From a virus, in the IMG/VR virus record IMGVR_UViG_3300025141_000021: a DNA stretch of 64,000 nucleotides. One strand, 5' to 3'. Shown here piece by piece: positions 1 through 64,000 of the stretch. A model generated the notes under the pieces. The model saw only the letters and a list, made by a program, of their open reading frames with translations, did not search any database and had not been told where the DNA came from. Position 1 is the first letter of the stretch. Each line of letters starts with the position of its first letter. The translations under genes and the position numbers were made by a program.

Positions 1-1482
1 GAAGTTCGCGCCGCCTCGCAGCGTCTTGCGGTGGATCTGGGCAGAAATGTCGTTGATGGTTTCAACGAGAGTTTCATACCACTCACTAACCGTACCAGTG
101 AAGTCGGGAGTTGCCGTAGCCGCTCCAACCTCTCTACCAGTCTTCCGATAAACGAATTTACCAGCATGACGGCTCCAGTAGTACGTACCAGCACTTGCCA
201 GCTTGACGAGATCCTCTAGGATCTCTTGGTCAATCTCTAGAGCAATCTGCTCAGAAAGAATACTAGTAAGCTCAACCTCTGCATCGAGATTGTGATAAGC
301 ATTCAAGTCTTGACCAAGCTCTGGGCTCCACTTAGCCTTAAGCTTCTTCGTCATCGCAGTGACAGACACGCTGTCAACCTTGATGTCGATCTCGGGAATC
401 TGTTGATTAGTCTCAAGACCCCAAGTATCCTCGCCAACAACCGCTCCTAGAGCAGCATTCGAGCCGGCAGCAGGAGTTCCACTAAAGGGATCCATAACCG
501 GGAACGAAGCCCCTGAAAGGTTGTTACCGGCAGCGGCCGGAGTGCAAAGCGAAGACGAAAGCTGCGCTAGCGTCTCACTACCACTAGCGGCAAGAACGAA
601 TAACAGCCGGGTGCTATCGTTAGGATCGCGACGAGTTAGCCGTCGAACCTGAACACCAACACCTGTGCCTAGGCCTTTGTGGACCGAGCCAACAGCGTGG
701 GCGCGACCTATGTCATCACCCGTAGTGCCTAGCTTGATGCCAACGAGGTTCTCAACGTTCAGCGGCTTGCCGCTGACCCCCTCGAAATCGCTAGCAACAG
801 TCGAAATGACAGCACAGTTAGTACCGGAAAGATCCGGGTCATACTGAATAAGTCTATCCCCCAAGCTTGCGAGCGTTGCGTGGGCTGCACCAAGGTACGC
901 ACCAGCGTGACCCCAAGCGGTGCCACCACCAGCATCTGCGCCACCAGAACCAGTGACCACATATACATCAGTCTCGTTGTTCCAGTCAATGGTTACACTA
1001 GCAGTTGCATGTGAATAACCATTATTTAGGTTGTAGAAGCTCTTTTCGGCACCAAGGCCGGTGAGAGAGACACCACCTGTAATTTCCTGACCAACCCGGT
1101 TACCACCAAAGAGCGAATCTTGCTTATCAGCGCCCAATCGGCTATTGGTATGTTGGAAGTCCAGGAAGAAAATGAGACCACTAGGTAGACTCATGGGCTG
1201 AACGGATACAATCTCGTTAGCCACTAGCCCGCCGAATACACGACGAACAATGGGAAAAGCGACAGAAGCGAAACCTTCAACGTCGCCTGCGGCCATAGTA
1301 GAAGCCTCACGGAGAAGCTCTTTGGCCTGGTTTTCCAGAAGACGCGCCATGCTCTCGCGAGCCTGGTCATCACCGATACCTTCCAAAAGTCCAGTCTTTT
1401 CCCACTTGCTTAGTAGGGCGTTACCTTCTTTTGATAGATCACGATTAATGATGCCTTCTGTTAATTTTTCTAATACAGACAT
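1..1482 (-). CDS. Major capsid protein, T4 gp23-like (3' end off-window)
   Basis: Translated by hand: MSVLEKLTEG...KWEKTGLLEG...ARLLENQAKELLREAS...VAFPIVRRVFGGLVANEIVSVQPMSLPSGLIFFLDF...KKLKAKWSPELGQDLNAYHNLDAEVELTSILSEQIALEIDQEIL...QIHRKTLRGGANF. Shine-Dalgarno (SD) AAGGAGGT at 1493-1500. Absent from the ORF track because there is no stop in the window. Confidence 0.95.
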   Translation of the reverse strand, partial: MSVLEKLTEGIINRDLSKEGNALLSKWEKTGLLEGIGDDQARESMARLLENQAKELLREASTMAAGDVEGFASVAFPIVRRVFGGLVANEIVSVQPMSLPSGLIFFLDFQHTNSRLGADKQDSLFGGNRVGQEITGGVSLTGLGAEKSFYNLNNGYSHATASVTIDWNNETDVYVVTGSGGADAGGGTAWGHAGAYLGAAHATLASLGDRLIQYDPDLSGTNCAVISTVASDFEGVSGKPLNVENLVGIKLGTTGDDIGRAHAVGSVHKGLGTGVGVQVRRLTRRDPNDSTRLLFVLAASGSETLAQLSSSLCTPAAAGNNLSGASFPVMDPFSGTPAAGSNAALGAVVGEDTWGLETNQQIPEIDIKVDSVSVTAMTKKLKAKWSPELGQDLNAYHNLDAEVELTSILSEQIALEIDQEILEDLVKLASAGTYYWSRHAGKFVYRKTGREVGAATATPDFTGTVSEWYETLVETINDISAQIHRKTLRGGANF

Positions 1483-1510
1483 TTTTGTTTTTACCTCCTT
1501 TTAAGTTTTA

Positions 1511-2629
1511 TTATTTAACAAGTCCCGCCAAAACCTTCATTCGGTTATAAGCAGGGTCTGCCTTGCCGGTATCAGAATTTCTACGGCCTGATACCATTAG
1601 TGAGGAACTCTTAGTTACAGCTTCGCTCAGTGATTTTGGTCTTCTTCTGGAAGAAGTAGATCCCACCGTGCTTTGAAGCGTTTCATAAATAACTTTCGCT
1701 TCCTCAATTGTTCCGGCCTTTGTAATAGCTTCGACAAGTCTATCCTTTTGTCGCTCATTCAAGGAGGTATTGGTCAAAATCCGGTTTGTATAAAGTAACC
1801 TCGCGTTAGAAAGGTTAACTTTATCTAGATGTTCTTTAAGTGACACAATTGTGTCTTTGTATTTTTTGTTATTCTCGGAAACCTTTTGTAAATCAGTCTC
1901 CAATTTTGCAATTTGCTCAGCCAATTCATTATCTTCTGCTTCCTTTTCCTCAGCAGCGTCTTCTGCAATTGCTGCAACATCGCGTTGATAATTCAATTCA
2001 GTTTCAGATTTCTCAAGCCAACCAGACGAAGCTGGCTCCATGTCAATAGAAAGATCCTCGGCTAATTTATTTAAAAGCTCTGCCAACTCATCTTTCTCTA
2101 ATTCAGCCTCTTCATCTTCTTGTACGATCTCGGCGTCCTCAGAGGAGTTTTCTTCCGCATCTTCGTCTTCGCGAATACGATCAGCGTGCATGCGATTCTT
2201 TCCGACATCTCGATCTTCGTTGCCAGATCTCGCAGCTGCGCCGCCTTCCTGCAGGGCCATTTCCCCCGCAATTGCTTCTCTGTCCATCATATCGCTTGGC
2301 ATAGCTTCTCCTTTTTCTGCATCGATTTGTGCAGCTAGTGCATCAAAATCAATTTCAATTTCTTCGTCTTCATCCGGACAGGGGCAAAGATCTTCGCCTT
2401 CCATGGCCGCATCTGGTAACTGGTCGACAAACTCGCTTGGGGGCTCCACTTCTTCGCCGCCAACATCAGCAAATCCTTCTAATTCATCTTCTGGCTGCTC
2501 TAAAAGTGATTGAACTACTTCTTTGATTTCATTGGAGTATTTTTCAATAACCAAATTTTCCGCATTCTTTAATGCGGCTTCTTTAAGAGCGGTAGCATCA
2601 ATAATGGCTTGCTCAAGCATATGCGACAT
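1511..2629 (-). CDS. Prohead core scaffolding protein
   Basis: 372 aa, very acidic with a coiled-coil C-terminus (NLSNARLLYTNRIL...EAKVIYETL). Lies directly upstream of the capsid gene. SD AGGAG at 2636-2640. Confidence 0.8.
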   Translation of the reverse strand: MSHMLEQAIIDATALKEAALKNAENLVIEKYSNEIKEVVQSLLEQPEDELEGFADVGGEEVEPPSEFVDQLPDAAMEGEDLCPCPDEDEEIEIDFDALAAQIDAEKGEAMPSDMMDREAIAGEMALQEGGAAARSGNEDRDVGKNRMHADRIREDEDAEENSSEDAEIVQEDEEAELEKDELAELLNKLAEDLSIDMEPASSGWLEKSETELNYQRDVAAIAEDAAEEKEAEDNELAEQIAKLETDLQKVSENNKKYKDTIVSLKEHLDKVNLSNARLLYTNRILTNTSLNERQKDRLVEAITKAGTIEEAKVIYETLQSTVGSTSSRRRPKSLSEAVTKSSSLMVSGRRNSDTGKADPAYNRMKVLAGLVK

Positions 2630-2666
2630 AATTTTCTCCTAATTGTAAAATCTTATACGTCAAGAA

Positions 2667-2674
2667 TAAATAGT
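2667..2674 (-). promoter_or_regulatory. ACTATTTA late-promoter-like motif upstream of scaffold/capsid
   Basis: One copy of a motif that recurs in intergenic gaps; 37 nt before the ATG. Confidence 0.55.
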
Positions 2675-2722
2675 ATCGAAAACATTGAAAAGACTGCTTA
2701 ATATCCATAAAGTTAGTTCGCA

Positions 2723-5700
2723 TTATTCTTCCTGCGCCTCGTATGCGGTAAACAGGACCCATTGGGCGCCGTCGCATATTAAGCCAACTGTTGCACCGCC
2801 ATGCGTCATCGTATAACCTAAGCCATGATTGACCAGTTCGTCATTATCACCATCAATAACAAGGTGGCTATCATTATTAGACATATTCGCAAAATGATAC
2901 ATCCTACCAGTCTTCCCAGAAACCGCAGGAAGTGATGCCGTGGCTGCGCTGGTGCCTTCAAATATGATGAAGAAGTGGTTATCGCCCACATCGATATCCA
3001 CGCTTGTTGCGGTAACTGCAGCTGACTGGGCTTTTTGAGCGTTAAACGTTCCGTGTACAAGGGAGGAGCCAGTAACAGTCATTCCAGCTTGAATTGCTAG
3101 AGTTTGAGCCTGAACGGCGGCGGATCCTGTAACATTTTGTTGCACTGTTAAACTTTGAGCAGAAAGTCCTCCAGCACCAGACATAGCAGTTGAAATGCTG
3201 AATGAGTCCGCGGTAATAGTGCCAGAAACGTTTAGCGCACCAGATACAAAAGCTGCTTTTTGAACTAGTAGGGTTCCGGTCAAATCTATACTGCTGTCGC
3301 AAACTATGCCGCCAACAACAGATAAACCGGCTGCGCCGCTGATTTGGCCATCTGTTGTTAAAGTTTGAGCAGAAAGTCCTCCAGCACCAGACATAGCAGT
3401 TAGAGATAATAATGATGTGGCTGTAGCAGCACCGGAAACATTTAGAGCACCAGATACAAAAGCTGCCTTTTGAACCAACAAGGTACCCGTCATATCTATA
3501 TTGTTTGAAATAATCAATCCACCAACGAAAATGCCCCCGACCGAAGAAGACAGGGTGCTGCCGTCAAATAGAAGATTTGCTTCACCATTAATGGTGTCGC
3601 TATCAACTGATGTTAAGATCCTATTATTTCCGTTATTATTATAATTTGCTACCGCTCCGCCGCCTCCTCCTCCAGCAAGCAAGTTTGTTGCTGAGCCGCC
3701 ATCGGTCTTGAAATACAGGACATCGCTAGTAACATATATAGCGCCATAGCCACTAGCCGGCGTTGCTGCTGCGCCTCCATCTGCTAACAATATCCCTTTA
3801 GAAGTAAGAGCGCCGGATACATTTAATGCTCCAGATACAAAGCCCGCCTTTTGGACCAATAAAGTTCCTGACATATCAATGTTACTGTCGCCAACTATGC
3901 CACCAACAACAGATAAACCGGCTGAGCCACTGATTTGTCCATCTGTTGTTAAAGTTTGAGCAGAAGCTCCTCCAGCGCCAGACATAGCAGTTAAAGAGAT
4001 TAATGATGTGACTGTGGCAGCACCGGTAACGTTTAGAGCGCCAGAAACAAAAGCTGCGCCTGAAAGTTCAAGATCGCCACTGAAACTAGCTGGGCCGGCA
4101 ATCATTAAACCAGCAGAGCTAGAAATAGTGCCAACAACAGATAATGGAGCGGTGGGTGTGTTCGTGCGGATCCCGACACGACCAGAGCCCGTTGCAAAAA
4201 GAACTGAGCCAAGGGCTTTTCCGTCGACTTCAAATAACTTTTCGCCGGCTAGTGATTCAGTTGAAGATGAAACGTGGAGGAGAGACTGAGGGGAGGCGGT
4301 GCCAATGCCGACGTAGCCGGAATCTAAAATGGTTAAATCTGTCGAGCCGTCGTCATTCTTAAAAGTGTATCCAGTATAGCCGGCCTGATTTCCTTGAAAA
4401 TCTAAAAATCCAGTGCTACTATTTCGTCCAATTTTGTAGTAGTTGATGGAGTTGCCGAGGCGCAGTTGATCGGAGGAAGCACCGCCGACAATGTCTAGGG
4501 TGGTGGCCGGGGTGTCGGTGCCTATACCGACACGGCCGGAACCGGTTACAAAGAGAACCGTTCCGTTCGTCGCGCCGTCGACCGACAGAAGCGCTTCATC
4601 CCCGGAAGAGGAAACGTGCAAGCTTGCGCTTGGGAACTGAGTACCAATGCCGACATTTCCGCCGGGTTGATCAAAGTAGTAGCCAATACCCCCCATGGTG
4701 CCAGAAATCTGGAAGTCCGTGTAGCCGTGTTGAAGGCTAATCTGATTATAACCACCGAAAGCCCCGACCGACATGTAGTAATCCGTATCGGCAACAGTAG
4801 TACCGAACCTGATCGACGGGCCATTGGCGGGCAGAAGCTCTATGACTTTTGAATCTGATTCTACAAGAAGACTGGCATCACTTATCGACCCAGAAACATG
4901 GAACTTTCTCGCAGGACTCTCGGTACCGATGCCAACTTTATCATTGCCGGCATCAACAAAAAGCATATTAGGGTTGCCGTCTGATTCTACACGGAAATCG
5001 CAGTCAACACTATCATCATTGACTACAACTTCACATGCCGTGCTATTTGCCACATCCTCGCCACCAACTGAAAGAAGGTTCTTTAGCCCCGCAGTACCAG
5101 CGGTTCCTCCCGCTAGCGCCTTAATGGTGAGTTTTCCGCCCTCATCATTATTTGTGATATCAGATGCAATTGCCTCTATTTTCACATAATCTGTTTCAGC
5201 ATCTCCACTGTCTTTACCTCTGAAGGTGACAGTACCAAGAGACATATCGTCTGCTTCGGTGTCGCTATCAGTTCTGTGGAAAGCCAATATTGGGGGTTTG
5301 TCGGTAGCAACATTGGATGTTCGAAGTTCAAGTAACGGATTTGTGTCTGCTGCCGTTGTTTCAATCAAAACAGTTTGGCCAATGCTGCTAGCTATGGCGT
5401 CATTCACAACATAGAGTGCGCGTGTGCCGACGGCTTCGGAAGCATCGTTTGTGATTTGCATCAGTGTTCTGCTGCTAGTATCGTCCGAGTTTGAAGTTAT
5501 ATTAAATGCTTTGCCTGATGTTAGCGAGTCGGCCTGTATACCAGCGATGGTAGAGGCTGCGGCGGCTGTGTTGATAACCAAGCCATTCGAAGTAACATTA
5601 CCTGACACATTTAGAGCACCGGATATAAAACCTGCCTTTTGGACAAGCAAGGTGCCTGATATATCGGCATTCTTTGAAACATTTATCCCAGTCTCGTTAG

Positions 5701-6922
5701 AAGTAAATCCAGAGCCACTAATTTTATTAGTTACTGAGAAAGCTCCGTGGTGAACGCTGGAACCAGTGATGGTCATGCCAGCTTGAATTGCTAAAGTTTG
5801 CGCTTGTACAGCCGCGGCTCCTGTAACATTTTGCTGTACTGTTAGGCTTTGGCCAGATATTCCACCAGCACCAGACATAGCGGTTGTAGATATCAATGCT
5901 GTAGCTGTTGCGGCGCCGGTTACATTTAGTGCACCAGATATAAATAATGATTCACCAATTATAACATCAGCAGCCATGCTTGCGGCGCCGGTTACATTAA
6001 GTGCGCCTGAAAGTAAAAGACTGCCATCAGAAAGGATGGAGCCAGTGCTATTAACTGCTTTGGCTGTTACTGCGCCGGTTACATTTAGAGCACCAGAAAC
6101 AAAAGCTGACTCACCGATTATAACATCAGCAGCCAAGCTTGCGGCGCCGGTTACATTTAGTGCGCCTGAAAGGAGAAGTCCACCATAAATCTGTGCTGAG
6201 CCGCTAGTGTGAACATTACCAGTAACGTTAAGTGCTTTGTTCAAAGACATAGCACTTTCAGCATGGCCCCAAACAAACCGCGCTTCATCACCCGGAGGGC
6301 CAGAGGAAGTTCCGCCAATTTGCATGCCACCACCAGCCGCGTTGGCAGAAGTAGTGCCAGAAGCGACGAGAATCAATTTGTCTACAACCTCTAAAGTTGT
6401 TTCAGTAACTGTTACGCTGTTAATATTGGTAACGTCAAGTTCTGTGAAATATCCATGAGTTGCGGTAATAGTTCCCGTTACATTTAATGCGCCAGAAATG
6501 AAAGCCGATTCATTAACAATGAGATCAGAAGCCAGGGTAGTGGTTCCAGTTACATTTAGCGCACCAGAAACAAGAAGGCTTCCATCGGAACGGAATGCGC
6601 CAGTGGTGGTAACTCCCTTGGAGGTTATGGCGCCAGTTACATTTAGCGCGCCAGAAACAAAGACAGATTTATCAACTTCTAAAGTGCCAGAAGTCGCTAC
6701 ATTAGAACTAAAATCAATGAGACCGCCGACATTTAAGCCATACGAGCCAGACAGTTTGCCTTTAAGCGCAAGTACAGTGCCAGAACCGCCAGAAGAGCCT
6801 GTCGTTAGGGTAAAGTCGGAACTACCTGAAAATACATCGTAAGTTCTATATTGTACTGATTTATGAGGCCCGCCGGCTGAACTGGTTCCGTTCGAATCTA
6901 TGTATGCCCAGCTTAATGTCAT
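2723..6922 (-). CDS. Long repeat-rich fibre protein (head or tail fibre)
   Basis: 1399 aa, rich in G/S/A/T/V. Twelve SGALNV[TS]G repeats, several VGIGT..P...LHV modules, an NNGNNRILT...GEANLLFDG linker and a compact C-terminal tip-like domain. Confidence 0.75.
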   Translation of the reverse strand: MTLSWAYIDSNGTSSAGGPHKSVQYRTYDVFSGSSDFTLTTGSSGGSGTVLALKGKLSGSYGLNVGGLIDFSSNVATSGTLEVDKSVFVSGALNVTGAITSKGVTTTGAFRSDGSLLVSGALNVTGTTTLASDLIVNESAFISGALNVTGTITATHGYFTELDVTNINSVTVTETTLEVVDKLILVASGTTSANAAGGGMQIGGTSSGPPGDEARFVWGHAESAMSLNKALNVTGNVHTSGSAQIYGGLLLSGALNVTGAASLAADVIIGESAFVSGALNVTGAVTAKAVNSTGSILSDGSLLLSGALNVTGAASMAADVIIGESLFISGALNVTGAATATALISTTAMSGAGGISGQSLTVQQNVTGAAAVQAQTLAIQAGMTITGSSVHHGAFSVTNKISGSGFTSNETGINVSKNADISGTLLVQKAGFISGALNVSGNVTSNGLVINTAAAASTIAGIQADSLTSGKAFNITSNSDDTSSRTLMQITNDASEAVGTRALYVVNDAIASSIGQTVLIETTAADTNPLLELRTSNVATDKPPILAFHRTDSDTEADDMSLGTVTFRGKDSGDAETDYVKIEAIASDITNNDEGGKLTIKALAGGTAGTAGLKNLLSVGGEDVANSTACEVVVNDDSVDCDFRVESDGNPNMLFVDAGNDKVGIGTESPARKFHVSGSISDASLLVESDSKVIELLPANGPSIRFGTTVADTDYYMSVGAFGGYNQISLQHGYTDFQISGTMGGIGYYFDQPGGNVGIGTQFPSASLHVSSSGDEALLSVDGATNGTVLFVTGSGRVGIGTDTPATTLDIVGGASSDQLRLGNSINYYKIGRNSSTGFLDFQGNQAGYTGYTFKNDDGSTDLTILDSGYVGIGTASPQSLLHVSSSTESLAGEKLFEVDGKALGSVLFATGSGRVGIRTNTPTAPLSVVGTISSSAGLMIAGPASFSGDLELSGAAFVSGALNVTGAATVTSLISLTAMSGAGGASAQTLTTDGQISGSAGLSVVGGIVGDSNIDMSGTLLVQKAGFVSGALNVSGALTSKGILLADGGAAATPASGYGAIYVTSDVLYFKTDGGSATNLLAGGGGGGAVANYNNNGNNRILTSVDSDTINGEANLLFDGSTLSSSVGGIFVGGLIISNNIDMTGTLLVQKAAFVSGALNVSGAATATSLLSLTAMSGAGGLSAQTLTTDGQISGAAGLSVVGGIVCDSSIDLTGTLLVQKAAFVSGALNVSGTITADSFSISTAMSGAGGLSAQSLTVQQNVTGSAAVQAQTLAIQAGMTVTGSSLVHGTFNAQKAQSAAVTATSVDIDVGDNHFFIIFEGTSAATASLPAVSGKTGRMYHFANMSNNDSHLVIDGDNDELVNHGLGYTMTHGGATVGLICDGAQWVLFTAYEAQEE
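3220..6660 (-). repeat. Dispersed intragenic SGALNV[TS]G repeats and larger internal duplications
   Basis: 12 peptide copies counted. Near-identical DNA blocks include tttgagcagaaagtcctccagcaccagacatagcagtt (~3153 and ~3364), ccaacaacagataaaccggct (~3313 and ~3903) and gcttgaattgcta.agtttg (~3087 and ~5781). Confidence 0.9.
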
Positions 6923-6938
6923 ATATCATTCCTCATTC

Positions 6939-7385
6939 CTAGCTCGTCGGCGGCGTTATCTGATAATAGTAATATGCTACCCTCACAACACCGGCGCTCG
7001 GGGTAGCATTGTGTGTTATTACTAGATCTGTAGCCGAATGAAAAGTAATATTGCCGCCGCCGCCGGTGACGGCTGTACTATCTGCTGCTTCAATTTCGCC
7101 ATCTCCGAAATCCTGGTTGCCGTCGGCTGAGCCGGCAAATTGATTTGCATTATTCGTATGGCCAATCTTTTTTATAAATGCATTATTAGTAATTGCAGTA
7201 GTGACCCTGATACTAATTGCAACCGGAACGCTATTAGCAGGAAAAAAGTTGCTATCCTCGGTCGTTGCGTCACTAGTGCTACAGGTAATTTCCTCTTCCT
7301 TGACCCTTAACGCGCAAACAGATCCATTATCTGTAGAAAGATCTCCGCCTGAACCAAATTTATTTCCACCTGAACCAAAAGCCAT
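6939..7385 (-). CDS. Small beta-rich virion protein (decoration/spike-base-like), hypothetical
   Basis: 148-aa ORF abutting the fibre gene. Composition and position suggest a structural role. Confidence 0.5.
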   Translation of the reverse strand: MAFGSGGNKFGSGGDLSTDNGSVCALRVKEEEITCSTSDATTEDSNFFPANSVPVAISIRVTTAITNNAFIKKIGHTNNANQFAGSADGNQDFGDGEIEAADSTAVTGGGGNITFHSATDLVITHNATPSAGVVRVAYYYYQITPPTS

Positions 7386-7388
7386 ATC

Positions 7389-7832
7389 TTATATCTCCGG
7401 TACCGTTAGGGCACCATCCTGAAGGGGGCCAACCGAAGTTAGTCCGGATCCAGTAAGTCCAAACATTGAGCCGGTATGAATTCTTGTTAATTCAGCCGCG
7501 ATTCTATAACTAGCGTTTCCGCCATTACCCGCGGGTGCAGAAATATAAATCTCAGAACATTTAACATTAAACGTGAAAGAGTCTTCATCACTATCCAGTT
7601 CAACATAGTGTAGGCCGTTGACGACATGTCCAGAGCTGGTTGAATTAAAGTGAACTCTTATATCGTTAGCACTATGATTTATAACCGTTACGGATCTCGC
7701 AACAAATGGGAATCCGTATCTATATTCTTGACCCGCACCAAGCGCTGCGGAACCGGTAATAAACGGTACACCCGATACTTGATAAGATCCTACATTGTTA
7801 AGGCCGACGCCATATGATTTCCATTCCGACAT
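7389..7832 (-). CDS. Small beta-rich virion protein, hypothetical
   Basis: 147 aa, SD GGAG at 7841-7844, preceded by the ACTATTTA motif. Confidence 0.55.
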   Translation of the reverse strand: MSEWKSYGVGLNNVGSYQVSGVPFITGSAALGAGQEYRYGFPFVARSVTVINHSANDIRVHFNSTSSGHVVNGLHYVELDSDEDSFTFNVKCSEIYISAPAGNGGNASYRIAAELTRIHTGSMFGLTGSGLTSVGPLQDGALTVPEI

Positions 7833-7862
7833 TTATAATTCTCCAATAATCTTCATCTATTC

Positions 7863-7870
7863 TAAATAGT
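7863..7870 (-). promoter_or_regulatory. ACTATTTA motif
   Basis: 30 nt upstream of ATG 7832. Confidence 0.55.
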
Positions 7871-7889
7871 TGCTTTTTCTAGAAAGAGC

Positions 7890-8093
7890 CTATTGTTGTT
7901 TCTCCTGATATCGACGAGAATTCTCTTTTCTTCTTTTTCTCATTCTTTTTCTTTTAACAGAAGGCTTTTCATAACGCATATGCTCTTTCGCAGCTTCTAG
8001 TATTCGCTTCTTTTTAACCTTTTTCGTGAATCTCCTGATTAATTTCTCTGGGTGTTCTCCGCGGTGCGCTCGTACAACAATATTAACAGCCAT
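7890..8093 (-). CDS. rpsU: Phage-encoded ribosomal protein bS21
   Basis: From ATG 8093: MAVNIVVRAHRGEHPEKLIRRFTKKVKKKRILEAAKEHMRYEKPSVKRKRMRKRRK. This fits the bS21 pattern (L+RF++....G/I...+.+..YEKPS.+R++). The start follows the upstream TAG by 1 nt. Confidence 0.85.
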   Translation of the reverse strand: MAVNIVVRAHRGEHPEKLIRRFTKKVKKKRILEAAKEHMRYEKPSVKRKRMRKRRKENSRRYQEKQQ

Positions 8094-8094
8094 T

Positions 8095-8526
8095 CTACGC
8101 CAATTCTTTCCACTTCCCACCAGAAATATTCATAATCCCACTTATGTCTACTCCTGAATCTCCCGGATCAATACCAGTCAATGGGCCGCCAGGGGCTGCA
8201 GCCTGACCAGGCCGGCCGGCGCCGGGTGTAGGAGTTGTGTTTTCAAATAAATCAACTCCATTAAAAGCATCTTTGCCAATTACATCCAGCATCTTTCGCC
8301 TTGTCTCTGTTAACTTTTGTTTTATTTCTCTCTTTTCTTTCGTTCTTTCAACTGGTTTGTTTGTAGCTACAGTAGGGGCCGCAACTTGTTCAACAAGTGG
8401 AGCCGCTCCTATTCCTTTAACCACTTCTGCAATAATTCCAGACAATGCACCTTCTTCGAAAATTACTTCTTTGATGCATTCTTTAATCAGTGGTTTTAAA
8501 ACTTTCTTAAGTTCTTCACGCTTCAT
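8095..8526 (-). CDS. Hypothetical protein with leader-like N-terminus (MKREELKKVLKPLIKECIKEVIFEE)
   Basis: 143-aa ORF between the protease and bS21. Confidence 0.65.
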   Translation of the reverse strand: MKREELKKVLKPLIKECIKEVIFEEGALSGIIAEVVKGIGAAPLVEQVAAPTVATNKPVERTKEKREIKQKLTETRRKMLDVIGKDAFNGVDLFENTTPTPGAGRPGQAAAPGGPLTGIDPGDSGVDISGIMNISGGKWKELA

Positions 8527-8528
8527 AA

Positions 8529-9134
8529 TTACCTTTCAGTATTTCTCAAAATATCATTTAACGCACGGTTAATACGATCTGCCTTTGTAAAAATATTTGG
8601 CTCTTTGCTTTCTTTCATCATAAACGCACCAGTCGTTGAAGGCTCAGAAACAAAGTCGAAACATATTAATTGAAAATCATCTTCAACTATTGTTTGCCCA
8701 TTACTTTCTTGTACAGAACCCATCCCGCGAGAGGAGATACCCAACTTAACGCCGGAACTAACAAGCTCTTTTAAAACTTTTCCAGAAGGCGTATTAAGAA
8801 CCTGAACTTTTCCCATTACATCTTTGCCGTCCCACCAAACTTCAGTAACAAGGTGTGACGCATTCTTAAGATTGATGACAGAGTCTTCGGGATGGTCTAA
8901 CTCTCCCAAAGCTCTGCGTTCTTTAACAAGTTTATCATAATTTTGCATTTCCCTCATAAGAATTTTATGAGGATATATCCGACCATTTCCATTTTGCACA
9001 TCAGATCGTTGCATAATTCCGGAAAGAATCGTACCACCATTAGCGACAAATGCCTTCTCGTGCTCGGTTAGCAAGTCTTGACATACTCCACCTTCACAAA
9101 GTTCATAATATTCAGTTAATAATAACTTGGGCAT
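8529..9134 (-). CDS. Prohead protease, T4 gp21-like
   Basis: Motifs GIMQRSDVQNGNGRIYP, LGELDHP, GISSRGMGS, FDFVSEPST.GA. ATG 9134 is preferred over TTG 9140. Confidence 0.92.
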   Translation of the reverse strand: MPKLLLTEYYELCEGGVCQDLLTEHEKAFVANGGTILSGIMQRSDVQNGNGRIYPHKILMREMQNYDKLVKERRALGELDHPEDSVINLKNASHLVTEVWWDGKDVMGKVQVLNTPSGKVLKELVSSGVKLGISSRGMGSVQESNGQTIVEDDFQLICFDFVSEPSTTGAFMMKESKEPNIFTKADRINRALNDILRNTER

Positions 9135-9136
9135 AG

Positions 9137-9187
9137 TCAAGAACCTTTACAACAATGCCGTACTGGCTGTAACATCCATTTTTTCAT
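9137..9187 (-). CDS. 16-aa small ORF MKKWMLQPVRHCCKGS
   Basis: SD GGAGGTG at 9195-9201, 7 nt from ATG 9187. Its TGA ends 2 nt before the protease ATG. It fills an otherwise empty gap. Confidence 0.55.
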   Translation of the reverse strand: MKKWMLQPVRHCCKGS

Positions 9188-9206
9188 AGCAACACACCTC
9201 CAAACA

Positions 9207-9214
9207 TAAATAGT
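9207..9214 (-). promoter_or_regulatory. ACTATTTA motif
   Basis: 19 nt upstream of the small ORF ATG at 9187. Confidence 0.55.
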
Positions 9215-9222
9215 TTTTGATA

Positions 9223-9528
9223 TCAAGAATCTCCATTTAATTTCAAATTAAAACCATCATCTGTGAAAAGCATGCACAACGCGTAAGAAGTACCAGAACT
9301 TAGACATGACATAATAAAATAATCTGTAATTTCGGGATCTAAGTACAGAAATGATGAATACTTAAATAACATTAAAATAACCCACCCCACGTGAAAACCA
9401 ATACACATTGGGCAGTGAAAAAAGCCACCAAAATATTTCTTGGGCGGCCTTATTGCGTTAAAGATTGAGCCATACACTAGAATTTGTGTAAGGCCATAAC
9501 AACAAAGTACGAAAGATATTAGCCACAC
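9223..9528 (-). CDS. Small membrane protein with HCPMC motif (DUF1360-like)
   Basis: Three hydrophobic segments, FHCPMCIGFHVGW. Likely GTG start at 9528, just after the upstream TAA. Confidence 0.65.
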   Translation of the reverse strand: MWLISFVLCCYGLTQILVYGSIFNAIRPPKKYFGGFFHCPMCIGFHVGWVILMLFKYSSFLYLDPEITDYFIMSCLSSGTSYALCMLFTDDGFNLKLNGDS

Positions 9529-9529
9529 A

Positions 9530-10099
9530 TTATGCTCTGTACATTCTGGTGTGCGCGTATGGGGTGCGGATCCACCCGGGGCGCAAAGAGCCCTTTGTTT
9601 CACCGTGTGGTACTTCGCCTAGCTCTGTTGATTCTTCTTCTTCCGGATCGGTCAAATAATCTTTAAAGTCATCCAGATGATCCTCAACTTCTCCAAAATA
9701 TGGACGCTCAAGATCAAGAAATTTTGATATTGTTAAAAGAACAACCTGTACTGGATCAACCCCTTCCGAAGCAGCATCTGGATATTCTGCCTCTATCGAT
9801 CCATATATATTCCCGCCTTGAATTGAGCCTAGCTTAATAGCTCCTCTTTTGTTCATAAAATCAAAAAGGCGATCTTGTGCGTTATAAACATGATCTCCCA
9901 TAACGGTTTTAGGAAAAGCCAAGATCTTATTCTTGTTTGGTATGATTACAATATCCAGCATATCGTGATCAAAAATGACTACGTTTCCTTCAAGCGTCTT
10001 GCGCGCATTTAATACAATTGAAGTTTGTACTTTTTTTTCGGCGGCTTCGGCTTCAGCTGCTTCAGCAGCAGCACCAATTTTGATTGTGATATCCGGCAT
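9530..10099 (-). CDS. Hypothetical protein
   Basis: 189-aa ORF, TAATG-type coupling to the upstream gene. Confidence 0.7.
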   Translation of the reverse strand: MPDITIKIGAAAEAAEAEAAEKKVQTSIVLNARKTLEGNVVIFDHDMLDIVIIPNKNKILAFPKTVMGDHVYNAQDRLFDFMNKRGAIKLGSIQGGNIYGSIEAEYPDAASEGVDPVQVVLLTISKFLDLERPYFGEVEDHLDDFKDYLTDPEEEESTELGEVPHGETKGSLRPGWIRTPYAHTRMYRA

Positions 10100-10923
10100 T
10101 AGTTTTTGATCTCATTGGCTAAACTTTGAATTTTTAGCACCTTTTTAATTATATCGCGAGAAACTATTTGGCTCTTAAAGCCTTCTAGAAGATCGATTAC
10201 GCTTTTGGTTTTTTTAATCATCTCGGGATCATCTTTAATTTCTTCGTTTTTAATTGACTCGGAGATACAATCTTTTAATCGGCCAATCTCCTCATTTAGA
10301 TAAACTTTAAGGCCAATGCCGTTATCATTAAACGACATAATATACTCTTTGAGTAGTTTGTTTTGCTCGCTAAGTAAGCCCTTATAGGCCTGATTAAACT
10401 TATCTACAAACGTGTTATAAACGATGTTGTCAACTGGCTCAAGACCTTCTCCACCGGGCGCCTTTTTCGCTATCATTTTTTTAATCATAGATTCTTCTAA
10501 AACAACACGTTTCCTAACCGTGGTTCTGTTGCTAAAAATCTGCGATATCGTTGCTAAATTTTTATAGTTCGGGATGAAATTGGAGAACACTGATGGGGAT
10601 AGCTTTTTATTGATATCGTTTATAATTGCAGTCTGCTCATCAAATAAGCCTTCTTCTGAAAAACCCTCGCCAAAGCGAGCACATTTAACTTCATGTAAAA
10701 GTTTTTCCGCAATATATTGATTCACCTCCCTTGTCTCATGCAGAATATTATATAACTCCATTTCTCGCGCAAGCATGCTGCCTTTCTTAAAATGAGTTCT
10801 AACCATTTCTAGTATGCTGTCTTTTCGTTTGCTGTTCTTTTCAACTACAGCTTTCGTCAATTCCCTGATTAACGTTTCATATAAAAACAGACTATTTCTC
10901 TTCTTATTATGTTTCATCTTCAT
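10099..10923 (-). CDS. Hypothetical helical protein downstream of portal
   Basis: 274 aa (MKMKHNKKRNSLFLYETLIREL...), overlaps the portal 3' end. Confidence 0.7.
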   Translation of the reverse strand: MKMKHNKKRNSLFLYETLIRELTKAVVEKNSKRKDSILEMVRTHFKKGSMLAREMELYNILHETREVNQYIAEKLLHEVKCARFGEGFSEEGLFDEQTAIINDINKKLSPSVFSNFIPNYKNLATISQIFSNRTTVRKRVVLEESMIKKMIAKKAPGGEGLEPVDNIVYNTFVDKFNQAYKGLLSEQNKLLKEYIMSFNDNGIGLKVYLNEEIGRLKDCISESIKNEEIKDDPEMIKKTKSVIDLLEGFKSQIVSRDIIKKVLKIQSLANEIKN

Positions 10924-12838
10924 TCTCGCGTGACTCCAAACCTGAAATTAATTGTTTAACCTCGCGCTTAACTTCAAACAAATTTTTCTCTTCAGTATAA
11001 GTAGGCTCCAAGTTCTCATTTATCCCATACATTGCACTTCTTAAGCCCATCAAATCTGAAAAGCCTTTAAAAGTATTTCTTCTTGTTGCTCTAGCCGTTT
11101 CATCCGAATATTGGCCTCTAGAGCTTCGCGTTCTAGCTCCTTGGTCTCTCTTATCGCTTTTGACGGGATGATATATCTTACCTTTTGCGCCGGGAGTTAA
11201 ATATCCATCTTCGCGTTTTCCTGGTGCAGCTAGAAGAGTTTCTTCTTCGCCGGTGTCGGCGGCCTCAAGTTCACCACCTTCTTCGCCACCTAAGCCTTCA
11301 AGGCCCTCTTCGCCACCCAAACCTTCAAGGCCCTCTTCGTCGCCTAAGCCTTCAAGACCCCCAAGGCCACCTGCTGCTTCTGCAGCGGCGGCTTCGGCAA
11401 TTGCCTCAAGCGAAGCTTCAAACTTCTTGTCATAGAACATTTCTCGTTGATTACGAAGGAACTCTTCATCAGACATATTAAACATCTTGTTGGCAATCCA
11501 GCGCTTAGAAAAGAAGCCTTCCGTTGCCGAAGCTGCAGTATCAAACTTGGTTTTCCAATGTTCAAGTTCTTGAAGTTCTGCAATCTTAGACGGGTTATTT
11601 AACGATAATTTAAAGTTTACTAAATCGTCCCCCTTAAACCCTAGAGTGTATAGATGAACAATACCAATCTTCTCAAGCTCTGTTAACATTGCTCTTTGTA
11701 ATCTTTGAATTGTCCTAGCAAAACGGATATCTTTTTGAGCTAAAGTTGTTTTGTCCTCGTCACTGTCTTCACCTCTAGAAAGATAAGCCTGTGGAACCTT
11801 AAGCGCTGAAAACAGTTTGTCTCTCAGATATTTAACATCATCAATGTCGCCAGTGTATGAGCCGCCAGTCAGGTTTTCGATCTTTGTATTTGAAGTGCCG
11901 CGGACAGGCAAAAAATAATCTTCTTCAATTGATAAAGGATTATAACGAAGATCTACGCGGCCAGTTGATGTATCAACAATTTGATGTCGCTTCATTGATG
12001 AAATAACTTTTTGTATATATTGTTCAACATCTTGTGGAGCGATGTTGCCAACATCAATATAAAATACTCTTCTATCCGGGGCACGGACAATTCTATAGGC
12101 CATCATCGCGTCTTCTAGAAGTACAAGTTGTCTCCAAATACGACGAGCAGCATCAAGGGTCGACGTTCCATATGGTGCGAACTTATCATTGCCAAGAATT
12201 CTAAAATGTGCAACTTGCCAATTCTCAAATGTCATCCCAGCCGAGTTCCACTGAAACTGAACATAATTTGGATTTGTCTTGTCTTCGCCTTCAAGCCTCT
12301 CAAGCTCATTCGTTGGCAGGCCCAGTACGTTGGTTACACCAAGTTCTTCATCCAAATCCATATAAAGGAAGAAGTCGCCAAATTTGCACATTGTTCGACA
12401 CCAACCAAACAGGTTGAACTCAATGTTCATGATGTTATAATAGAGTGACTGAAGTACTGCTTTAATTTCTTCGTTCGGGCATGCGATTGTTAGTAGGGGC
12501 TGCAGTTGACTTGAGGTTGTCATTTCATCGGCATATATATCAAGTGCCGATGCAATTTCTGGCATGTATTCCATCTGATCAAAGTCCACGTATCTTTCGA
12601 TACGGCTTTGATTCATCATTACTGGATGGCTTAAATTACCAAATGGATCGTAAGCTGCTCGTTTAAACTGTTGACCGCTCGCAGATCTAAACCTGCTAGA
12701 GTGTTTGTCCATCTGCCATCGTTTTTCGCGACGGGCTTGCTCTGCTCGATAATTAACCAGGGGTCCAGAAAATAATCTGGTTAGTGATTTGAATAATGTG
12801 CTTCCTTGATTTCTTGGATTTCTTTTTTGATCAGCCAT
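10907..12838 (-). CDS. Portal protein, T4 gp20-like
   Basis: PEIASALDIYADEMT, YGTSTLDAARRIWRQLVLLEDAMMAYRIVRAPDRRVFYIDVGN, EEDYFLP, DDVKYLRDKLFSALKVP. Confidence 0.93.
   Translation of the reverse strand: MADQKRNPRNQGSTLFKSLTRLFSGPLVNYRAEQARREKRWQMDKHSSRFRSASGQQFKRAAYDPFGNLSHPVMMNQSRIERYVDFDQMEYMPEIASALDIYADEMTTSSQLQPLLTIACPNEEIKAVLQSLYYNIMNIEFNLFGWCRTMCKFGDFFLYMDLDEELGVTNVLGLPTNELERLEGEDKTNPNYVQFQWNSAGMTFENWQVAHFRILGNDKFAPYGTSTLDAARRIWRQLVLLEDAMMAYRIVRAPDRRVFYIDVGNIAPQDVEQYIQKVISSMKRHQIVDTSTGRVDLRYNPLSIEEDYFLPVRGTSNTKIENLTGGSYTGDIDDVKYLRDKLFSALKVPQAYLSRGEDSDEDKTTLAQKDIRFARTIQRLQRAMLTELEKIGIVHLYTLGFKGDDLVNFKLSLNNPSKIAELQELEHWKTKFDTAASATEGFFSKRWIANKMFNMSDEEFLRNQREMFYDKKFEASLEAIAEAAAAEAAGGLGGLEGLGDEEGLEGLGGEEGLEGLGGEEGGELEAADTGEEETLLAAPGKREDGYLTPGAKGKIYHPVKSDKRDQGARTRSSRGQYSDETARATRRNTFKGFSDLMGLRSAMYGINENLEPTYTEEKNLFEVKREVKQLISGLESRENEDET
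11276..11356 (-). repeat. 3 x 27-nt tandem repeat (LEGLG[DG]EEG) in portal C-terminal tail
   Basis: CTTGAAGGCTTAGGCGACGAAGAGGGC / CTTGAAGGTTTGGGTGGCGAAGAGGGC / CTTGAAGGCTTAGGTGGCGAAGAAGGT. Confidence 0.9.
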
Positions 12839-12840
12839 TT

Positions 12841-14427
12841 TTAACCTTTATAAAGCCATGAGTGTTGTTTGGCTTCTTCCGTTTCTTCGTTTATTCTATC
12901 ATTATCTAATGATTTTTTATAGCCATGCATGCCAGGAATAATAGTTTGTATTCTTGTATCCGTTTTTACCATACAATTTAAAAACGCCTTGTTGTATTCT
13001 AAATCTCGTTGATTCGTTGTTAATGCTGTGTCTTTAACCCAACAGCTTATTGCAAAAGCCATGACGAGATCGTCATTATATCCTCGCATTGCCTGGGGTT
13101 TGCTGTTATTCCATATAAATGTTTTCAATTCATTTGCCATCCTTGAAGAAGGTGTTTTAATTAGTTTATTTCTTATAAACTCTTCCATTTTTGCGATTAT
13201 CAGCGGGCGCGTTTTAAGCGAAGTTGTAAAGCCGGCTATCGATCCCTTTCTAGTCTCAGCCTCAAGTTGATCAACATACTCATGTGTCGATTTAACTGAA
13301 TGATAAACATTTGGATATTCAGCGCCAATAATCTTTTCCAAGACCGCATAACCAATATTGTTATTTTCAATAACAATCATACAATTTCCATATTCTTTTC
13401 CGACCTCTTGCAAAAAATTGGCAAAAATATCTGTATTTGGTTTTCCTTGATATTCTGCAACAACATTCAAATCTTCTAACTTTATCACATGAAAAACAGA
13501 ATAGTCTTGTCCATCTCCCCTGGCCACATCCGCAGTTAATAAATAAGAATTCTCTGGCCTAAATTCTTCCCAAATCCAAAAGTTTCTATCAAAGCCGGTT
13601 CTATATTTTGGTTCTTTAATGTTGGACATCATCCACTCTAAATCATCAGGATGGACCACTGTCTCGCCAGAAGTGTTAAAGTTACATTCAAGTTCTTGCG
13701 CAATTTCTCTGCGTGACATATTGCGCGTCTCTTTAGCGAACCAAGGTTGGTCGCGATCTGGGTGTACTTGCCATGGCAATATTGTAGGATAAAAGTCATT
13801 CTTTTGCTCTTCAGAATCAATATATGTTTGATGAAACCAATTGCCAACACCGTTTGGGGTTGATAGTGCAATGCATCGACCACCTGTAGAAAGCGTAGGA
13901 TAAAGACCGGTCCATAGTTCTTCTAGGCCCTCAACGTGAGCAGCCTCATCAATCACTAATAAAGATAGTGCCTCTGAACGACCAGCATCCCCGGAAGTTG
14001 ATGATGCCTTAATCTGTGAGCCGTTAGCTAGTTCGAATGATGTTCTATTATCAATTGTAATATCTGCTATTTTTATCCACGGCGGAAGGTTTTTAATTAT
14101 GGATTTAACTTTCTTAACTAAGTTTGCCGCTGTGCTGAATTTTGTAGCAATAACAAGGACGTTCTTATCGCGATGAAACAATAGCATCCAAACGATATAT
14201 GCGGCAACAGTGGTTGATATTCCCAGCTGTCGAGCTTTTAATATAACGTTAAACCGATGATCGTTAAAATCGTTTATAAGTTGTTCTTGAAAATCATATG
14301 TTTTGAAAGGTATCAAGCCACGCATTGGGTGGGAAATTTTAGCATAATTGTTTATAAAGTAGGACGGGTCTTTGCCTGCTTTTATAACCTCTCTAACAAT
14401 TTCTTTTTTGGTGAGTTGATACGACAT
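12841..14427 (-). CDS. Terminase large subunit, T4 gp17-like
   Basis: ILKARQLGIST (Walker A), LLVIDEAAHV (Walker B), LSTPNG, LLTADVARG nuclease motif, NDDLVMA. Confidence 0.95.
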   Translation of the reverse strand: MSYQLTKKEIVREVIKAGKDPSYFINNYAKISHPMRGLIPFKTYDFQEQLINDFNDHRFNVILKARQLGISTTVAAYIVWMLLFHRDKNVLVIATKFSTAANLVKKVKSIIKNLPPWIKIADITIDNRTSFELANGSQIKASSTSGDAGRSEALSLLVIDEAAHVEGLEELWTGLYPTLSTGGRCIALSTPNGVGNWFHQTYIDSEEQKNDFYPTILPWQVHPDRDQPWFAKETRNMSRREIAQELECNFNTSGETVVHPDDLEWMMSNIKEPKYRTGFDRNFWIWEEFRPENSYLLTADVARGDGQDYSVFHVIKLEDLNVVAEYQGKPNTDIFANFLQEVGKEYGNCMIVIENNNIGYAVLEKIIGAEYPNVYHSVKSTHEYVDQLEAETRKGSIAGFTTSLKTRPLIIAKMEEFIRNKLIKTPSSRMANELKTFIWNNSKPQAMRGYNDDLVMAFAISCWVKDTALTTNQRDLEYNKAFLNCMVKTDTRIQTIIPGMHGYKKSLDNDRINEETEEAKQHSWLYKG

Positions 14428-14435
14428 ACATGGCC

Positions 14436-14726
14436 TTAGACGCTTTCTTCTCCTGGCGGAATCTCATCTGCATCTTCGTGACCATGTATAGCAGCAGTTT
14501 CCTCCTCTTTCATACGAGAGATAAGGCCTAGGGCAAATTCACGAAGATAGTCTTCAAGCCACATTGGCGGTGCCTCGCCGGCAACTGAAGCCTGTGCGCG
14601 GGCCAGCCCGGGGTCACCTGGTGGTCCTCCACCTTGTTCGCCCCCAATATCAAATTCTTCTAGCTTGGAGTGCTCTTTCACCTCTTCTTTAATAATTTCT
14701 TTTAGTCTTTGTCGGGTAAGTTTCAT
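14436..14726 (-). CDS. Small acidic protein with shared MKLT..LKEII.EE leader
   Basis: 96 aa, starts MKLTRQRLKEIIKEEVKE. Confidence 0.7.
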   Translation of the reverse strand: MKLTRQRLKEIIKEEVKEHSKLEEFDIGGEQGGGPPGDPGLARAQASVAGEAPPMWLEDYLREFALGLISRMKEEETAAIHGHEDADEIPPGEESV

Positions 14727-14727
14727 T

Positions 14728-15288
14728 TTATTGCTTCCCCTTGCGTGTCACATTTTTTGATTTCATGGCGCCAGGATATGTGTCTTTGCCAATTGCTAAC
14801 CACTTTTTGATTGCATCATCAACGTTATCTTCTGAGCCGGGAGCAATTTCTTCAACGTTAGACATGCCGCCAACGTTGTACCACTGAATTGCTCTTACGT
14901 CGGTTCTGCGACGAGATATTGGCTCGACACGAATATCGGGTTCTCCATCGGCAGTTATACTTAAAGCATTGCCAGTAACATTTTTATATTCTTTTCTCAT
15001 ATATTTGGCAATATCTTTTAATCTTCCAATAATCTCGTTTTCAAATCCATTTTCATGAACCTCTTTTAAGTTGGCCTGAGAATGATAAAGTATACGAAGA
15101 CGAGGACCAGCCATGCTGACCGTAAATCCGTCCATTGTTCTAGAATCTAAAATTGGATCGCCCTGTTCTCTCTTAAGGCCGGCCTTTCGGGCTTTGCCAT
15201 CAGCCATATATCGTTCATCATGTGATCCATCATAGGCGTTGGCTGCAGCCTGTGATATTCCTTTTAGTATTTCGTCTGGTGTCGGCAT
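14728..15288 (-). CDS. Hypothetical protein
   Basis: 186-aa ORF tightly packed in the operon. Confidence 0.7.
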   Translation of the reverse strand: MPTPDEILKGISQAAANAYDGSHDERYMADGKARKAGLKREQGDPILDSRTMDGFTVSMAGPRLRILYHSQANLKEVHENGFENEIIGRLKDIAKYMRKEYKNVTGNALSITADGEPDIRVEPISRRRTDVRAIQWYNVGGMSNVEEIAPGSEDNVDDAIKKWLAIGKDTYPGAMKSKNVTRKGKQ

Positions 15289-15614
15289 TATCGGTTAACT
15301 CCTAATTCAATATCCATGGCTTCTTCTGCAGCGCGGCGTACCTCGGCTGGATCCATCCCTTCTTTTTCTACATAGTCTTGCATAAGATCGCCCAACACAT
15401 AAACCAGATTTTCGTAGGTGCTGTAGTGGTCTTCGGGCATGCTCATTTCTCCGGTCTGGGCGTCGACCCATGGACCCGGGTGCGGCGTAGGTCCGGGTCT
15501 GGTTCCTTTTTCTTCTTCAAGCCCTCCGCCGCGAGGCGCGGTCTCTTCCAAGAAATATCTCGGATCAATCCGTCGTTTGCGTTTTGTTGGTTTTGACCAT
15601 CTGTGAGCTGCCAT
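15288..15614 (-). CDS. Hypothetical protein (basic N-terminus, acidic body)
   Basis: 108 aa, GGAG upstream, starts ...KPTKRKRRIDPRYFLEE. Confidence 0.6.
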   Translation of the reverse strand: MAAHRWSKPTKRKRRIDPRYFLEETAPRGGGLEEEKGTRPGPTPHPGPWVDAQTGEMSMPEDHYSTYENLVYVLGDLMQDYVEKEGMDPAEVRRAAEEAMDIELGVNR

Positions 15615-15617
15615 AAT

Positions 15618-15998
15618 TTATTCTCCTTGTGGGCGCCATCCGGTTGTCCATCGTTCTTCCCGAAACTCAACCCACTGAACGTAACATTTATGACAACAAT
15701 CGTATCTGTTCATATAAATGTCGTCTTGTGAGTTAAAAGAATAAACTTTGCACACAGGACAAGTACGGTTTGACTCTTTATTAAGTAGCTTTTTAGAAAC
15801 TAAAAATCCGTTTATTTCTACTTTTTCCTTTTTCTCGCTTAGCTTCTGTTCTTTTAATGAAGCGCGCTTTAATTGTTCATTATATTGTTTCTCTTTTTCT
15901 TCGCTCCAGCCGGCTTTTGGATTTTGTACAGCTTCTTTCCCATATTTCTGTGCAATTGCTTTTTCAAGATTTGCAATGTAGTTTTGATCTTTTTTCAT
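15618..15998 (-). CDS. Hypothetical zinc-finger-like protein
   Basis: 126 aa with CPVC...CCHKC and a C-terminal EERWTTGWRP. Confidence 0.7.
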   Translation of the reverse strand: MKKDQNYIANLEKAIAQKYGKEAVQNPKAGWSEEKEKQYNEQLKRASLKEQKLSEKKEKVEINGFLVSKKLLNKESNRTCPVCKVYSFNSQDDIYMNRYDCCHKCYVQWVEFREERWTTGWRPQGE

Positions 15999-16012
15999 TT
16001 TTCATTTTAAAG

Positions 16013-16486
16013 TTACTTGCCTACTTGTACGGCCGCGGCAAAAGTCCCAAGAGCCAAGGCCATTCCCAAAGCCATGCCTCCTGCAAAAATCCATGGAGCG
16101 GCTGCCCTTTGTTTGCTTGTTTTCATTACAAGATCGTGAAGCCTCTGATTCTCTGCTGCTTTAAGTGCCATCATTGATTCGTGTCGTTCTTTCCAGCTTT
16201 CAATCGTAATATCTTTTGTATCTAATTCTAACTTAAAACGAGTTTGCTGTAATTCAAGCTCATAATTCACACGAAGATCACATTCAAGATCTTCAAATTT
16301 TTTATCGGTAATTATTTTGGCAGCCGCATTCGGAGAAAGAAGTACTCCTGCAAATGGGGCAATATCCCCTAGTTCAAGATTTATTATATCTATATTTGCC
16401 GCTTCTTCTGTTTCTTCTTCAGCAAAGGCGGCGAGGGGAAAAGCTAAATTAAAGATTAATATCAGTGATAAAAATTTTTTAACCAT
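16013..16486 (-). CDS. Exported protein: signal peptide, coiled coil, C-terminal TM helix (spanin-like candidate)
   Basis: From ATG 16486: MVKKFLSLILIFNLAFPLAAFA|EE. C-terminus PWIFAGGMALGMALALGTFAAAV. Confidence 0.6.
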   Translation of the reverse strand: MVKKFLSLILIFNLAFPLAAFAEEETEEAANIDIINLELGDIAPFAGVLLSPNAAAKIITDKKFEDLECDLRVNYELELQQTRFKLELDTKDITIESWKERHESMMALKAAENQRLHDLVMKTSKQRAAAPWIFAGGMALGMALALGTFAAAVQVGK

Positions 16487-16901
16487 GTTCGAAACCATAC
16501 AATCTGGCTAGCTCTCTAGAAAGCCTCTCTGGGTCATTATAACCTTGCTCGACCAATTTTTTAAGCTCTCTCTTTTTCGCTGAACTTAATTTCTTTTCTT
16601 CTTCTGCCAGCTTGCCTTCAACCTTTTCAAGGTTTTTATTGTATTCTTTTAAAATGGTATCCCTTTTTTCAATCTCATTTTGATGAATTTTATCAACTAT
16701 CTCTATTTGATTTTCATAATCTTTTTTAGAATTTTCTATATAATCTAATAATGCGGTAAGAAATACTTGTTTTCTCGTTAAAGCCCACAATAAAAGCCCA
16801 ACAGCTATTAATAGTGTTACAAATGGTATCTGCCAATGTGATTTAAGCCAGAGCCATGTTTTCTTTAATTTATTTTTTAATACCAAAAAACCGATAGTCA
16901 T
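16479..16901 (-). CDS. Membrane protein: N-terminal TM plus coiled coil (i-spanin-like candidate)
   Basis: HWQIPFVTLLIAVGLLLWAL followed by a long charged heptad region. Confidence 0.6.
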   Translation of the reverse strand: MTIGFLVLKNKLKKTWLWLKSHWQIPFVTLLIAVGLLLWALTRKQVFLTALLDYIENSKKDYENQIEIVDKIHQNEIEKRDTILKEYNKNLEKVEGKLAEEEKKLSSAKKRELKKLVEQGYNDPERLSRELARLYGFEHG

Positions 16902-16903
16902 TA

Positions 16904-17737
16904 CTAATCTGCTTTCTTTTCAGGAGCAGCGGGCCTCTCAATATTAAATGGCGATTCTTTTGTTTTGCCCGGGCGCGCCATTCGTCCCATAAATCTTTGA
17001 GCGATATCAATACTTGTGGGGTCAACCCCTGTAACTGCGGAAGCTAAAAAGTCCAAACTTCTATCTAGATTATCAATACCTACCAACAATTTGCTAAGCA
17101 CTTTTTCAAGATTTTGAAATTGGTTTTGTGATGCCTGGGACATGCCGTGATCATCTCCATTGAATTCGGCTAAAGTATTTTCAAGCTCTTCTCTGATGAT
17201 TTCTTCTAATCCTAAATCAGTGTTACCCCGAGGCGCTGCGGCGGGTTCGCCCTCATCTTCTATCTGAAATTCAACGCCAAATTTATCTTTAAGGCCTTTT
17301 TTAATGATATCGAGCGCTTCACCTTGTTGAATTGATGCTAATAGTTCGTGGGCTGTTTTAAAATCTCCGGTGCCGGCCGCATATATTATAGCCTGCAATA
17401 AGCCAGTCCTAGTTTCTTCAACCAATGGCCCAAGCTCTTCTTTTATTAAACCAAAAAGATTTTCTAAACGGGTCCGAGCTTCTTGTAATCCATGCATAGA
17501 TCTGTCTCGCCCGCCCGGGCGCAGCTGACTAAACATGGCAACCAACTCGTTAGCCTGTTGATTAATCATTTGAATTCCAACAAAAAGCTGATTTAACATT
17601 TCAGCAGCCCCTTTTGGATCTATCTGAATTTTTTGAAAAGCAAGAGTGCCTGCCCCCTGAGACTCGGGATCGGCTTCATCTAGCTTTTCTAGTTCTTCTT
17701 TAACGATTTCTTTTAGTCTAGATCTGGCAATTTTCAT
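16904..17737 (-). CDS. Acidic protein with shared leader and two internal leader-like copies
   Basis: MKIARSRLKEIVKEELE; internal LIKEELGPLVEE and LEEIIREELENTLAE. Confidence 0.7.
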   Translation of the reverse strand: MKIARSRLKEIVKEELEKLDEADPESQGAGTLAFQKIQIDPKGAAEMLNQLFVGIQMINQQANELVAMFSQLRPGGRDRSMHGLQEARTRLENLFGLIKEELGPLVEETRTGLLQAIIYAAGTGDFKTAHELLASIQQGEALDIIKKGLKDKFGVEFQIEDEGEPAAAPRGNTDLGLEEIIREELENTLAEFNGDDHGMSQASQNQFQNLEKVLSKLLVGIDNLDRSLDFLASAVTGVDPTSIDIAQRFMGRMARPGKTKESPFNIERPAAPEKKAD

Positions 17738-18018
17738 TATTTTTCCGCCAATGAAGCATCAGCCTTTTCCAGCAACCCACCTAGATCATTTTTATATGCA
17801 ATACCTTCTTCAGTCACCGGATTCCAAGTATCATATAAAGTTTGCAATTCGTGAAATGATACCGATAAATCTCTAACTTTCTCCAAGCCAACTGAAGGAG
17901 CTTCCCTTTCCCAGCCCGGGCCTGTCGGATCTGGAAGATTTTCTAGTTCCCCGCGGGGAAGCCATTCTCTTAGCTCTTTCCTTACTAATTCTTTTAGTGT
18001 TTCTTTCGTAAGCTTCAT
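17737..18018 (-). CDS. Small protein with shared leader
   Basis: MKLTKETLKELVRKELRE, ATGA-coupled to the upstream gene. Confidence 0.7.
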   Translation of the reverse strand: MKLTKETLKELVRKELREWLPRGELENLPDPTGPGWEREAPSVGLEKVRDLSVSFHELQTLYDTWNPVTEEGIAYKNDLGGLLEKADASLAEK

Positions 18019-18242
18019 CGTCTGCCTTCTCTACCAAAATGCGTCTGCAGTATTGTCATTAATTTGCCTAGTTTACCCTCAAGATCTGTTATGCGAAGAC
18101 TGAGTTTATCATATAGTTCCATAACAAGCGGATCTGGCGACTGGAAGGTTCCTCTCTGACTGGGATCATAATGCCCAGCCAGGCCTCCTTCTTTAATTTC
18201 TTCTCTGATAATACCTTCTAATTCTGATTTAGTAATTTTCAC
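18015..18242 (-). CDS. Small protein with shared leader
   Basis: GTG start, MKITKSELEGIIREEIKE, GTGA overlap. Confidence 0.7.
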   Translation of the reverse strand: MKITKSELEGIIREEIKEGGLAGHYDPSQRGTFQSPDPLVMELYDKLSLRITDLEGKLGKLMTILQTHFGREGRR

Positions 18243-18517
18243 TGGTCTAGTCCCTCCCGACTATAAATTATAACATCTCGTTCCGACCCATCTACGTATT
18301 CAGCCGCCTGTCTTAAAACATCTGAAATTTTCATATCTTGAAATATTGGCGGATGTTCTGGGAGAAGGTCTCTTTCTATAAATCTGACAATTCCACTATA
18401 GAACATATCCGCAACAGACCGAACATGTCTCGACAATGCATCCGGCGCAACTTCTGGGGCCTCTTCCTCCATTACTTCTTTAATAACTTTCTTTAAGTCC
18501 ACTCTTGTAAGCTTCAT
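18239..18517 (-). CDS. Small protein with shared leader
   Basis: MKLTRVDLKKVIKEVMEEE, ATGA overlap. Confidence 0.7.
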   Translation of the reverse strand: MKLTRVDLKKVIKEVMEEEAPEVAPDALSRHVRSVADMFYSGIVRFIERDLLPEHPPIFQDMKISDVLRQAAEYVDGSERDVIIYSREGLDQ

Positions 18518-18933
18518 CTTTTAGGGCCTCCGTATTTTTTTTTATCTTGGTTCAATAAACCAATCATATATCTAGCAACGTCTTTAGCAATGAAGACAAC
18601 GGCTTCAGGAACATAACCCTCATCCTCAACTATTGGCTCGGTTACTCTAGATATTGCCTTTGCCAATTTATATTCTAATGTAGCATATGGCTTAGTAGGA
18701 AATTTCTCATATTCTTTTTTATATATCTCCGCCTCTTGAAGGATTATTTCCTTTAATTCAAATTTTGTAATTTTGTTTGTTTTGTCGATAGATTCATTTG
18801 CATGAGTATGCAAAGCTGCAAGATAATCTTTAACTGGACCATCCGTGCATCCTACTTTTTTATCGTTTTCTTTTTTATACACGCAAGTTTTTCCCTTATC
18901 TTTGCCGGCGCCTTTTCTTGAATAATAGGGCAT
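18514..18933 (-). CDS. Two-module small protein with internal leader-like motif
   Basis: MPY...CVYKK...GCT...YLAALHTHANE followed by KITKFELKEIILQEAE. Confidence 0.65.
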   Translation of the reverse strand: MPYYSRKGAGKDKGKTCVYKKENDKKVGCTDGPVKDYLAALHTHANESIDKTNKITKFELKEIILQEAEIYKKEYEKFPTKPYATLEYKLAKAISRVTEPIVEDEGYVPEAVVFIAKDVARYMIGLLNQDKKKYGGPKR

Positions 18934-18934
18934 T

Positions 18935-19117
18935 TTACGCGCCTCTTAGTTTCGCAACTGTATCAACAACGGTTTGGCCTCCGATATAAACACAGGTGAT
19001 TATAACCCAATCACCGGATGTTAGATCTGCAAAAGCCAGCAAACCAGTTGCTGTCACCCAGGCTAATAGCTTTCTGGATATGAGCTTGTTTAAGCCCTTG
19101 TCGAGTACATGTCGCAT
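18935..19117 (-). CDS. Small two-TM membrane protein (holin-like candidate)
   Basis: 60 aa, SRKLLAWVTATGLLAF...WVIITCVYIGGQ. SD GAGGT at 19123-19127. Confidence 0.55.
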   Translation of the reverse strand: MRHVLDKGLNKLISRKLLAWVTATGLLAFADLTSGDWVIITCVYIGGQTVVDTVAKLRGA

Positions 19118-19134
19118 AATAAACCTCTACTATA

Positions 19135-19142
19135 TAAGTAGT
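19135..19142 (-). promoter_or_regulatory. ACTACTTA motif
   Basis: 17 nt upstream of ATG 19117. Confidence 0.5.
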
Positions 19143-19145
19143 TGC

Positions 19146-22100
19146 TTATTGCTGAACTTGCGCTAATCCTCGCTTTTTATCTATGACGATCTGCATATCA
19201 ACACAGTCTTTCAGATTATCCAAATGGGATATTAAAAGCACTGTTTTGAAGTGTCCCTTAATCATGTCTAAAATTCTAACAAACCCTTCCATATTTTCTT
19301 CATCTAGCGCTGTTCCAGGCTCGTCTAGAATAAATATGTTTGGTTTTGGCAGGTTTGACACATTAAGAAGGGCAAGTCGAATAGCCATTGCGGCAATCGT
19401 CTTTTCTGCTCCCGAGCCCATTTCAAGTGGGCGTGCGCCATACTTTGGATGCTTAATAAAGATATTAAGCTTTCTACTGTCGTTCTCAAAAAAGACTTCG
19501 AAATTGACCACATTGGTTAATACCTTTGCGATCTCTTCATTAATCACGGGAAGCTGCATTTTAATAATATCATATGATATACCGCTTGTATGCATTGCGC
19601 GCATATATAAATCATATGCGGAAAACTCTTCTCGCAATGACTTAAGCTCTTCTTTTTGGCTTTCTAAATTATTGACCCTTTGTTCGAGCGAGCCGTGATT
19701 TTTATATAAATCAAGAAGCTCGGCTTCACATTGTTCTAAAGACTTAGTATTCGCCGTAATTGTATTTTTAAGTTCTTCTTTTTCCAACAGCAACGCTTCT
19801 AAATTTTCAATTGCCTCTTTGTTTTCTTCATATTTCTTGGCTTTGTCTTCCATATTCTCAATAAAAAGTTCAAGCCTGGCAATTTGAGAATCGTTCTTTT
19901 CGATCTCCAATTTTGTTGATGTTAACTCACGAGTAGTTTCTTGCCTTTTGTCAACAATCTTGTTATATTTTGCTAATTGACTATCGACCTTTTCTGGATC
20001 TAATTCTGCAAGGTCTTTGTTAATTACGCTTCGGCGGCTGCAAAAATTTATTAATACCTGTTGAGTTGAGCCTAGTTGTTTTCGCGCTGCAATAGCGTCA
20101 TGTAAAAATTTACATGTAGGAAACTGGTCTCCGCAAGGCACCTCTTTTAAAAGCTCAGTCTTTTTTTCTTCTCGCTCAAGTTTTTCTTCTGTTCTACAGA
20201 CTTCGTTATATAACTTATCGGAAGTTTCCTGTTTTTCTTTAATTAATTCACTATCTTTTATCAGTTGTTTTGAATTATAAGCCGCCAAGAATTCACTAAT
20301 TTTGTCAAAAAACCTTTCACGCGTATTTAGCTTTGTGTGCAGTCTTTCATTTTCATTTCTAAACTGATCTAGTTCTTCTCTATTAATAATTAGCTCATTA
20401 TTAAGCTCTATGATATCGATAACCTCTGCAGGAATTGCTGCAATGGATGCCGTAATTGTATCAATTCCTTTTTTGGTTTTTTCTATTGTCTTCTTAACTT
20501 TTCCACATTCTTTCTTCTTGTCCTCGGTTGTGTTCTCGTTGACAAAAAGCTCTTTGGTTACAGCCAAAATTTCATCATCAAACTCGCGCCCTTCGAGCCG
20601 TTTGAGCGCACCTTTAAGATCTGCAGCATCCTCCTTTGCAATCTTAAACTTCTTTTCAAAAACTTCTAAATCGAGGAATTTAGCTAAAATTTCTTTTCTT
20701 CTTGTTGATCCCTCGCTAATAAACAATAGAGAACCAAGCTGAGAAGACATCGATGTAAGCAGAAAATCGTCTAATGATCCAAACATACGACGAATGTTCT
20801 TATCTGTATCGTTTCTTGTCATTCCGTTCAGACTGACAATTTCATCAATAACAGGATCATAAGAAGAAAAGTTTACATCAGTCTTTGCTTCTGTCGTTTC
20901 TTCACCGTGTAATCGTTTTTGATATTTTTCAGAAATACGCTCAATTGATATCAACTTATTGCCAACAAGAATTTCAGCCTTTCCAGAACCAACATTTTTG
21001 GTTTGATTAATGACATTCAAATTTTTGCGGACGTTCTTTGACGTTGAGTTATACATTGTATATAAGAGGCTGTCAATGATACTTGATTTGCCAGAATAAT
21101 TCTTTCCAAATATTCCAACAGTTCCGTTTAAGCTATCAAAATCAATATAGTTATTCCCGCCATAATTAAATAAATTGTCCCACTCCAGGCGCTTCAGTCT
21201 CCACTTAACGTTGCGGGAAACTTCTTCGCTCTCTTCCGCCAACGCATTGTATTTATTATTAAGTTCAAAGACTTTTTGAAGCACCTCTTCCTCAATTTCA
21301 TAGTCCTTCAAATATTCGCCAATTAGTTTCTCTTGCACCGCAAGATCGCGCAAATCTTCAATTCGAATATTATTAGTTAAGTCTTCAACGTTTGCTTCGT
21401 TTCTCGCTCGATTTAAATAAGTAATTGCTTCAGGTCTAAACCTGCGCTTGGCTATATCAATAGCTTTTCGTAGGGCGTCGACAGATACCTTATTGCTACT
21501 TACGAGGCGCAGGCGGGCGCCTTCTGGTATTGTGAGGGCCCGGGGCAGGCGACCTTTGGGAGTTAGTTCAATGGTAATAAACGGCTTAGGATTCTTAAGC
21601 AGGCGATGTTCAACATTGAAGGTGTCCTTGTCTTTAATGTCCCAAATCAAAATCCCCTTATCATTGGTCTCGCCATGGTTTTGTTGGATTGTTGAACCGA
21701 CATATCTTACTCTGCCTTCGTGATCCAATATCTGATTTGTCTTATGAATATCTCCTAAAAATGCAAAATCATGTCCTTCAAAAATTGAAACATCATGATC
21801 GCCATGTTCCATCACCCAGCCAACATCTGTCGTGACTCCTGCGATTGAACCGTGATAAAGCGCAATATTAATCTTATCGACGTTGGTTGGTTCGACCCAC
21901 GCGTCTTCATCAAAAATAGACAGGACGTTCAAACAATAATTATTATCTAAATGAACCTCGCCAGACTGTTTTAACAGATGTAGATCATCTAATTCTAGTG
22001 CTTCAACAATTGGTGTAATTGCGTCTTGTCGACTGCTATTTTTTAGGTTGCCATCGTGATTACCAAGAATAACATACGTTGGTGCGATCTCGGCTAAGTT

Positions 22101-22295
22101 GCGGAAAAAATTGGAACACATGTCGACAAACTCTGGTGAAAGCTGTGTCTTCGTATGAGCGATATCTCCGCAATGGACAATATAGTCCACCTTTTCTTTT
22201 CGTAATATTTCATAAAGCTGGTCAAAAACTTTACGGTATTCATAATGATATTTTAGATTTTTAATATGTGTATCAGCTAAATGTGCAAATTTCAT
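19146..22295 (-). CDS. Fused SbcD/Mre11-like nuclease and SbcC/Rad50-like SMC ATPase (gp47-gp46-like)
   Basis: Phosphoesterase motifs DTH, GD, GNHD, HG and GDIH. Then Walker A GKNYSGKS, a long coiled coil, Walker B ILDEPGTALD and H-loop LISH, all in one 1049-aa frame. Confidence 0.9.
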   Translation of the reverse strand: MKFAHLADTHIKNLKYHYEYRKVFDQLYEILRKEKVDYIVHCGDIAHTKTQLSPEFVDMCSNFFRNLAEIAPTYVILGNHDGNLKNSSRQDAITPIVEALELDDLHLLKQSGEVHLDNNYCLNVLSIFDEDAWVEPTNVDKINIALYHGSIAGVTTDVGWVMEHGDHDVSIFEGHDFAFLGDIHKTNQILDHEGRVRYVGSTIQQNHGETNDKGILIWDIKDKDTFNVEHRLLKNPKPFITIELTPKGRLPRALTIPEGARLRLVSSNKVSVDALRKAIDIAKRRFRPEAITYLNRARNEANVEDLTNNIRIEDLRDLAVQEKLIGEYLKDYEIEEEVLQKVFELNNKYNALAEESEEVSRNVKWRLKRLEWDNLFNYGGNNYIDFDSLNGTVGIFGKNYSGKSSIIDSLLYTMYNSTSKNVRKNLNVINQTKNVGSGKAEILVGNKLISIERISEKYQKRLHGEETTEAKTDVNFSSYDPVIDEIVSLNGMTRNDTDKNIRRMFGSLDDFLLTSMSSQLGSLLFISEGSTRRKEILAKFLDLEVFEKKFKIAKEDAADLKGALKRLEGREFDDEILAVTKELFVNENTTEDKKKECGKVKKTIEKTKKGIDTITASIAAIPAEVIDIIELNNELIINREELDQFRNENERLHTKLNTRERFFDKISEFLAAYNSKQLIKDSELIKEKQETSDKLYNEVCRTEEKLEREEKKTELLKEVPCGDQFPTCKFLHDAIAARKQLGSTQQVLINFCSRRSVINKDLAELDPEKVDSQLAKYNKIVDKRQETTRELTSTKLEIEKNDSQIARLELFIENMEDKAKKYEENKEAIENLEALLLEKEELKNTITANTKSLEQCEAELLDLYKNHGSLEQRVNNLESQKEELKSLREEFSAYDLYMRAMHTSGISYDIIKMQLPVINEEIAKVLTNVVNFEVFFENDSRKLNIFIKHPKYGARPLEMGSGAEKTIAAMAIRLALLNVSNLPKPNIFILDEPGTALDEENMEGFVRILDMIKGHFKTVLLISHLDNLKDCVDMQIVIDKKRGLAQVQQ

Positions 22296-23221
22296 AAATT
22301 CATAATTTGATAAAGAAGATAATTTTCTTCCGTCATCGGAAGAGCGTCGGCTTTTCTAATGTTATATTCTTCTTTTGTCATTTCTCCAACGTCTGAGTAT
22401 GGTCCCAAGTCTACTTTATACAATTCAACTCCATACGCCAGAAGATTTTTTATAAGCCTCATTGCCTTTTTTTCAACATCAGAATCAAGCGCAATGTATA
22501 TTGGTGTGTCGTGTCTCACAATTTCTTTGAATAATTTGGAATTTTCATGTAGGGAAGATCCCAATATTGGCACTGCATTCGGGCCAGCAACAATCGCATC
22601 GAATATCCCTTCAACAATCGACAAGTTTGTCGTCCAGTCAAGATATAAACCATTAAACACAATATTTTTGCCAACCGGGGGATTCATATACTTCTGCCAG
22701 TTACCATTATAGCTCCTCCCGACAAAATAGTCAACTAATCCTTTATCATTAAACGACGGAACAACTACCCGACCTTCATATTTACCGCTTACGCAATATC
22801 CAATCTTCCAACGAATAATGTCTTTTTTCGTTATTCCTCGATTTTGTAAATATTTTTTTGCTGGTAAAGATGAGAGTGATAAATTTTTATTCGCTAATGA
22901 AATGAATTCATCTGGCAATCTAGCTATTTGTTCTTCTTCCTCGTCATCCTCAAATAATTTGTCAAACTCGCTTAAGTCTAGATGCTCATCAAATTCTCCC
23001 CAACCTTTTCGGTCATTAAACGTACCATATCTTCGAACCAAGCGGCGTAACGAAGAACCGGAATAATCACAAATCCAACATTTAAATTTATCAATATCAA
23101 TGTTGACACTTAATTTACGTTTGTGGTGATCGCATCGAGGGCAAAAGAAAAGAATTTGTTCACCTTCTCGGTGATAGCCTCCCAATATTTCTTTTAAGAT
23201 TTTGAGTTTGTCTGTATCCAT
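22292..23221 (-). CDS. DNA primase (Zn-binding domain plus Toprim)
   Basis: CPRCDHH...CWICD, IVEGIFDA, IALDSD. Confidence 0.85.
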   Translation of the reverse strand: MDTDKLKILKEILGGYHREGEQILFFCPRCDHHKRKLSVNIDIDKFKCWICDYSGSSLRRLVRRYGTFNDRKGWGEFDEHLDLSEFDKLFEDDEEEEQIARLPDEFISLANKNLSLSSLPAKKYLQNRGITKKDIIRWKIGYCVSGKYEGRVVVPSFNDKGLVDYFVGRSYNGNWQKYMNPPVGKNIVFNGLYLDWTTNLSIVEGIFDAIVAGPNAVPILGSSLHENSKLFKEIVRHDTPIYIALDSDVEKKAMRLIKNLLAYGVELYKVDLGPYSDVGEMTKEEYNIRKADALPMTEENYLLYQIMNL

Positions 23222-23706
23222 CCAGCTCTCGCGATTATCAATGAATCCGCCCTGTCAAACATTCCTGGCTTAGGGTTTTCGTATATAGTATATTCTATAT
23301 CAAAATCGGGTTCATTGTCAAGCAAAAACTTTAGTACTACTTCTTTGGCTTTCTCCCCTCGTGGCACTTTAATTCCGCACTGCTTTCTTGCAGAAGATGC
23401 AGAAAGATATTTTGGTTCAATTTTTAATAAATCATAACACATCCATGATATTATACCATTAAATCTAGATAATGTTGATAGTGTATTTGCTGAAGAAAAT
23501 CCTGAACGAAAAGCTTGCAAAGACTGCTCTATGTAGATTTCATCAATATCTTGTAATTTTGTCAATTCATTTTTTACTTTTTCTGCTTTGCTAAAAATGT
23601 TTTTAATTTTACGAAGATCCCATGCTTCACAACGCACAATTTTATTTTTATTATTTAATACGGTGAAGCCAACAAAGCTGGTGCTCACATCAAGTCCAAG
23701 AATCAT
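23194..23706 (-). CDS. RuvC-like Holliday junction resolvase
   Basis: ILGLDVST, IYIEQ, DRADS catalytic acidic pattern. Confidence 0.8.
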   Translation of the reverse strand: MILGLDVSTSFVGFTVLNNKNKIVRCEAWDLRKIKNIFSKAEKVKNELTKLQDIDEIYIEQSLQAFRSGFSSANTLSTLSRFNGIISWMCYDLLKIEPKYLSASSARKQCGIKVPRGEKAKEVVLKFLLDNEPDFDIEYTIYENPKPGMFDRADSLIIARAGWIQTNSKS

Positions 23707-23707
23707 T

Positions 23708-25159
23708 TTAAAAATCTAACTTAAGTTTAAACGTGAGATCTCTATCTTCGGTCTTCTTTACTGGTCTGGCTACCTTTGCGATTGCAATTAAGTTTTTATC
23801 TTTATCATATATGCCAATCTTTGAAATATATGTAATTTTCTCAAAGCTACCAGTTGGATCTGCATAATCAGTTTTTACAATATTTTTAATTTGAATTTCT
23901 TTATTTTCAATAAATTGGAAGTCATTTGTCGATGCACTTAAGGCATTCCACGCATTTCGGCCGTATTTGATATACGTTGGATTATTCGAATGATTAACCT
24001 CGCCCTTTGGTGCGTGAACCAACATTGTTGCTGTTGGAGTATAATTTGTTCCTTTAAACGAAAAACGATATGCAGTAGTGGCTGCCGATCCGGTCGCCCC
24101 AAAATATAGCCATTTTGGAGATTCTGCTCCAGAAGTCTCTGGATCATAGTTTGCATCAGTGTGGCTGCCGCCCTCCGCCTCAATCATATTCCAACTGCCT
24201 GTTAATAATACAAACCCTTCATTATACAATACAACGCCGGCAACACTTCCAGACCCCGTACTGCCAGTTGGCTCTGTTTGTATCAACTCTCCGTTTTCAT
24301 TTTGATCTTGAAGTCTTCCAATTAGCGTTCCGGTTACATAGAATTTAAGATCGACGGTTCCTTTTTTAATCGAGGAACCATAGAAAATTGAAGGAATGTT
24401 AATAAGATTAATGGCTTGAGTTTCTTTATTACAACCGGGCACTAAAGAAGAAGTGAAAGAATAATGTGGACTAAGATATCTGTAATAATCTAGTGTATTT
24501 TTTAGCGCTATAATTCGTTGTCTACGATCTATTGTAAAGTCCTCGCCCAACGCTGTTCCGGCATCGTCGACCGCTAAAATTTTATGGTGGTCACCGTTGA
24601 ACACGCCTAGGTATTTGGCGCGGTGAACATTGTCATCCGCATTGCCGGGATATGTCTGGGCGTATTCAATGGTGCCACAGCGAGTAGCGGGATCATGTAA
24701 GCTCATCGATCTGTTGGTTAGTATGCCGCCAACAATATATATTCTACTTATTGAAGCGGATAGGGGGTACGAGCCAGATATCGCCTCGCCTTGCGCAAAA
24801 TCATGATCGATAATCGCAGCAGAACCAGATGTTGAAAGGGTTCTCATTCCCACCCTTGTGCCGTCTTTTGTTATAAATGGATAAATAAGAGGAGCGCCGC
24901 CGCGATAGCCGGTGCCCGAATCATAAGCCGGGGATGTCGATGCCTGCCATGGATCTCGGCTAGCCTCTCTGTCTATATTAAGTTCATATAAGCTTACATA
25001 TCCGAGAGGAACATGGCCTACGTTGCTAACCCTTGATCCGCTTATTGCTGCCCTATTGTTGTAATAAGTGTTTCCATCGTGTATTAAAAAATCACACTGA
25101 GGGTGTGTTTTTACCCGATTATAAAAAATATCACTTTGTTCGAATTTGTAAAGGCCCAT
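23708..25159 (-). CDS. Virion structural (baseplate/fibre-attachment-like) protein
   Basis: 483 aa. C-terminus ISKIGIYDKDKNLIAIAKVARPVKK...LTFKLKLDF, paralogous to 25182..26267. Confidence 0.6.
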   Translation of the reverse strand: MGLYKFEQSDIFYNRVKTHPQCDFLIHDGNTYYNNRAAISGSRVSNVGHVPLGYVSLYELNIDREASRDPWQASTSPAYDSGTGYRGGAPLIYPFITKDGTRVGMRTLSTSGSAAIIDHDFAQGEAISGSYPLSASISRIYIVGGILTNRSMSLHDPATRCGTIEYAQTYPGNADDNVHRAKYLGVFNGDHHKILAVDDAGTALGEDFTIDRRQRIIALKNTLDYYRYLSPHYSFTSSLVPGCNKETQAINLINIPSIFYGSSIKKGTVDLKFYVTGTLIGRLQDQNENGELIQTEPTGSTGSGSVAGVVLYNEGFVLLTGSWNMIEAEGGSHTDANYDPETSGAESPKWLYFGATGSAATTAYRFSFKGTNYTPTATMLVHAPKGEVNHSNNPTYIKYGRNAWNALSASTNDFQFIENKEIQIKNIVKTDYADPTGSFEKITYISKIGIYDKDKNLIAIAKVARPVKKTEDRDLTFKLKLDF

Positions 25160-25167
25160 GCTATTAA

Positions 25168-25175
25168 TAAATAGC
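25168..25175 (-). promoter_or_regulatory. GCTATTTA motif variant
   Basis: 8 nt upstream of ATG 25159, within a gctatt/aatagc inverted repeat. Confidence 0.4.
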
Positions 25176-25181
25176 TATTAA

Positions 25182-26267
25182 CTAATAATCTAGTCGAACT
25201 CTGAGCGTCAATTCTTGCTCCGGAGTTTTCTTTAACGGCTCTGATAATTTAGCAACAGCCAATAATTCATTATCTGCAGAATAAAGACCAATCGTTGTGA
25301 TATAAGAAACCGGAGAATCTATTCTAGTATTCTTACATCGAAGTTTGCTAGCAGATAAGTATGTTGGATTTGCACTATAGTTGAAATCATTGTGATTAAT
25401 ACGGCAGAAATATATTGTTGAATTCAATTCTGTGGTGTTATTAAACGATAGTGACTGCAATCGATTTCTTACTGTATCACAACTTGAAGTGATTGCTGAA
25501 CCTGAAAACACCATTGCGTAAGACGACGTGGCGCCCTGTCGGGCGTTTGCTGCTGTTCCACCTTGTGCTGGAGTTCCGAAATGACATTCTGGGCCAACAT
25601 ATCCAGTACCAACCAATGGAGGACCAAAAACTGATCCTGTTATAACTGCAATACCTGCTTGATAATAAATTAAGCCAACGCCTGTATTGGTTTGCGCGGC
25701 GGAAGCTGTATAGAGAATTGCATATTCACCGGCTGGTGAGTTAACTCTAAAGTCGTTAGCAGCACCATGGTCTTGAAGTGTGAGAACTCCAGTTGGCAAC
25801 TCTGGTACGCCGCCCGTTAGAAACGTAACAGAGAACGTTCCCTTCTTAATTTCATCTTTAGTTAATAGTCTTGAAAAATTGAGAAAAACAACTTCTCTCA
25901 GTTTGGTGCCTGCCGTGAGATCTCCGTCTCTATCAAAATCCATGATGGCACCAGTAATATCGTGTCCAACTAGCACCTGAGCCATCTGATTGTAAATGTT
26001 AACTTTTTTGGAATTTTGTACATTGCTGGCGCCAGAAAGATAAGAATTTGAAGAATAGCCCATAGTAATATCAAAGATATGATTTGCCGAAGAGCTTAAA
26101 TAAGGATAATCATATACAGCTTGAAACATTCCGTGTGAAAAGTTTTTAATATTGTTATCTGAGTATGTACCTGAAACGATTGTTCCTGTAACCGGTAATG
26201 ATTCGTGAAGTAGTGTCCTAGACGAAACGGTGTCGTCATTCAAAAACGTTTTAAATACTGTTGCCAT
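25182..26267 (-). CDS. Virion structural (baseplate/fibre-attachment-like) protein
   Basis: 361 aa. C-terminus ITTIGLYSADNELLAVAKLSEPLKK...LTLRVRLDY. Confidence 0.6.
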   Translation of the reverse strand: MATVFKTFLNDDTVSSRTLLHESLPVTGTIVSGTYSDNNIKNFSHGMFQAVYDYPYLSSSANHIFDITMGYSSNSYLSGASNVQNSKKVNIYNQMAQVLVGHDITGAIMDFDRDGDLTAGTKLREVVFLNFSRLLTKDEIKKGTFSVTFLTGGVPELPTGVLTLQDHGAANDFRVNSPAGEYAILYTASAAQTNTGVGLIYYQAGIAVITGSVFGPPLVGTGYVGPECHFGTPAQGGTAANARQGATSSYAMVFSGSAITSSCDTVRNRLQSLSFNNTTELNSTIYFCRINHNDFNYSANPTYLSASKLRCKNTRIDSPVSYITTIGLYSADNELLAVAKLSEPLKKTPEQELTLRVRLDY

Positions 26268-26286
26268 TGTTTATCCTATCCTTAAA

Positions 26287-27222
26287 TTAGCAAGTTGAGT
26301 CTGCAGTTTTGAGCTTAACAAAGCGCACAGGCACATCAAGTCTATATCCGGTCGTTGCCCCCGTAACTCTTACCATGGTATCGATGTAATAAAAACAACT
26401 ATTGCCACTATCCGCACTAGTCATTGTAACAGTACTGCCAAGTTTTGTAAACAAATAGGTGCTGCTATTTAATTCGGTCGATGCCCCAATCTTAAATTCT
26501 ATAATTGTGCCCCTAGGGCCAGCAATAGTTTGATTAGTGTCTGTTGATAAGTTCTTGGGGTTTCTTCGAACATATTGAGAATCTGTGCCGACTGATAAAA
26601 AGTAACTTGCAATGTTATCATCATCAACAAAAGAAACATTTGCCGCTGTAGCCGAGGCGCCAATTGACATAACCCTTCCAAATCGATTATCCATTTCAAT
26701 AATATATTGAGTTTCTACAAGATCTGCCGAAAGTGGAATCTGGGGAGTTTGTTCTGTTGTGTCTAGTCCTTGATCCAGCCTGATGAATCCACCCGCATCA
26801 GAAGTTGTTTCTCCATTAAGCAATCCAGTCGCAGTGCCGAGATCGTTTTCAGTATTTTTATCAACCATCACGACAAAGGCGCCAACTGAGTGCATAGCAT
26901 GTTTGCCGGTGCTCGGAAGCTGATTGAGCTTTAAAACTGGCAAATATAATAAATCTGTCCTAGGAACAGAAAGTAGTTTTGATTTCATTAAAGAGGTGTT
27001 GTTTGTAAACGCTTCAAGAACCGGAGTTTGAAGAATTTCTAAATCGAAATATGCGCTGCCGCTAGCGTGATCTTTATTATAAGTTGTATAATCAATTTCA
27101 TCGTCAGCTAAAGCAAATTTTACAATTCTAAATGATCCATCGCCCTTTGCTAATCTAAACCTGCCAGTGTCGGTTAACACTGCATCTAAAATAATATCTC
27201 CGCTATTGTCAAGAAATCCCAT
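26287..27222 (-). CDS. Virion structural protein
   Basis: 311 aa. N-terminus DAVLTDTGRFRLAKGDGSFRIVKFALADDEIDY. SD GAGAGG. Confidence 0.6.
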   Translation of the reverse strand: MGFLDNSGDIILDAVLTDTGRFRLAKGDGSFRIVKFALADDEIDYTTYNKDHASGSAYFDLEILQTPVLEAFTNNTSLMKSKLLSVPRTDLLYLPVLKLNQLPSTGKHAMHSVGAFVVMVDKNTENDLGTATGLLNGETTSDAGGFIRLDQGLDTTEQTPQIPLSADLVETQYIIEMDNRFGRVMSIGASATAANVSFVDDDNIASYFLSVGTDSQYVRRNPKNLSTDTNQTIAGPRGTIIEFKIGASTELNSSTYLFTKLGSTVTMTSADSGNSCFYYIDTMVRVTGATTGYRLDVPVRFVKLKTADSTC

Positions 27223-27239
27223 ATTTTTTCCTCTCTAAA

Positions 27240-27275
27240 TAATTAGTGCTTAATTTAAGATACACTATAAATAGT
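27240..27275 (-). promoter_or_regulatory. Tandem ACTATTTA (27268-27275) and ACTAATTA (27240-27247) motifs
   Basis: Two copies in one 77-nt gap upstream of ATG 27222. Confidence 0.55.
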
Positions 27276-27299
27276 CATTAATTCAGCTAAATTTCCTTT

Positions 27300-30200
27300 C
27301 TAAGTGATTGGATTTTTATATTTTATTTTGAATGCCAAATTTAAATCGAATTTTCTGCCTGTTGCCCTGGACGTAAACCTAACTTTAAAACGTTTTCCGT
27401 TTCTTCCGGCCGGTTGATTAATATTTTCATCGGAGTTTGTCCATATCGCATCATCATCTGGGCCCAGCTGTATGTCTGTGAGATCTACATTCGTACCAAC
27501 AACCACCGATTGAGGATCTCCAGCAGTTGGGGCGCCTTGGAGTTCTTCTGCCAGCCATGGCTCAGAAGCAAAAATCGCATCATTTCCTGATGTATCTATG
27601 TTGGATGCATCAAAATTAACCAATATCTGTTCAAGAGCCGGTTTAATTTCAACATACCTTCTGATAGAACGTGATGGTTTGGTACCTTCTTCTGTGGCCA
27701 TATTGTATTCTTTGATTGTTTGAAACACTGTTCCGCCGTCATCAACCATCTCCACTTCAAAAACCATAGTTGGGTTTGAGGTATGTCCATGATTGTCTAT
27801 GCACCTAAACATATAATAATACTTTTTATTTGGGCGTACTGTATCAAGAAAACTAGCCGATGTTGCTTCTCCATTTGTGTTGTGTCTGGCCCATAGTTTA
27901 TCAGCAAAATCGTCATACGATGATGGCTTTGTATCCATTCTAAATATTTCAAATATTGTCGGAAAATCATCTGATTTATAAACCAGTCGGCCACCTGATT
28001 CTCTATAGGGCGGGCTGTTGGGGATGTCAGCAAGAAACGAGGCCTCGTCTGGCAATATTGGAATGGGGACTGCTGCATATTTCCCAACGTTGCCATTTAA
28101 GTGGAATAAGATTCTATCGCTCTTTCCTCTATGTTGAAGTATATTAACATCTGGAAAAATGGGAGGATGATCGATAACTTTTGTAGGTTGGTTGTGCACA
28201 GCGTAAAAGGGAACCTCATATACTCTTAATACTGGCTTCCAAACCGCATCGAATTCCACGCCGGTGCGGATCGAGTTGGTCGCGCTGTTAAAATCCCGAA
28301 ACCAGTCAATAGAGTTGGATACATATTTATATTGCGTACCAATTACAAGTCGATGATTCCAAATTTTATACTTATATTTTTTGTTGTATTTCACTTGTGT
28401 GTCGACAAATTTCTTGACGCCGCGGCCACCGCCTAGGCCGGCTTCGTCATAAACTTCTGGTAAATAAAAATTTTGTATTGTATTCCAGTTTCCAAATTCA
28501 TCTTCTTCCATCTTTTCAATTCTGTAAGAAAGAGAGTAATTTGAGCACAGCGCGCCAGGTACAGATTGCCGATTCGGGCCGCCGGCGGGCGAAGTCATAA
28601 ATGGATTCATCTCGTCCATAACAAAATTTTTAAAATCTTGCGCAAACTTCATTAAACCCATTACTCTGTCTATTGCTTCAAGTTCTTCCTCGCCGGTCAG
28701 GGCGGCCACATCCACATCTTGGCCCGTGCCGCCTCCATATGCCGAAAGTACCCTAACTCTCCCTTCTCCATCTACGTGATTTGGCAAAACCGTCACATAT
28801 GGCTCAAAATTTGTTCCAAGCTTTGAAAATATTCCTGCAGCGGCTTCCATAAAATCTTCTAAATTGTTTAGAGCAACATCTTCTGCTTCCGCGTCTGCTA
28901 CAGCAGTGATTCCGGCTAATCTGGACCATTCGTCAAACCAACTGGTCATATCTAGATATCTCATGGTACCTTTGGCGCCTTGGCCGTTGGATAATACTCC
29001 CCCTTCGAAGGCGATATCCGGGTCTGGTCGTTCGCCTAGGTAGGCAGCGGTCCCAACTCCGTGCCCCGGGCCCTGAGAGCCTACCAAGGTCTGCCGGATC
29101 TTGAAGAAGCTGGCCGCCCAGTGGGCCTGGTCCGCGTCGAGTTGGATGGTTGGCATGCCGGTGCGATATGCGGACGCCCAACCTCCGCTTGTATAACGCA
29201 TCTGATACTGGGCGCTGGGTTCTTCTCCCAGAGTGTGGTCGATATTATTGTTCGTCTGCGCCTGGCGGATGTCGGCAGGAATCGTGGGATATGATTTTAC
29301 CCATTGTGTTAAAATTTCGTCTAACAATCCTGTTTCTTTCAGTTTGTTAACAATATTAAAGCCGCTATTGCCGGATGATTGATCGACCCCTCCGCCGAAT
29401 TCTATATCAACATACATGGGATATAATTTTTTCGTGGACTGATCGGAAGTAAACTCATCAAAACTTTCAGCCGGTATCATTACATTTTTCCACTTATTCG
29501 ACAATGCGTCTAGAGTGATCGCGTTGGGCGCGCCGGTATATATATCAGGGCCTGCGCGCACTGGAACTTGCGCAGAAGGCGCTTGCCCTGCTGAAAATAC
29601 ATCAATCGCAGAAGACCATTTATCATAATATTCACCATGTTGTGATTCCGCAACTTTCTCGCCGACGGCGGATTGAATATCTGTAAAGCTATTTCGAATG
29701 CTTCCGCCAAGAGATATTAAATTATAATATTCTGTAAAAGTACCATTTTGCTCAAATATGGGAGTATCAATCGCAGGATCGTATACTCCATTGCCGTCCT
29801 CATCTGTAAATCCGATTTGGGTTGTATTAACCGATGCACCATCTGCTCCTTTTGTAAACGTATCTGCCATAAACGCGTATAAGCATGGCAAAACTGTTTC
29901 TGGAATCGATGGTGAAGCTATTTTTGTTTCATATGTGGGTATATAAAAATTATATCGAGGAACAATATTAATATAAGGCGTGCCCGGGGCGGTGGTGGTG
30001 GCATTGACACCTGCAGGTATCTCACATCTAAAAGTGTCGCATTTATACCAGGTATCAAATTTAATGCTAGGTATGGCTCCTTCAGTCTTGTCAAGAAATG
30101 ATGTTATATTGCCGGCTAATGAAACACCGCCAGGAACGGCGCTTCCAATAATCGCTGCATATGCTTGTTTGGCCGCCCACCATGTGTCTGGTCCCACCCA

Positions 30201-31658
30201 GCCCATCGCATGTAATAGTTGACTATTGGTGATCCCCCCGAGCGGGAGACCCAGGTGGACGACGGCCACTGGCTGACCCGACCAATTGCTATCCGCTGAG
30301 ACGTTGTCGATATCACTATTTTTGAACTTTGGCGAGCCATCCGAATTAACGGCCACGTCGCCGTAGCCAGGATCGGCAAGTGCGGCAGGGTGTCGACCCA
30401 GCCCCTCGGCAGCCAGGTAAACAGCATCGGACTTACTTCTAAGATAATTATAACAACCGTTGACGGCGGGCGGCGTGTTTGGCAGATAATCACCAGGAAA
30501 AATCCATCCTTGCTTCCGAGCATGGGTCAAAAATGTTTCGAGGGAGGTCTTGAGGGCGGATGGCGCGCCACCGATGCGGAGATCGTTATACCAGTCGCAG
30601 TGCCAGTATGGCCCGTTGGCGATCTGGTATTGACTGGTACTGGTGTTGTCGGTAAGCTCACCGAAAGACAAGGGGCCCAGGCCAGGGGCTGAAACCAATT
30701 CAATTAACGTTTTTGTAAAACCAGTTTCGCCGCCGGTGTAGGCTGCAAGGGCGCCATCGGTACCAGAGCCGGCACCTGAATGTGATTGAGAAACAAGGCC
30801 GGCAGCATATTGTTCAGCTAGAGAATCACCTAAGAAGCTGCGAACCATGATTTCATCAAAATTTGCAGCGCCGACGGCTATGGTCGTTCCGGGTTGAGTC
30901 GCCGCGTAAGATATACTATCCGGCATGCCAATTTCAACAGCGCTGGGCATGCCAACCTTCAGTCTATATTTTCTGGATGTTCCAGTGAGGGTTAGCTTGT
31001 GAATTGCTATAAGTTCATTTTTCACGATCCCTACGGCACCAATCAACATGTCGGCCAGGTTGTCGAACTGGGCCAGGGAGGCGTTGCCGAAGAAGTCCGA
31101 GATCACAGTCTGATCCCAGACTTGGAAAGCCATTTGTGCCATGTCCGTCAGCTCCTTCTCGAGGTAGAAGCCCGACGATGCAACTTCGGCCAAGTTTGAA
31201 GCCTCAGGCGTACTATTATATTTTTGAACAAAATCTGCGGCCAAATCGAGAGCTTCTGGGCTGACCGGTGCCGGCCAGACGGGGCCCCAGGCAATCTTTA
31301 AAAGCAAAGACGGTGGAAAAAGGCTAACATTCTTCTGTTCGTCGACGTGCAAAGAATCCATGCTTGGTGGCAGGATCCGAGAAACCCACTCGTTGCCGCC
31401 CGGAGTCGGCCACGTGGCGGGATTAAAATTATACGCTCTGCGAATGAAATTAGTCCGATTCTCATGTCTTATCCAATAGCGGCCAAGAGTGAGCATGAAA
31501 TGATCTAATTCGCGACAATTCGGGCAATGACCGCGGTGGGGGGGGGCCACGGTCCAGTGCCTCCTTTTATTGTTATCTAGGTGGAAACATTTATCTTTCT
31601 CGGCGCGGCCGTCGATATATTCCTGTATGGCATAAAATATAAACCACTTTTTAGCCAT
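27300..31658 (-). CDS. Large hypothetical virion protein
   Basis: 1452 aa. The C-terminal FN3-like segment has KKYYYMFRCIDNHGHTSNP. Internal GC content is patchy. Confidence 0.7.
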   Translation of the reverse strand: MAKKWFIFYAIQEYIDGRAEKDKCFHLDNNKRRHWTVAPPHRGHCPNCRELDHFMLTLGRYWIRHENRTNFIRRAYNFNPATWPTPGGNEWVSRILPPSMDSLHVDEQKNVSLFPPSLLLKIAWGPVWPAPVSPEALDLAADFVQKYNSTPEASNLAEVASSGFYLEKELTDMAQMAFQVWDQTVISDFFGNASLAQFDNLADMLIGAVGIVKNELIAIHKLTLTGTSRKYRLKVGMPSAVEIGMPDSISYAATQPGTTIAVGAANFDEIMVRSFLGDSLAEQYAAGLVSQSHSGAGSGTDGALAAYTGGETGFTKTLIELVSAPGLGPLSFGELTDNTSTSQYQIANGPYWHCDWYNDLRIGGAPSALKTSLETFLTHARKQGWIFPGDYLPNTPPAVNGCYNYLRSKSDAVYLAAEGLGRHPAALADPGYGDVAVNSDGSPKFKNSDIDNVSADSNWSGQPVAVVHLGLPLGGITNSQLLHAMGWVGPDTWWAAKQAYAAIIGSAVPGGVSLAGNITSFLDKTEGAIPSIKFDTWYKCDTFRCEIPAGVNATTTAPGTPYINIVPRYNFYIPTYETKIASPSIPETVLPCLYAFMADTFTKGADGASVNTTQIGFTDEDGNGVYDPAIDTPIFEQNGTFTEYYNLISLGGSIRNSFTDIQSAVGEKVAESQHGEYYDKWSSAIDVFSAGQAPSAQVPVRAGPDIYTGAPNAITLDALSNKWKNVMIPAESFDEFTSDQSTKKLYPMYVDIEFGGGVDQSSGNSGFNIVNKLKETGLLDEILTQWVKSYPTIPADIRQAQTNNNIDHTLGEEPSAQYQMRYTSGGWASAYRTGMPTIQLDADQAHWAASFFKIRQTLVGSQGPGHGVGTAAYLGERPDPDIAFEGGVLSNGQGAKGTMRYLDMTSWFDEWSRLAGITAVADAEAEDVALNNLEDFMEAAAGIFSKLGTNFEPYVTVLPNHVDGEGRVRVLSAYGGGTGQDVDVAALTGEEELEAIDRVMGLMKFAQDFKNFVMDEMNPFMTSPAGGPNRQSVPGALCSNYSLSYRIEKMEEDEFGNWNTIQNFYLPEVYDEAGLGGGRGVKKFVDTQVKYNKKYKYKIWNHRLVIGTQYKYVSNSIDWFRDFNSATNSIRTGVEFDAVWKPVLRVYEVPFYAVHNQPTKVIDHPPIFPDVNILQHRGKSDRILFHLNGNVGKYAAVPIPILPDEASFLADIPNSPPYRESGGRLVYKSDDFPTIFEIFRMDTKPSSYDDFADKLWARHNTNGEATSASFLDTVRPNKKYYYMFRCIDNHGHTSNPTMVFEVEMVDDGGTVFQTIKEYNMATEEGTKPSRSIRRYVEIKPALEQILVNFDASNIDTSGNDAIFASEPWLAEELQGAPTAGDPQSVVVGTNVDLTDIQLGPDDDAIWTNSDENINQPAGRNGKRFKVRFTSRATGRKFDLNLAFKIKYKNPIT

Positions 31659-34600
31659 CTAGTATTTTCCTCCGCCGCCGCGGCCTGAGCCAGATTTACC
31701 ACGCATAGTGCCGCGGCCTGTCCTAGCTTTTCTAGCCGATTTTTGGCGCGGCGGGGCCTTTATGCTAACTTTAGCTTTTTGTTGTGATGGACGCCGCCGG
31801 GGAGCTTTTGCTTTTTTTGTATCTGGGCTGCTCTTCGGCTTTTTTCGGGCGCCCTTCGGGGGTGACATGATAAAATGTTTATTATAAACGGGCATTTTTA
31901 ATCCGTGTCGAGGTGGACAAGTTTTAGGGGATTCCGCTGGGCCCGGGTCTTTATTAGCTAGTCGACAAATTTTATCCTCATCGCCCTCTTCTAAATCTGT
32001 TTTTGATAAAGACTCCCATTTTTCTTTTCCATTGCCATCATATCCTTTAAGTACTTCAATTTTCATAGAAAGCCCAGAGCTTAAACGTTTAGAAGGCGGG
32101 ATGGGATCAAACTCGGATGCAAGATTCTTTGTCGGCGGTCCTTTTAACTTTGTTGATAATCCGGTATTTGCCACCATTGTTGGTTGTATATCCCTTGATC
32201 CATGAAGTCCATTATAAATATCTCCTTGAATTAAATTTATTAAAACATCTGCAGCTGCAAGTTCAGCATCTTCTAATTCTGCACTTTTAGATTCACATGC
32301 AAATTCACACTCCGGTTCCGGATTTGGCAAGAAGTTCTCTCTTGAAAATCTTGTGCCGGGGCCCAAAAAGACTGATGCATCTAATTTTGGACCGGGTTCC
32401 ACGACACTTACCCGTGGAGGGTCAGGGGCGAAACGAACTGGTTCTGTATCCCCTTCGTCGAAGCGGCGGCCTACACCTCGATCAGCCTCAGCCTTTTCTG
32501 CAGCAATTTCGCGGAGCGTCTTGGCCGTATCAAGTATACGAGGTACCGCTATTGAAGCAGCCGAAAGGGTGGGATATGAGCGAACTATATTCGTGCTTTT
32601 TCGGGATTTACGTGCTTTGCGACCAGGATTGATATCTGATATTGGTAGAACAATTATATTCTTTTTTGCCAATATTGCTGTTAAATTATTAACTTTATTA
32701 ACTCTAGCTTGGCTATATTTACCCTTTCGGGTTTTCTTAGATCGGCTTCTTCCTTTGCCTCGCCTTGCTCCGGACATTGGTTTTTGTGGTGATTCTTTTA
32801 AAGAATTATAACCTAAAGCGGCCACTTCCATTTCTTCGTGCAATTCTGCTTTTTCTTCCTTAGTCATATCTTCATCAATTAAGGAAACAGATTCAAAACC
32901 ACTAAAGTTTATATTTGAGGGAGATAGGTCAGCAAATTCAGACATCTCGCCTTCTCGATTTGTTTCTTCTAGGCCAATGCGTTTCTCAATTTCTTCTTGA
33001 TCGATAATTGTAGCCCCTGTTGATCCAACGTTGGAGGCCATAGGCCCAGCAGACAGATAATCAAAGCCAGTACCAGAAGGAATATTTGAATCATAAATTT
33101 CCGAAAATCTTTTTGTTATTTTCACCAATGCCGGCGTTTTTTTAGTGGCAAATCTTGCAGGCGCAACTGGTCGATCTGCGTTATTGCTGCTTGGTCCACC
33201 TCTAAGAACCTTAATATTAAGTGTTTTTTCCAATTCTTTAATTAGATGAGATACGACTTGTACAAATGTCAATACTCCCTGCGCATTTCCATTAGCAGGG
33301 CTAATAAATATAGAAAGCTTTCTTTGAAGATTTTGCATGAGTTCTTCATTATCAGATGACAAAAAATCAAAATTTGTAATATATGCGTCAACCCACTGTG
33401 CTCTCTTTCCTTCGTGATTTTGGGTTCCATAGGTTCCTTTAAATTCTTTTGTAAATCGATTTGTTACGATATTAAAATTAGTGGCCTTTGTACATATAGT
33501 ATAATACGCATCTATTTCTGTTTTAAGCGCAGTTAGCTCAATTAGTTTCTTTTTCAAGATATCTGCGCTCTTATCTTCTATTTCAAGCTCTACTTCGTAT
33601 TTATAATACCCATCAGTTACATCACTCATTGTTCTATCTAAACAAGTAAAATGTCTAATACCTCTATTTGTTCTTTTTGCAACCTCTCTTAAACTTCCGA
33701 CTGAATCAGAAACCATATTAAGCACTAATCCGGGGGTGTCTTTTGAAACAGCAATCATGACCGGTATGCTAAGCTCTTCGTTTAAACGCTTATAATCTCC
33801 GGAGCCCGGGCTGAAAAGTTTGCCGCCCTCTATGGCATTTCCAAGTCGATTTAAAGAAGGAGTACTTTCAACTCTATATCTCATAATTTTCATTGATCGG
33901 ATCTTAATATTTTTCAGAAGCTCGAATTCCGCTTCACGACCTGATCCATATAAATGACCATAATGTGTCTGATATTTCGCAATCTTAAGCATATCAACTC
34001 CGAAAAATAAGCTAGCTTGTTCTTCGGTATTCCTTGATATCAATGCATCTTTTATATAAATATGTTTTTCGGCAACCCCTAATTTGTTGTTTTTTATCAG
34101 TTTTTTGCTTAATGGCGTGAGGGCACCTTCTAAAAGTGATCTAATTCCAAATGCGTCTTCTGAAGTTGACCCTAGGCTTAGCCTTTTAATTCTTAAGACA
34201 TCTCTAAAATCTTGTATGTTAATTGATGCTCCATCGGCCCGAGCAGTTTCTATTCTATCTGGCTTTACTATCGTATGTGCGTGCCCATCTGCCTGCACCA
34301 CCATCCAGCCAGTAATTCCATGTTTGTGGGTTGTCTCGGCCCCGTCGGCGTCGACCTCGGTTACCATCATGGCAGTGCCGGTGCCTTTGTTATCGATAAC
34401 ATATGTATGATGATGCCCATCTTCTATAGAAGTAATTCCAGTCATTGGTTCAGTGATGGTTGTCTTTCCAACAATAAAAGAATCTTCAAGTACTCTTGCG
34501 GTAAGCATTTTTCCATACATTGGTACCGGAAGCGCCTCAAGTGTCATACCAAATTCTTCCGATATTGCTTTTGTGTCCAAATATGGAATAATGTGATACG

Positions 34601-35150
34601 ATAAATATTTTAAATCGTCGCTCTTTCTTTTTATTGGAAACGATATATCAATTGGAATTTGGAATATTCTCACTCCGCGGGAATTGATTGTGTTTGAATA
34701 GTTGCCAAATTTTAAAGCGATATCCCCCACTCCCCCCACAACTTCTTGTGATGGATTTATCGAACGAATCCTCATATCATCATCTACGAATAATAGAGCT
34801 TGTTTTTTGTCCCGTTCTGGCAAATCTTGGATTAGATCGCGTATCCTGTTTGGGCTAAGTTCAGAAAGATTACCATTTCCTATTATTTTTAATATGCCAA
34901 GCTTAGCTTCTCTCATAAGCTTGCTGGAATACTCAGCATCGATGCTTTGAACAATTTTAAGTTTAAGATATTTGGCATACTTTCCGGTTATCCAAGATCC
35001 TTTGCCCTTGCGGCCAATCTTTTCTTGAAGCATTAAACTTATCATTATTAAAAGGCCGCCGTCATTAGCTGTTTCTAATACAATTTTTTCAATAGCCGGG
35101 AGCGGGGCTATGGAATTAATTAATTTTTTAAATCTACCGTTTGCAGCCAT
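31659..35150 (-). CDS. Large hypothetical protein with His cluster and basic tails
   Basis: 1163 aa. DGHHH..HKH..GHAH cluster and a K/R-rich C-terminus. Confidence 0.7.
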   Translation of the reverse strand: MAANGRFKKLINSIAPLPAIEKIVLETANDGGLLIMISLMLQEKIGRKGKGSWITGKYAKYLKLKIVQSIDAEYSSKLMREAKLGILKIIGNGNLSELSPNRIRDLIQDLPERDKKQALLFVDDDMRIRSINPSQEVVGGVGDIALKFGNYSNTINSRGVRIFQIPIDISFPIKRKSDDLKYLSYHIIPYLDTKAISEEFGMTLEALPVPMYGKMLTARVLEDSFIVGKTTITEPMTGITSIEDGHHHTYVIDNKGTGTAMMVTEVDADGAETTHKHGITGWMVVQADGHAHTIVKPDRIETARADGASINIQDFRDVLRIKRLSLGSTSEDAFGIRSLLEGALTPLSKKLIKNNKLGVAEKHIYIKDALISRNTEEQASLFFGVDMLKIAKYQTHYGHLYGSGREAEFELLKNIKIRSMKIMRYRVESTPSLNRLGNAIEGGKLFSPGSGDYKRLNEELSIPVMIAVSKDTPGLVLNMVSDSVGSLREVAKRTNRGIRHFTCLDRTMSDVTDGYYKYEVELEIEDKSADILKKKLIELTALKTEIDAYYTICTKATNFNIVTNRFTKEFKGTYGTQNHEGKRAQWVDAYITNFDFLSSDNEELMQNLQRKLSIFISPANGNAQGVLTFVQVVSHLIKELEKTLNIKVLRGGPSSNNADRPVAPARFATKKTPALVKITKRFSEIYDSNIPSGTGFDYLSAGPMASNVGSTGATIIDQEEIEKRIGLEETNREGEMSEFADLSPSNINFSGFESVSLIDEDMTKEEKAELHEEMEVAALGYNSLKESPQKPMSGARRGKGRSRSKKTRKGKYSQARVNKVNNLTAILAKKNIIVLPISDINPGRKARKSRKSTNIVRSYPTLSAASIAVPRILDTAKTLREIAAEKAEADRGVGRRFDEGDTEPVRFAPDPPRVSVVEPGPKLDASVFLGPGTRFSRENFLPNPEPECEFACESKSAELEDAELAAADVLINLIQGDIYNGLHGSRDIQPTMVANTGLSTKLKGPPTKNLASEFDPIPPSKRLSSGLSMKIEVLKGYDGNGKEKWESLSKTDLEEGDEDKICRLANKDPGPAESPKTCPPRHGLKMPVYNKHFIMSPPKGARKKPKSSPDTKKAKAPRRRPSQQKAKVSIKAPPRQKSARKARTGRGTMRGKSGSGRGGGGKY

Positions 35151-35162
35151 TTGTTTGTTTTT

Positions 35163-36110
35163 CTACTCCTTGGTAAAAACGCTTTTCGCTTTTCTTCCTG
35201 GATGTAAGGCCCTTATTGTTTCTTTTGGTATTTCTGAATCAATCGAAACCTCCATATAATATTCAACACTAGTATTATCAGTTTCATATTCGATTTCTTG
35301 AATTTCGTTTGGATCCAATAATAAATTATTCTGTACTAAAGAAGTTCTCTTCGCAAAAGATAGGGGAGTTAATTCCTCATGAAGATCGCTTCTGGTAATC
35401 CCGGGCGTTGTTTGACCACCAGTAACATCTTCAACTTCAAAAACTTCAATATCAAAATTTTCGTTTGTAAATAATGAATTGTTTTCAAGTACTTCTAAAA
35501 TAATTCTCTCTTTAGTACCCCCCATATTAACTGAAGTACCATCATATTCAAGCTCATATTCGATATCTGCATCTAGTTGTGGGATTCTAAAGTTTGGATG
35601 TGATCCTGTAGAATAGCTAACGGAACTTGAAAGTTCTCCAGCCAAAAAATTAATTGCCCATGATGGTAAAAATTCTGAATTTAATTCAGATGTTCCCAGT
35701 GGTGCGCCCAGAATATACGCTTTCTCTGCAGTTGGTGGAGGGAGCGGCTTGGGCTCGCGGTAAACCTGATACAACGTGCTGGCACGGCGCGCGGTTCCAG
35801 GTGGGAGGGCGGGATGCTGGAGGAAGTGGCGCTTACTTACCTGCGTTTCTGCGCCAGTATATATGTGTTGTACACGAAGATTTGGAGTGTCGTCTTGAAT
35901 TCTGCCCTCTGTTGCATTCTGTGCCTCAGATACAGGCTCGGGGTCATGACCGGGAGTCAAAGTCGGCGCGCTGTATTGTATATCATACAAAATGTCATCA
36001 TCAAAAAAAGCATAATATGTTGGACGCCATTTGCCCTTGGAAAGCAAAGTTTTTCCATATTGGGTTAGCTTAATTTCAATTACTTCTTCTTTTTTATTAA
36101 AAAATGTCAT
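35163..36110 (-). CDS. Virion structural protein, N-terminus paralogous to 26287..27222
   Basis: 315 aa. EIKLTQYGKTLLSKGKWRPTYYAFFDDDILYD. Confidence 0.6.
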   Translation of the reverse strand: MTFFNKKEEVIEIKLTQYGKTLLSKGKWRPTYYAFFDDDILYDIQYSAPTLTPGHDPEPVSEAQNATEGRIQDDTPNLRVQHIYTGAETQVSKRHFLQHPALPPGTARRASTLYQVYREPKPLPPPTAEKAYILGAPLGTSELNSEFLPSWAINFLAGELSSSVSYSTGSHPNFRIPQLDADIEYELEYDGTSVNMGGTKERIILEVLENNSLFTNENFDIEVFEVEDVTGGQTTPGITRSDLHEELTPLSFAKRTSLVQNNLLLDPNEIQEIEYETDNTSVEYYMEVSIDSEIPKETIRALHPGRKAKSVFTKE

Positions 36111-39100
36111 TCGTCATCAGCCGTCCTTGAAGGTGATTTTTCTTTCAACGTACTCAGTCCTTCTCGTCTACGACGCCGTCGCCCTTCCCGTTCATTGATT
36201 GTCCCATCCTCATCCACCAAGGGTTCTCCGGATTCTGGTGCCGGGCCGCGACCAGCGGTTCGAACGGGATTTTCAATTGGTTCGAAGCTTATTTCGGCAT
36301 CTATCTTAATTAGCTCAACTAACGAGAAATAATCATAGGGCCAGTTAAAACTGTAGTTTGGTACCACATCTCTTTGAGAAGCTGCATCGGCACCTTCGCC
36401 AAGCCGGAAATTAAACTTAAATCGTGAGTCATCTCGCGTATCTGCTGTCTTCGCAAAGTAGTTCTTCTTCGCCTTCTGTTTAACTTTGAAAACCATCCAC
36501 TGTAATCTACAGGGCACTCCAGTTTCTCCAAAGAATTCTCTTTCAAATAGTGGGTGATCAACTACTGCTTCAGCAGCTTGATCGGAAGTTCCTCGATCTT
36601 CAAAATCTTTGCCAATGTCTGGTGGCAGATTTTGCCATATATCAGCTAGGTCTTGTTTCGATAATGTATGTTCGAACTCAAAAATGTACATTGCAAATGG
36701 CGGAATTCTTCTATTTGTTAAGAAATCTAAACGTGGAGGAAATACATAACGCTGCATCTTCTCAAGCATGTCTTTGGTAGATTTGCTTATTGTCTCTCCC
36801 GCGGGGAGTGGTTCCTCTCCAAGTGCTATTTTAAGATTTTTTCTCTTAATGGTAAAGAAGTTACGCCTTCTGCCCTCTTCTATAAACGGAATTGCGACAA
36901 CGGCTTCGCGAATGATCTTTTCATCTGCGATCTGGCCAATCCTTTGTGGCTCATCGGGGAAACCAACAAGATCCACTAGTGAACCAGAGGCGCCACCATG
37001 CTTAACATCTTTAAGCTGCATCCATATTCCTTCACTGCCGGTACAAAGTTGTCCATATTGGTGCCACATTCCTCTAGAGGCTGTAAGTGCCGAGTTCTCA
37101 TTTGGATCAAAGCCCATAGTTTGGTCGACATTAGCAAAGTTTAATACTGGAGTTTCATATTTGCTTTGAATAACCCAAGCCTCAATTGGTGTTGAGGGAT
37201 CATCCGAAACTGTTGCGGGTCGGCCAGTCAATGCTTCAAACTGGGTCGCATTAATCTTGGCCTTTTCAAAGAAATTAATTGAAGCGGTCAATTTCATTCT
37301 CTGATCCCAGAAGCCAGTTTGGCTCTTTATATCTACAACTCGCTCCTGTACCGTAATCGACGAGCTAGCTAAAATCTCAGAAATTGAATATCTCTTACTT
37401 TCATCTGGGGAGAAATCAATCTGTGTCCAAGTTTGCACTTTTCCTTGGGCGCCTAGGCCACCGGCGCTGATTTCGGCGCCAGAGCCAGTTGCGTGGAACC
37501 ATGGAGGGCTAAATGGAGAATATGTAATTCCCTGAGTGCCGGGGCCGGCATTGGCTATGCCCGGGGCATCGGTACCGCACGGTGGGCCAAATGCAGATTC
37601 CCTATCATACATAACAGTGTCCTTGTTTCTAGACATGTATAATCTCATTGAATACGTTGTTCCGCCTATCGCCTCTACAAGATCGCTACTTGGCCTTGAA
37701 ACAAAGGTAGTAGCTCGGCCGTCTTTAAGGAAAAAGTCCATGGATTCTGCTAGGAAATTATGCATCGCCATACTATAAAGAGGCTTCGGAGCTAAGTTAC
37801 CGACACCTACGTGGTTTTTATCAGGTCGATGGTCTACAATCTTGCCGGCACCATAACCGAGTTTCACAATCGGAGTCAGCCGTCCCAAAGTTGAACTTGG
37901 GTGTGGCTCAACATCACATATGAAAGGTGCTGCTAGATATCTTTCGGGCGCTAATATAGCTTCAAATGGTAGCCGCTGATCAAACCCTACAGTAGCTATC
38001 ATCCCAGTCCCAATACCAGAATGTTTTAACAATCTAGCCTCATTGCCGTCGCCGCCGACAGAATATTCGGCCATGGATCCGGAGAAAATTATTGTCTCCA
38101 GCGCCTCTTCTCCAAGGGCTCCAGAGGCTTTCGTAGCAATTGGATAATCGACTGCAATCCCGGATTTAATTGTATTATATAAAATACCAGGAGCAATAAA
38201 TGGAGCGTAGAACGTTCTCGGATGGCCGGCCGAAGGGGCGGTAGCTCTAGAGGCTGTTGTGACCAATTGGTGTCCATATGATTTTGAAAGAAGCGTTGCT
38301 AACTGCATAGTTCTAAGCGCTGGATAAAATCCGTCATATGGAAGGAACTTGAGAAGGGCTTTGCATTCAAGCGCAATGCCTGATGGGGCATGTGTATTTT
38401 TGTGCTGTTCCCCAATATCTCCGAAATGCTCCAGGAAATCAGTATGACTGTATACCTTATAAAATTCCGATTCCAAACTGCTTGACAATTGAGATCCGGT
38501 AAGAGTAAGCATGCCTTGCGGGCCGCCCAATTGAATGGATTGTATCTTTGCGCCCTTTGGAGCAGTATTCCTATTCTCAGTATCGGCCATAAAGTTGCCG
38601 CCTTGCTCCACAACGTAAAACTCCATATGCTCGCTAATTCTAAATTCCGGAACAATTGCATATGGGTGACCCTGGCCTCTTGTAAAGGCTCGCATTTCTT
38701 CAGCATATTCTGCATAGTCTTTAGCCCAGAATGGATATTTTTTGGCTTGGTCACCAGCTTCCCAAAGTGCGTCACCAACAAACACATCCGGATTTGCTAG
38801 CGTGCCACTGGGAACTCTTCTTGCGTAAACTGGTCCCACGGCAAACTTCTTGTGCCCGGGCAATGAGGCTGAATGAGAACCAGATGACATATAGAATGTG
38901 TAATTATTCTGTAGTTCTCCTGCGCCATCTTGGCTGTGACTAAGTTCGTTAAAATAACTCTTACCGGTACGGCCCTGTGCAGGGTTGCTCTCTATCCCCC
39001 CGGCATAACTCGAACCTCTGGTTGATCCACCAGCATTGCCAACTGTATCATGCGATCCACTGCGCCACGAAGTAGCTGCCACTGTTTTTGAAACAATGCC

Positions 39101-42100
39101 GCCCCAGAGATGACTACTTGTGTTGAAATTAATTCGGGCATCGAGTGGCCATATACTCTGAGTTAAGTGAGTATAACCCATAGAGTTCGTGTGATAGATT
39201 CGCGATCTACTGGGTGTCCTTAGATTGGCTTGGCCTCTTTTATCGATATTAATCTCACTTCGATCCTGAGACCCGGTCCAATTTAGGCCTGCTCCCCCGC
39301 CTCTTTCATTGTGCCAATAGCTTACATCAAATGTTAATCTTCCTCGCGATCTAGCTTTATGTGCACTAATTTGTCGAGGGAATATTGTTTCACTATAAAG
39401 TATACCATTTACAGTAGCTCTTCCGGTATTGCTTAACTCGACCAATTCGTGCAACGATTGTTTGGATCCACAATCGGATATTCCCAGTCTGTTGTTTAAA
39501 TCGATATTGTCAAATTTAACTAAGTTGTTTGCATAAGTGTGTTTAAGGGCAAAAGAGTTTCCGCCATTGGTAATTACATGAATAAGCGGTTTAAATTTGG
39601 AAACCACCACCGATTCGCTATAATGTGCTACACCGGGACGGAGTTTCTTCGTGTGCACATTGTTGCGGTTTACAATAACAACTGGTGTTTCCATAACGCC
39701 AATAACGTTATTTCTTCTCTGCCATCGCGCAACAGGATGCTCGCCAGTTCTTATTTGCTTCCAACTAGGATATTGATATGGGCCATTCCGATGTATTAAC
39801 ACACTATTGAGAAGATCTTCTTCTCGTATGATTGGTTTATTATTTTGCCCCAATCGCCATGTCGGGCTTCTCATATTTAAAGTACCGCTGTGAGATACAG
39901 CCAAAGAAGAGAGAGGGCGAATTTTCTGCCGTTCAAAAGAACTTGTATTTTCGTAATACGTTAAAGAAGCGCCCGGGGTTCCATGAGCCAATGGGTACCC
40001 AAGAGTTGCCGCTGAGCCAGAAATAGGCTCATAAATAATTGTATTCAAGCCAACCGAATCATTGAATATATCTTTCTGGTTTAGATCGGCACGGCCAATT
40101 TTCCCAAACTTTTCTCGGGCAACCAGCATGCTGCCAGAAAAATTGACTTGTCTAAGGTTTCCGCCATGGAAGCCCTCTTGAATACCACCTCCAGAGCCAG
40201 AAACAGTTGCATCAGATCGAAGGGCCCCATTGGGTACAGCGTGGTGTCCATTACCTGACATGTCATAAAATATATTGCCGGGACTACCAGAAACAGGATG
40301 AACATCCCAAGAACCCGCACCAGAGCCATCGGTGGAATCTCTATTTGACGGATTATTAATGTCATACCCATCACCTAGGGGCCACCAAGCTACCAAATTA
40401 TCAGCTGCGGAATGCTTTGTATAATCAAATGGAGATCCGTCATTATATAATTCTGATACTTCGTCAGCTGAAAGCGCTTTATTAAAAATAACGAAATTGG
40501 AAACACTCCCAGACATGTTCAACTCTCCATATTCGGCCTCACCGCCGGCGTCGTTCTCAGCCGATCCAGCTCTACGACTGCCGGTCAGATTTCCAATAAA
40601 GCAGCCTTGGCCATGGTCGCTCATTGTAATTCCCGTACCGTGGTGAGCCACAAAGTTCTGGGTACCTTCCATTGTTGGGCTAACTGCAGCGCTATCCTTG
40701 TAGTAAGCTTGCACCGCAGGGTCGGATCCATATCCACGATTTTCATTGACAGTAATCAAGAAGTGTGTCCAATGGCCGGCCTCTAGGCCGGTTCCCTCCT
40801 TGAACTGCGACCACTTACTGTCGCCGACGGCGAAGTTCATACTTTGTGGAAAACGATTCGAGCCTTCAGCTTGGTAACTGCCAGACCCCTGTTCTCGATA
40901 ATATATCGAAAAATCGTGAGCCGAATTGGTCATGAGTTTATAGTTTCTACCAAGAACCCATAATACTGCGTTATCTCTACCTTTGTTTCCTCCGTAACGA
41001 TGCAAATAATAATTTTCTGTAAGATAGTAATAGCCGCCAATTGTAAACGAACCAGTTCCGCCGGCAATTAAATTATTCCATTTCGCAGCTGTTCCAAGAA
41101 AAATTGCTCCAGTCAAAGCGTGAGCCCATGTTCCATCTGCTCCGGCAATTCGCACATCAACATTTTCATTCGCAGTGTTGCCAGAATTAAAAGTCACACA
41201 TCTGCTGCTAAAATTTGTCCCAACTGTCACAGCAGAAGCACTTTGGAATGTAATATCTGAAGATGACGTTGCATATCCAAGAGTTGCTTCTTCAGCAGAG
41301 GCAGTAATCCAAGCGTACTGTAGATCGCTTTGTGGAATTGGGCGCTGCACAAACCAATTATCATATACTGTGCCGGTTGTTACCGTATTGGTGTCATCTT
41401 GCCACTCATCTCGGTAGCTTGCAGTGCCGTTAAATTCAAGGCGCCTTCTCGTATTTCTGTGTACCTTGTGGAAAGATGGGTAAGCAACGTAGTCATACCA
41501 AAGCGTACTGCCATAAGTGGCATCAGCGCCGAACTTGTGGCTGTGGTCCGACAGGAGCGTTCTTAGACCTCTCCGCTTGCCCAGATGGTCAAACACCCTT
41601 AACGAGCCCGTCTCGCCGCTCCCAGAGCCTCTAACGGACATGTTTCGCCATGGATAAGCATTGTATGCAGAAAACTCTTCGTGAGCAGGATCTAGATAAC
41701 CCCTTGAATTTATTTTATATCCGCCAGGAGCAGAGAAACGCTCAACAATAATGGATTTATTAGAGGCTGATCCTGTTCGTTGTGGTAGTTCGTAATCTAA
41801 ATTACCACTAAGATTCTCTGTAGTGCCTCCTATAACCGGGGGCGATTTTACTGTTATTGCTGAAGCACCTGAAGTTCCGTGAAATCGACCCATTTGATCA
41901 TGAATTGCACCATTATATGTGTCTCCTGAATCATCTCCCATCTTCCACCAAGCATGGAGATTTTTAACAAATCCAAGCGCTTTTAGGTTATGTCTTCGAC
42001 CATTGTTATAGACTTCTTTAATCTCATTGGCAGAAAGGGCTTTGCTCCAGACAGCAAAATCACACATATTTCCGGGCCAGTTGTCGTCGCCGTCATAATA

Positions 42101-45100
42101 AGAGCCAATCGTACAGAGTTCACCATCGGGTATGTCGTAAACAGTGGATCCTGCGCTACCGCCGGTACCGGACTGACTTCCATCGATATAGATTTTCATA
42201 TCCCCAGCATGACCACCTTCGTAGGTTACGACTACGTGCTGCCAAGTATCAGCCACTATGGCATTCGTCGCGCTGTCCGTAGTAGAGACGCCCCCGTAGC
42301 CGCGAATGCCAAAGCGGATCGTATCGGGCCAGCCGCTCCCCCACGTTTGCAGGTAGCGCCGTTGATTACCAAAAGCAAAGAAATAGGGGTATGTATCGCC
42401 TATAGTAGTGGGGTATACCCACATCGAAATCGAAAATGCTGCTACGGAGGCGACGGCGGAGTTTCCGCTGGTGTCACCGCCGCCAATAACTGGATCCCAG
42501 GCAGAGCCGAGACCGATGTTCACAAAATCATTGCTGCCATCAAAAAGTAGTGATTTGTGGTCAGGTGTTTCAGCAGGAAGTCTCCCGCGAGTACCAAGTG
42601 CCTCTGAACTAGTGGCAAAAGTAAAGGATTGATCCCTAAAGAACGGATCGTTTATCGATCTGCCAGAGGTCTGAACAATCTCGTAGTTTCTCGTATAGTT
42701 TCCGATCTTCGTTCTTAAAGCGGTGCCCGGGCCAGAACTGGTGGCCTGTTGAATATTGCGAATGTTTACTGGCCGCTTGGCGTATTCTGGGCGTGTGTAA
42801 ATTGCGCGAGGGCGATGGACGATTAGCGGGAACGACGGCTGGCTAGTGTCATAGCGGCCATTGGCCAATTTCGGTGCATCAGGATACGGATAATCTGCAG
42901 AAACAAAGGCGATGGCGCCGCTTCTTGCGGATTGACCGGACATAGCACCACCAACTTTTTGTTCTATTGTTCCAAATAATAGAAGCCAAGCTTCTGGTCG
43001 ATTTGAAATATCATCACTACCAGTATTGATTTCAATGTGCCTATGTTGTCGGCCACCGACATATCTTTCGGTAAACGGACCTTGCATTGGTATTTCATTT
43101 TGATTGGCATATGTGTCTGAGTGCAAGTTTGTTATTTCAGTACCCGATAAAAATCCATCAACAACTGCTCTGTTGTAGCCAGTTTTCACTGATGAACTGT
43201 ACAAACTGAATGGAACAATTAACTCGCCCTTACCAGATTCATAACTTAGGCCCTCATTGTGAACATCTAAGCCCGGGAAATTTCTACTTGCGGCCGAACC
43301 AAATGCTAATCTTCTCTTTTCGTTAGGATGGATCCATAGTTCTGATTGCCTTCCAGTGTCGACATCACTAGCAAAACTAATTTGAATATTGGCCGGAATT
43401 GTGCTAGATTCACCAGAGCCCAAGCCCGTAGGCCCATGCGGTTGAACAGAGTTAATTACATAATCTCGATTCTTATTTATCGCATAATTCGTGCCGGCAT
43501 GAAGACCCGACAACTTACGAGAAATACCGCGAACACGACGTTGCGGAGCAGATCGATCCGGCTGGGCAATCATCATCGTCTTGTTTGGAGAAAGCCCAAT
43601 GACACCGGGGCCATGACTCATATCAGAATAGAATTTATGCTTAATTCCCTTTGCCAATTCGTTATTATATGATATTGAATACTCTACGCCATCTTCAGTA
43701 CGTCTGGATTTGCGCCTATTTCCTTTTCCTTCTGGCTTAGTCTCTGCACCGGTACCAACAGCCTCAAGCTTGCCAGAGCGCCTATCGATGCTAAATGTTT
43801 TGTTACGTTTAATCCTTCGAAGATTTTGTACTTGCTTGGACATAGATGAATTTTCTTGCCCCGGAGTAATCCTAACTGACGATCCAAACTCTGCTATATC
43901 CGATACCAACCTCACAAAGCCGGTAGACATGGGCTGAGCTTGAAGAGGATCAAACGGCGGAGGTTGAAATTCCCCAAAAACATATTCGACGCCGGCATTA
44001 CCAGCGGCCTTTGATTTTACGGTTGGCGGGCCGGGGAGGGGCTGGACCCATTCAACATCTTCTGCTGAAATATTTCCATATGGGGAACCATATGCTATCT
44101 CTTCTTGAACTGGCTGATGAAAATTATTCCAATCAAAGAAACTAGTGCTACCAATATCTACTGCAATCTCGCGATCAGAAGACATACCTTCCATTGTTGG
44201 GAACTTAGTTTTGTATATATTTCTCTCTAAAATGTGGCTTTCAACAACATTTCGTAGATTTTTTGCAAAATTAGCAGAGGCTGGAATCAGCTGTTCTAAC
44301 ATCTTGCTTAATGTATCGTCAACCCATTGATAATATGTTAAATATTTATCTAAATCTGGAGTATTTCCAATTCTCTCGAAAAACAATTGTCTTAACTTGG
44401 CCAGATCCTTGTATTCACCACGATATCGATTGATTGGCTCACCGACTAAATTATTAAAATCAAGAACGGATGCAAAGAAATTTAGTATTTCTTCAGATAT
44501 AGTTTGATAAAAACTCTTTTCAAATGCAAAGGAAAGATGAACTGGCCGAGAATCTCGCGTAGAGATTTCGTCATTTCTGTCTAATAGTGATATTGTATCA
44601 TTGCTGTAAAGATTTTCCGGAAGTTGAAGTCTTTGTGTATCGATATAATCGCGGTCGAGGACACCCGCAACGGCACTTTCCGGAAAGCCATAACCTTCTG
44701 CAGTGTGTTGATACTTAGCAACTGCGCCAGCCCAATTATATCTCTCTGATGCAATGGTGCTAGAACCAGAACTGTAATCAACAGCCGTAAATTTTCCTGA
44801 TGAGTCGGACCCTGTAAGCTGTTCAAAGTTCCAATGTAGCGCAAGGGTTTCCATTTCTGGAACTTGACCATATGTTCCTCCCCAACTGCTTCCTTGAATA
44901 TTATTCTCTAATAAATAAGCACTGCGATAAGGGTGATCTGTACCGAAATTGGCGGGGTCTCTAGAGTGCGCACGGATTACGTTTCCAGAGAGCGCAGTTG
45001 TCCAATATCTAATTGATGAAATTTTAGTATCAGTGTTGCTAAGCGCTGTACCGGTAAAATTAGTTCTGTGGGCGCCGGCATATATCTTTTTATTGGATCT

Positions 45101-48067
45101 TAAGAAATAAGCTCCAGAAAGGTCATCAACCGAGCCGGTTAAGATAAACTCATTTTGTACAACACCCGCTTCAGTGTTAACGCCATAAAATTCAATACTA
45201 TAGTCACTAGTTAGGGCTCCACCAGATGCCGATCTATTCGGAGCCACCTTTTTTGGCCGCAGCGTTACTGCAAAATTCCATTTTGTGTTATCATATGTTC
45301 GCGGGTAAAGGCTTGTTGTTAGGGCGGTAAAGCTAGCAAGGGCTCCGGTTACCGGATTTGATGCGCTTAGCATAAACCGAACATTGTTTGATTCCACATT
45401 TTCCTTTAGTGCATAAACTTGGAAGTTTGCATAATCATGGCCGCCGTCTCGATTTGTATGCCACGTTGTATCGGTAGTATCATCTGGTGTTTTGGCTGCG
45501 CCGGCGATGTGAGCAGGGACATGTAGGCCGAATAAGGAGGCAGTTGTAAATGATACGCCATAATGTCCTGCAGACGTTTTCGATGCCTGTTTTGGAAATA
45601 CTACTTCCGCTTCAACAGTCATTCCCGCATCGTCTTCAACACCGGGAACGTCAAGGCCCCCAGCGCCGGAACCGGAAATATATCCTCTAGAATTTGAGTT
45701 GCTGGTATCTTTTGCCTGGTATACGGTTGCGCCAAAACTTCCAGTATTGTTAAAATCTAGATAAGTTTTTCTCGTTGTAGTTGTCCGATAGTTATCTCTA
45801 AACTCATATGTAATGTGGTCTGCGTAAAGACTAAGCTTAATTAATTCGTCACTTACGCCGAAACATCTTATAAGATTTCGAAATGATTTTTCAGTGCCTT
45901 TAGACTTATAAATGTAATTGAGGTTGTTATATATGTTCTGATAAATCAGATTTTTAATATTATGAAGGTCGTCATCGAATTCTATGTTTTCGTTTCTAGA
46001 CGATAGTTGTTCTAATATACCGGCCTCGACAAAAATCTCTGGTGTTGTCATACCTGCAGATTCTAAAAGCCTATTATTAAACGGTAGAGGTTTTGCACTA
46101 CCAGTGGCTACATATCGATATGTTGTATCTTTTATCTGTGGAAGACTTTCAATTTGAAGATATAGTGTGTCTAAATATGCGGACAATATTTGTACTAAAT
46201 TGTATAATTGATTATGTTCGTCATCCCTATCCTCTTCTATAATCCAGGTTGGAAGAGAATAATACATACTAGCATTATTATTAATATCGTGTATTGATCC
46301 CGAGTTCTTCATCTCGGCAGTAAATGTTTGTATTAATGGGTTTTCGCGACGGACGATTGGATCTTTATATTCTGTGCTGGCACTAGCTTCGTTAATAGCT
46401 GAACCGGTTGCACGTGAACTTGAATTATACCCAGTCCACGCTCCGTTTGATATACGACCAGCATAATCTAATACAACCGAATCGGTTGTGCTGTCTTCTA
46501 CAATACCTTCGTTAAATTTATAATAAACGCCCAAATCTACGTTTGCGTCTATTTCGTTGGTTCCACCGTTTACTTGTGAGAACCAATGGCGACCTATATC
46601 TTTTGAAGTTCTCTTTACTTTCCAATATCTAAATTCATCAAGCGAAGCGGACAATTTTCCATCGCCTTCGTTAATATGCTGCATGACACCGTTGGCGCCA
46701 GAAGGAGCAACTCGCAAAGCACCAATATTTGCTATTAAAGATCCGGTTACTTCTCCGAGCGTTGTACCGGCTGAAATAGTTAATTCCTGATTAAGTGCAC
46801 CAGTAACATAAAATTTCGAAATTATGTTATTACCTGATGCAATAAACGAAAAAGCGTAATGATGCCAGTTATCATCTGCAACAGAAGCAGAATTAATTGT
46901 TGTTCCAATTACTTGATTTGAAAATCCTTTTGATCCAGACTGCAGCGTTACTCTAAACGGAGATTCGTCAACGTTAGTACCACTTAATTCAATTGTAAAG
47001 CGCCCGTAGCCCGAACTAGAGGAAGCCTCTCCGTTCCAAAGATCAAATATAACCTCTTTCTGGGTTGTACCAGTGGCAAAAGCTGCTTTTTTCAACCAAA
47101 ACTCTACAGTAGATCCACCCGCTTCACGTGTTACTGCGCCAACAGATCCTGTTTCTAAACTACTGCTAAATCTTAATCTTAAGTTTGAAGCTCTATTCAG
47201 TTTTGAGTCATATATATTTGCACCAATTCGAGTGCCTGATGGGCCGGCATGTGGTCCACCTTTGACTTGAATATATTCTTTTGTGGTTGGCCGGCCATAG
47301 CCACCCTGGAAGGCGGCGCCGCCTGTGAATGCAGTGGTATCACCGGTTACATTGTTCATATTAGTAACAATTGCTGTATTGCCTGCTGCTCCAGCAGTAT
47401 CCATAGTAAGTAAAACTACCCCCGAGGATGGGTTTGTTGCAGTTATGCCTAAAGTAGCTTCACCATTAACTTCAGAAGCTAATTCAGTTGCAATGCCGGC
47501 GCCACTATTAGCAGCAGGATCCAGAGCTACTGCGCCTGCTGTAGCTACGCCATCATTATGATTGTCAACTTCAAAGGTTATTGAAGTACCATCAGCATCT
47601 ATAAGCGTTATTACTCTTTCTTCATTCGGCTTATCGCTGAATGTAAGGGTTGCAGTAGCTTTGCCGTTGGCAGCTGCGTTGGAGCCCCAGGATTGACTTA
47701 ATTGCGTTGTCCAACCAGTGGGCGAGAACAGAGCATATCCCGTTGTTCTTGGATATCTATGCTCGAATATATATTTGTCTAGATAAGATGAAGAATTATG
47801 CCAGACCAGCTTTTCATATTTTGAACCATCATATGGATATGTAACATAAATTCTTTTGATAGAATCGGCATAATACTGTTCTGCAGAGCCAAATTTTGCA
47901 AAGTTTTCAGGTTTTGAAAAGTCTACAGCCGGTAAAAACCGTTCTCTGTCAATAACTGCGGCTTCAACATATTCGGTTGCTTCAATTTCAGAACCAACCG
48001 AATCGTTGCTTTTCGCACTAGTGCTTTTTTTAACTTCTTGATTATCAAAAAGTTTCTTAATACTCAT
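36107..48067 (-). CDS. Giant virion/baseplate protein with about four LamG (ConA-like) domains
   Basis: 3986 aa. TVEFW..WHHYAF..LDEFRYW, KWNFAVT..ISSIRYW, FSISMW..WQHVVVTY..DFAVWSKALS, WTHFLIT..NFVIFNKALS. Confidence 0.8.
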   Translation of the reverse strand: MSIKKLFDNQEVKKSTSAKSNDSVGSEIEATEYVEAAVIDRERFLPAVDFSKPENFAKFGSAEQYYADSIKRIYVTYPYDGSKYEKLVWHNSSSYLDKYIFEHRYPRTTGYALFSPTGWTTQLSQSWGSNAAANGKATATLTFSDKPNEERVITLIDADGTSITFEVDNHNDGVATAGAVALDPAANSGAGIATELASEVNGEATLGITATNPSSGVVLLTMDTAGAAGNTAIVTNMNNVTGDTTAFTGGAAFQGGYGRPTTKEYIQVKGGPHAGPSGTRIGANIYDSKLNRASNLRLRFSSSLETGSVGAVTREAGGSTVEFWLKKAAFATGTTQKEVIFDLWNGEASSSSGYGRFTIELSGTNVDESPFRVTLQSGSKGFSNQVIGTTINSASVADDNWHHYAFSFIASGNNIISKFYVTGALNQELTISAGTTLGEVTGSLIANIGALRVAPSGANGVMQHINEGDGKLSASLDEFRYWKVKRTSKDIGRHWFSQVNGGTNEIDANVDLGVYYKFNEGIVEDSTTDSVVLDYAGRISNGAWTGYNSSSRATGSAINEASASTEYKDPIVRRENPLIQTFTAEMKNSGSIHDINNNASMYYSLPTWIIEEDRDDEHNQLYNLVQILSAYLDTLYLQIESLPQIKDTTYRYVATGSAKPLPFNNRLLESAGMTTPEIFVEAGILEQLSSRNENIEFDDDLHNIKNLIYQNIYNNLNYIYKSKGTEKSFRNLIRCFGVSDELIKLSLYADHITYEFRDNYRTTTTRKTYLDFNNTGSFGATVYQAKDTSNSNSRGYISGSGAGGLDVPGVEDDAGMTVEAEVVFPKQASKTSAGHYGVSFTTASLFGLHVPAHIAGAAKTPDDTTDTTWHTNRDGGHDYANFQVYALKENVESNNVRFMLSASNPVTGALASFTALTTSLYPRTYDNTKWNFAVTLRPKKVAPNRSASGGALTSDYSIEFYGVNTEAGVVQNEFILTGSVDDLSGAYFLRSNKKIYAGAHRTNFTGTALSNTDTKISSIRYWTTALSGNVIRAHSRDPANFGTDHPYRSAYLLENNIQGSSWGGTYGQVPEMETLALHWNFEQLTGSDSSGKFTAVDYSSGSSTIASERYNWAGAVAKYQHTAEGYGFPESAVAGVLDRDYIDTQRLQLPENLYSNDTISLLDRNDEISTRDSRPVHLSFAFEKSFYQTISEEILNFFASVLDFNNLVGEPINRYRGEYKDLAKLRQLFFERIGNTPDLDKYLTYYQWVDDTLSKMLEQLIPASANFAKNLRNVVESHILERNIYKTKFPTMEGMSSDREIAVDIGSTSFFDWNNFHQPVQEEIAYGSPYGNISAEDVEWVQPLPGPPTVKSKAAGNAGVEYVFGEFQPPPFDPLQAQPMSTGFVRLVSDIAEFGSSVRITPGQENSSMSKQVQNLRRIKRNKTFSIDRRSGKLEAVGTGAETKPEGKGNRRKSRRTEDGVEYSISYNNELAKGIKHKFYSDMSHGPGVIGLSPNKTMMIAQPDRSAPQRRVRGISRKLSGLHAGTNYAINKNRDYVINSVQPHGPTGLGSGESSTIPANIQISFASDVDTGRQSELWIHPNEKRRLAFGSAASRNFPGLDVHNEGLSYESGKGELIVPFSLYSSSVKTGYNRAVVDGFLSGTEITNLHSDTYANQNEIPMQGPFTERYVGGRQHRHIEINTGSDDISNRPEAWLLLFGTIEQKVGGAMSGQSARSGAIAFVSADYPYPDAPKLANGRYDTSQPSFPLIVHRPRAIYTRPEYAKRPVNIRNIQQATSSGPGTALRTKIGNYTRNYEIVQTSGRSINDPFFRDQSFTFATSSEALGTRGRLPAETPDHKSLLFDGSNDFVNIGLGSAWDPVIGGGDTSGNSAVASVAAFSISMWVYPTTIGDTYPYFFAFGNQRRYLQTWGSGWPDTIRFGIRGYGGVSTTDSATNAIVADTWQHVVVTYEGGHAGDMKIYIDGSQSGTGGSAGSTVYDIPDGELCTIGSYYDGDDNWPGNMCDFAVWSKALSANEIKEVYNNGRRHNLKALGFVKNLHAWWKMGDDSGDTYNGAIHDQMGRFHGTSGASAITVKSPPVIGGTTENLSGNLDYELPQRTGSASNKSIIVERFSAPGGYKINSRGYLDPAHEEFSAYNAYPWRNMSVRGSGSGETGSLRVFDHLGKRRGLRTLLSDHSHKFGADATYGSTLWYDYVAYPSFHKVHRNTRRRLEFNGTASYRDEWQDDTNTVTTGTVYDNWFVQRPIPQSDLQYAWITASAEEATLGYATSSSDITFQSASAVTVGTNFSSRCVTFNSGNTANENVDVRIAGADGTWAHALTGAIFLGTAAKWNNLIAGGTGSFTIGGYYYLTENYYLHRYGGNKGRDNAVLWVLGRNYKLMTNSAHDFSIYYREQGSGSYQAEGSNRFPQSMNFAVGDSKWSQFKEGTGLEAGHWTHFLITVNENRGYGSDPAVQAYYKDSAAVSPTMEGTQNFVAHHGTGITMSDHGQGCFIGNLTGSRRAGSAENDAGGEAEYGELNMSGSVSNFVIFNKALSADEVSELYNDGSPFDYTKHSAADNLVAWWPLGDGYDINNPSNRDSTDGSGAGSWDVHPVSGSPGNIFYDMSGNGHHAVPNGALRSDATVSGSGGGIQEGFHGGNLRQVNFSGSMLVAREKFGKIGRADLNQKDIFNDSVGLNTIIYEPISGSAATLGYPLAHGTPGASLTYYENTSSFERQKIRPLSSLAVSHSGTLNMRSPTWRLGQNNKPIIREEDLLNSVLIHRNGPYQYPSWKQIRTGEHPVARWQRRNNVIGVMETPVVIVNRNNVHTKKLRPGVAHYSESVVVSKFKPLIHVITNGGNSFALKHTYANNLVKFDNIDLNNRLGISDCGSKQSLHELVELSNTGRATVNGILYSETIFPRQISAHKARSRGRLTFDVSYWHNERGGGAGLNWTGSQDRSEINIDKRGQANLRTPSRSRIYHTNSMGYTHLTQSIWPLDARINFNTSSHLWGGIVSKTVAATSWRSGSHDTVGNAGGSTRGSSYAGGIESNPAQGRTGKSYFNELSHSQDGAGELQNNYTFYMSSGSHSASLPGHKKFAVGPVYARRVPSGTLANPDVFVGDALWEAGDQAKKYPFWAKDYAEYAEEMRAFTRGQGHPYAIVPEFRISEHMEFYVVEQGGNFMADTENRNTAPKGAKIQSIQLGGPQGMLTLTGSQLSSSLESEFYKVYSHTDFLEHFGDIGEQHKNTHAPSGIALECKALLKFLPYDGFYPALRTMQLATLLSKSYGHQLVTTASRATAPSAGHPRTFYAPFIAPGILYNTIKSGIAVDYPIATKASGALGEEALETIIFSGSMAEYSVGGDGNEARLLKHSGIGTGMIATVGFDQRLPFEAILAPERYLAAPFICDVEPHPSSTLGRLTPIVKLGYGAGKIVDHRPDKNHVGVGNLAPKPLYSMAMHNFLAESMDFFLKDGRATTFVSRPSSDLVEAIGGTTYSMRLYMSRNKDTVMYDRESAFGPPCGTDAPGIANAGPGTQGITYSPFSPPWFHATGSGAEISAGGLGAQGKVQTWTQIDFSPDESKRYSISEILASSSITVQERVVDIKSQTGFWDQRMKLTASINFFEKAKINATQFEALTGRPATVSDDPSTPIEAWVIQSKYETPVLNFANVDQTMGFDPNENSALTASRGMWHQYGQLCTGSEGIWMQLKDVKHGGASGSLVDLVGFPDEPQRIGQIADEKIIREAVVAIPFIEEGRRRNFFTIKRKNLKIALGEEPLPAGETISKSTKDMLEKMQRYVFPPRLDFLTNRRIPPFAMYIFEFEHTLSKQDLADIWQNLPPDIGKDFEDRGTSDQAAEAVVDHPLFEREFFGETGVPCRLQWMVFKVKQKAKKNYFAKTADTRDDSRFKFNFRLGEGADAASQRDVVPNYSFNWPYDYFSLVELIKIDAEISFEPIENPVRTAGRGPAPESGEPLVDEDGTINEREGRRRRRREGLSTLKEKSPSRTADDE

Positions 48068-48069
48068 AA

Positions 48070-49644
48070 TTAATCAACTCTAAACTTAAAAACATCTGGT
48101 TGCTCGACCCAATCGCCTATTGCGCCATTATAATAAGCAAATTTTATCCCATATGCGTAACCAGATTCTAGCATTGCCATATCAAAATCAAAATAGCTCC
48201 CACTAACATCAAAAGATAATTGAGTATGAAGATCGCTTCCTGTCCCATATTGTACAACAACTAGATCGTCGACAACTCTTCTAATACTATACGAGCCGCT
48301 TTCTATGATTGAGCTTTTAACTTCACTCGTAGCTACGTTGTATATGGTTGGGCTCCAGTCCTTTTTGCGTGAAAAGAGTCTAAGCCTTGCAGTTTCTTCT
48401 CTAGTATACGCATCCTTTAAATTTGTAATTGATGTGACATATCTTTGACTTGGATTGGTATTTGAAGAATCCAAAGTAATGGGCGAAATAACTCCTGTGT
48501 GATATTGGGTTGTTCCGCTGGACCATACATCAAAAAGTTTAGTTAGTGGCGTAGCCGCGGCAGTCATTGCTATTGAGGCCGAATAAACTCCAGTTGCAAC
48601 CCAGCCACCAGTTGCCGGTTGGTTGACTACCGGAACATCACCCCCAACAGACATAACCAATGCTGCACCTGAAGGTGGAAATTTGTTTCCGGAGGAGCCA
48701 GAATATAAATTAACATAAATTGGTGAGCCGGCAGCAATACCGGGGATGTCCCTAAATTGACCGCGGATATAATTGTATAAATAAAGAGTATTCAAATTAT
48801 CAGTTGGAGGGGCCAGAGAACTACTGTAATAAAAACTGCTTCGATCATCTTTCTTTGTAGAATCCCAACGAGCTTCGATGAGGGGCCTCTTAAAAAAGAA
48901 CTCTGTTGATTTACCAAAAAACTTCTTTGTATAATACGAGTACTTTGACCCCGCTGCATTATGTGGCACAGAACCAGAAGCTGTTCCCGTCGATGCTGAG
49001 AAATAAGCCTCTTGACTTGATGTAACATAAATTCCAACACCATAATTTGCTTTTGAGCCTAAATTGGCAGTATCCGTTGGCGATATTGCTGTTGAAGCAG
49101 AAAGCCATTGTTCGACAAGCTGAGTTATGTTTAGCTCTAAATCTTCATTTCCTTTGTCAAACGATATTGTAAATGATGAAGACGCATCGGTATAATAATC
49201 CCCCCCAACAGAAGTCCACGCAGTTCCACTCGTATAATTAATCCAATTGGAACCAGTAGCATTGTGTGTTTCATCCGTATACTCGTCCATATCCATTCCA
49301 TGGCCTTCGTCCCACGAACCCGAAGCAATTGCCGACACAACCAATTTTAAATTACGTGGCAAAGTTTCAGCATGTCGTGCGTTGAACATGCGTAAATAAA
49401 AGTTAACACTTCCGCTGCCTGGAATTACGCTATTGCTGCGATCTGTTGTTATATCACTAACTGGAAATTTAATTAAAATTCTAGATAATTCAGTTGAGCC
49501 CGAAGACGCTTGAGCATAAATCGAAAACGTCTCAAGGACATCGGCGCCGCCCATATTTGAGCCAGTTGCCCGAGTCGATAAATCGGTCTTATAAGCATTT
49601 GTGATTGTATTATCTTTTGTTGCGATATAACGTTTAATTGCCAT
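48070..49644 (-). CDS. Virion protein with DNRLRE/CBM96-like N-terminal domain
   Basis: 524 aa. ATKDNTI, SRILIKF, YLRMFNA, WDEG.G pattern. Confidence 0.55.
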   Translation of the reverse strand: MAIKRYIATKDNTITNAYKTDLSTRATGSNMGGADVLETFSIYAQASSGSTELSRILIKFPVSDITTDRSNSVIPGSGSVNFYLRMFNARHAETLPRNLKLVVSAIASGSWDEGHGMDMDEYTDETHNATGSNWINYTSGTAWTSVGGDYYTDASSSFTISFDKGNEDLELNITQLVEQWLSASTAISPTDTANLGSKANYGVGIYVTSSQEAYFSASTGTASGSVPHNAAGSKYSYYTKKFFGKSTEFFFKRPLIEARWDSTKKDDRSSFYYSSSLAPPTDNLNTLYLYNYIRGQFRDIPGIAAGSPIYVNLYSGSSGNKFPPSGAALVMSVGGDVPVVNQPATGGWVATGVYSASIAMTAAATPLTKLFDVWSSGTTQYHTGVISPITLDSSNTNPSQRYVTSITNLKDAYTREETARLRLFSRKKDWSPTIYNVATSEVKSSIIESGSYSIRRVVDDLVVVQYGTGSDLHTQLSFDVSGSYFDFDMAMLESGYAYGIKFAYYNGAIGDWVEQPDVFKFRVD

Positions 49645-51434
49645 TAGTTAACACTACCTTTAATATCGATATCGGGAAATTTAATTTCTAAAACAACATT
49701 TTCGGGAACAGAAATTCCTCTTCCATCTGAAGAAGTTTGTTCATCTAAATTAATTGTAACACTAGAATAATTCGCTCCGCGCTTTTGTACAACCTTGACA
49801 TCAACAGCGTCTGTAACACCAATAGTCTTGTTTAATATGCTATAGATTTTAGATATTGAAAACGGTTCCCCTATATCCATGTGCCTAGATAATTCTATTT
49901 TAAGGTTATTGGCGGCATTGTTTAAAACTGTAAATCTATTGCGCTCAGCATCAACAACAATAACAAAATCAATTCCAATATTTATAATCTTTGCATCAAG
50001 AATATCAATTGTGTCATGAATCATCTTATTTTTGGTAAGCCAAACTTTCAAATTTCTCTTTATTGTGTCGTTTGTCCTTGCTAGGGTACCGCTGGATCCT
50101 TCTGAAACAACATATAAATTTAAATTTCTTTTCAATACAGCATTGTCTCTAAAAATATTGCATCTTTTGATCGATCCAAATTGTGATGGCATGGCATAAG
50201 TCAGGCTCTTGTAATCTTGTTTTGTTACAGCGCGATTTTGAGCCGCGAACGCGCCGGCGGCCCTTAATTTAATTTCTTCAATATTTGGTATACCTGAATC
50301 ACCAGTAATTGTTTCTTCGTTTGTCACCTCTAACGAAGCGGCCGCTTCGATTCTTTTTGATGCCTCTAGCGAGGATGGGTTTTCAAATTCTATTATTGGT
50401 CGGACTATATCTGTAAGAGTGCCTACCGGAGCAGTAACGCTATCTCCCACGTTTGAGCGGTATACGATTGTTAATTCTGTATTTGATGGAGAAACACCAA
50501 GTTTATCAGTTTTAAGCAATTTTACTGGATCAAAGGTTTCATCTGTGATATGTGTCTTCCCATGGATATTGAGTGCGACATTGCTTGGCTCTGCTAGCGC
50601 TTCGGTGACTAATTCTGAATCTGAACCAAACCCAAACTGCAAAAATGCTTTACCTCTTTCTCTTTCAACAATAAACCTTCTTGGGGCAATTGATGGTTTT
50701 AAAAGGGACTTAACGAAAGTTTTATCCGAATTCTTATTAATAATCTCTTTATAAATAACATCTTGCGAAAGATAGTCCACTTCATAATATTCATTTCCTG
50801 CAGCATCAACAACTGAAATTATTTCAGAAATGTTACTCGCTGGGACTTCAAGGCGAAGAAATTTTCGAAATTCCCCAACTTCAACTTGCACTCTGGCCAA
50901 TTGTCCTGATATTATTTGGCCAAAAGCCTTAATTGCATAATGTGTCGGATTGCCTGTGTCTGAATTAGCTTTTGCCACAACAACTTCATTGTTCGCATTA
51001 GCAAAATCTACATTTTCAGCTAGCGTAAAAACATTTCCACCCGTGGTTGCAAGTTCACTACCCTGCAGTAATGTTGGTGCATATATTAATTGTGGACCGC
51101 CAACTGGATCGGCTGGGACGATTATATAAAAAGTGGCTGTTCCATATGACGATGGCGCGCCTTTAAGTCTATAGCCCATTTGTCGAGCTATCCTAATAAC
51201 ATTATTATATTCTACTGCTGTGTCTAAAAATGATTCATTGGCTTGATAATCTACGTAAAATGATAAGATATCTCCAACGTAAGCAACAGTGTCAAGCATT
51301 AAAGAGCCAAAGCCGGCTTCATTAAAATCTCGAAACGTATCGGGATAATATCTTTTTGCATGTCCAACTAAATCTTCTTTAATGGATGCAAAGTCTCTGC
51401 TAGTATACCTAATCGGCACTAATTTTTTGGCCAT
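49644..51434 (-). CDS. Baseplate wedge protein, T4 gp6-like
   Basis: YTSRDFASIK...LDTVAYVGDILSFYVDYQANESFLDTA, RAVTKQDY. Confidence 0.9.
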   Translation of the reverse strand: MAKKLVPIRYTSRDFASIKEDLVGHAKRYYPDTFRDFNEAGFGSLMLDTVAYVGDILSFYVDYQANESFLDTAVEYNNVIRIARQMGYRLKGAPSSYGTATFYIIVPADPVGGPQLIYAPTLLQGSELATTGGNVFTLAENVDFANANNEVVVAKANSDTGNPTHYAIKAFGQIISGQLARVQVEVGEFRKFLRLEVPASNISEIISVVDAAGNEYYEVDYLSQDVIYKEIINKNSDKTFVKSLLKPSIAPRRFIVERERGKAFLQFGFGSDSELVTEALAEPSNVALNIHGKTHITDETFDPVKLLKTDKLGVSPSNTELTIVYRSNVGDSVTAPVGTLTDIVRPIIEFENPSSLEASKRIEAAASLEVTNEETITGDSGIPNIEEIKLRAAGAFAAQNRAVTKQDYKSLTYAMPSQFGSIKRCNIFRDNAVLKRNLNLYVVSEGSSGTLARTNDTIKRNLKVWLTKNKMIHDTIDILDAKIINIGIDFVIVVDAERNRFTVLNNAANNLKIELSRHMDIGEPFSISKIYSILNKTIGVTDAVDVKVVQKRGANYSSVTINLDEQTSSDGRGISVPENVVLEIKFPDIDIKGSVN

Positions 51435-51457
51435 TTTTTATAAACCTCTTTGTTTTT

Positions 51458-51465
51458 TAATTAGT
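51458..51465 (-). promoter_or_regulatory. ACTAATTA motif upstream of gp6
   Basis: 23 nt upstream of ATG 51434; SD GAGGT lies between. Confidence 0.5.
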
Positions 51466-51482
51466 TTGGTAATTGATTAATT

Positions 51483-51890
51483 TTATTCATCAACTTCGCT
51501 TATTGAAACAAAATTCTGCTCAACAACTTCATCGAGGGGTAAAATAGCATATCTTATCGTCATTCCTAGATAATTTTGGTCAACAACAGATGGATCATCA
51601 GCAACTGAGCGAAAGAAAATTTCTTGCACACTAACAAACGGAAGATATTTTTTAGCCTGTTGTTGAACCGATTCTATAATTTTGCCGCGAGTAATACTGG
51701 TATCAAGCTCAAATAAAAAACCATGAAGGCCAACCCCGAATGTCGGATCCATAATTCGTTCACCAGGATTTGTTAAAATTAAATTCTTCATATTTTGTTT
51801 AACAAGTTCGCGATATGTTTTATTAAGCCCATATGCGCCATCTGTTGGCGTAATCTGTAGTGGTAATTTTGGCGAAAGTCCTGTAGCCAT
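51483..51890 (-). CDS. Baseplate wedge protein, T4 gp25-like
   Basis: KQNMKNLILTNPGERIMDPTFGVGL. SD AGGAGGG at 51897-51903. Confidence 0.9.
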   Translation of the reverse strand: MATGLSPKLPLQITPTDGAYGLNKTYRELVKQNMKNLILTNPGERIMDPTFGVGLHGFLFELDTSITRGKIIESVQQQAKKYLPFVSVQEIFFRSVADDPSVVDQNYLGMTIRYAILPLDEVVEQNFVSISEVDE

Positions 51891-51928
51891 TTAATACCCT
51901 CCTGTAATATATATTAAGCACATGAAGA

Positions 51929-54900
51929 TTACTCGCAAGGTTCTACTGGATCACCGGTAGAAGTGGACAGATTTGCTGCGCGTCGGGCCTCTTCCTTTTC
52001 TCGCGGCTCTAAGAAGCCCAATAGAAGATATATAAAGCCAAATGGTCCGAGAGGGGGGCCAAATCCTAGGAACAAATCGATTGGGCCCAGTAAAATCTGT
52101 AATTTCTGCATGTTCATCTTATCTTGTAGCCACTCATCAATATTATAATCTTCAATGTCGTCGATCAATGTCATCGCCTCATCAACTAAAGCTTTAATTG
52201 CCGGTGGCAGTGGCGGGAGCTTTCCTGTTTTACCATTCCAAGTTGGAGAACATGCCATTACTGCTTCTACGGCAACGTTAATTCCCTGTTGTGCTTCATC
52301 ATAAGTGTTTGCTGCGTTATCCAAAGTGTCTATTGCTGCTTCGGCCACATCTGCTGCCATTGCTCGGGTTTTTTTAGCTTCTTCAAGTGCTTGTCTCAAT
52401 ATTTTTTCAATAATTGTGCGTATTATTCTCGCAATAATAACGTTTGGAGACAATATCTCTGCCAAGCTCTTAATAATCATCAACGGGGTCATAATGATCA
52501 TCTTCGCAATTTCGCCCGCCATGGCTCCTCCGGGAGCGAAGTCGGGTACAGTCGTTGCGTTTCTATCGGCACAAGCTTTCATACCAGCATTGCCACCACT
52601 TTCTACTATTGATTGGTCTTCATAGCGATAATCGGCGCCGAACAATATTGCTTCTAATAATTGCTTTAAATTTATTCTTGTTCCTTCAAATGCAAAACCT
52701 TGAGAAGCTTCTATTGTTTGAACCGCCATTAGCATCGTCGGTAATTGCTGTGCCAGATTAATATCAAAACAGTTCTTGAACAAAAAGTTATATTCTGGTG
52801 TTGCAACCATATCGTTTATAAGATTATTAATTGCATCAGCGCCGTTCCAGTTATTACTATAGATAAGGCTTTGATCGAATTCGGTCTCAACTTCTATTAA
52901 CGGAATTGGATGCATATTTTTCTCTGTTGTTACTGTGGTCGCGGGTTCCTCGGATGGAATAATGTTGACCACCGTCGGGGTTTGTTCGCCAGTAAGGACA
53001 CGCCGAAGATCTCCTTGAGGAGTAAAGAAGCCCGGGCGATCAGAACGTGAGCGAGCGCCCACTTGGATTACATACCACCAATTATCGTTAACGTCTTTTG
53101 CCATAATTCCGTTTTGCCACTCTGCTTTGCCAGAAAACTTTGGGCCAGTCAGATGTTTAAACAGCCAATCGTTTGCATGTTTAAATCCACCGCCATCTGG
53201 ATTATTAACATCTAAATGCTTAAGCAGAGTCAGCATGTCCTGCCTGCGCATTGCCGGCTGGACTACGTGATGCTCAGTGAGCGGCGGCGCACCGTGCGCT
53301 GCCGTGCCGACACCCAGCACTTCCGGCATTGCAGTAATTTTCATTCTCTTCCAGCCCATTCTATGGTCGCCGTATTGGTCGAAGGCGCCCATACCCCCGG
53401 GGATCATATTGCCGTGCATCGCTTGGTAATCGGCCGGATTGCCTGCTGCCCCAATTGGTACGAACGAATTACCATGAGCGCCGCTCGAGTTGTCGGTGAG
53501 GTGCGATTTTGCCCAGCCCACTGCCTCATATCTGGCCTGCATGCTGCCGCCGCTCGGCAGTGGGCTGGGGCCAAGCCGATCATTCGTCACTTCGCTTGGC
53601 CGGCCAACGGGGCCGGCTTCTGGGCCGTTAGCAAATGGACCAACATCATAATCTCCTACATTGCCGAGCGAGCTGTCTCCAATCGTCATAGTCTCGTTTC
53701 GCGTGTGATTAGGATCTCCAGTCGGGTTCTCGGGCGTGGGGTAGGGATTGAAAAGTCTTAAATCTCGATGCCAACTTTTAGCTTTATATTTTTTATCGTC
53801 GCCGCGGACCTGTTTATAATATATTGGTACAACCAGTGCATAAAAAGTATCGTTATCGCCGCCCTCTTCGGCACCAAAGTCTCGATATATACTTTCATTG
53901 CCTGTTATAACTACAGTTGAATTACCGCCAATTTTCTGGTTCGCATATTCTCTCCAAAAAAATGCTTTCTCAAATACTGTTTGTTTAACTTTCTCATTTG
54001 GGTGGTAATGATTTATTAGATTGCCGGCTCGGAAGGGGAAAGCCTTTCCACCACCATTGAGTCCTACATGCCGCTGATTGCCGAAGTCGACTGAGGTGAG
54101 GGGAGGTACAAGCTGCTGGGCATCCCATGAGTACATTGAATATTCTGGAATATTGGACGGAGGTATCCAAACTAATCTTAATCCCCAGCGCCAATCATCG
54201 AAATACTCTGCAAATTTTGTTTTATCTGTAAGGTCATGAACCTCCTGAGAAAAGGCTCCCGGTAAAACATCCAGTGCAAACGAGGGCGAGTTGAGACGGA
54301 AACCCTGTATATATCGCTGCCATGCGCCCGGGCTAACACAGCCGACATAAGGGCAACCAACGTTGTGACTGTTCCTGTCGGAGTAGGTGCTGAGGCCGTC
54401 GACCGTCTCGTTCATAAATGTCTCGTGTCGATTTCGGAAGGGTATTACCCGGGCAACATCCTGCTCGATGATCGCTGTCTGCGATGAGTGGCTCATGATG
54501 TCGGACCAGCCGGCGCTAGTTCTATCGTAAAACGCTCTCAGGCTTGTTTCAGTCCATGTCGGAGTGTTTTCCGGGGCCGAGCCGGGCATGCCATCGACCA
54601 TTCCTGCATCAACAATGCGTATATATTTTTGTAAAGCAAAAGTACCACCATGCTTTGCAAGCAAGGGCAGATCATAGCCTTTTGCTTTGGCATCATCCAA
54701 AAACTGACTAATTGTTTGGCCAACCCACCAGGATGGAAGACTTCTTAAATAATCTTGTGGCGCCGTGAGCGGATTAACTGCAATTGGGGCGCCGGTGGAG
54801 ATTTTTGCATTAGTAACCATCCTCTCAACATCATCGGCTATATCCAGCAACTGTTCGTCCATTATTGTTATAACTGCAGAATCTAAGGCATTTTGATCGG

Positions 54901-57900
54901 TTGATAGGCTAACTGCGCCGGAAGAAAGCGAACGTGAAGTATCTAAAGTAGTTCGGAGTTCATTGACCAGTTCTTTAAGAGTGCCGTTTTGCATTGCAAG
55001 GGCAAATTGTGCAATATGACTATAAAATGCAGAAGGTATCATCTGTGTCGATTTCATGCCCCTACCTGATCTAAGATTCTTCATTTTATTTAAGATTAGC
55101 GGCTTAATGAGATCTGCAAATCCCGCGGCTGTCGGATCATTTCTTAATTTAAATGTGCCTAATTGAGTATTTCCTCCCGTTGTTGTTATCACACTTTTAA
55201 TTGCAGGATCTGAAAACATAAATATACCTTTAACCGAAAAGTCTAAACAATATAAACGTATAACAGCTTTAACAATTGCTCCTACAACCTCTGATGCGAG
55301 ATTATCCTCGCATGGATCATCATGAAAATTTTGCTTAGCTCCTTTAAGCAGCGCTGGAATATCTAATAATTTTCCCGGGGCGCCGGGTGGACACTCATAT
55401 GATCCAAAGAAATCTAATTTATCAAGCGCCCCTGGTTGGAGAAGTGGTAAGTTTTTTAAACGCTCGGCTTCTTGTCGTATAAATTTTAAGTATAATCCGT
55501 GATAGCCGCGGCTCATATGTTTGGCTTTATAGGCAGAGGTCCCGCCCATCGGGGCCGGCCCGCAAATATAAGAATTGATTCCATTCATTATCCGAATATC
55601 ATGCGTCGTGACGGGGTTTTCGTGGGCGTATTTAAGATTAAATGCATTCTTCCATTTGTTTTTTACAAATCTGGCAAAATCTAGAACTTTTGTATTACGA
55701 TTTCTCAAGCTTTCATCAGAGATATCGGTGCCGGGTGACGCCTCAGTAGTGCCTGCTAACGCTTGATACCATGATTGTGCTTCGAAAGCTGATCTTCTTT
55801 CTTGGAACCAATAATTCGACAAGAATTGTCCGTCGGCATTATAAAATTGAAGGGCTTGACTGAGTGGCCTGACGTTGAGCGGGCCGCTGGTCAACAATGT
55901 CAGCTCCATTCTCTTCGTGCCCTTAACAAGTAAACTATAGCGGTCAGTGATCCAGTTAGCGTCCGCCGTGCGGGCCGATCCTAGACGGGCTCGATGTTCT
56001 AACAAATTCGCTTGGCGGGCACTGCCGGCGGATGTTGATGTCGACGCTGTGCGTATAAAAGACATTGCCTCCAACATCTCTCTTTGCTCTTTAAACGGAT
56101 CAAAGTTTTTCCTTTGTATCCTGCCAAAATTATCTGCTGTTATTGTTTCATACTCAGCCTCGATATCAGCTATCATTGAATACGGGGCTAAATAATATTT
56201 TGTTGCAACCATTGCTGGGGAAGAGATGACAATTGGGTTTTCAAGATCGATGTTGAAGATGGAATTGATTGTGATCCATAGGGGCCAGCCAACAACCGGG
56301 TCCGGGCCATCGCCGGGATTGGGGGTACCCACAGCGCCGGTGGTGACAACCTCGCCGGCGTTCAAAATTGTTCCATCGTCTTCCCACCTACCATGAGGCC
56401 AGTCAATTGTTTCTTCTAAGATCTCGACCTTCTGAACGGTGCCCGCTTCGACGTTTCCGTCAGCGTCTTTAGTGCCGTTCAGGGCCGACATGAGCACTCC
56501 CCCGCCTTTTTCTATTTCTAAGGCCTGTTGTTTGCAGCGTGCGATTCTGCGCATATGTCTTTCTAGGGGGTATAGGTTGCCTGATGCATCCTTATCAGCA
56601 GCGCGGGATTGGAACTTGTGTCCTGCGGGCGCTGGCTTAAGGGCGGTGGGATCGCCACCCGGTGGAATGACTTTGCCGGTCTCGATGAGACCACCAGTGC
56701 CATGGAGGTCATCCGGAAACCAGCCAAGATATGTCAATGGAACGAAGACAAGCGTTTGACTTCGATCTGGGCCCAGGAGTTGATTAAGCGGATTGTCGTA
56801 GTCTACTGCGCCTTCTCGTCCAGTTCCAAATACTTCAGCCAATTCGGCATCAAAGGTCATTGCCGGGGCATCAAACAAAACCTTCATTGTTTGGTCGACC
56901 ATGTGTGCAATTGAAGGTATCTCTGCTGGAGCGCCAGGAATCCTAGCTATACACCCAGAGGCCGCGTCTTCAACCGCTTCCAATGGATTAGTGCTGAGAA
57001 TATCGGCTATTGAATTTACATTATCCATAAGCTCTTCTGTTCGTGGATCGGGGAAGGGCCTTGGCACCGGTGTACAAACCGGGCCTCCTCGGATATCCAA
57101 TTCTTCTGCCGCTAGCGTAATCGCATCGCACAATTCTGGATCAACGTTAACTCCCAAAGATTTAAAGAAGTCCGCTATGTTGTTGGTATTTAAGAAAAAG
57201 TCACATTGTGGGGGACTCAAACGCGGATCAATGTCGTTTTGTTCGAAATACAATCGTATGTTTTGTAAAGTTCTGGGGCCTGGTTCGCCTTTTAGCAATT
57301 CGCAAATTTGTGAAGGCGTGAGGAATTTTGATATATCGCCCAATATTTTTGGGCCATTCTCGGCCACAGCGGCTTTTGCTTCAGGGTCTAATCCTATATC
57401 ATCGTCAAGCCAATGGGGGTCCGTATTACCAGTATCAACCAAGTCGTTCATATCTTCTGTGCCTGGCTCCGGAGATGCCGCGGCCAAACAGGCTTCCAAT
57501 AATTGTGTTAATACTTCAAGCAATATCCGAATAATGGTCTGGATTATCATTTTTTTAATGGCTTCTTCAATTTCTTCCATCGCCATTTTTTTAATGTCTA
57601 ATACTGGCAACTTTGGAATAAACATTGAGGGAGTTATTGGCGGGAGATGTTGACCAAATCGATCCTTAATGCCCGCAAAGCTTTCAACCATGGCTGCGGC
57701 ATTTTCTGCAGTCTCCATAGCCGAATCGGCAATTGATCTTACGTTATTTACCATATCTGTTGGATTTGGCAGATCGCCGGCTTCTATGCCAGCGTTAGGA
57801 ATTTGTGCCAAAAGACATTCCATTGCCATGGCGGCAATTTGTTGAAGTCCATATTTATTTAGAATTTGGTCATAGGTGACCATTATTTTCTCCATGGCCT

Positions 57901-59683
57901 TACGTGCCTTTTCGATCTTCTCCATTCCCTTTTGTAAGGCCTCTGGTGCAGTATTAATCTGCTCCACCATTTCTTTTCTAGATAAATTCTTTTTGCTAGC
58001 TTTCTTTTTAAATGCTATGCCAGCTTTCTTTCTTCTTCTTTCTTCTTTTTTCTTTGACGCCCGTGTTTTGTGAGGTGTCGCTTTTTCGTCATTTTTGCGC
58101 AGCGTCTCATCAGTGCTTTCTTCACCGGGGGTCGACCATTTAATTTTAACTAGAGGATATATAAATCTTTGAATAAACATTTCCCAGTTGTTGCCAAATT
58201 CAGTATTTGGCTTTGGGTGGAGGTATCCGTCTATTAACTTAGTATGTTGAATTAACGTATGTGTACGAGCACTTATGTCTCTTAATTTTTTGGCTCCTGG
58301 AGTATTAAAGCCGTGTTCTGACGATCTTTCAAATAAGGCCTGTTCATTCAGTACGGTGCTTACATTCTTTTTTAAAATTAGGAATTCAAGATCATGATTT
58401 CCTGAAAGTCCAAGTTCTAATTCTGAATCGGCCGGCATCGGCCAAACTCCAAATTTTTCTAATGCACTTCTAAATTTTGGAAGATATTGTTCATATCGGT
58501 CCACTTCTTGGCTCATATCCAAGCTTCCAACATCTAGGCCATCGCTTTTTGCGCTTTCTACCTTGCTATGGATTCTTCCCATGAGCTTGGCAACTCTTTC
58601 AACTCTCTGGTGCATGCGCTGGGGGTCAAGGTCGAGTTGTCCGCTAACATCAGGATCCAACTCTTCTGCAGTAAGTGTTAAAATATGTTCTGCCCCAACA
58701 CGATTGCGAACATCATTGGCGTTGGAAGTGATAAGGCTTGGTATGCCATCAAGTTCTAGAGCAGAGATCTTAAGCAATACATATGTCACATCTGAAAGAT
58801 ATGCGTCTTCGTTAACAATTGAAACTTTTGTTTTGAGAACTTCTAAATCAATGCCAGAAGTATCTTTGTTAAAATGTGAAAGAAAATTATCTCTAGCCGC
58901 TTCTTGTGCCTGCGAATATAATATTTCAAGATCTTGTGAGGATGGGCCGGCCCTCGGCGCAGTATGTGTATACCAATAATCTGGTTGTTGGTTGTTCTCC
59001 TGGCCATTCCATCCCTTTGCGGGGCCCCATGGATTTGGATCATGTGTTGTCCAGTCCATGGACTGGATCAACTGCCAGCCTCCAAGTTCGTCGACGGCGG
59101 TGACAGGCACTTTTACAATTACATGTACCCATACTGCATCGGTACCACAAGCAAAATTTCCAGTTTGTGACCAGCTTAAAGCGATATCTCTAGCTTGTCC
59201 TCCATCCCAGGAAAGATTGTTTGATGGATTGGGTTCGGGATTTTCTGGCCCATACCATTCGCTAACGCCCTGGCGGGTATTGGCCGGAATTTCAATGGGT
59301 GTCGATGTTCCGGGAAGAGTATAAGCGGTGGTGGCGCGTTCAACGGTCATCTGCCAAAACGTGGCAGAGTTAACTAAATCTGGAGCCTTGGCTTCATCTT
59401 TATTTTGAGATCTTAATATGCTTTTGATCGCATCGAGTTTGGCATTATTAATTGCCTCTTCCGCGGATCCAACAAGACCAAAGGTTGGTACGTCGCTGCC
59501 GCCGGCTCTGCTATGCCACTGGGTCTCTGTAGTACCATCTTGCCTTTCTGCATCGGCAGCGCTACGTATTCTTATTGCTTTTCCGGTCGCGACATAATCA
59601 TCTCCAAGCGTTGTTGGATCTTTAAACCTTGTTAAGTCATACGGCGTTTGTTCGTTTGCGGCATTTTCTGGATATTGTGGCAT
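51929..59683 (-). CDS. Very large hypothetical protein (virion/ejection protein candidate)
   Basis: 2584-aa uninterrupted ORF between the baseplate hub and gp25. Helical segments and a hydrophobic C-terminus. Confidence 0.7.
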   Translation of the reverse strand: MPQYPENAANEQTPYDLTRFKDPTTLGDDYVATGKAIRIRSAADAERQDGTTETQWHSRAGGSDVPTFGLVGSAEEAINNAKLDAIKSILRSQNKDEAKAPDLVNSATFWQMTVERATTAYTLPGTSTPIEIPANTRQGVSEWYGPENPEPNPSNNLSWDGGQARDIALSWSQTGNFACGTDAVWVHVIVKVPVTAVDELGGWQLIQSMDWTTHDPNPWGPAKGWNGQENNQQPDYWYTHTAPRAGPSSQDLEILYSQAQEAARDNFLSHFNKDTSGIDLEVLKTKVSIVNEDAYLSDVTYVLLKISALELDGIPSLITSNANDVRNRVGAEHILTLTAEELDPDVSGQLDLDPQRMHQRVERVAKLMGRIHSKVESAKSDGLDVGSLDMSQEVDRYEQYLPKFRSALEKFGVWPMPADSELELGLSGNHDLEFLILKKNVSTVLNEQALFERSSEHGFNTPGAKKLRDISARTHTLIQHTKLIDGYLHPKPNTEFGNNWEMFIQRFIYPLVKIKWSTPGEESTDETLRKNDEKATPHKTRASKKKEERRRKKAGIAFKKKASKKNLSRKEMVEQINTAPEALQKGMEKIEKARKAMEKIMVTYDQILNKYGLQQIAAMAMECLLAQIPNAGIEAGDLPNPTDMVNNVRSIADSAMETAENAAAMVESFAGIKDRFGQHLPPITPSMFIPKLPVLDIKKMAMEEIEEAIKKMIIQTIIRILLEVLTQLLEACLAAASPEPGTEDMNDLVDTGNTDPHWLDDDIGLDPEAKAAVAENGPKILGDISKFLTPSQICELLKGEPGPRTLQNIRLYFEQNDIDPRLSPPQCDFFLNTNNIADFFKSLGVNVDPELCDAITLAAEELDIRGGPVCTPVPRPFPDPRTEELMDNVNSIADILSTNPLEAVEDAASGCIARIPGAPAEIPSIAHMVDQTMKVLFDAPAMTFDAELAEVFGTGREGAVDYDNPLNQLLGPDRSQTLVFVPLTYLGWFPDDLHGTGGLIETGKVIPPGGDPTALKPAPAGHKFQSRAADKDASGNLYPLERHMRRIARCKQQALEIEKGGGVLMSALNGTKDADGNVEAGTVQKVEILEETIDWPHGRWEDDGTILNAGEVVTTGAVGTPNPGDGPDPVVGWPLWITINSIFNIDLENPIVISSPAMVATKYYLAPYSMIADIEAEYETITADNFGRIQRKNFDPFKEQREMLEAMSFIRTASTSTSAGSARQANLLEHRARLGSARTADANWITDRYSLLVKGTKRMELTLLTSGPLNVRPLSQALQFYNADGQFLSNYWFQERRSAFEAQSWYQALAGTTEASPGTDISDESLRNRNTKVLDFARFVKNKWKNAFNLKYAHENPVTTHDIRIMNGINSYICGPAPMGGTSAYKAKHMSRGYHGLYLKFIRQEAERLKNLPLLQPGALDKLDFFGSYECPPGAPGKLLDIPALLKGAKQNFHDDPCEDNLASEVVGAIVKAVIRLYCLDFSVKGIFMFSDPAIKSVITTTGGNTQLGTFKLRNDPTAAGFADLIKPLILNKMKNLRSGRGMKSTQMIPSAFYSHIAQFALAMQNGTLKELVNELRTTLDTSRSLSSGAVSLSTDQNALDSAVITIMDEQLLDIADDVERMVTNAKISTGAPIAVNPLTAPQDYLRSLPSWWVGQTISQFLDDAKAKGYDLPLLAKHGGTFALQKYIRIVDAGMVDGMPGSAPENTPTWTETSLRAFYDRTSAGWSDIMSHSSQTAIIEQDVARVIPFRNRHETFMNETVDGLSTYSDRNSHNVGCPYVGCVSPGAWQRYIQGFRLNSPSFALDVLPGAFSQEVHDLTDKTKFAEYFDDWRWGLRLVWIPPSNIPEYSMYSWDAQQLVPPLTSVDFGNQRHVGLNGGGKAFPFRAGNLINHYHPNEKVKQTVFEKAFFWREYANQKIGGNSTVVITGNESIYRDFGAEEGGDNDTFYALVVPIYYKQVRGDDKKYKAKSWHRDLRLFNPYPTPENPTGDPNHTRNETMTIGDSSLGNVGDYDVGPFANGPEAGPVGRPSEVTNDRLGPSPLPSGGSMQARYEAVGWAKSHLTDNSSGAHGNSFVPIGAAGNPADYQAMHGNMIPGGMGAFDQYGDHRMGWKRMKITAMPEVLGVGTAAHGAPPLTEHHVVQPAMRRQDMLTLLKHLDVNNPDGGGFKHANDWLFKHLTGPKFSGKAEWQNGIMAKDVNDNWWYVIQVGARSRSDRPGFFTPQGDLRRVLTGEQTPTVVNIIPSEEPATTVTTEKNMHPIPLIEVETEFDQSLIYSNNWNGADAINNLINDMVATPEYNFLFKNCFDINLAQQLPTMLMAVQTIEASQGFAFEGTRINLKQLLEAILFGADYRYEDQSIVESGGNAGMKACADRNATTVPDFAPGGAMAGEIAKMIIMTPLMIIKSLAEILSPNVIIARIIRTIIEKILRQALEEAKKTRAMAADVAEAAIDTLDNAANTYDEAQQGINVAVEAVMACSPTWNGKTGKLPPLPPAIKALVDEAMTLIDDIEDYNIDEWLQDKMNMQKLQILLGPIDLFLGFGPPLGPFGFIYLLLGFLEPREKEEARRAANLSTSTGDPVEPCE

Positions 59684-59691
59684 ACTTTATT

Positions 59692-60666
59692 CTAATTCGT
59701 GCTATTAAAGCGGCTATTGATGTATTTTGCGCCGGCTTGTGATAGATAATTTGTTCGAAAGTTTATTAAATTTGTTCGATTTAGTGTTAATTGCACCATT
59801 CCCTGTTGTAACAAATTAACACAAGATTTAATTCCCACAGCCATAACAATCGGAGATGGAGTTGTTGTTAAGCCAAAGAATGGTGAATGATGCCAATGAT
59901 TTTGGATTGCATTATTATATTCCATCTGGGTTGTGAGAATCGTATCCACCAAGCCATTTAACGTTTCTACTTGTTGAGCTAATACTTCAATTGCTTCAGC
60001 AAGATTTTTCCCTTTTACTAGCGGCTGCAGTTCATATACTGTTGATTTTGCACCTGGAGCCATCGGATCAAATTGTAAATCGGTATAATTTCCTGCAATT
60101 AATTCAATTCCTCCCACGGAATTTAAAGATGCCCCTTGAGAATTTTTAGCGTCTCCTTTTGTCACGATTTTAATCGTCTCTCGACCAACTATTCTAACGT
60201 GATCTGCTTTTAGTGCAATTGCTGATCGAGGAGCCTCTTCTCCGGAGGGCAATTGTGATGTCCCAACATTACCCGGCACTATCTTAAAGTTGGTGTCAAT
60301 TTGGGTTTTCTGGCTTATATAAATTCTAGCAGCGTCTGAGTGATAAAAACTTCCGTCTTTATCAACATCGCAAAAAACAGGATCAACAATAACATCAGAT
60401 TTTGGTTCTGGACCCATTCTACCGACAACAATGTCAATTGAGCCGGCTTGAGTGTCGCCTCTTCCTCCGTAGCCGCTAGCGAAGCTTCGTGGGCGATCAC
60501 GGCCTAATACAATCCAACTATTGTTTTCGCCCTCGATTATCTTTTCGCAAGGAGCCTTATCAAATAAAGGTATCGGCTCAGCGAGTTTGTCACATTCTAT
60601 TCCTAATAATTCCGGATTTGTTGGTGGGCCGTCGTCGCCAAAATTGCTAGCTTTTTTACTTACCAT
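59692..60666 (-). CDS. Baseplate hub/spike, gp5 C-terminal-like
   Basis: WIVLGRDRP, DAARIYISQK, AIALKADHVRIVGRETIKIVT beta-repeat pattern. Baseplate gene context. Confidence 0.55.
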   Translation of the reverse strand: MVSKKASNFGDDGPPTNPELLGIECDKLAEPIPLFDKAPCEKIIEGENNSWIVLGRDRPRSFASGYGGRGDTQAGSIDIVVGRMGPEPKSDVIVDPVFCDVDKDGSFYHSDAARIYISQKTQIDTNFKIVPGNVGTSQLPSGEEAPRSAIALKADHVRIVGRETIKIVTKGDAKNSQGASLNSVGGIELIAGNYTDLQFDPMAPGAKSTVYELQPLVKGKNLAEAIEVLAQQVETLNGLVDTILTTQMEYNNAIQNHWHHSPFFGLTTTPSPIVMAVGIKSCVNLLQQGMVQLTLNRTNLINFRTNYLSQAGAKYINSRFNSTN

Positions 60667-60674
60667 AATTCCCT

Positions 60675-63600
60675 CTAATTAAACGTGGCGTCCCACACTG
60701 CGCCGAAGAAGCCCTCTCCAGCTGCCTTCTCTTCAGTGAATCTTCCAGACCAGCCAAGATTTTCACGGCGTTCTTCTTCCGCGGCTTTGGCGGCTTCGGC
60801 TTCTTCCGCTGCGCGGAGTGCGGCTGCGTCTGCAGCTGCTTTATTTCTTGCCGCGGCTTCCCTATCAGCTTTTTCACGCCATGCTTGTGACTTTTCGGCG
60901 TGATCAGGAAGATCAGCAGCCGACATGACGACACAGAACCCGCCGCCGGTGACCTTTGTTGGTTTGCTGCGTATCGACCCGTCGGACGTGGGGCCCCAGT
61001 TGTTGTGGGGTGTGAAGGGAATGGGCTTGCCATATGGATTATTGTTTCCGGCCCAACGCCAGGCCGGATGTTCGCCCGTGCCGTTCCATATTTTGGAGGG
61101 TAGCTTATAGGCGCCGGCTTTATGGAACGTCATGACCTGGCCAGACTTCTTGTTTGTATTATCACCGCGGGGTCCAGATGGACTATCCGGGCCGCGAAGA
61201 TAGGAAATGTGGATCCAAGTAGGCGCAAATTTATCGACGCCGGCGGCGCCGTTGCTGCTTTCTAGAATAAGCTGACCAAATGGAAGCCCGCTTTCTGCAA
61301 TCCAGTGAAAAACCTCTGCAACTGCAGCTAATGTCGCGCTGTCTTTGCGGAGGGCGTATTTGTCGCCGTATACACCGGTGTCGGGTCGTCCGTAGCCGGT
61401 GGCATATTCCTTTGGCACGATCCATATGTCTGCCGCTTGACCGTGATTGTGTTGTGAGCTTGCAACGCCATTGACTGCAGTATTGTGTGCGATAGATCTC
61501 AAGGCAGAATTAATTAACAGAGTGTTGCCAAACTGTTCTTTAATTGGCTCCAATAATTCTCTCACAAGATTTCGAAAATCTACAATTCGACCTGGCGGAT
61601 CAAGATCCTTGCCGGTGGTCGATTTTGTTGTGGTTTTTGCCTCCCATTGATTACACTCTTTATAAATTGTAGTCGACCCAAATTTTCTTTTATCTGGGCC
61701 AGACTCTTCTGGGCTAATTTGCAATTTTGCGAACTTCGGTAATTTGAAATCATCTGGAAATTTATGGCCAATTACTGGATTATCTTTGCAATCGCCTTTG
61801 GAACACGTTGAGCATGAACAATCTTCTCTAGGGGGCCAATAGCCTTCATTACAAACTCCGACTGATTTGTCGATATGTTGTTTTAATGATTTCTTGGCTT
61901 CTTCGCATTCTTCACATTTTTGTTCAGCTTGGCCTGTTCCTTTTGGCACTTGATTTTCTGCAGTGGTGGCCACAGGTGTTGCGGTGGGATAATCTGAAGC
62001 AGTCGAGTCGACTGGGCGTACTTTTGCTAAAAATGCCGCGGCAACCCACGCGCCGCCTTCTGGAATATCATGTAGATTACCAGCTTGGCTAGCGTCCCAT
62101 TTAATTATACCTTGATCATCCGGTGCTGGCTTTTCTGCTCGGTCAAAATGATACCACATATCATTACCACCCACCGCGTAGCCTTTTTGCGCATGGCCCG
62201 TCATGCGTAGCTTGGTTTTTCTAGGAAGGGAGTTCCATGGCGGTTCCGATTTGGCGCCCAGTGGGCCGCCGGCTGGAGGAGCAACTTTTCTTATATTCAT
62301 CATTCCAAATTGCTTTTTTACGTTTATGAAATTAAAGCGACCGATATGTTGCAGCATTGTTTCTAGGTTAATGGCCTTGTGGCGCGCCTGGGCAAGGGCT
62401 GCCTCCCAGTAGCCCACGCAGAAGCCGCTAGCCGTTTCCGCGGTCTCCATGGCGAGGTCAAATTGATCGAGTGTGCTCAGTGTATCCATATAAAAATCGT
62501 TGTTTTCTCCAAGCCCAAAGCCTTCTATCTCATTATCAACCTCGGCCCGTATGCCTGAAGCCAACTCAAGCAAGGCCTGTATCTGGCCGGCCTGATCGGT
62601 AGATTTACTGAGGCCTTGTTCCGCGGCAGGGATATTTCGAAAACCAGATTGCGCAATTTGCTCTTTCATATCAGCAACGTCTTGACTCATCTCAGAAATA
62701 ATTGTATTTATTTCATCAGTTTTTTCTCGCATACTAGGAATAGCAGATTGTACAATATAAATAAATGCCTGTTGTTCGAGAACTGTCAGCTGAGAAACTT
62801 CTTCGGAGAGCATTCCTTCAATTGAAGCTATTTCATCTTCTAAGTCGGTGAAGGTATCATCAGAATCTAAAGATGCATCGTTAACGTCGATACCTGCGTC
62901 CTCAAGCTCTCCTGGCAATTGAGCTGCTTCGGCTGCGTCGTCGTCGAGGACTTGTGATACTTCACTAGCAGAAGTTTGTACATCAGTATCTGGATTGACT
63001 AGGGGCTCCTCCTCGGATTGAAAAAGTTCTGCGAGTAATGTCTCTGTAGCGCTCCTTTGCGCCATCCAATCTCCATCCGGTACCACAGGAAGGCTTGCGG
63101 CATCGCCATGCAGATGTTGTTGCTCGCCGGCCATAAAAGCGGTTCGAGCGGGTGAGTCTCCTTCTGGAGCAGTTGCTTGTGTTTTGTAGGGACAAGGTGG
63201 TTCAATATCTTCACACTCAAATGTTGTTTTGGGTGGTTCTTCATCTATAATCCCAGTCCACACACCAGAATCAAACTCGGTCTTAGAATCGAACTTTACT
63301 TCAACCGTCTGGCCAGCAATTGGCTTTGGTAAGTGTGGCCACTTTGCTGTAAAAACGGGATACATATCTATAATCTTATTGGTTCTCATAGCCGCATCGC
63401 TTGTATCGCCTGGAACCGGCAAGCATTCTGGATGCGGAAGTACCTGTCCCTGCAGTTCGGGAATAAATACTTTAATTCTTGCTAAGGCTTTACTAAATCG
63501 AATTTTTTTAAGCCACCTTCCATGAGGCATATCTGGGGCAAAACTATCTTTTGTCCACTCTGGCTCAACCCTTAAAATAAGTCCCGTATAAGTTGTGCCC

Positions 63601-63755
63601 AGATCAATGTCGTTCTCATTTTTATAATGATCATGAACAATACTTTGCCACGTACTGGCTACGTCTGCATGGGGATCATATTGTTTAGTAAATCTCTTTC
63701 GACGACGACGAGACACTTCTGGTGCTTTAGGTAAAAAGGGTTTTTTCTTAGCCAT
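60675..63755 (-). CDS. Baseplate hub protein: gp5-like N-terminal OB-fold candidate plus Peptidase M15A Zn domain
   Basis: INSALRS...SSQHNHGQAADIW...WIHISY gives the H/D/H zinc ligands. N-terminal GLILRV..ARIKVFIP..GQTVEVKF. Confidence 0.75.
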   Translation of the reverse strand: MAKKKPFLPKAPEVSRRRRKRFTKQYDPHADVASTWQSIVHDHYKNENDIDLGTTYTGLILRVEPEWTKDSFAPDMPHGRWLKKIRFSKALARIKVFIPELQGQVLPHPECLPVPGDTSDAAMRTNKIIDMYPVFTAKWPHLPKPIAGQTVEVKFDSKTEFDSGVWTGIIDEEPPKTTFECEDIEPPCPYKTQATAPEGDSPARTAFMAGEQQHLHGDAASLPVVPDGDWMAQRSATETLLAELFQSEEEPLVNPDTDVQTSASEVSQVLDDDAAEAAQLPGELEDAGIDVNDASLDSDDTFTDLEDEIASIEGMLSEEVSQLTVLEQQAFIYIVQSAIPSMREKTDEINTIISEMSQDVADMKEQIAQSGFRNIPAAEQGLSKSTDQAGQIQALLELASGIRAEVDNEIEGFGLGENNDFYMDTLSTLDQFDLAMETAETASGFCVGYWEAALAQARHKAINLETMLQHIGRFNFINVKKQFGMMNIRKVAPPAGGPLGAKSEPPWNSLPRKTKLRMTGHAQKGYAVGGNDMWYHFDRAEKPAPDDQGIIKWDASQAGNLHDIPEGGAWVAAAFLAKVRPVDSTASDYPTATPVATTAENQVPKGTGQAEQKCEECEEAKKSLKQHIDKSVGVCNEGYWPPREDCSCSTCSKGDCKDNPVIGHKFPDDFKLPKFAKLQISPEESGPDKRKFGSTTIYKECNQWEAKTTTKSTTGKDLDPPGRIVDFRNLVRELLEPIKEQFGNTLLINSALRSIAHNTAVNGVASSQHNHGQAADIWIVPKEYATGYGRPDTGVYGDKYALRKDSATLAAVAEVFHWIAESGLPFGQLILESSNGAAGVDKFAPTWIHISYLRGPDSPSGPRGDNTNKKSGQVMTFHKAGAYKLPSKIWNGTGEHPAWRWAGNNNPYGKPIPFTPHNNWGPTSDGSIRSKPTKVTGGGFCVVMSAADLPDHAEKSQAWREKADREAAARNKAAADAAALRAAEEAEAAKAAEEERRENLGWSGRFTEEKAAGEGFFGAVWDATFN

Positions 63756-64000
63756 TTACTCCGTTTCCTTGTTCAATATATCAAATATCTCGTCTTTGTC
63801 CTCTTCAGTGAGGTTAACCTTGACATTTGCCTTCTTTTGTATAAGAGCAGCAACCTTTACTAGCTGTTCATTGGAACGCTGCAAGGTTTCAACATATTTT
63901 GCAGCAACAGGCCCAACTTCTCGATGGCGTTCTTCAGCAGCCCTTAAATAAACAACCAAATCAGTCAATAGCGTTGCAGTTATTGCCCTGTCCTCGCGAA
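63756..64000 (-). CDS. Small helical hypothetical protein (5' end off-window)
   Basis: Frame is open to the window edge: REDRAITATLLTDL...LQRSNEQLVKVAALIQK. Confidence 0.65.
   Translation of the reverse strand, partial: REDRAITATLLTDLVVYLRAAEERHREVGPVAAKYVETLQRSNEQLVKVAALIQKKANVKVNLTEEDKDEIFDILNKETE

Follow-up and report, generated by a model that had tools for sequence, protein, structure and literature searches.

A short N-terminal leader as a probable capsid-targeting signal on unrelated proteins of a marine T4-like phage lineage

The four capsid-targeted proteins of phage T4 are the textbook case of proteins that are injected together with the phage DNA, and an anti-restriction factor is among them. 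In IPI, IPII, IPIII and Alt the capsid-targeting sequence, a short N-terminal peptide removed by gp21, is carried by otherwise unrelated proteins. Such propeptides of 10–19 residues target the internal proteins to the core, and gp21 cleaves after L/I-x-E (PMC9026906). The leaders of IPII and IPIII, as read from NC_000866, end in I-A-E↓A (the arrow marks the cut), and the T4 internal proteins were termed 'basic proteins' in a review. In the giant phages phiKZ, 201phi2-1 and SPN3US the propeptides of inner-body or ejection proteins are thought to target these proteins to the prohead and are cut by gp175/gp245, a distant gp21 homologue. Many of their head proteins are cut after Glu at a three-residue motif, and several cuts per propeptide are usual. 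Encapsulin cargo-loading peptides are short and portable and load diverse cargo into an HK97-fold shell, but they are usually C-terminal and uncleaved, bind the shell protein directly, and their cargo is not delivered to another cell.

Here we describe a leader from an uncultured marine relative of phage T4 that is known from sequence alone, whereas the T4 system is an experimentally established comparison. It resembles the T4 signal in being a short N-terminal peptide on otherwise unrelated proteins that starts with Met-Lys and ends with I-x-E; both phages encode a gp21-family protease, a T4-type portal, a terminase and a capsid protein of this type, and in both the gene set varies between related phages. 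As it agrees with the T4 leaders solely in starting with Met-Lys and ending in I-x-E and has 15–16 residues instead of the 10 in IPII and IPIII, with no detectable homology, we regard it as an analogue or a far-diverged form and not as a demonstrable homologue. In contrast to the four genes in T4, complete relatives of our virus carry 6–12 leader genes each, with thousands of protein clusters worldwide, at least three exchangeable leader classes and frequent fused multi-leader proteins, and the bodies behind the leader are mostly acidic and not basic. It also differs from the giant-phage propeptides, which have the motif S/A-x-E, are mostly longer than 100 residues and do not consist of a single portable sequence common to all, in being short and uniform with a hydrophobic residue at P3. 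In RiPP and radical-SAM systems, too, many divergent proteins carry the same conserved tag at their N-terminus, but these tags accompany a modifying enzyme, which was not found among the recurrent neighbours of the leader genes, and the bodies here are whole proteins of 50–1000 aa.

Leader genes of the window

The window, i.e. the whole stretch of 64,000 nt that was analysed (IMG/VR record IMGVR_UViG_3300025141_000021), contains six copies of the leader with the consensus M-K-[IL]-[TA]-[KR]-x-x-L-K-x-[IV]-[IV]-[KR]-E-E (class A), five of them N-terminal on minus-strand ORFs between 14436 and 18517 and one internal. The region comprises the following features:

19146..22295, minus strand: fused Mre11/SbcD-Rad50/SbcC nuclease (like T4 gp47+gp46), conserved left-hand border of the variable island
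18514..18933, minus strand: 139-aa ORF, N-terminal module, internal class-A leader, then a unique body
18239..18517, minus strand: 92-aa ORF, class-A leader, body without relatives
18015..18242, minus strand: 75-aa ORF, GTG start, class-A leader, body without relatives
17737..18018, minus strand: 93-aa ORF, class-A leader, body without relatives
16904..17737, minus strand: 277-aa ORF, class-A leader, fusion protein
14728..16901, minus strand: conserved small-gene block (140, 161, 126 and 186 aa) separating the two variable slots
15288..15614, minus strand: 108-aa ORF, leader of a second type (class B)
14436..14726, minus strand: 96-aa ORF, class-A leader, in the variable slot between the conserved 186-aa gene and the large terminase
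12841..14427, minus strand: large terminase, gp17-like, conserved right-hand border of the leader-gene region

We could confirm the N-termini that a first-pass annotation of this DNA had quoted at 14726 (96 aa), 17737 (277 aa), 18018 (93 aa), 18242 (75 aa) and 18517 (92 aa), as well as the internal leader in the ORF 18514–18933 (codons 53–67, nt 18733–18777) and a related N-terminus on a 143-aa ORF at 8526. The chain of start/stop overlaps, said to link four genes, actually links five (139, 92, 75, 93 and 277 aa), with overlaps of 4 nt for 139/92, 92/75 and 75/93 and of 1 nt for 93/277. The GTG start of the 75-aa ORF is preceded by a GGGAGGG Shine-Dalgarno run. That the sequences downstream of the leader are dissimilar proved correct, as BLASTP with the bodies of the 92-, 75-, 93- and 96-aa proteins detected no similarity to one another or to the rest of the set; Pfam and PHROG scans assigned none of the window's leader proteins to a family. 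The N-terminal module of the 139-aa ORF (MPY..GK.CVYKK..GC) is also present in other proteins of relatives. The signal had further been called amphipathic, which holds to a moderate degree only (mean hydrophobic moment 0.35 versus 0.26 for shuffled leaders).

In synteny maps of 26 loci the flanks stay constant and the genes between them vary, the leader genes lying in two fast-turnover slots, one from the SbcCD-like nuclease to the four-gene block and one from this block to the terminase. The block genes are the commonest neighbours of leader genes (78–87 of 164 leader-bearing loci), and terminase, portal, protease and the SbcCD-like nuclease recur as well. In one complete relative the main leader arrays lie in a region of small hypervariable genes at a distance of over 100 kb from the head genes, and these distant arrays offer no indication that expression is late. 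At most weakly enriched in the window and not positioned before the leader genes, the T4 late promoter TATAAATA thus says nothing on timing.

Leaders and bodies across the lineage

A position matrix derived from the leader gave 148 matches on the gene strand of 81 sequences and 0 on the opposite strand, and 198 related viral loci (1.8 Mb) contain 433 leader ORFs, none of them antisense; as leader ORFs occur on the gene strand only, chance is excluded. L8, I12 and E14 are each at least 90% invariant, with I12 present in 85 and E14 in 88 of 90 leaders; where I12 is missing, V or L takes its place. Among 1.84 billion representative proteins a profile of the leader identified 9,834 clusters, and a strict DNA pattern was found in more than 120 viral contigs (IMG/VR) compared to a single contig in cellular genomes totalling 596 Gb, showing that the leader motif is virus-specific. 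Many ORFs with fast-turnover bodies had been expected from such a scan of relatives, and the 433 ORFs agree with this: 429 leader proteins fall into 246 body groups, 204 of which are singletons, so that the variable cargo set postulated beforehand is matched by a gene content that turns over fast between relatives while the leader is kept.

Pfam gave no match for the first 90 leader proteins and PHROGs returned unnamed families only for the first leader proteins searched. A few bodies of the whole set are enzymes or repeat proteins, namely a YkuD L,D-transpeptidase without signal peptide, GNATs, a zeta-like kinase, LRR and pentapeptide repeats and a DnaJ domain, and by these predicted domains some of the bodies are effector-like. 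The bodies are acidic in 63% of the cases with a median pI of 5.4.

At least three leader classes (A, B and C) occur within one lineage, B and C being located in the same gene islands as A. The class B leader, a basic run followed by IDPRYF-L-E-E, is shared by 27 ORFs in relatives with differing bodies, and hydrophobic-x-Glu follows within about 10 residues. In class C, [LIVM]-x-E comes immediately after the leader in 33 of 37 cases, collected by a pattern that did not require this motif. Homologous bodies are found behind different leaders (C versus A, 63% identity over 115 aa; A versus B, 82% over 77 aa; B versus A, 52% over 117 aa); in the clearest pair (L041/L166) the similarity begins right after L-x-E and in the remaining pairs at most about 30 residues from the leader. 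Judged from these alignments, leaders are interchangeable between homologous bodies. Internal leader copies in fused proteins retain the L..II.EE half and lose the N-terminal half. E-[NSG]-K ahead of internal leaders was considered as a conserved protease joint and rejected, because it can equally be an in-frame reading of the downstream Shine-Dalgarno sequence and spacer.

Protease, putative cut site and a possible route into the head

The head genes of the window that bear on the function of the leader are the following:

8529..9140, minus strand: gp21-type prohead serine protease (Peptidase_S77), the presumed leader-removing enzyme
8095..8526, minus strand: 143-aa conserved head-module protein directly after the protease, residues 7–21 fitting the leader pattern
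1511..2629, minus strand: 372-aa acidic protein at the gp22 scaffold position, just before the capsid gene
1..1482, minus strand: gp23-type major capsid protein, its C-terminus running off the window

The protease, 5 kb downstream of the leader genes, matches Peptidase_S77 with E 9e-32 and has the N-terminus L-L-T-E (L-L-I-E in T4 gp21). In the capsid protein L57-R58-E59↓A60 (nt 1306–1314) aligns with the maturation cut L-T-E↓A of T4 gp23, and phages immuto and Mel-JY01 have V-S-E↓A and I-S-E↓A, respectively, at the same aligned position. From L-R-E↓A in the window we infer that its protease may have the L/I-x-E specificity of gp21. I12-x-E14 of the leader fits the L/I-x-E rule of T4 gp21. A three-residue rule of this kind is frequent by chance, at about 2 per 100 residues.

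Taken as a whole, these data make it probable that the 15–16-residue leader is a T4-type propeptide for capsid targeting. It would form a short helix and bind the scaffolding core of the assembling prohead, presumably with the 372-aa protein at the gp22 position as docking partner, and any protein carrying it would be enclosed. The gp21-type protease would then cut after Glu14 of I12-x-E14, often a second time at a hydrophobic-x-Glu a few residues further on, and also at the internal leader copies of fused proteins. The bodies would thereby be freed inside the head and would exit with the DNA at infection, and the lineage would freely swap this cargo using at least three interchangeable leader classes. 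The capsid-cargo packaging system that had been proposed from the first reading is thus supported in part: the sequence-level predictions that were tested (protease, I-x-E, capsid cut, turnover, virus specificity and leader exchange) came out as proposed, and presence in virions, leader removal, core binding and delivery to the host are what we infer beyond them. Acidic bodies, no demonstrable homology to the T4 leaders and arrays far from head genes count against this reading.

If the leader works as in T4, capsid loading would be no T-even curiosity but a major route along which abundant phages of the ocean bring large, fast-changing protein sets into their hosts. Thousands of unannotated marine viral ORFs would gain a location and time of action, the virion and the first moments of infection, which would indicate where to look for novel functions in anti-defence and takeover, and proteins could be packaged into non-coliphage capsids by means of a short natural tag. 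Only tentatively do we go further and suggest an open modular address system for capsid cargo in a globally spread marine T4-like lineage, with at least three leader classes, multi-leader chains cut by the head protease and about ten thousand protein clusters, among them effectors of the cell-wall, kinase, acetyltransferase and repeat-protein kinds. Its size would exceed by a wide margin every set of virion-delivered proteins known from other phage groups.

Other readings of the leader

The leader might direct proteins to the prohead core as expendable assembly parts, comparable to T4 gp22, gp67 and gp68, which are digested and expelled at maturation. Evidence for this comes in part from the 277-aa protein. 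Homologues of its residues 173–277 exist as stand-alone leader proteins in the commonest family of the clade, which is semi-conserved and has a fixed place before the conserved 140-aa gene, and its degenerate internal leader (nt 17168–17221) aligns with the N-terminal leader of these homologues. The middle block has no relatives, and a three-module reading of the protein was rejected since homology supports two modules only. A search of 5.8 billion proteins with the 277-aa protein revealed three close relatives only, and tblastn of the commonest family against GenBank phages gave no match; AlphaFold2 predicts three helices for residues 173–277 with a pLDDT of 64, too weak for a fold search. 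With 3.6 hydrophobic-x-Glu per 100 aa the protein is nearer to the putative core proteins (5.1 in the 372-aa and 4.9 in the 143-aa protein) than most cargo bodies are, and this commonest leader protein may be part of the head core and not an effector. For the leader proteins in general an assembly role appears unlikely, even if the bodies are mostly acidic and many are predicted to be helical: the many singletons and the rapid turnover are unexpected for assembly parts, and YkuD, GNAT, kinase and LRR bodies have no assembly role. Furthermore, hydrophobic-x-Glu is over-represented in conserved neighbours and dense in putative core proteins, whereas it is under-represented in the cargo bodies (417 seen versus 461 ± 17 expected), a modest depletion with z = -2.5 and a small control set.

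We consider it rather unlikely that the leader is unrelated to the capsid and marks proteins for recognition by a different partner, for instance a chaperone, a modifying enzyme or machinery for sorting or export. A tubulin/FtsZ-like gene within the variable island of 32 related loci hints at intracellular organisation, but it is missing from the window despite six leader copies. When 1,274 neighbour ORFs were clustered, the recurrent clusters inspected (9 present in the window and 10 others put through Pfam) included no modifying enzyme. In addition, convergence on hydrophobic-x-Glu is seen in three leader classes that are unrelated and can replace one another, and the L..II.EE half kept by internal copies is more in keeping with a site for proteolysis or docking than with a sorting signal at the N-terminus.

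Translationally coupled genes in tandem, as seen here, are also typical of gene duplication, and the leader could be merely the last conserved part, e.g. an oligomerisation helix, of one fast-evolving family of paralogues without any address function. We consider this improbable, given that the bodies include unrelated Pfam folds, that the same body occurs behind different leader classes and that the leader heads proteins from about 46 to 1071 aa.

Conservation of the nucleotide sequence itself, be it for translation initiation, for regulation or for recombination, is very improbable although the leader codons are A-rich after the ATG and a separate conserved 24-nt element precedes the class B and C genes of relatives, because this element is absent from the window, in-frame internal copies are conserved and the invariant residues use all their synonymous codons. 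Synonymous codon differences had already been noted in the first-pass annotation and hold throughout (all six Leu codons for L8, three Ile codons for I12, GAG about as often as GAA for E15); with such mixed codons behind ordinary Shine-Dalgarno sites selection on the leader acts at the peptide level.

A shortened form of the leader is present in a cultured, distantly related Flavobacterium phage, and gp176 and gp190 of Flavobacterium phage immuto are the candidate leader proteins from culture. Blastn with the region matched no GenBank phage, and there is no close relative in culture; tblastn with the 22-aa leader, too short a query, gave no match either.

Head genes and leader genes of the window

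Every real gene of the 64-kb window is encoded on the minus strand, and a T4-type head module sits at the low-coordinate end. We assigned the following genes:

1-1482, minus strand: gp23-type major capsid protein (PF07068, E 2e-41)
Preceding the capsid gene, minus strand: an acidic protein of 372 aa (scaffold position) and a protein of 1399 aa
8095-8526, minus strand: 143-aa protein of the head module
8529-9140, minus strand: gp21-type prohead protease (Peptidase_S77, E 9e-32)
10907-12838, minus strand: T4-type portal (E 1e-74)
12841-14427, minus strand: large terminase of the head module
15288-15614, minus strand: 108-aa ORF with a class B leader (basic run followed by IDPRYF-L-E-E), a shared N-terminus unrelated to class A

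The terminase shows 44% identity to that of Flavobacterium phage vB_FspM_immuto (immuto), 41% to that of Microcystis phage Mel-JY01 and about 70% to hundreds of marine IMG/VR contigs; the window therefore belongs to a marine lineage that is uncultured and a distant relative of T4. After about residue 100 its capsid protein carries a large insertion relative to T4 gp23, and the length of this insertion varies between immuto, Mel-JY01 and the window. The presumed tail or baseplate region contains two giant ORFs, one of 3,986 aa (36107-48067, minus strand) and one of 2,584 aa (51929-59683, minus strand).

The class A leader, a 15-residue N-terminal peptide of the form M-K-[IL]-[TA]-[KR]-x-x-L-K-x-[IV]-[IV]-[KR]-E-E, is present as quoted in the first-pass annotation at 14726, 17737, 18018, 18242 (GTG) and 18517, as is the internal copy in the 139-aa ORF (18514-18933, codons 53-67), and the related N-terminus at 8526 was found on a 143-aa ORF as a looser form of the leader. 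The described chaining by start/stop overlaps was also seen (1-4 nt), but it links five ORFs (139, 92, 75, 93 and 277 aa) and not four. In line with the claim of dissimilar downstream parts, the bodies (the protein parts after the leader) of the 92-, 75-, 93- and 96-aa proteins have no match at all, not even to one another. The 139-aa protein belongs to a set sharing an N-terminal module of about 45 aa with two Cys, followed by a leader-like helix. This module (MPY..GKCVYKK..GC) occurs in the window (18514-18933, minus strand) and in the related loci L007, L028, L112, L168 and L182 with differing C-terminal bodies, and may serve as an additional address or adaptor.

Conservation of the leader and variability of its putative cargo

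A position matrix for the leader gave 148 matches on the gene strand and none on the opposite strand of 80 related loci and the window. Once loci retrieved with the back-translated leader pattern, which matched at least 120 stretches, had been added, the scan of relatives that had been proposed at the outset yielded 433 leader ORFs, spread over 164 of the 198 loci (1.81 Mb in total), with the consensus M-K-I-T-K-x-x-L-K-Q-I-I-K-E-E-[LIV] and at least 90% invariance at L8, I12 and E14. All synonymous codons are used at the invariant residues, in keeping with the synonymous differences noted for the window, and the ATG is preceded by a normal Shine-Dalgarno signal; selection therefore acts on the leader peptide. 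Two complete relatives of 186 and 195 kb contain 12 and 6 leader-profile matches at E <= 1, 11 and 3 of them with E < 1e-3, and gp176 and gp190 of immuto start with a shortened leader, in which the hydrophobic-x-Glu site reads L-R-E in gp176 and I-K-E in gp190. Searching 1.84 billion representative proteins with a 30-column leader profile we obtained 9,834 clusters at E <= 0.001, of which 122 reach E <= 1e-10. In 596 Gb of bacterial and archaeal genomes the strict DNA pattern matched one contig, which comes from a MAG and has no recognisable phage genes near the match; the objection that the motif might be equally common on cellular proteins therefore fails. This sole match in cellular genome collections encodes a leader protein of 73 aa; its Opitutia contig (L203, PBSV01000031.1; 15.9 kb) shows no homologues of window genes within 8 kb and may represent either a phage fragment caught in the binning or a hint of the host.

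The bodies of 429 leader proteins sort into 246 groups, and 204 of these groups have a single member. Gene order in 26 mapped loci follows a common frame: an SbcCD-like nuclease comes first, followed by a variable island, then four conserved genes (140, 161, 126 and 186 aa), another variable slot and finally the terminase. Leader genes occupy both variable places, with differing content between the fixed flanks. In the window the first island holds the run of four leader genes and the 139-aa gene, and the second slot holds the 96-aa gene. The largest array, seven tandem leader genes in one complete relative, is more than 100 kb away from the head genes. Most bodies have no Pfam family; those with one include two GNATs, a zeta-toxin-like kinase, one protein with LRRs and one with pentapeptide repeats, and other bodies gave matches to DnaJ, FliG_C and nucleotidyltransferase domains. 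No modifying enzyme accompanies the leader genes among recurrent neighbour clusters. Two genes in related loci are listed here:

L141:6258-7055, minus strand: YkuD L,D-transpeptidase body fused to a class A leader, His/Cys motifs intact, no signal peptide
L155:1973-3124, L107:909-2039 and L033:3913-5043: examples of a tubulin/FtsZ-like gene (PF00091)

A cell-wall enzyme lacking an export signal, such as this YkuD protein, would make sense if it were virion-borne. The tubulin/FtsZ-like gene (about 376 aa, PF00091) is present in the variable island of 32 loci, with no copy in the window, and its product has an acidic N-terminal extension as well as Gly-rich GTP-binding motifs. In complete relative G001 (L204 and L205, 117-150 kb), arrays of very small genes starting M-K/Q-[IV]-G-D-L-V-K form a separate multi-copy family adjoining the leader arrays.

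Exchangeable leader classes and fusions

Two more shared N-termini occur in the same islands as class A. Class B consists of a basic run and then IDPRYF-[ML]-x-E; it heads 27 ORFs with differing bodies in relatives. Class C, M-K-x-L-x-E-N-W-x-x-[FHY]-[LIV]-x-E, heads about 37-39 ORFs, none of them in the window. Even with a class C pattern that did not require it, [LIVM]-x-E immediately follows 33 of 37 leaders.

L139:2581-2982, L155:440-1456, L204 and L205: class C examples in related loci
L128:4050-4095, L099:1920-1965 and L154:990-1037: examples of a 24-nt element in related loci

Homologous bodies were found behind different leaders, namely C versus A (63% identity, 115 aa), A versus B (82%, 77 aa), B versus A (52%, 117 aa) and C versus B (76%, 70 aa), and in the L041/L166 pair the similarity begins immediately after an L-x-E. 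Class A and class C arrays are adjacent in one complete 186-kb genome. Because the three classes are unrelated, interchangeable and all end in the protease motif, they would be hard to explain except as equivalent address-and-cleavage modules. The conserved 24-nt element CTAAGYATGAATGGATTAGCAAC, absent from the window, immediately precedes many class B and C genes in relatives and abuts the class C ATG, leaving no Shine-Dalgarno site there; it could serve as a promoter or regulatory site specific to the lineage.

Leaders also occur within proteins. The 277-aa window protein shares homology, over its residues 173-277, with residues 4-92 of stand-alone members of the commonest leader-protein family, whose N-terminal leader aligns with an internal L-E-E-I-I-R-E-E-L that has kept the L..II.EE half and lost the M-K-I-T-K half. 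Homology gives no support for a third module in this protein. Among the 150 best database matches, a list ordered by summed score and thus biased to multi-copy proteins, 143 carry two to four leader copies at a median spacing of 142 aa, and 142 have an N-terminal copy. In most internal copies the Met is retained together with an in-frame E-[NSG]-K before it that resembles a Shine-Dalgarno site, which suggests that the downstream part may also be translated separately.

Proposed relation to the head protease

In T4, gp21 cleaves after L/I-x-E, the propeptides of internal proteins (10-19 residues) bind the core and are later removed, and for IPIII targeting depends on residues 4 and 7 and processing on residues 8 and 10 (PMC9026906). 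The IPII and IPIII leaders of T4 (NC_000866) end in I-A-E|A; the class A leader likewise terminates in I-x-E, usually with a second [LIV]-x-E not more than four residues on, but its sequence is different and longer. By analogy with T4, L8 and the N-terminal half would be important for loading, and I12 and E14 for cutting. In the capsid-protein alignment the T4 gp23 cut L-T-E|A corresponds to residues 57-60 (L-R-E|A) of the window protein, to V-S-E|A of immuto and to I-S-E|A of Mel-JY01, and near the protease N-terminus the window has L-L-T-E where T4 gp21 has L-L-I-E. From these aligned sites we infer that the gp21 cleavage rule is plausibly conserved in the window lineage. With moderate confidence, the leader is predicted to be most likely a T4-style capsid-targeting and processing leader. 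New compared to the T4 type are the different and longer sequence, the several exchangeable classes, the frequent fusions and the very large cargo repertoire, and whereas T4 internal proteins have been called 'basic proteins' in a review, 63% of the bodies here are acidic. No description of the leader was found in the literature searched, where the relevant texts treat T4 and giant phages only. The T4 prohead core protein gp67 (gene 67, L084:6782-7024) contains D-L-I-K-E-E, which resembles the leader core Q-I-I-K-E-E in a match too short to judge.

Hydrophobic-x-Glu is about 10% rarer than expected in 233 cargo bodies (417 observed versus 461 +/- 17, z = -2.5) and commoner than expected in conserved neighbours (154 versus 121, z = +3.8). 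Three head-module proteins, of 372, 143 and 274 aa, contain about 5 such motifs per 100 aa, as would be expected for digested core proteins. Together these frequencies weakly favour survival of the cargo. AlphaFold2 modelled the leader-like segment as a helix (pLDDT 64), and the amphipathicity of the leader helix is moderate.
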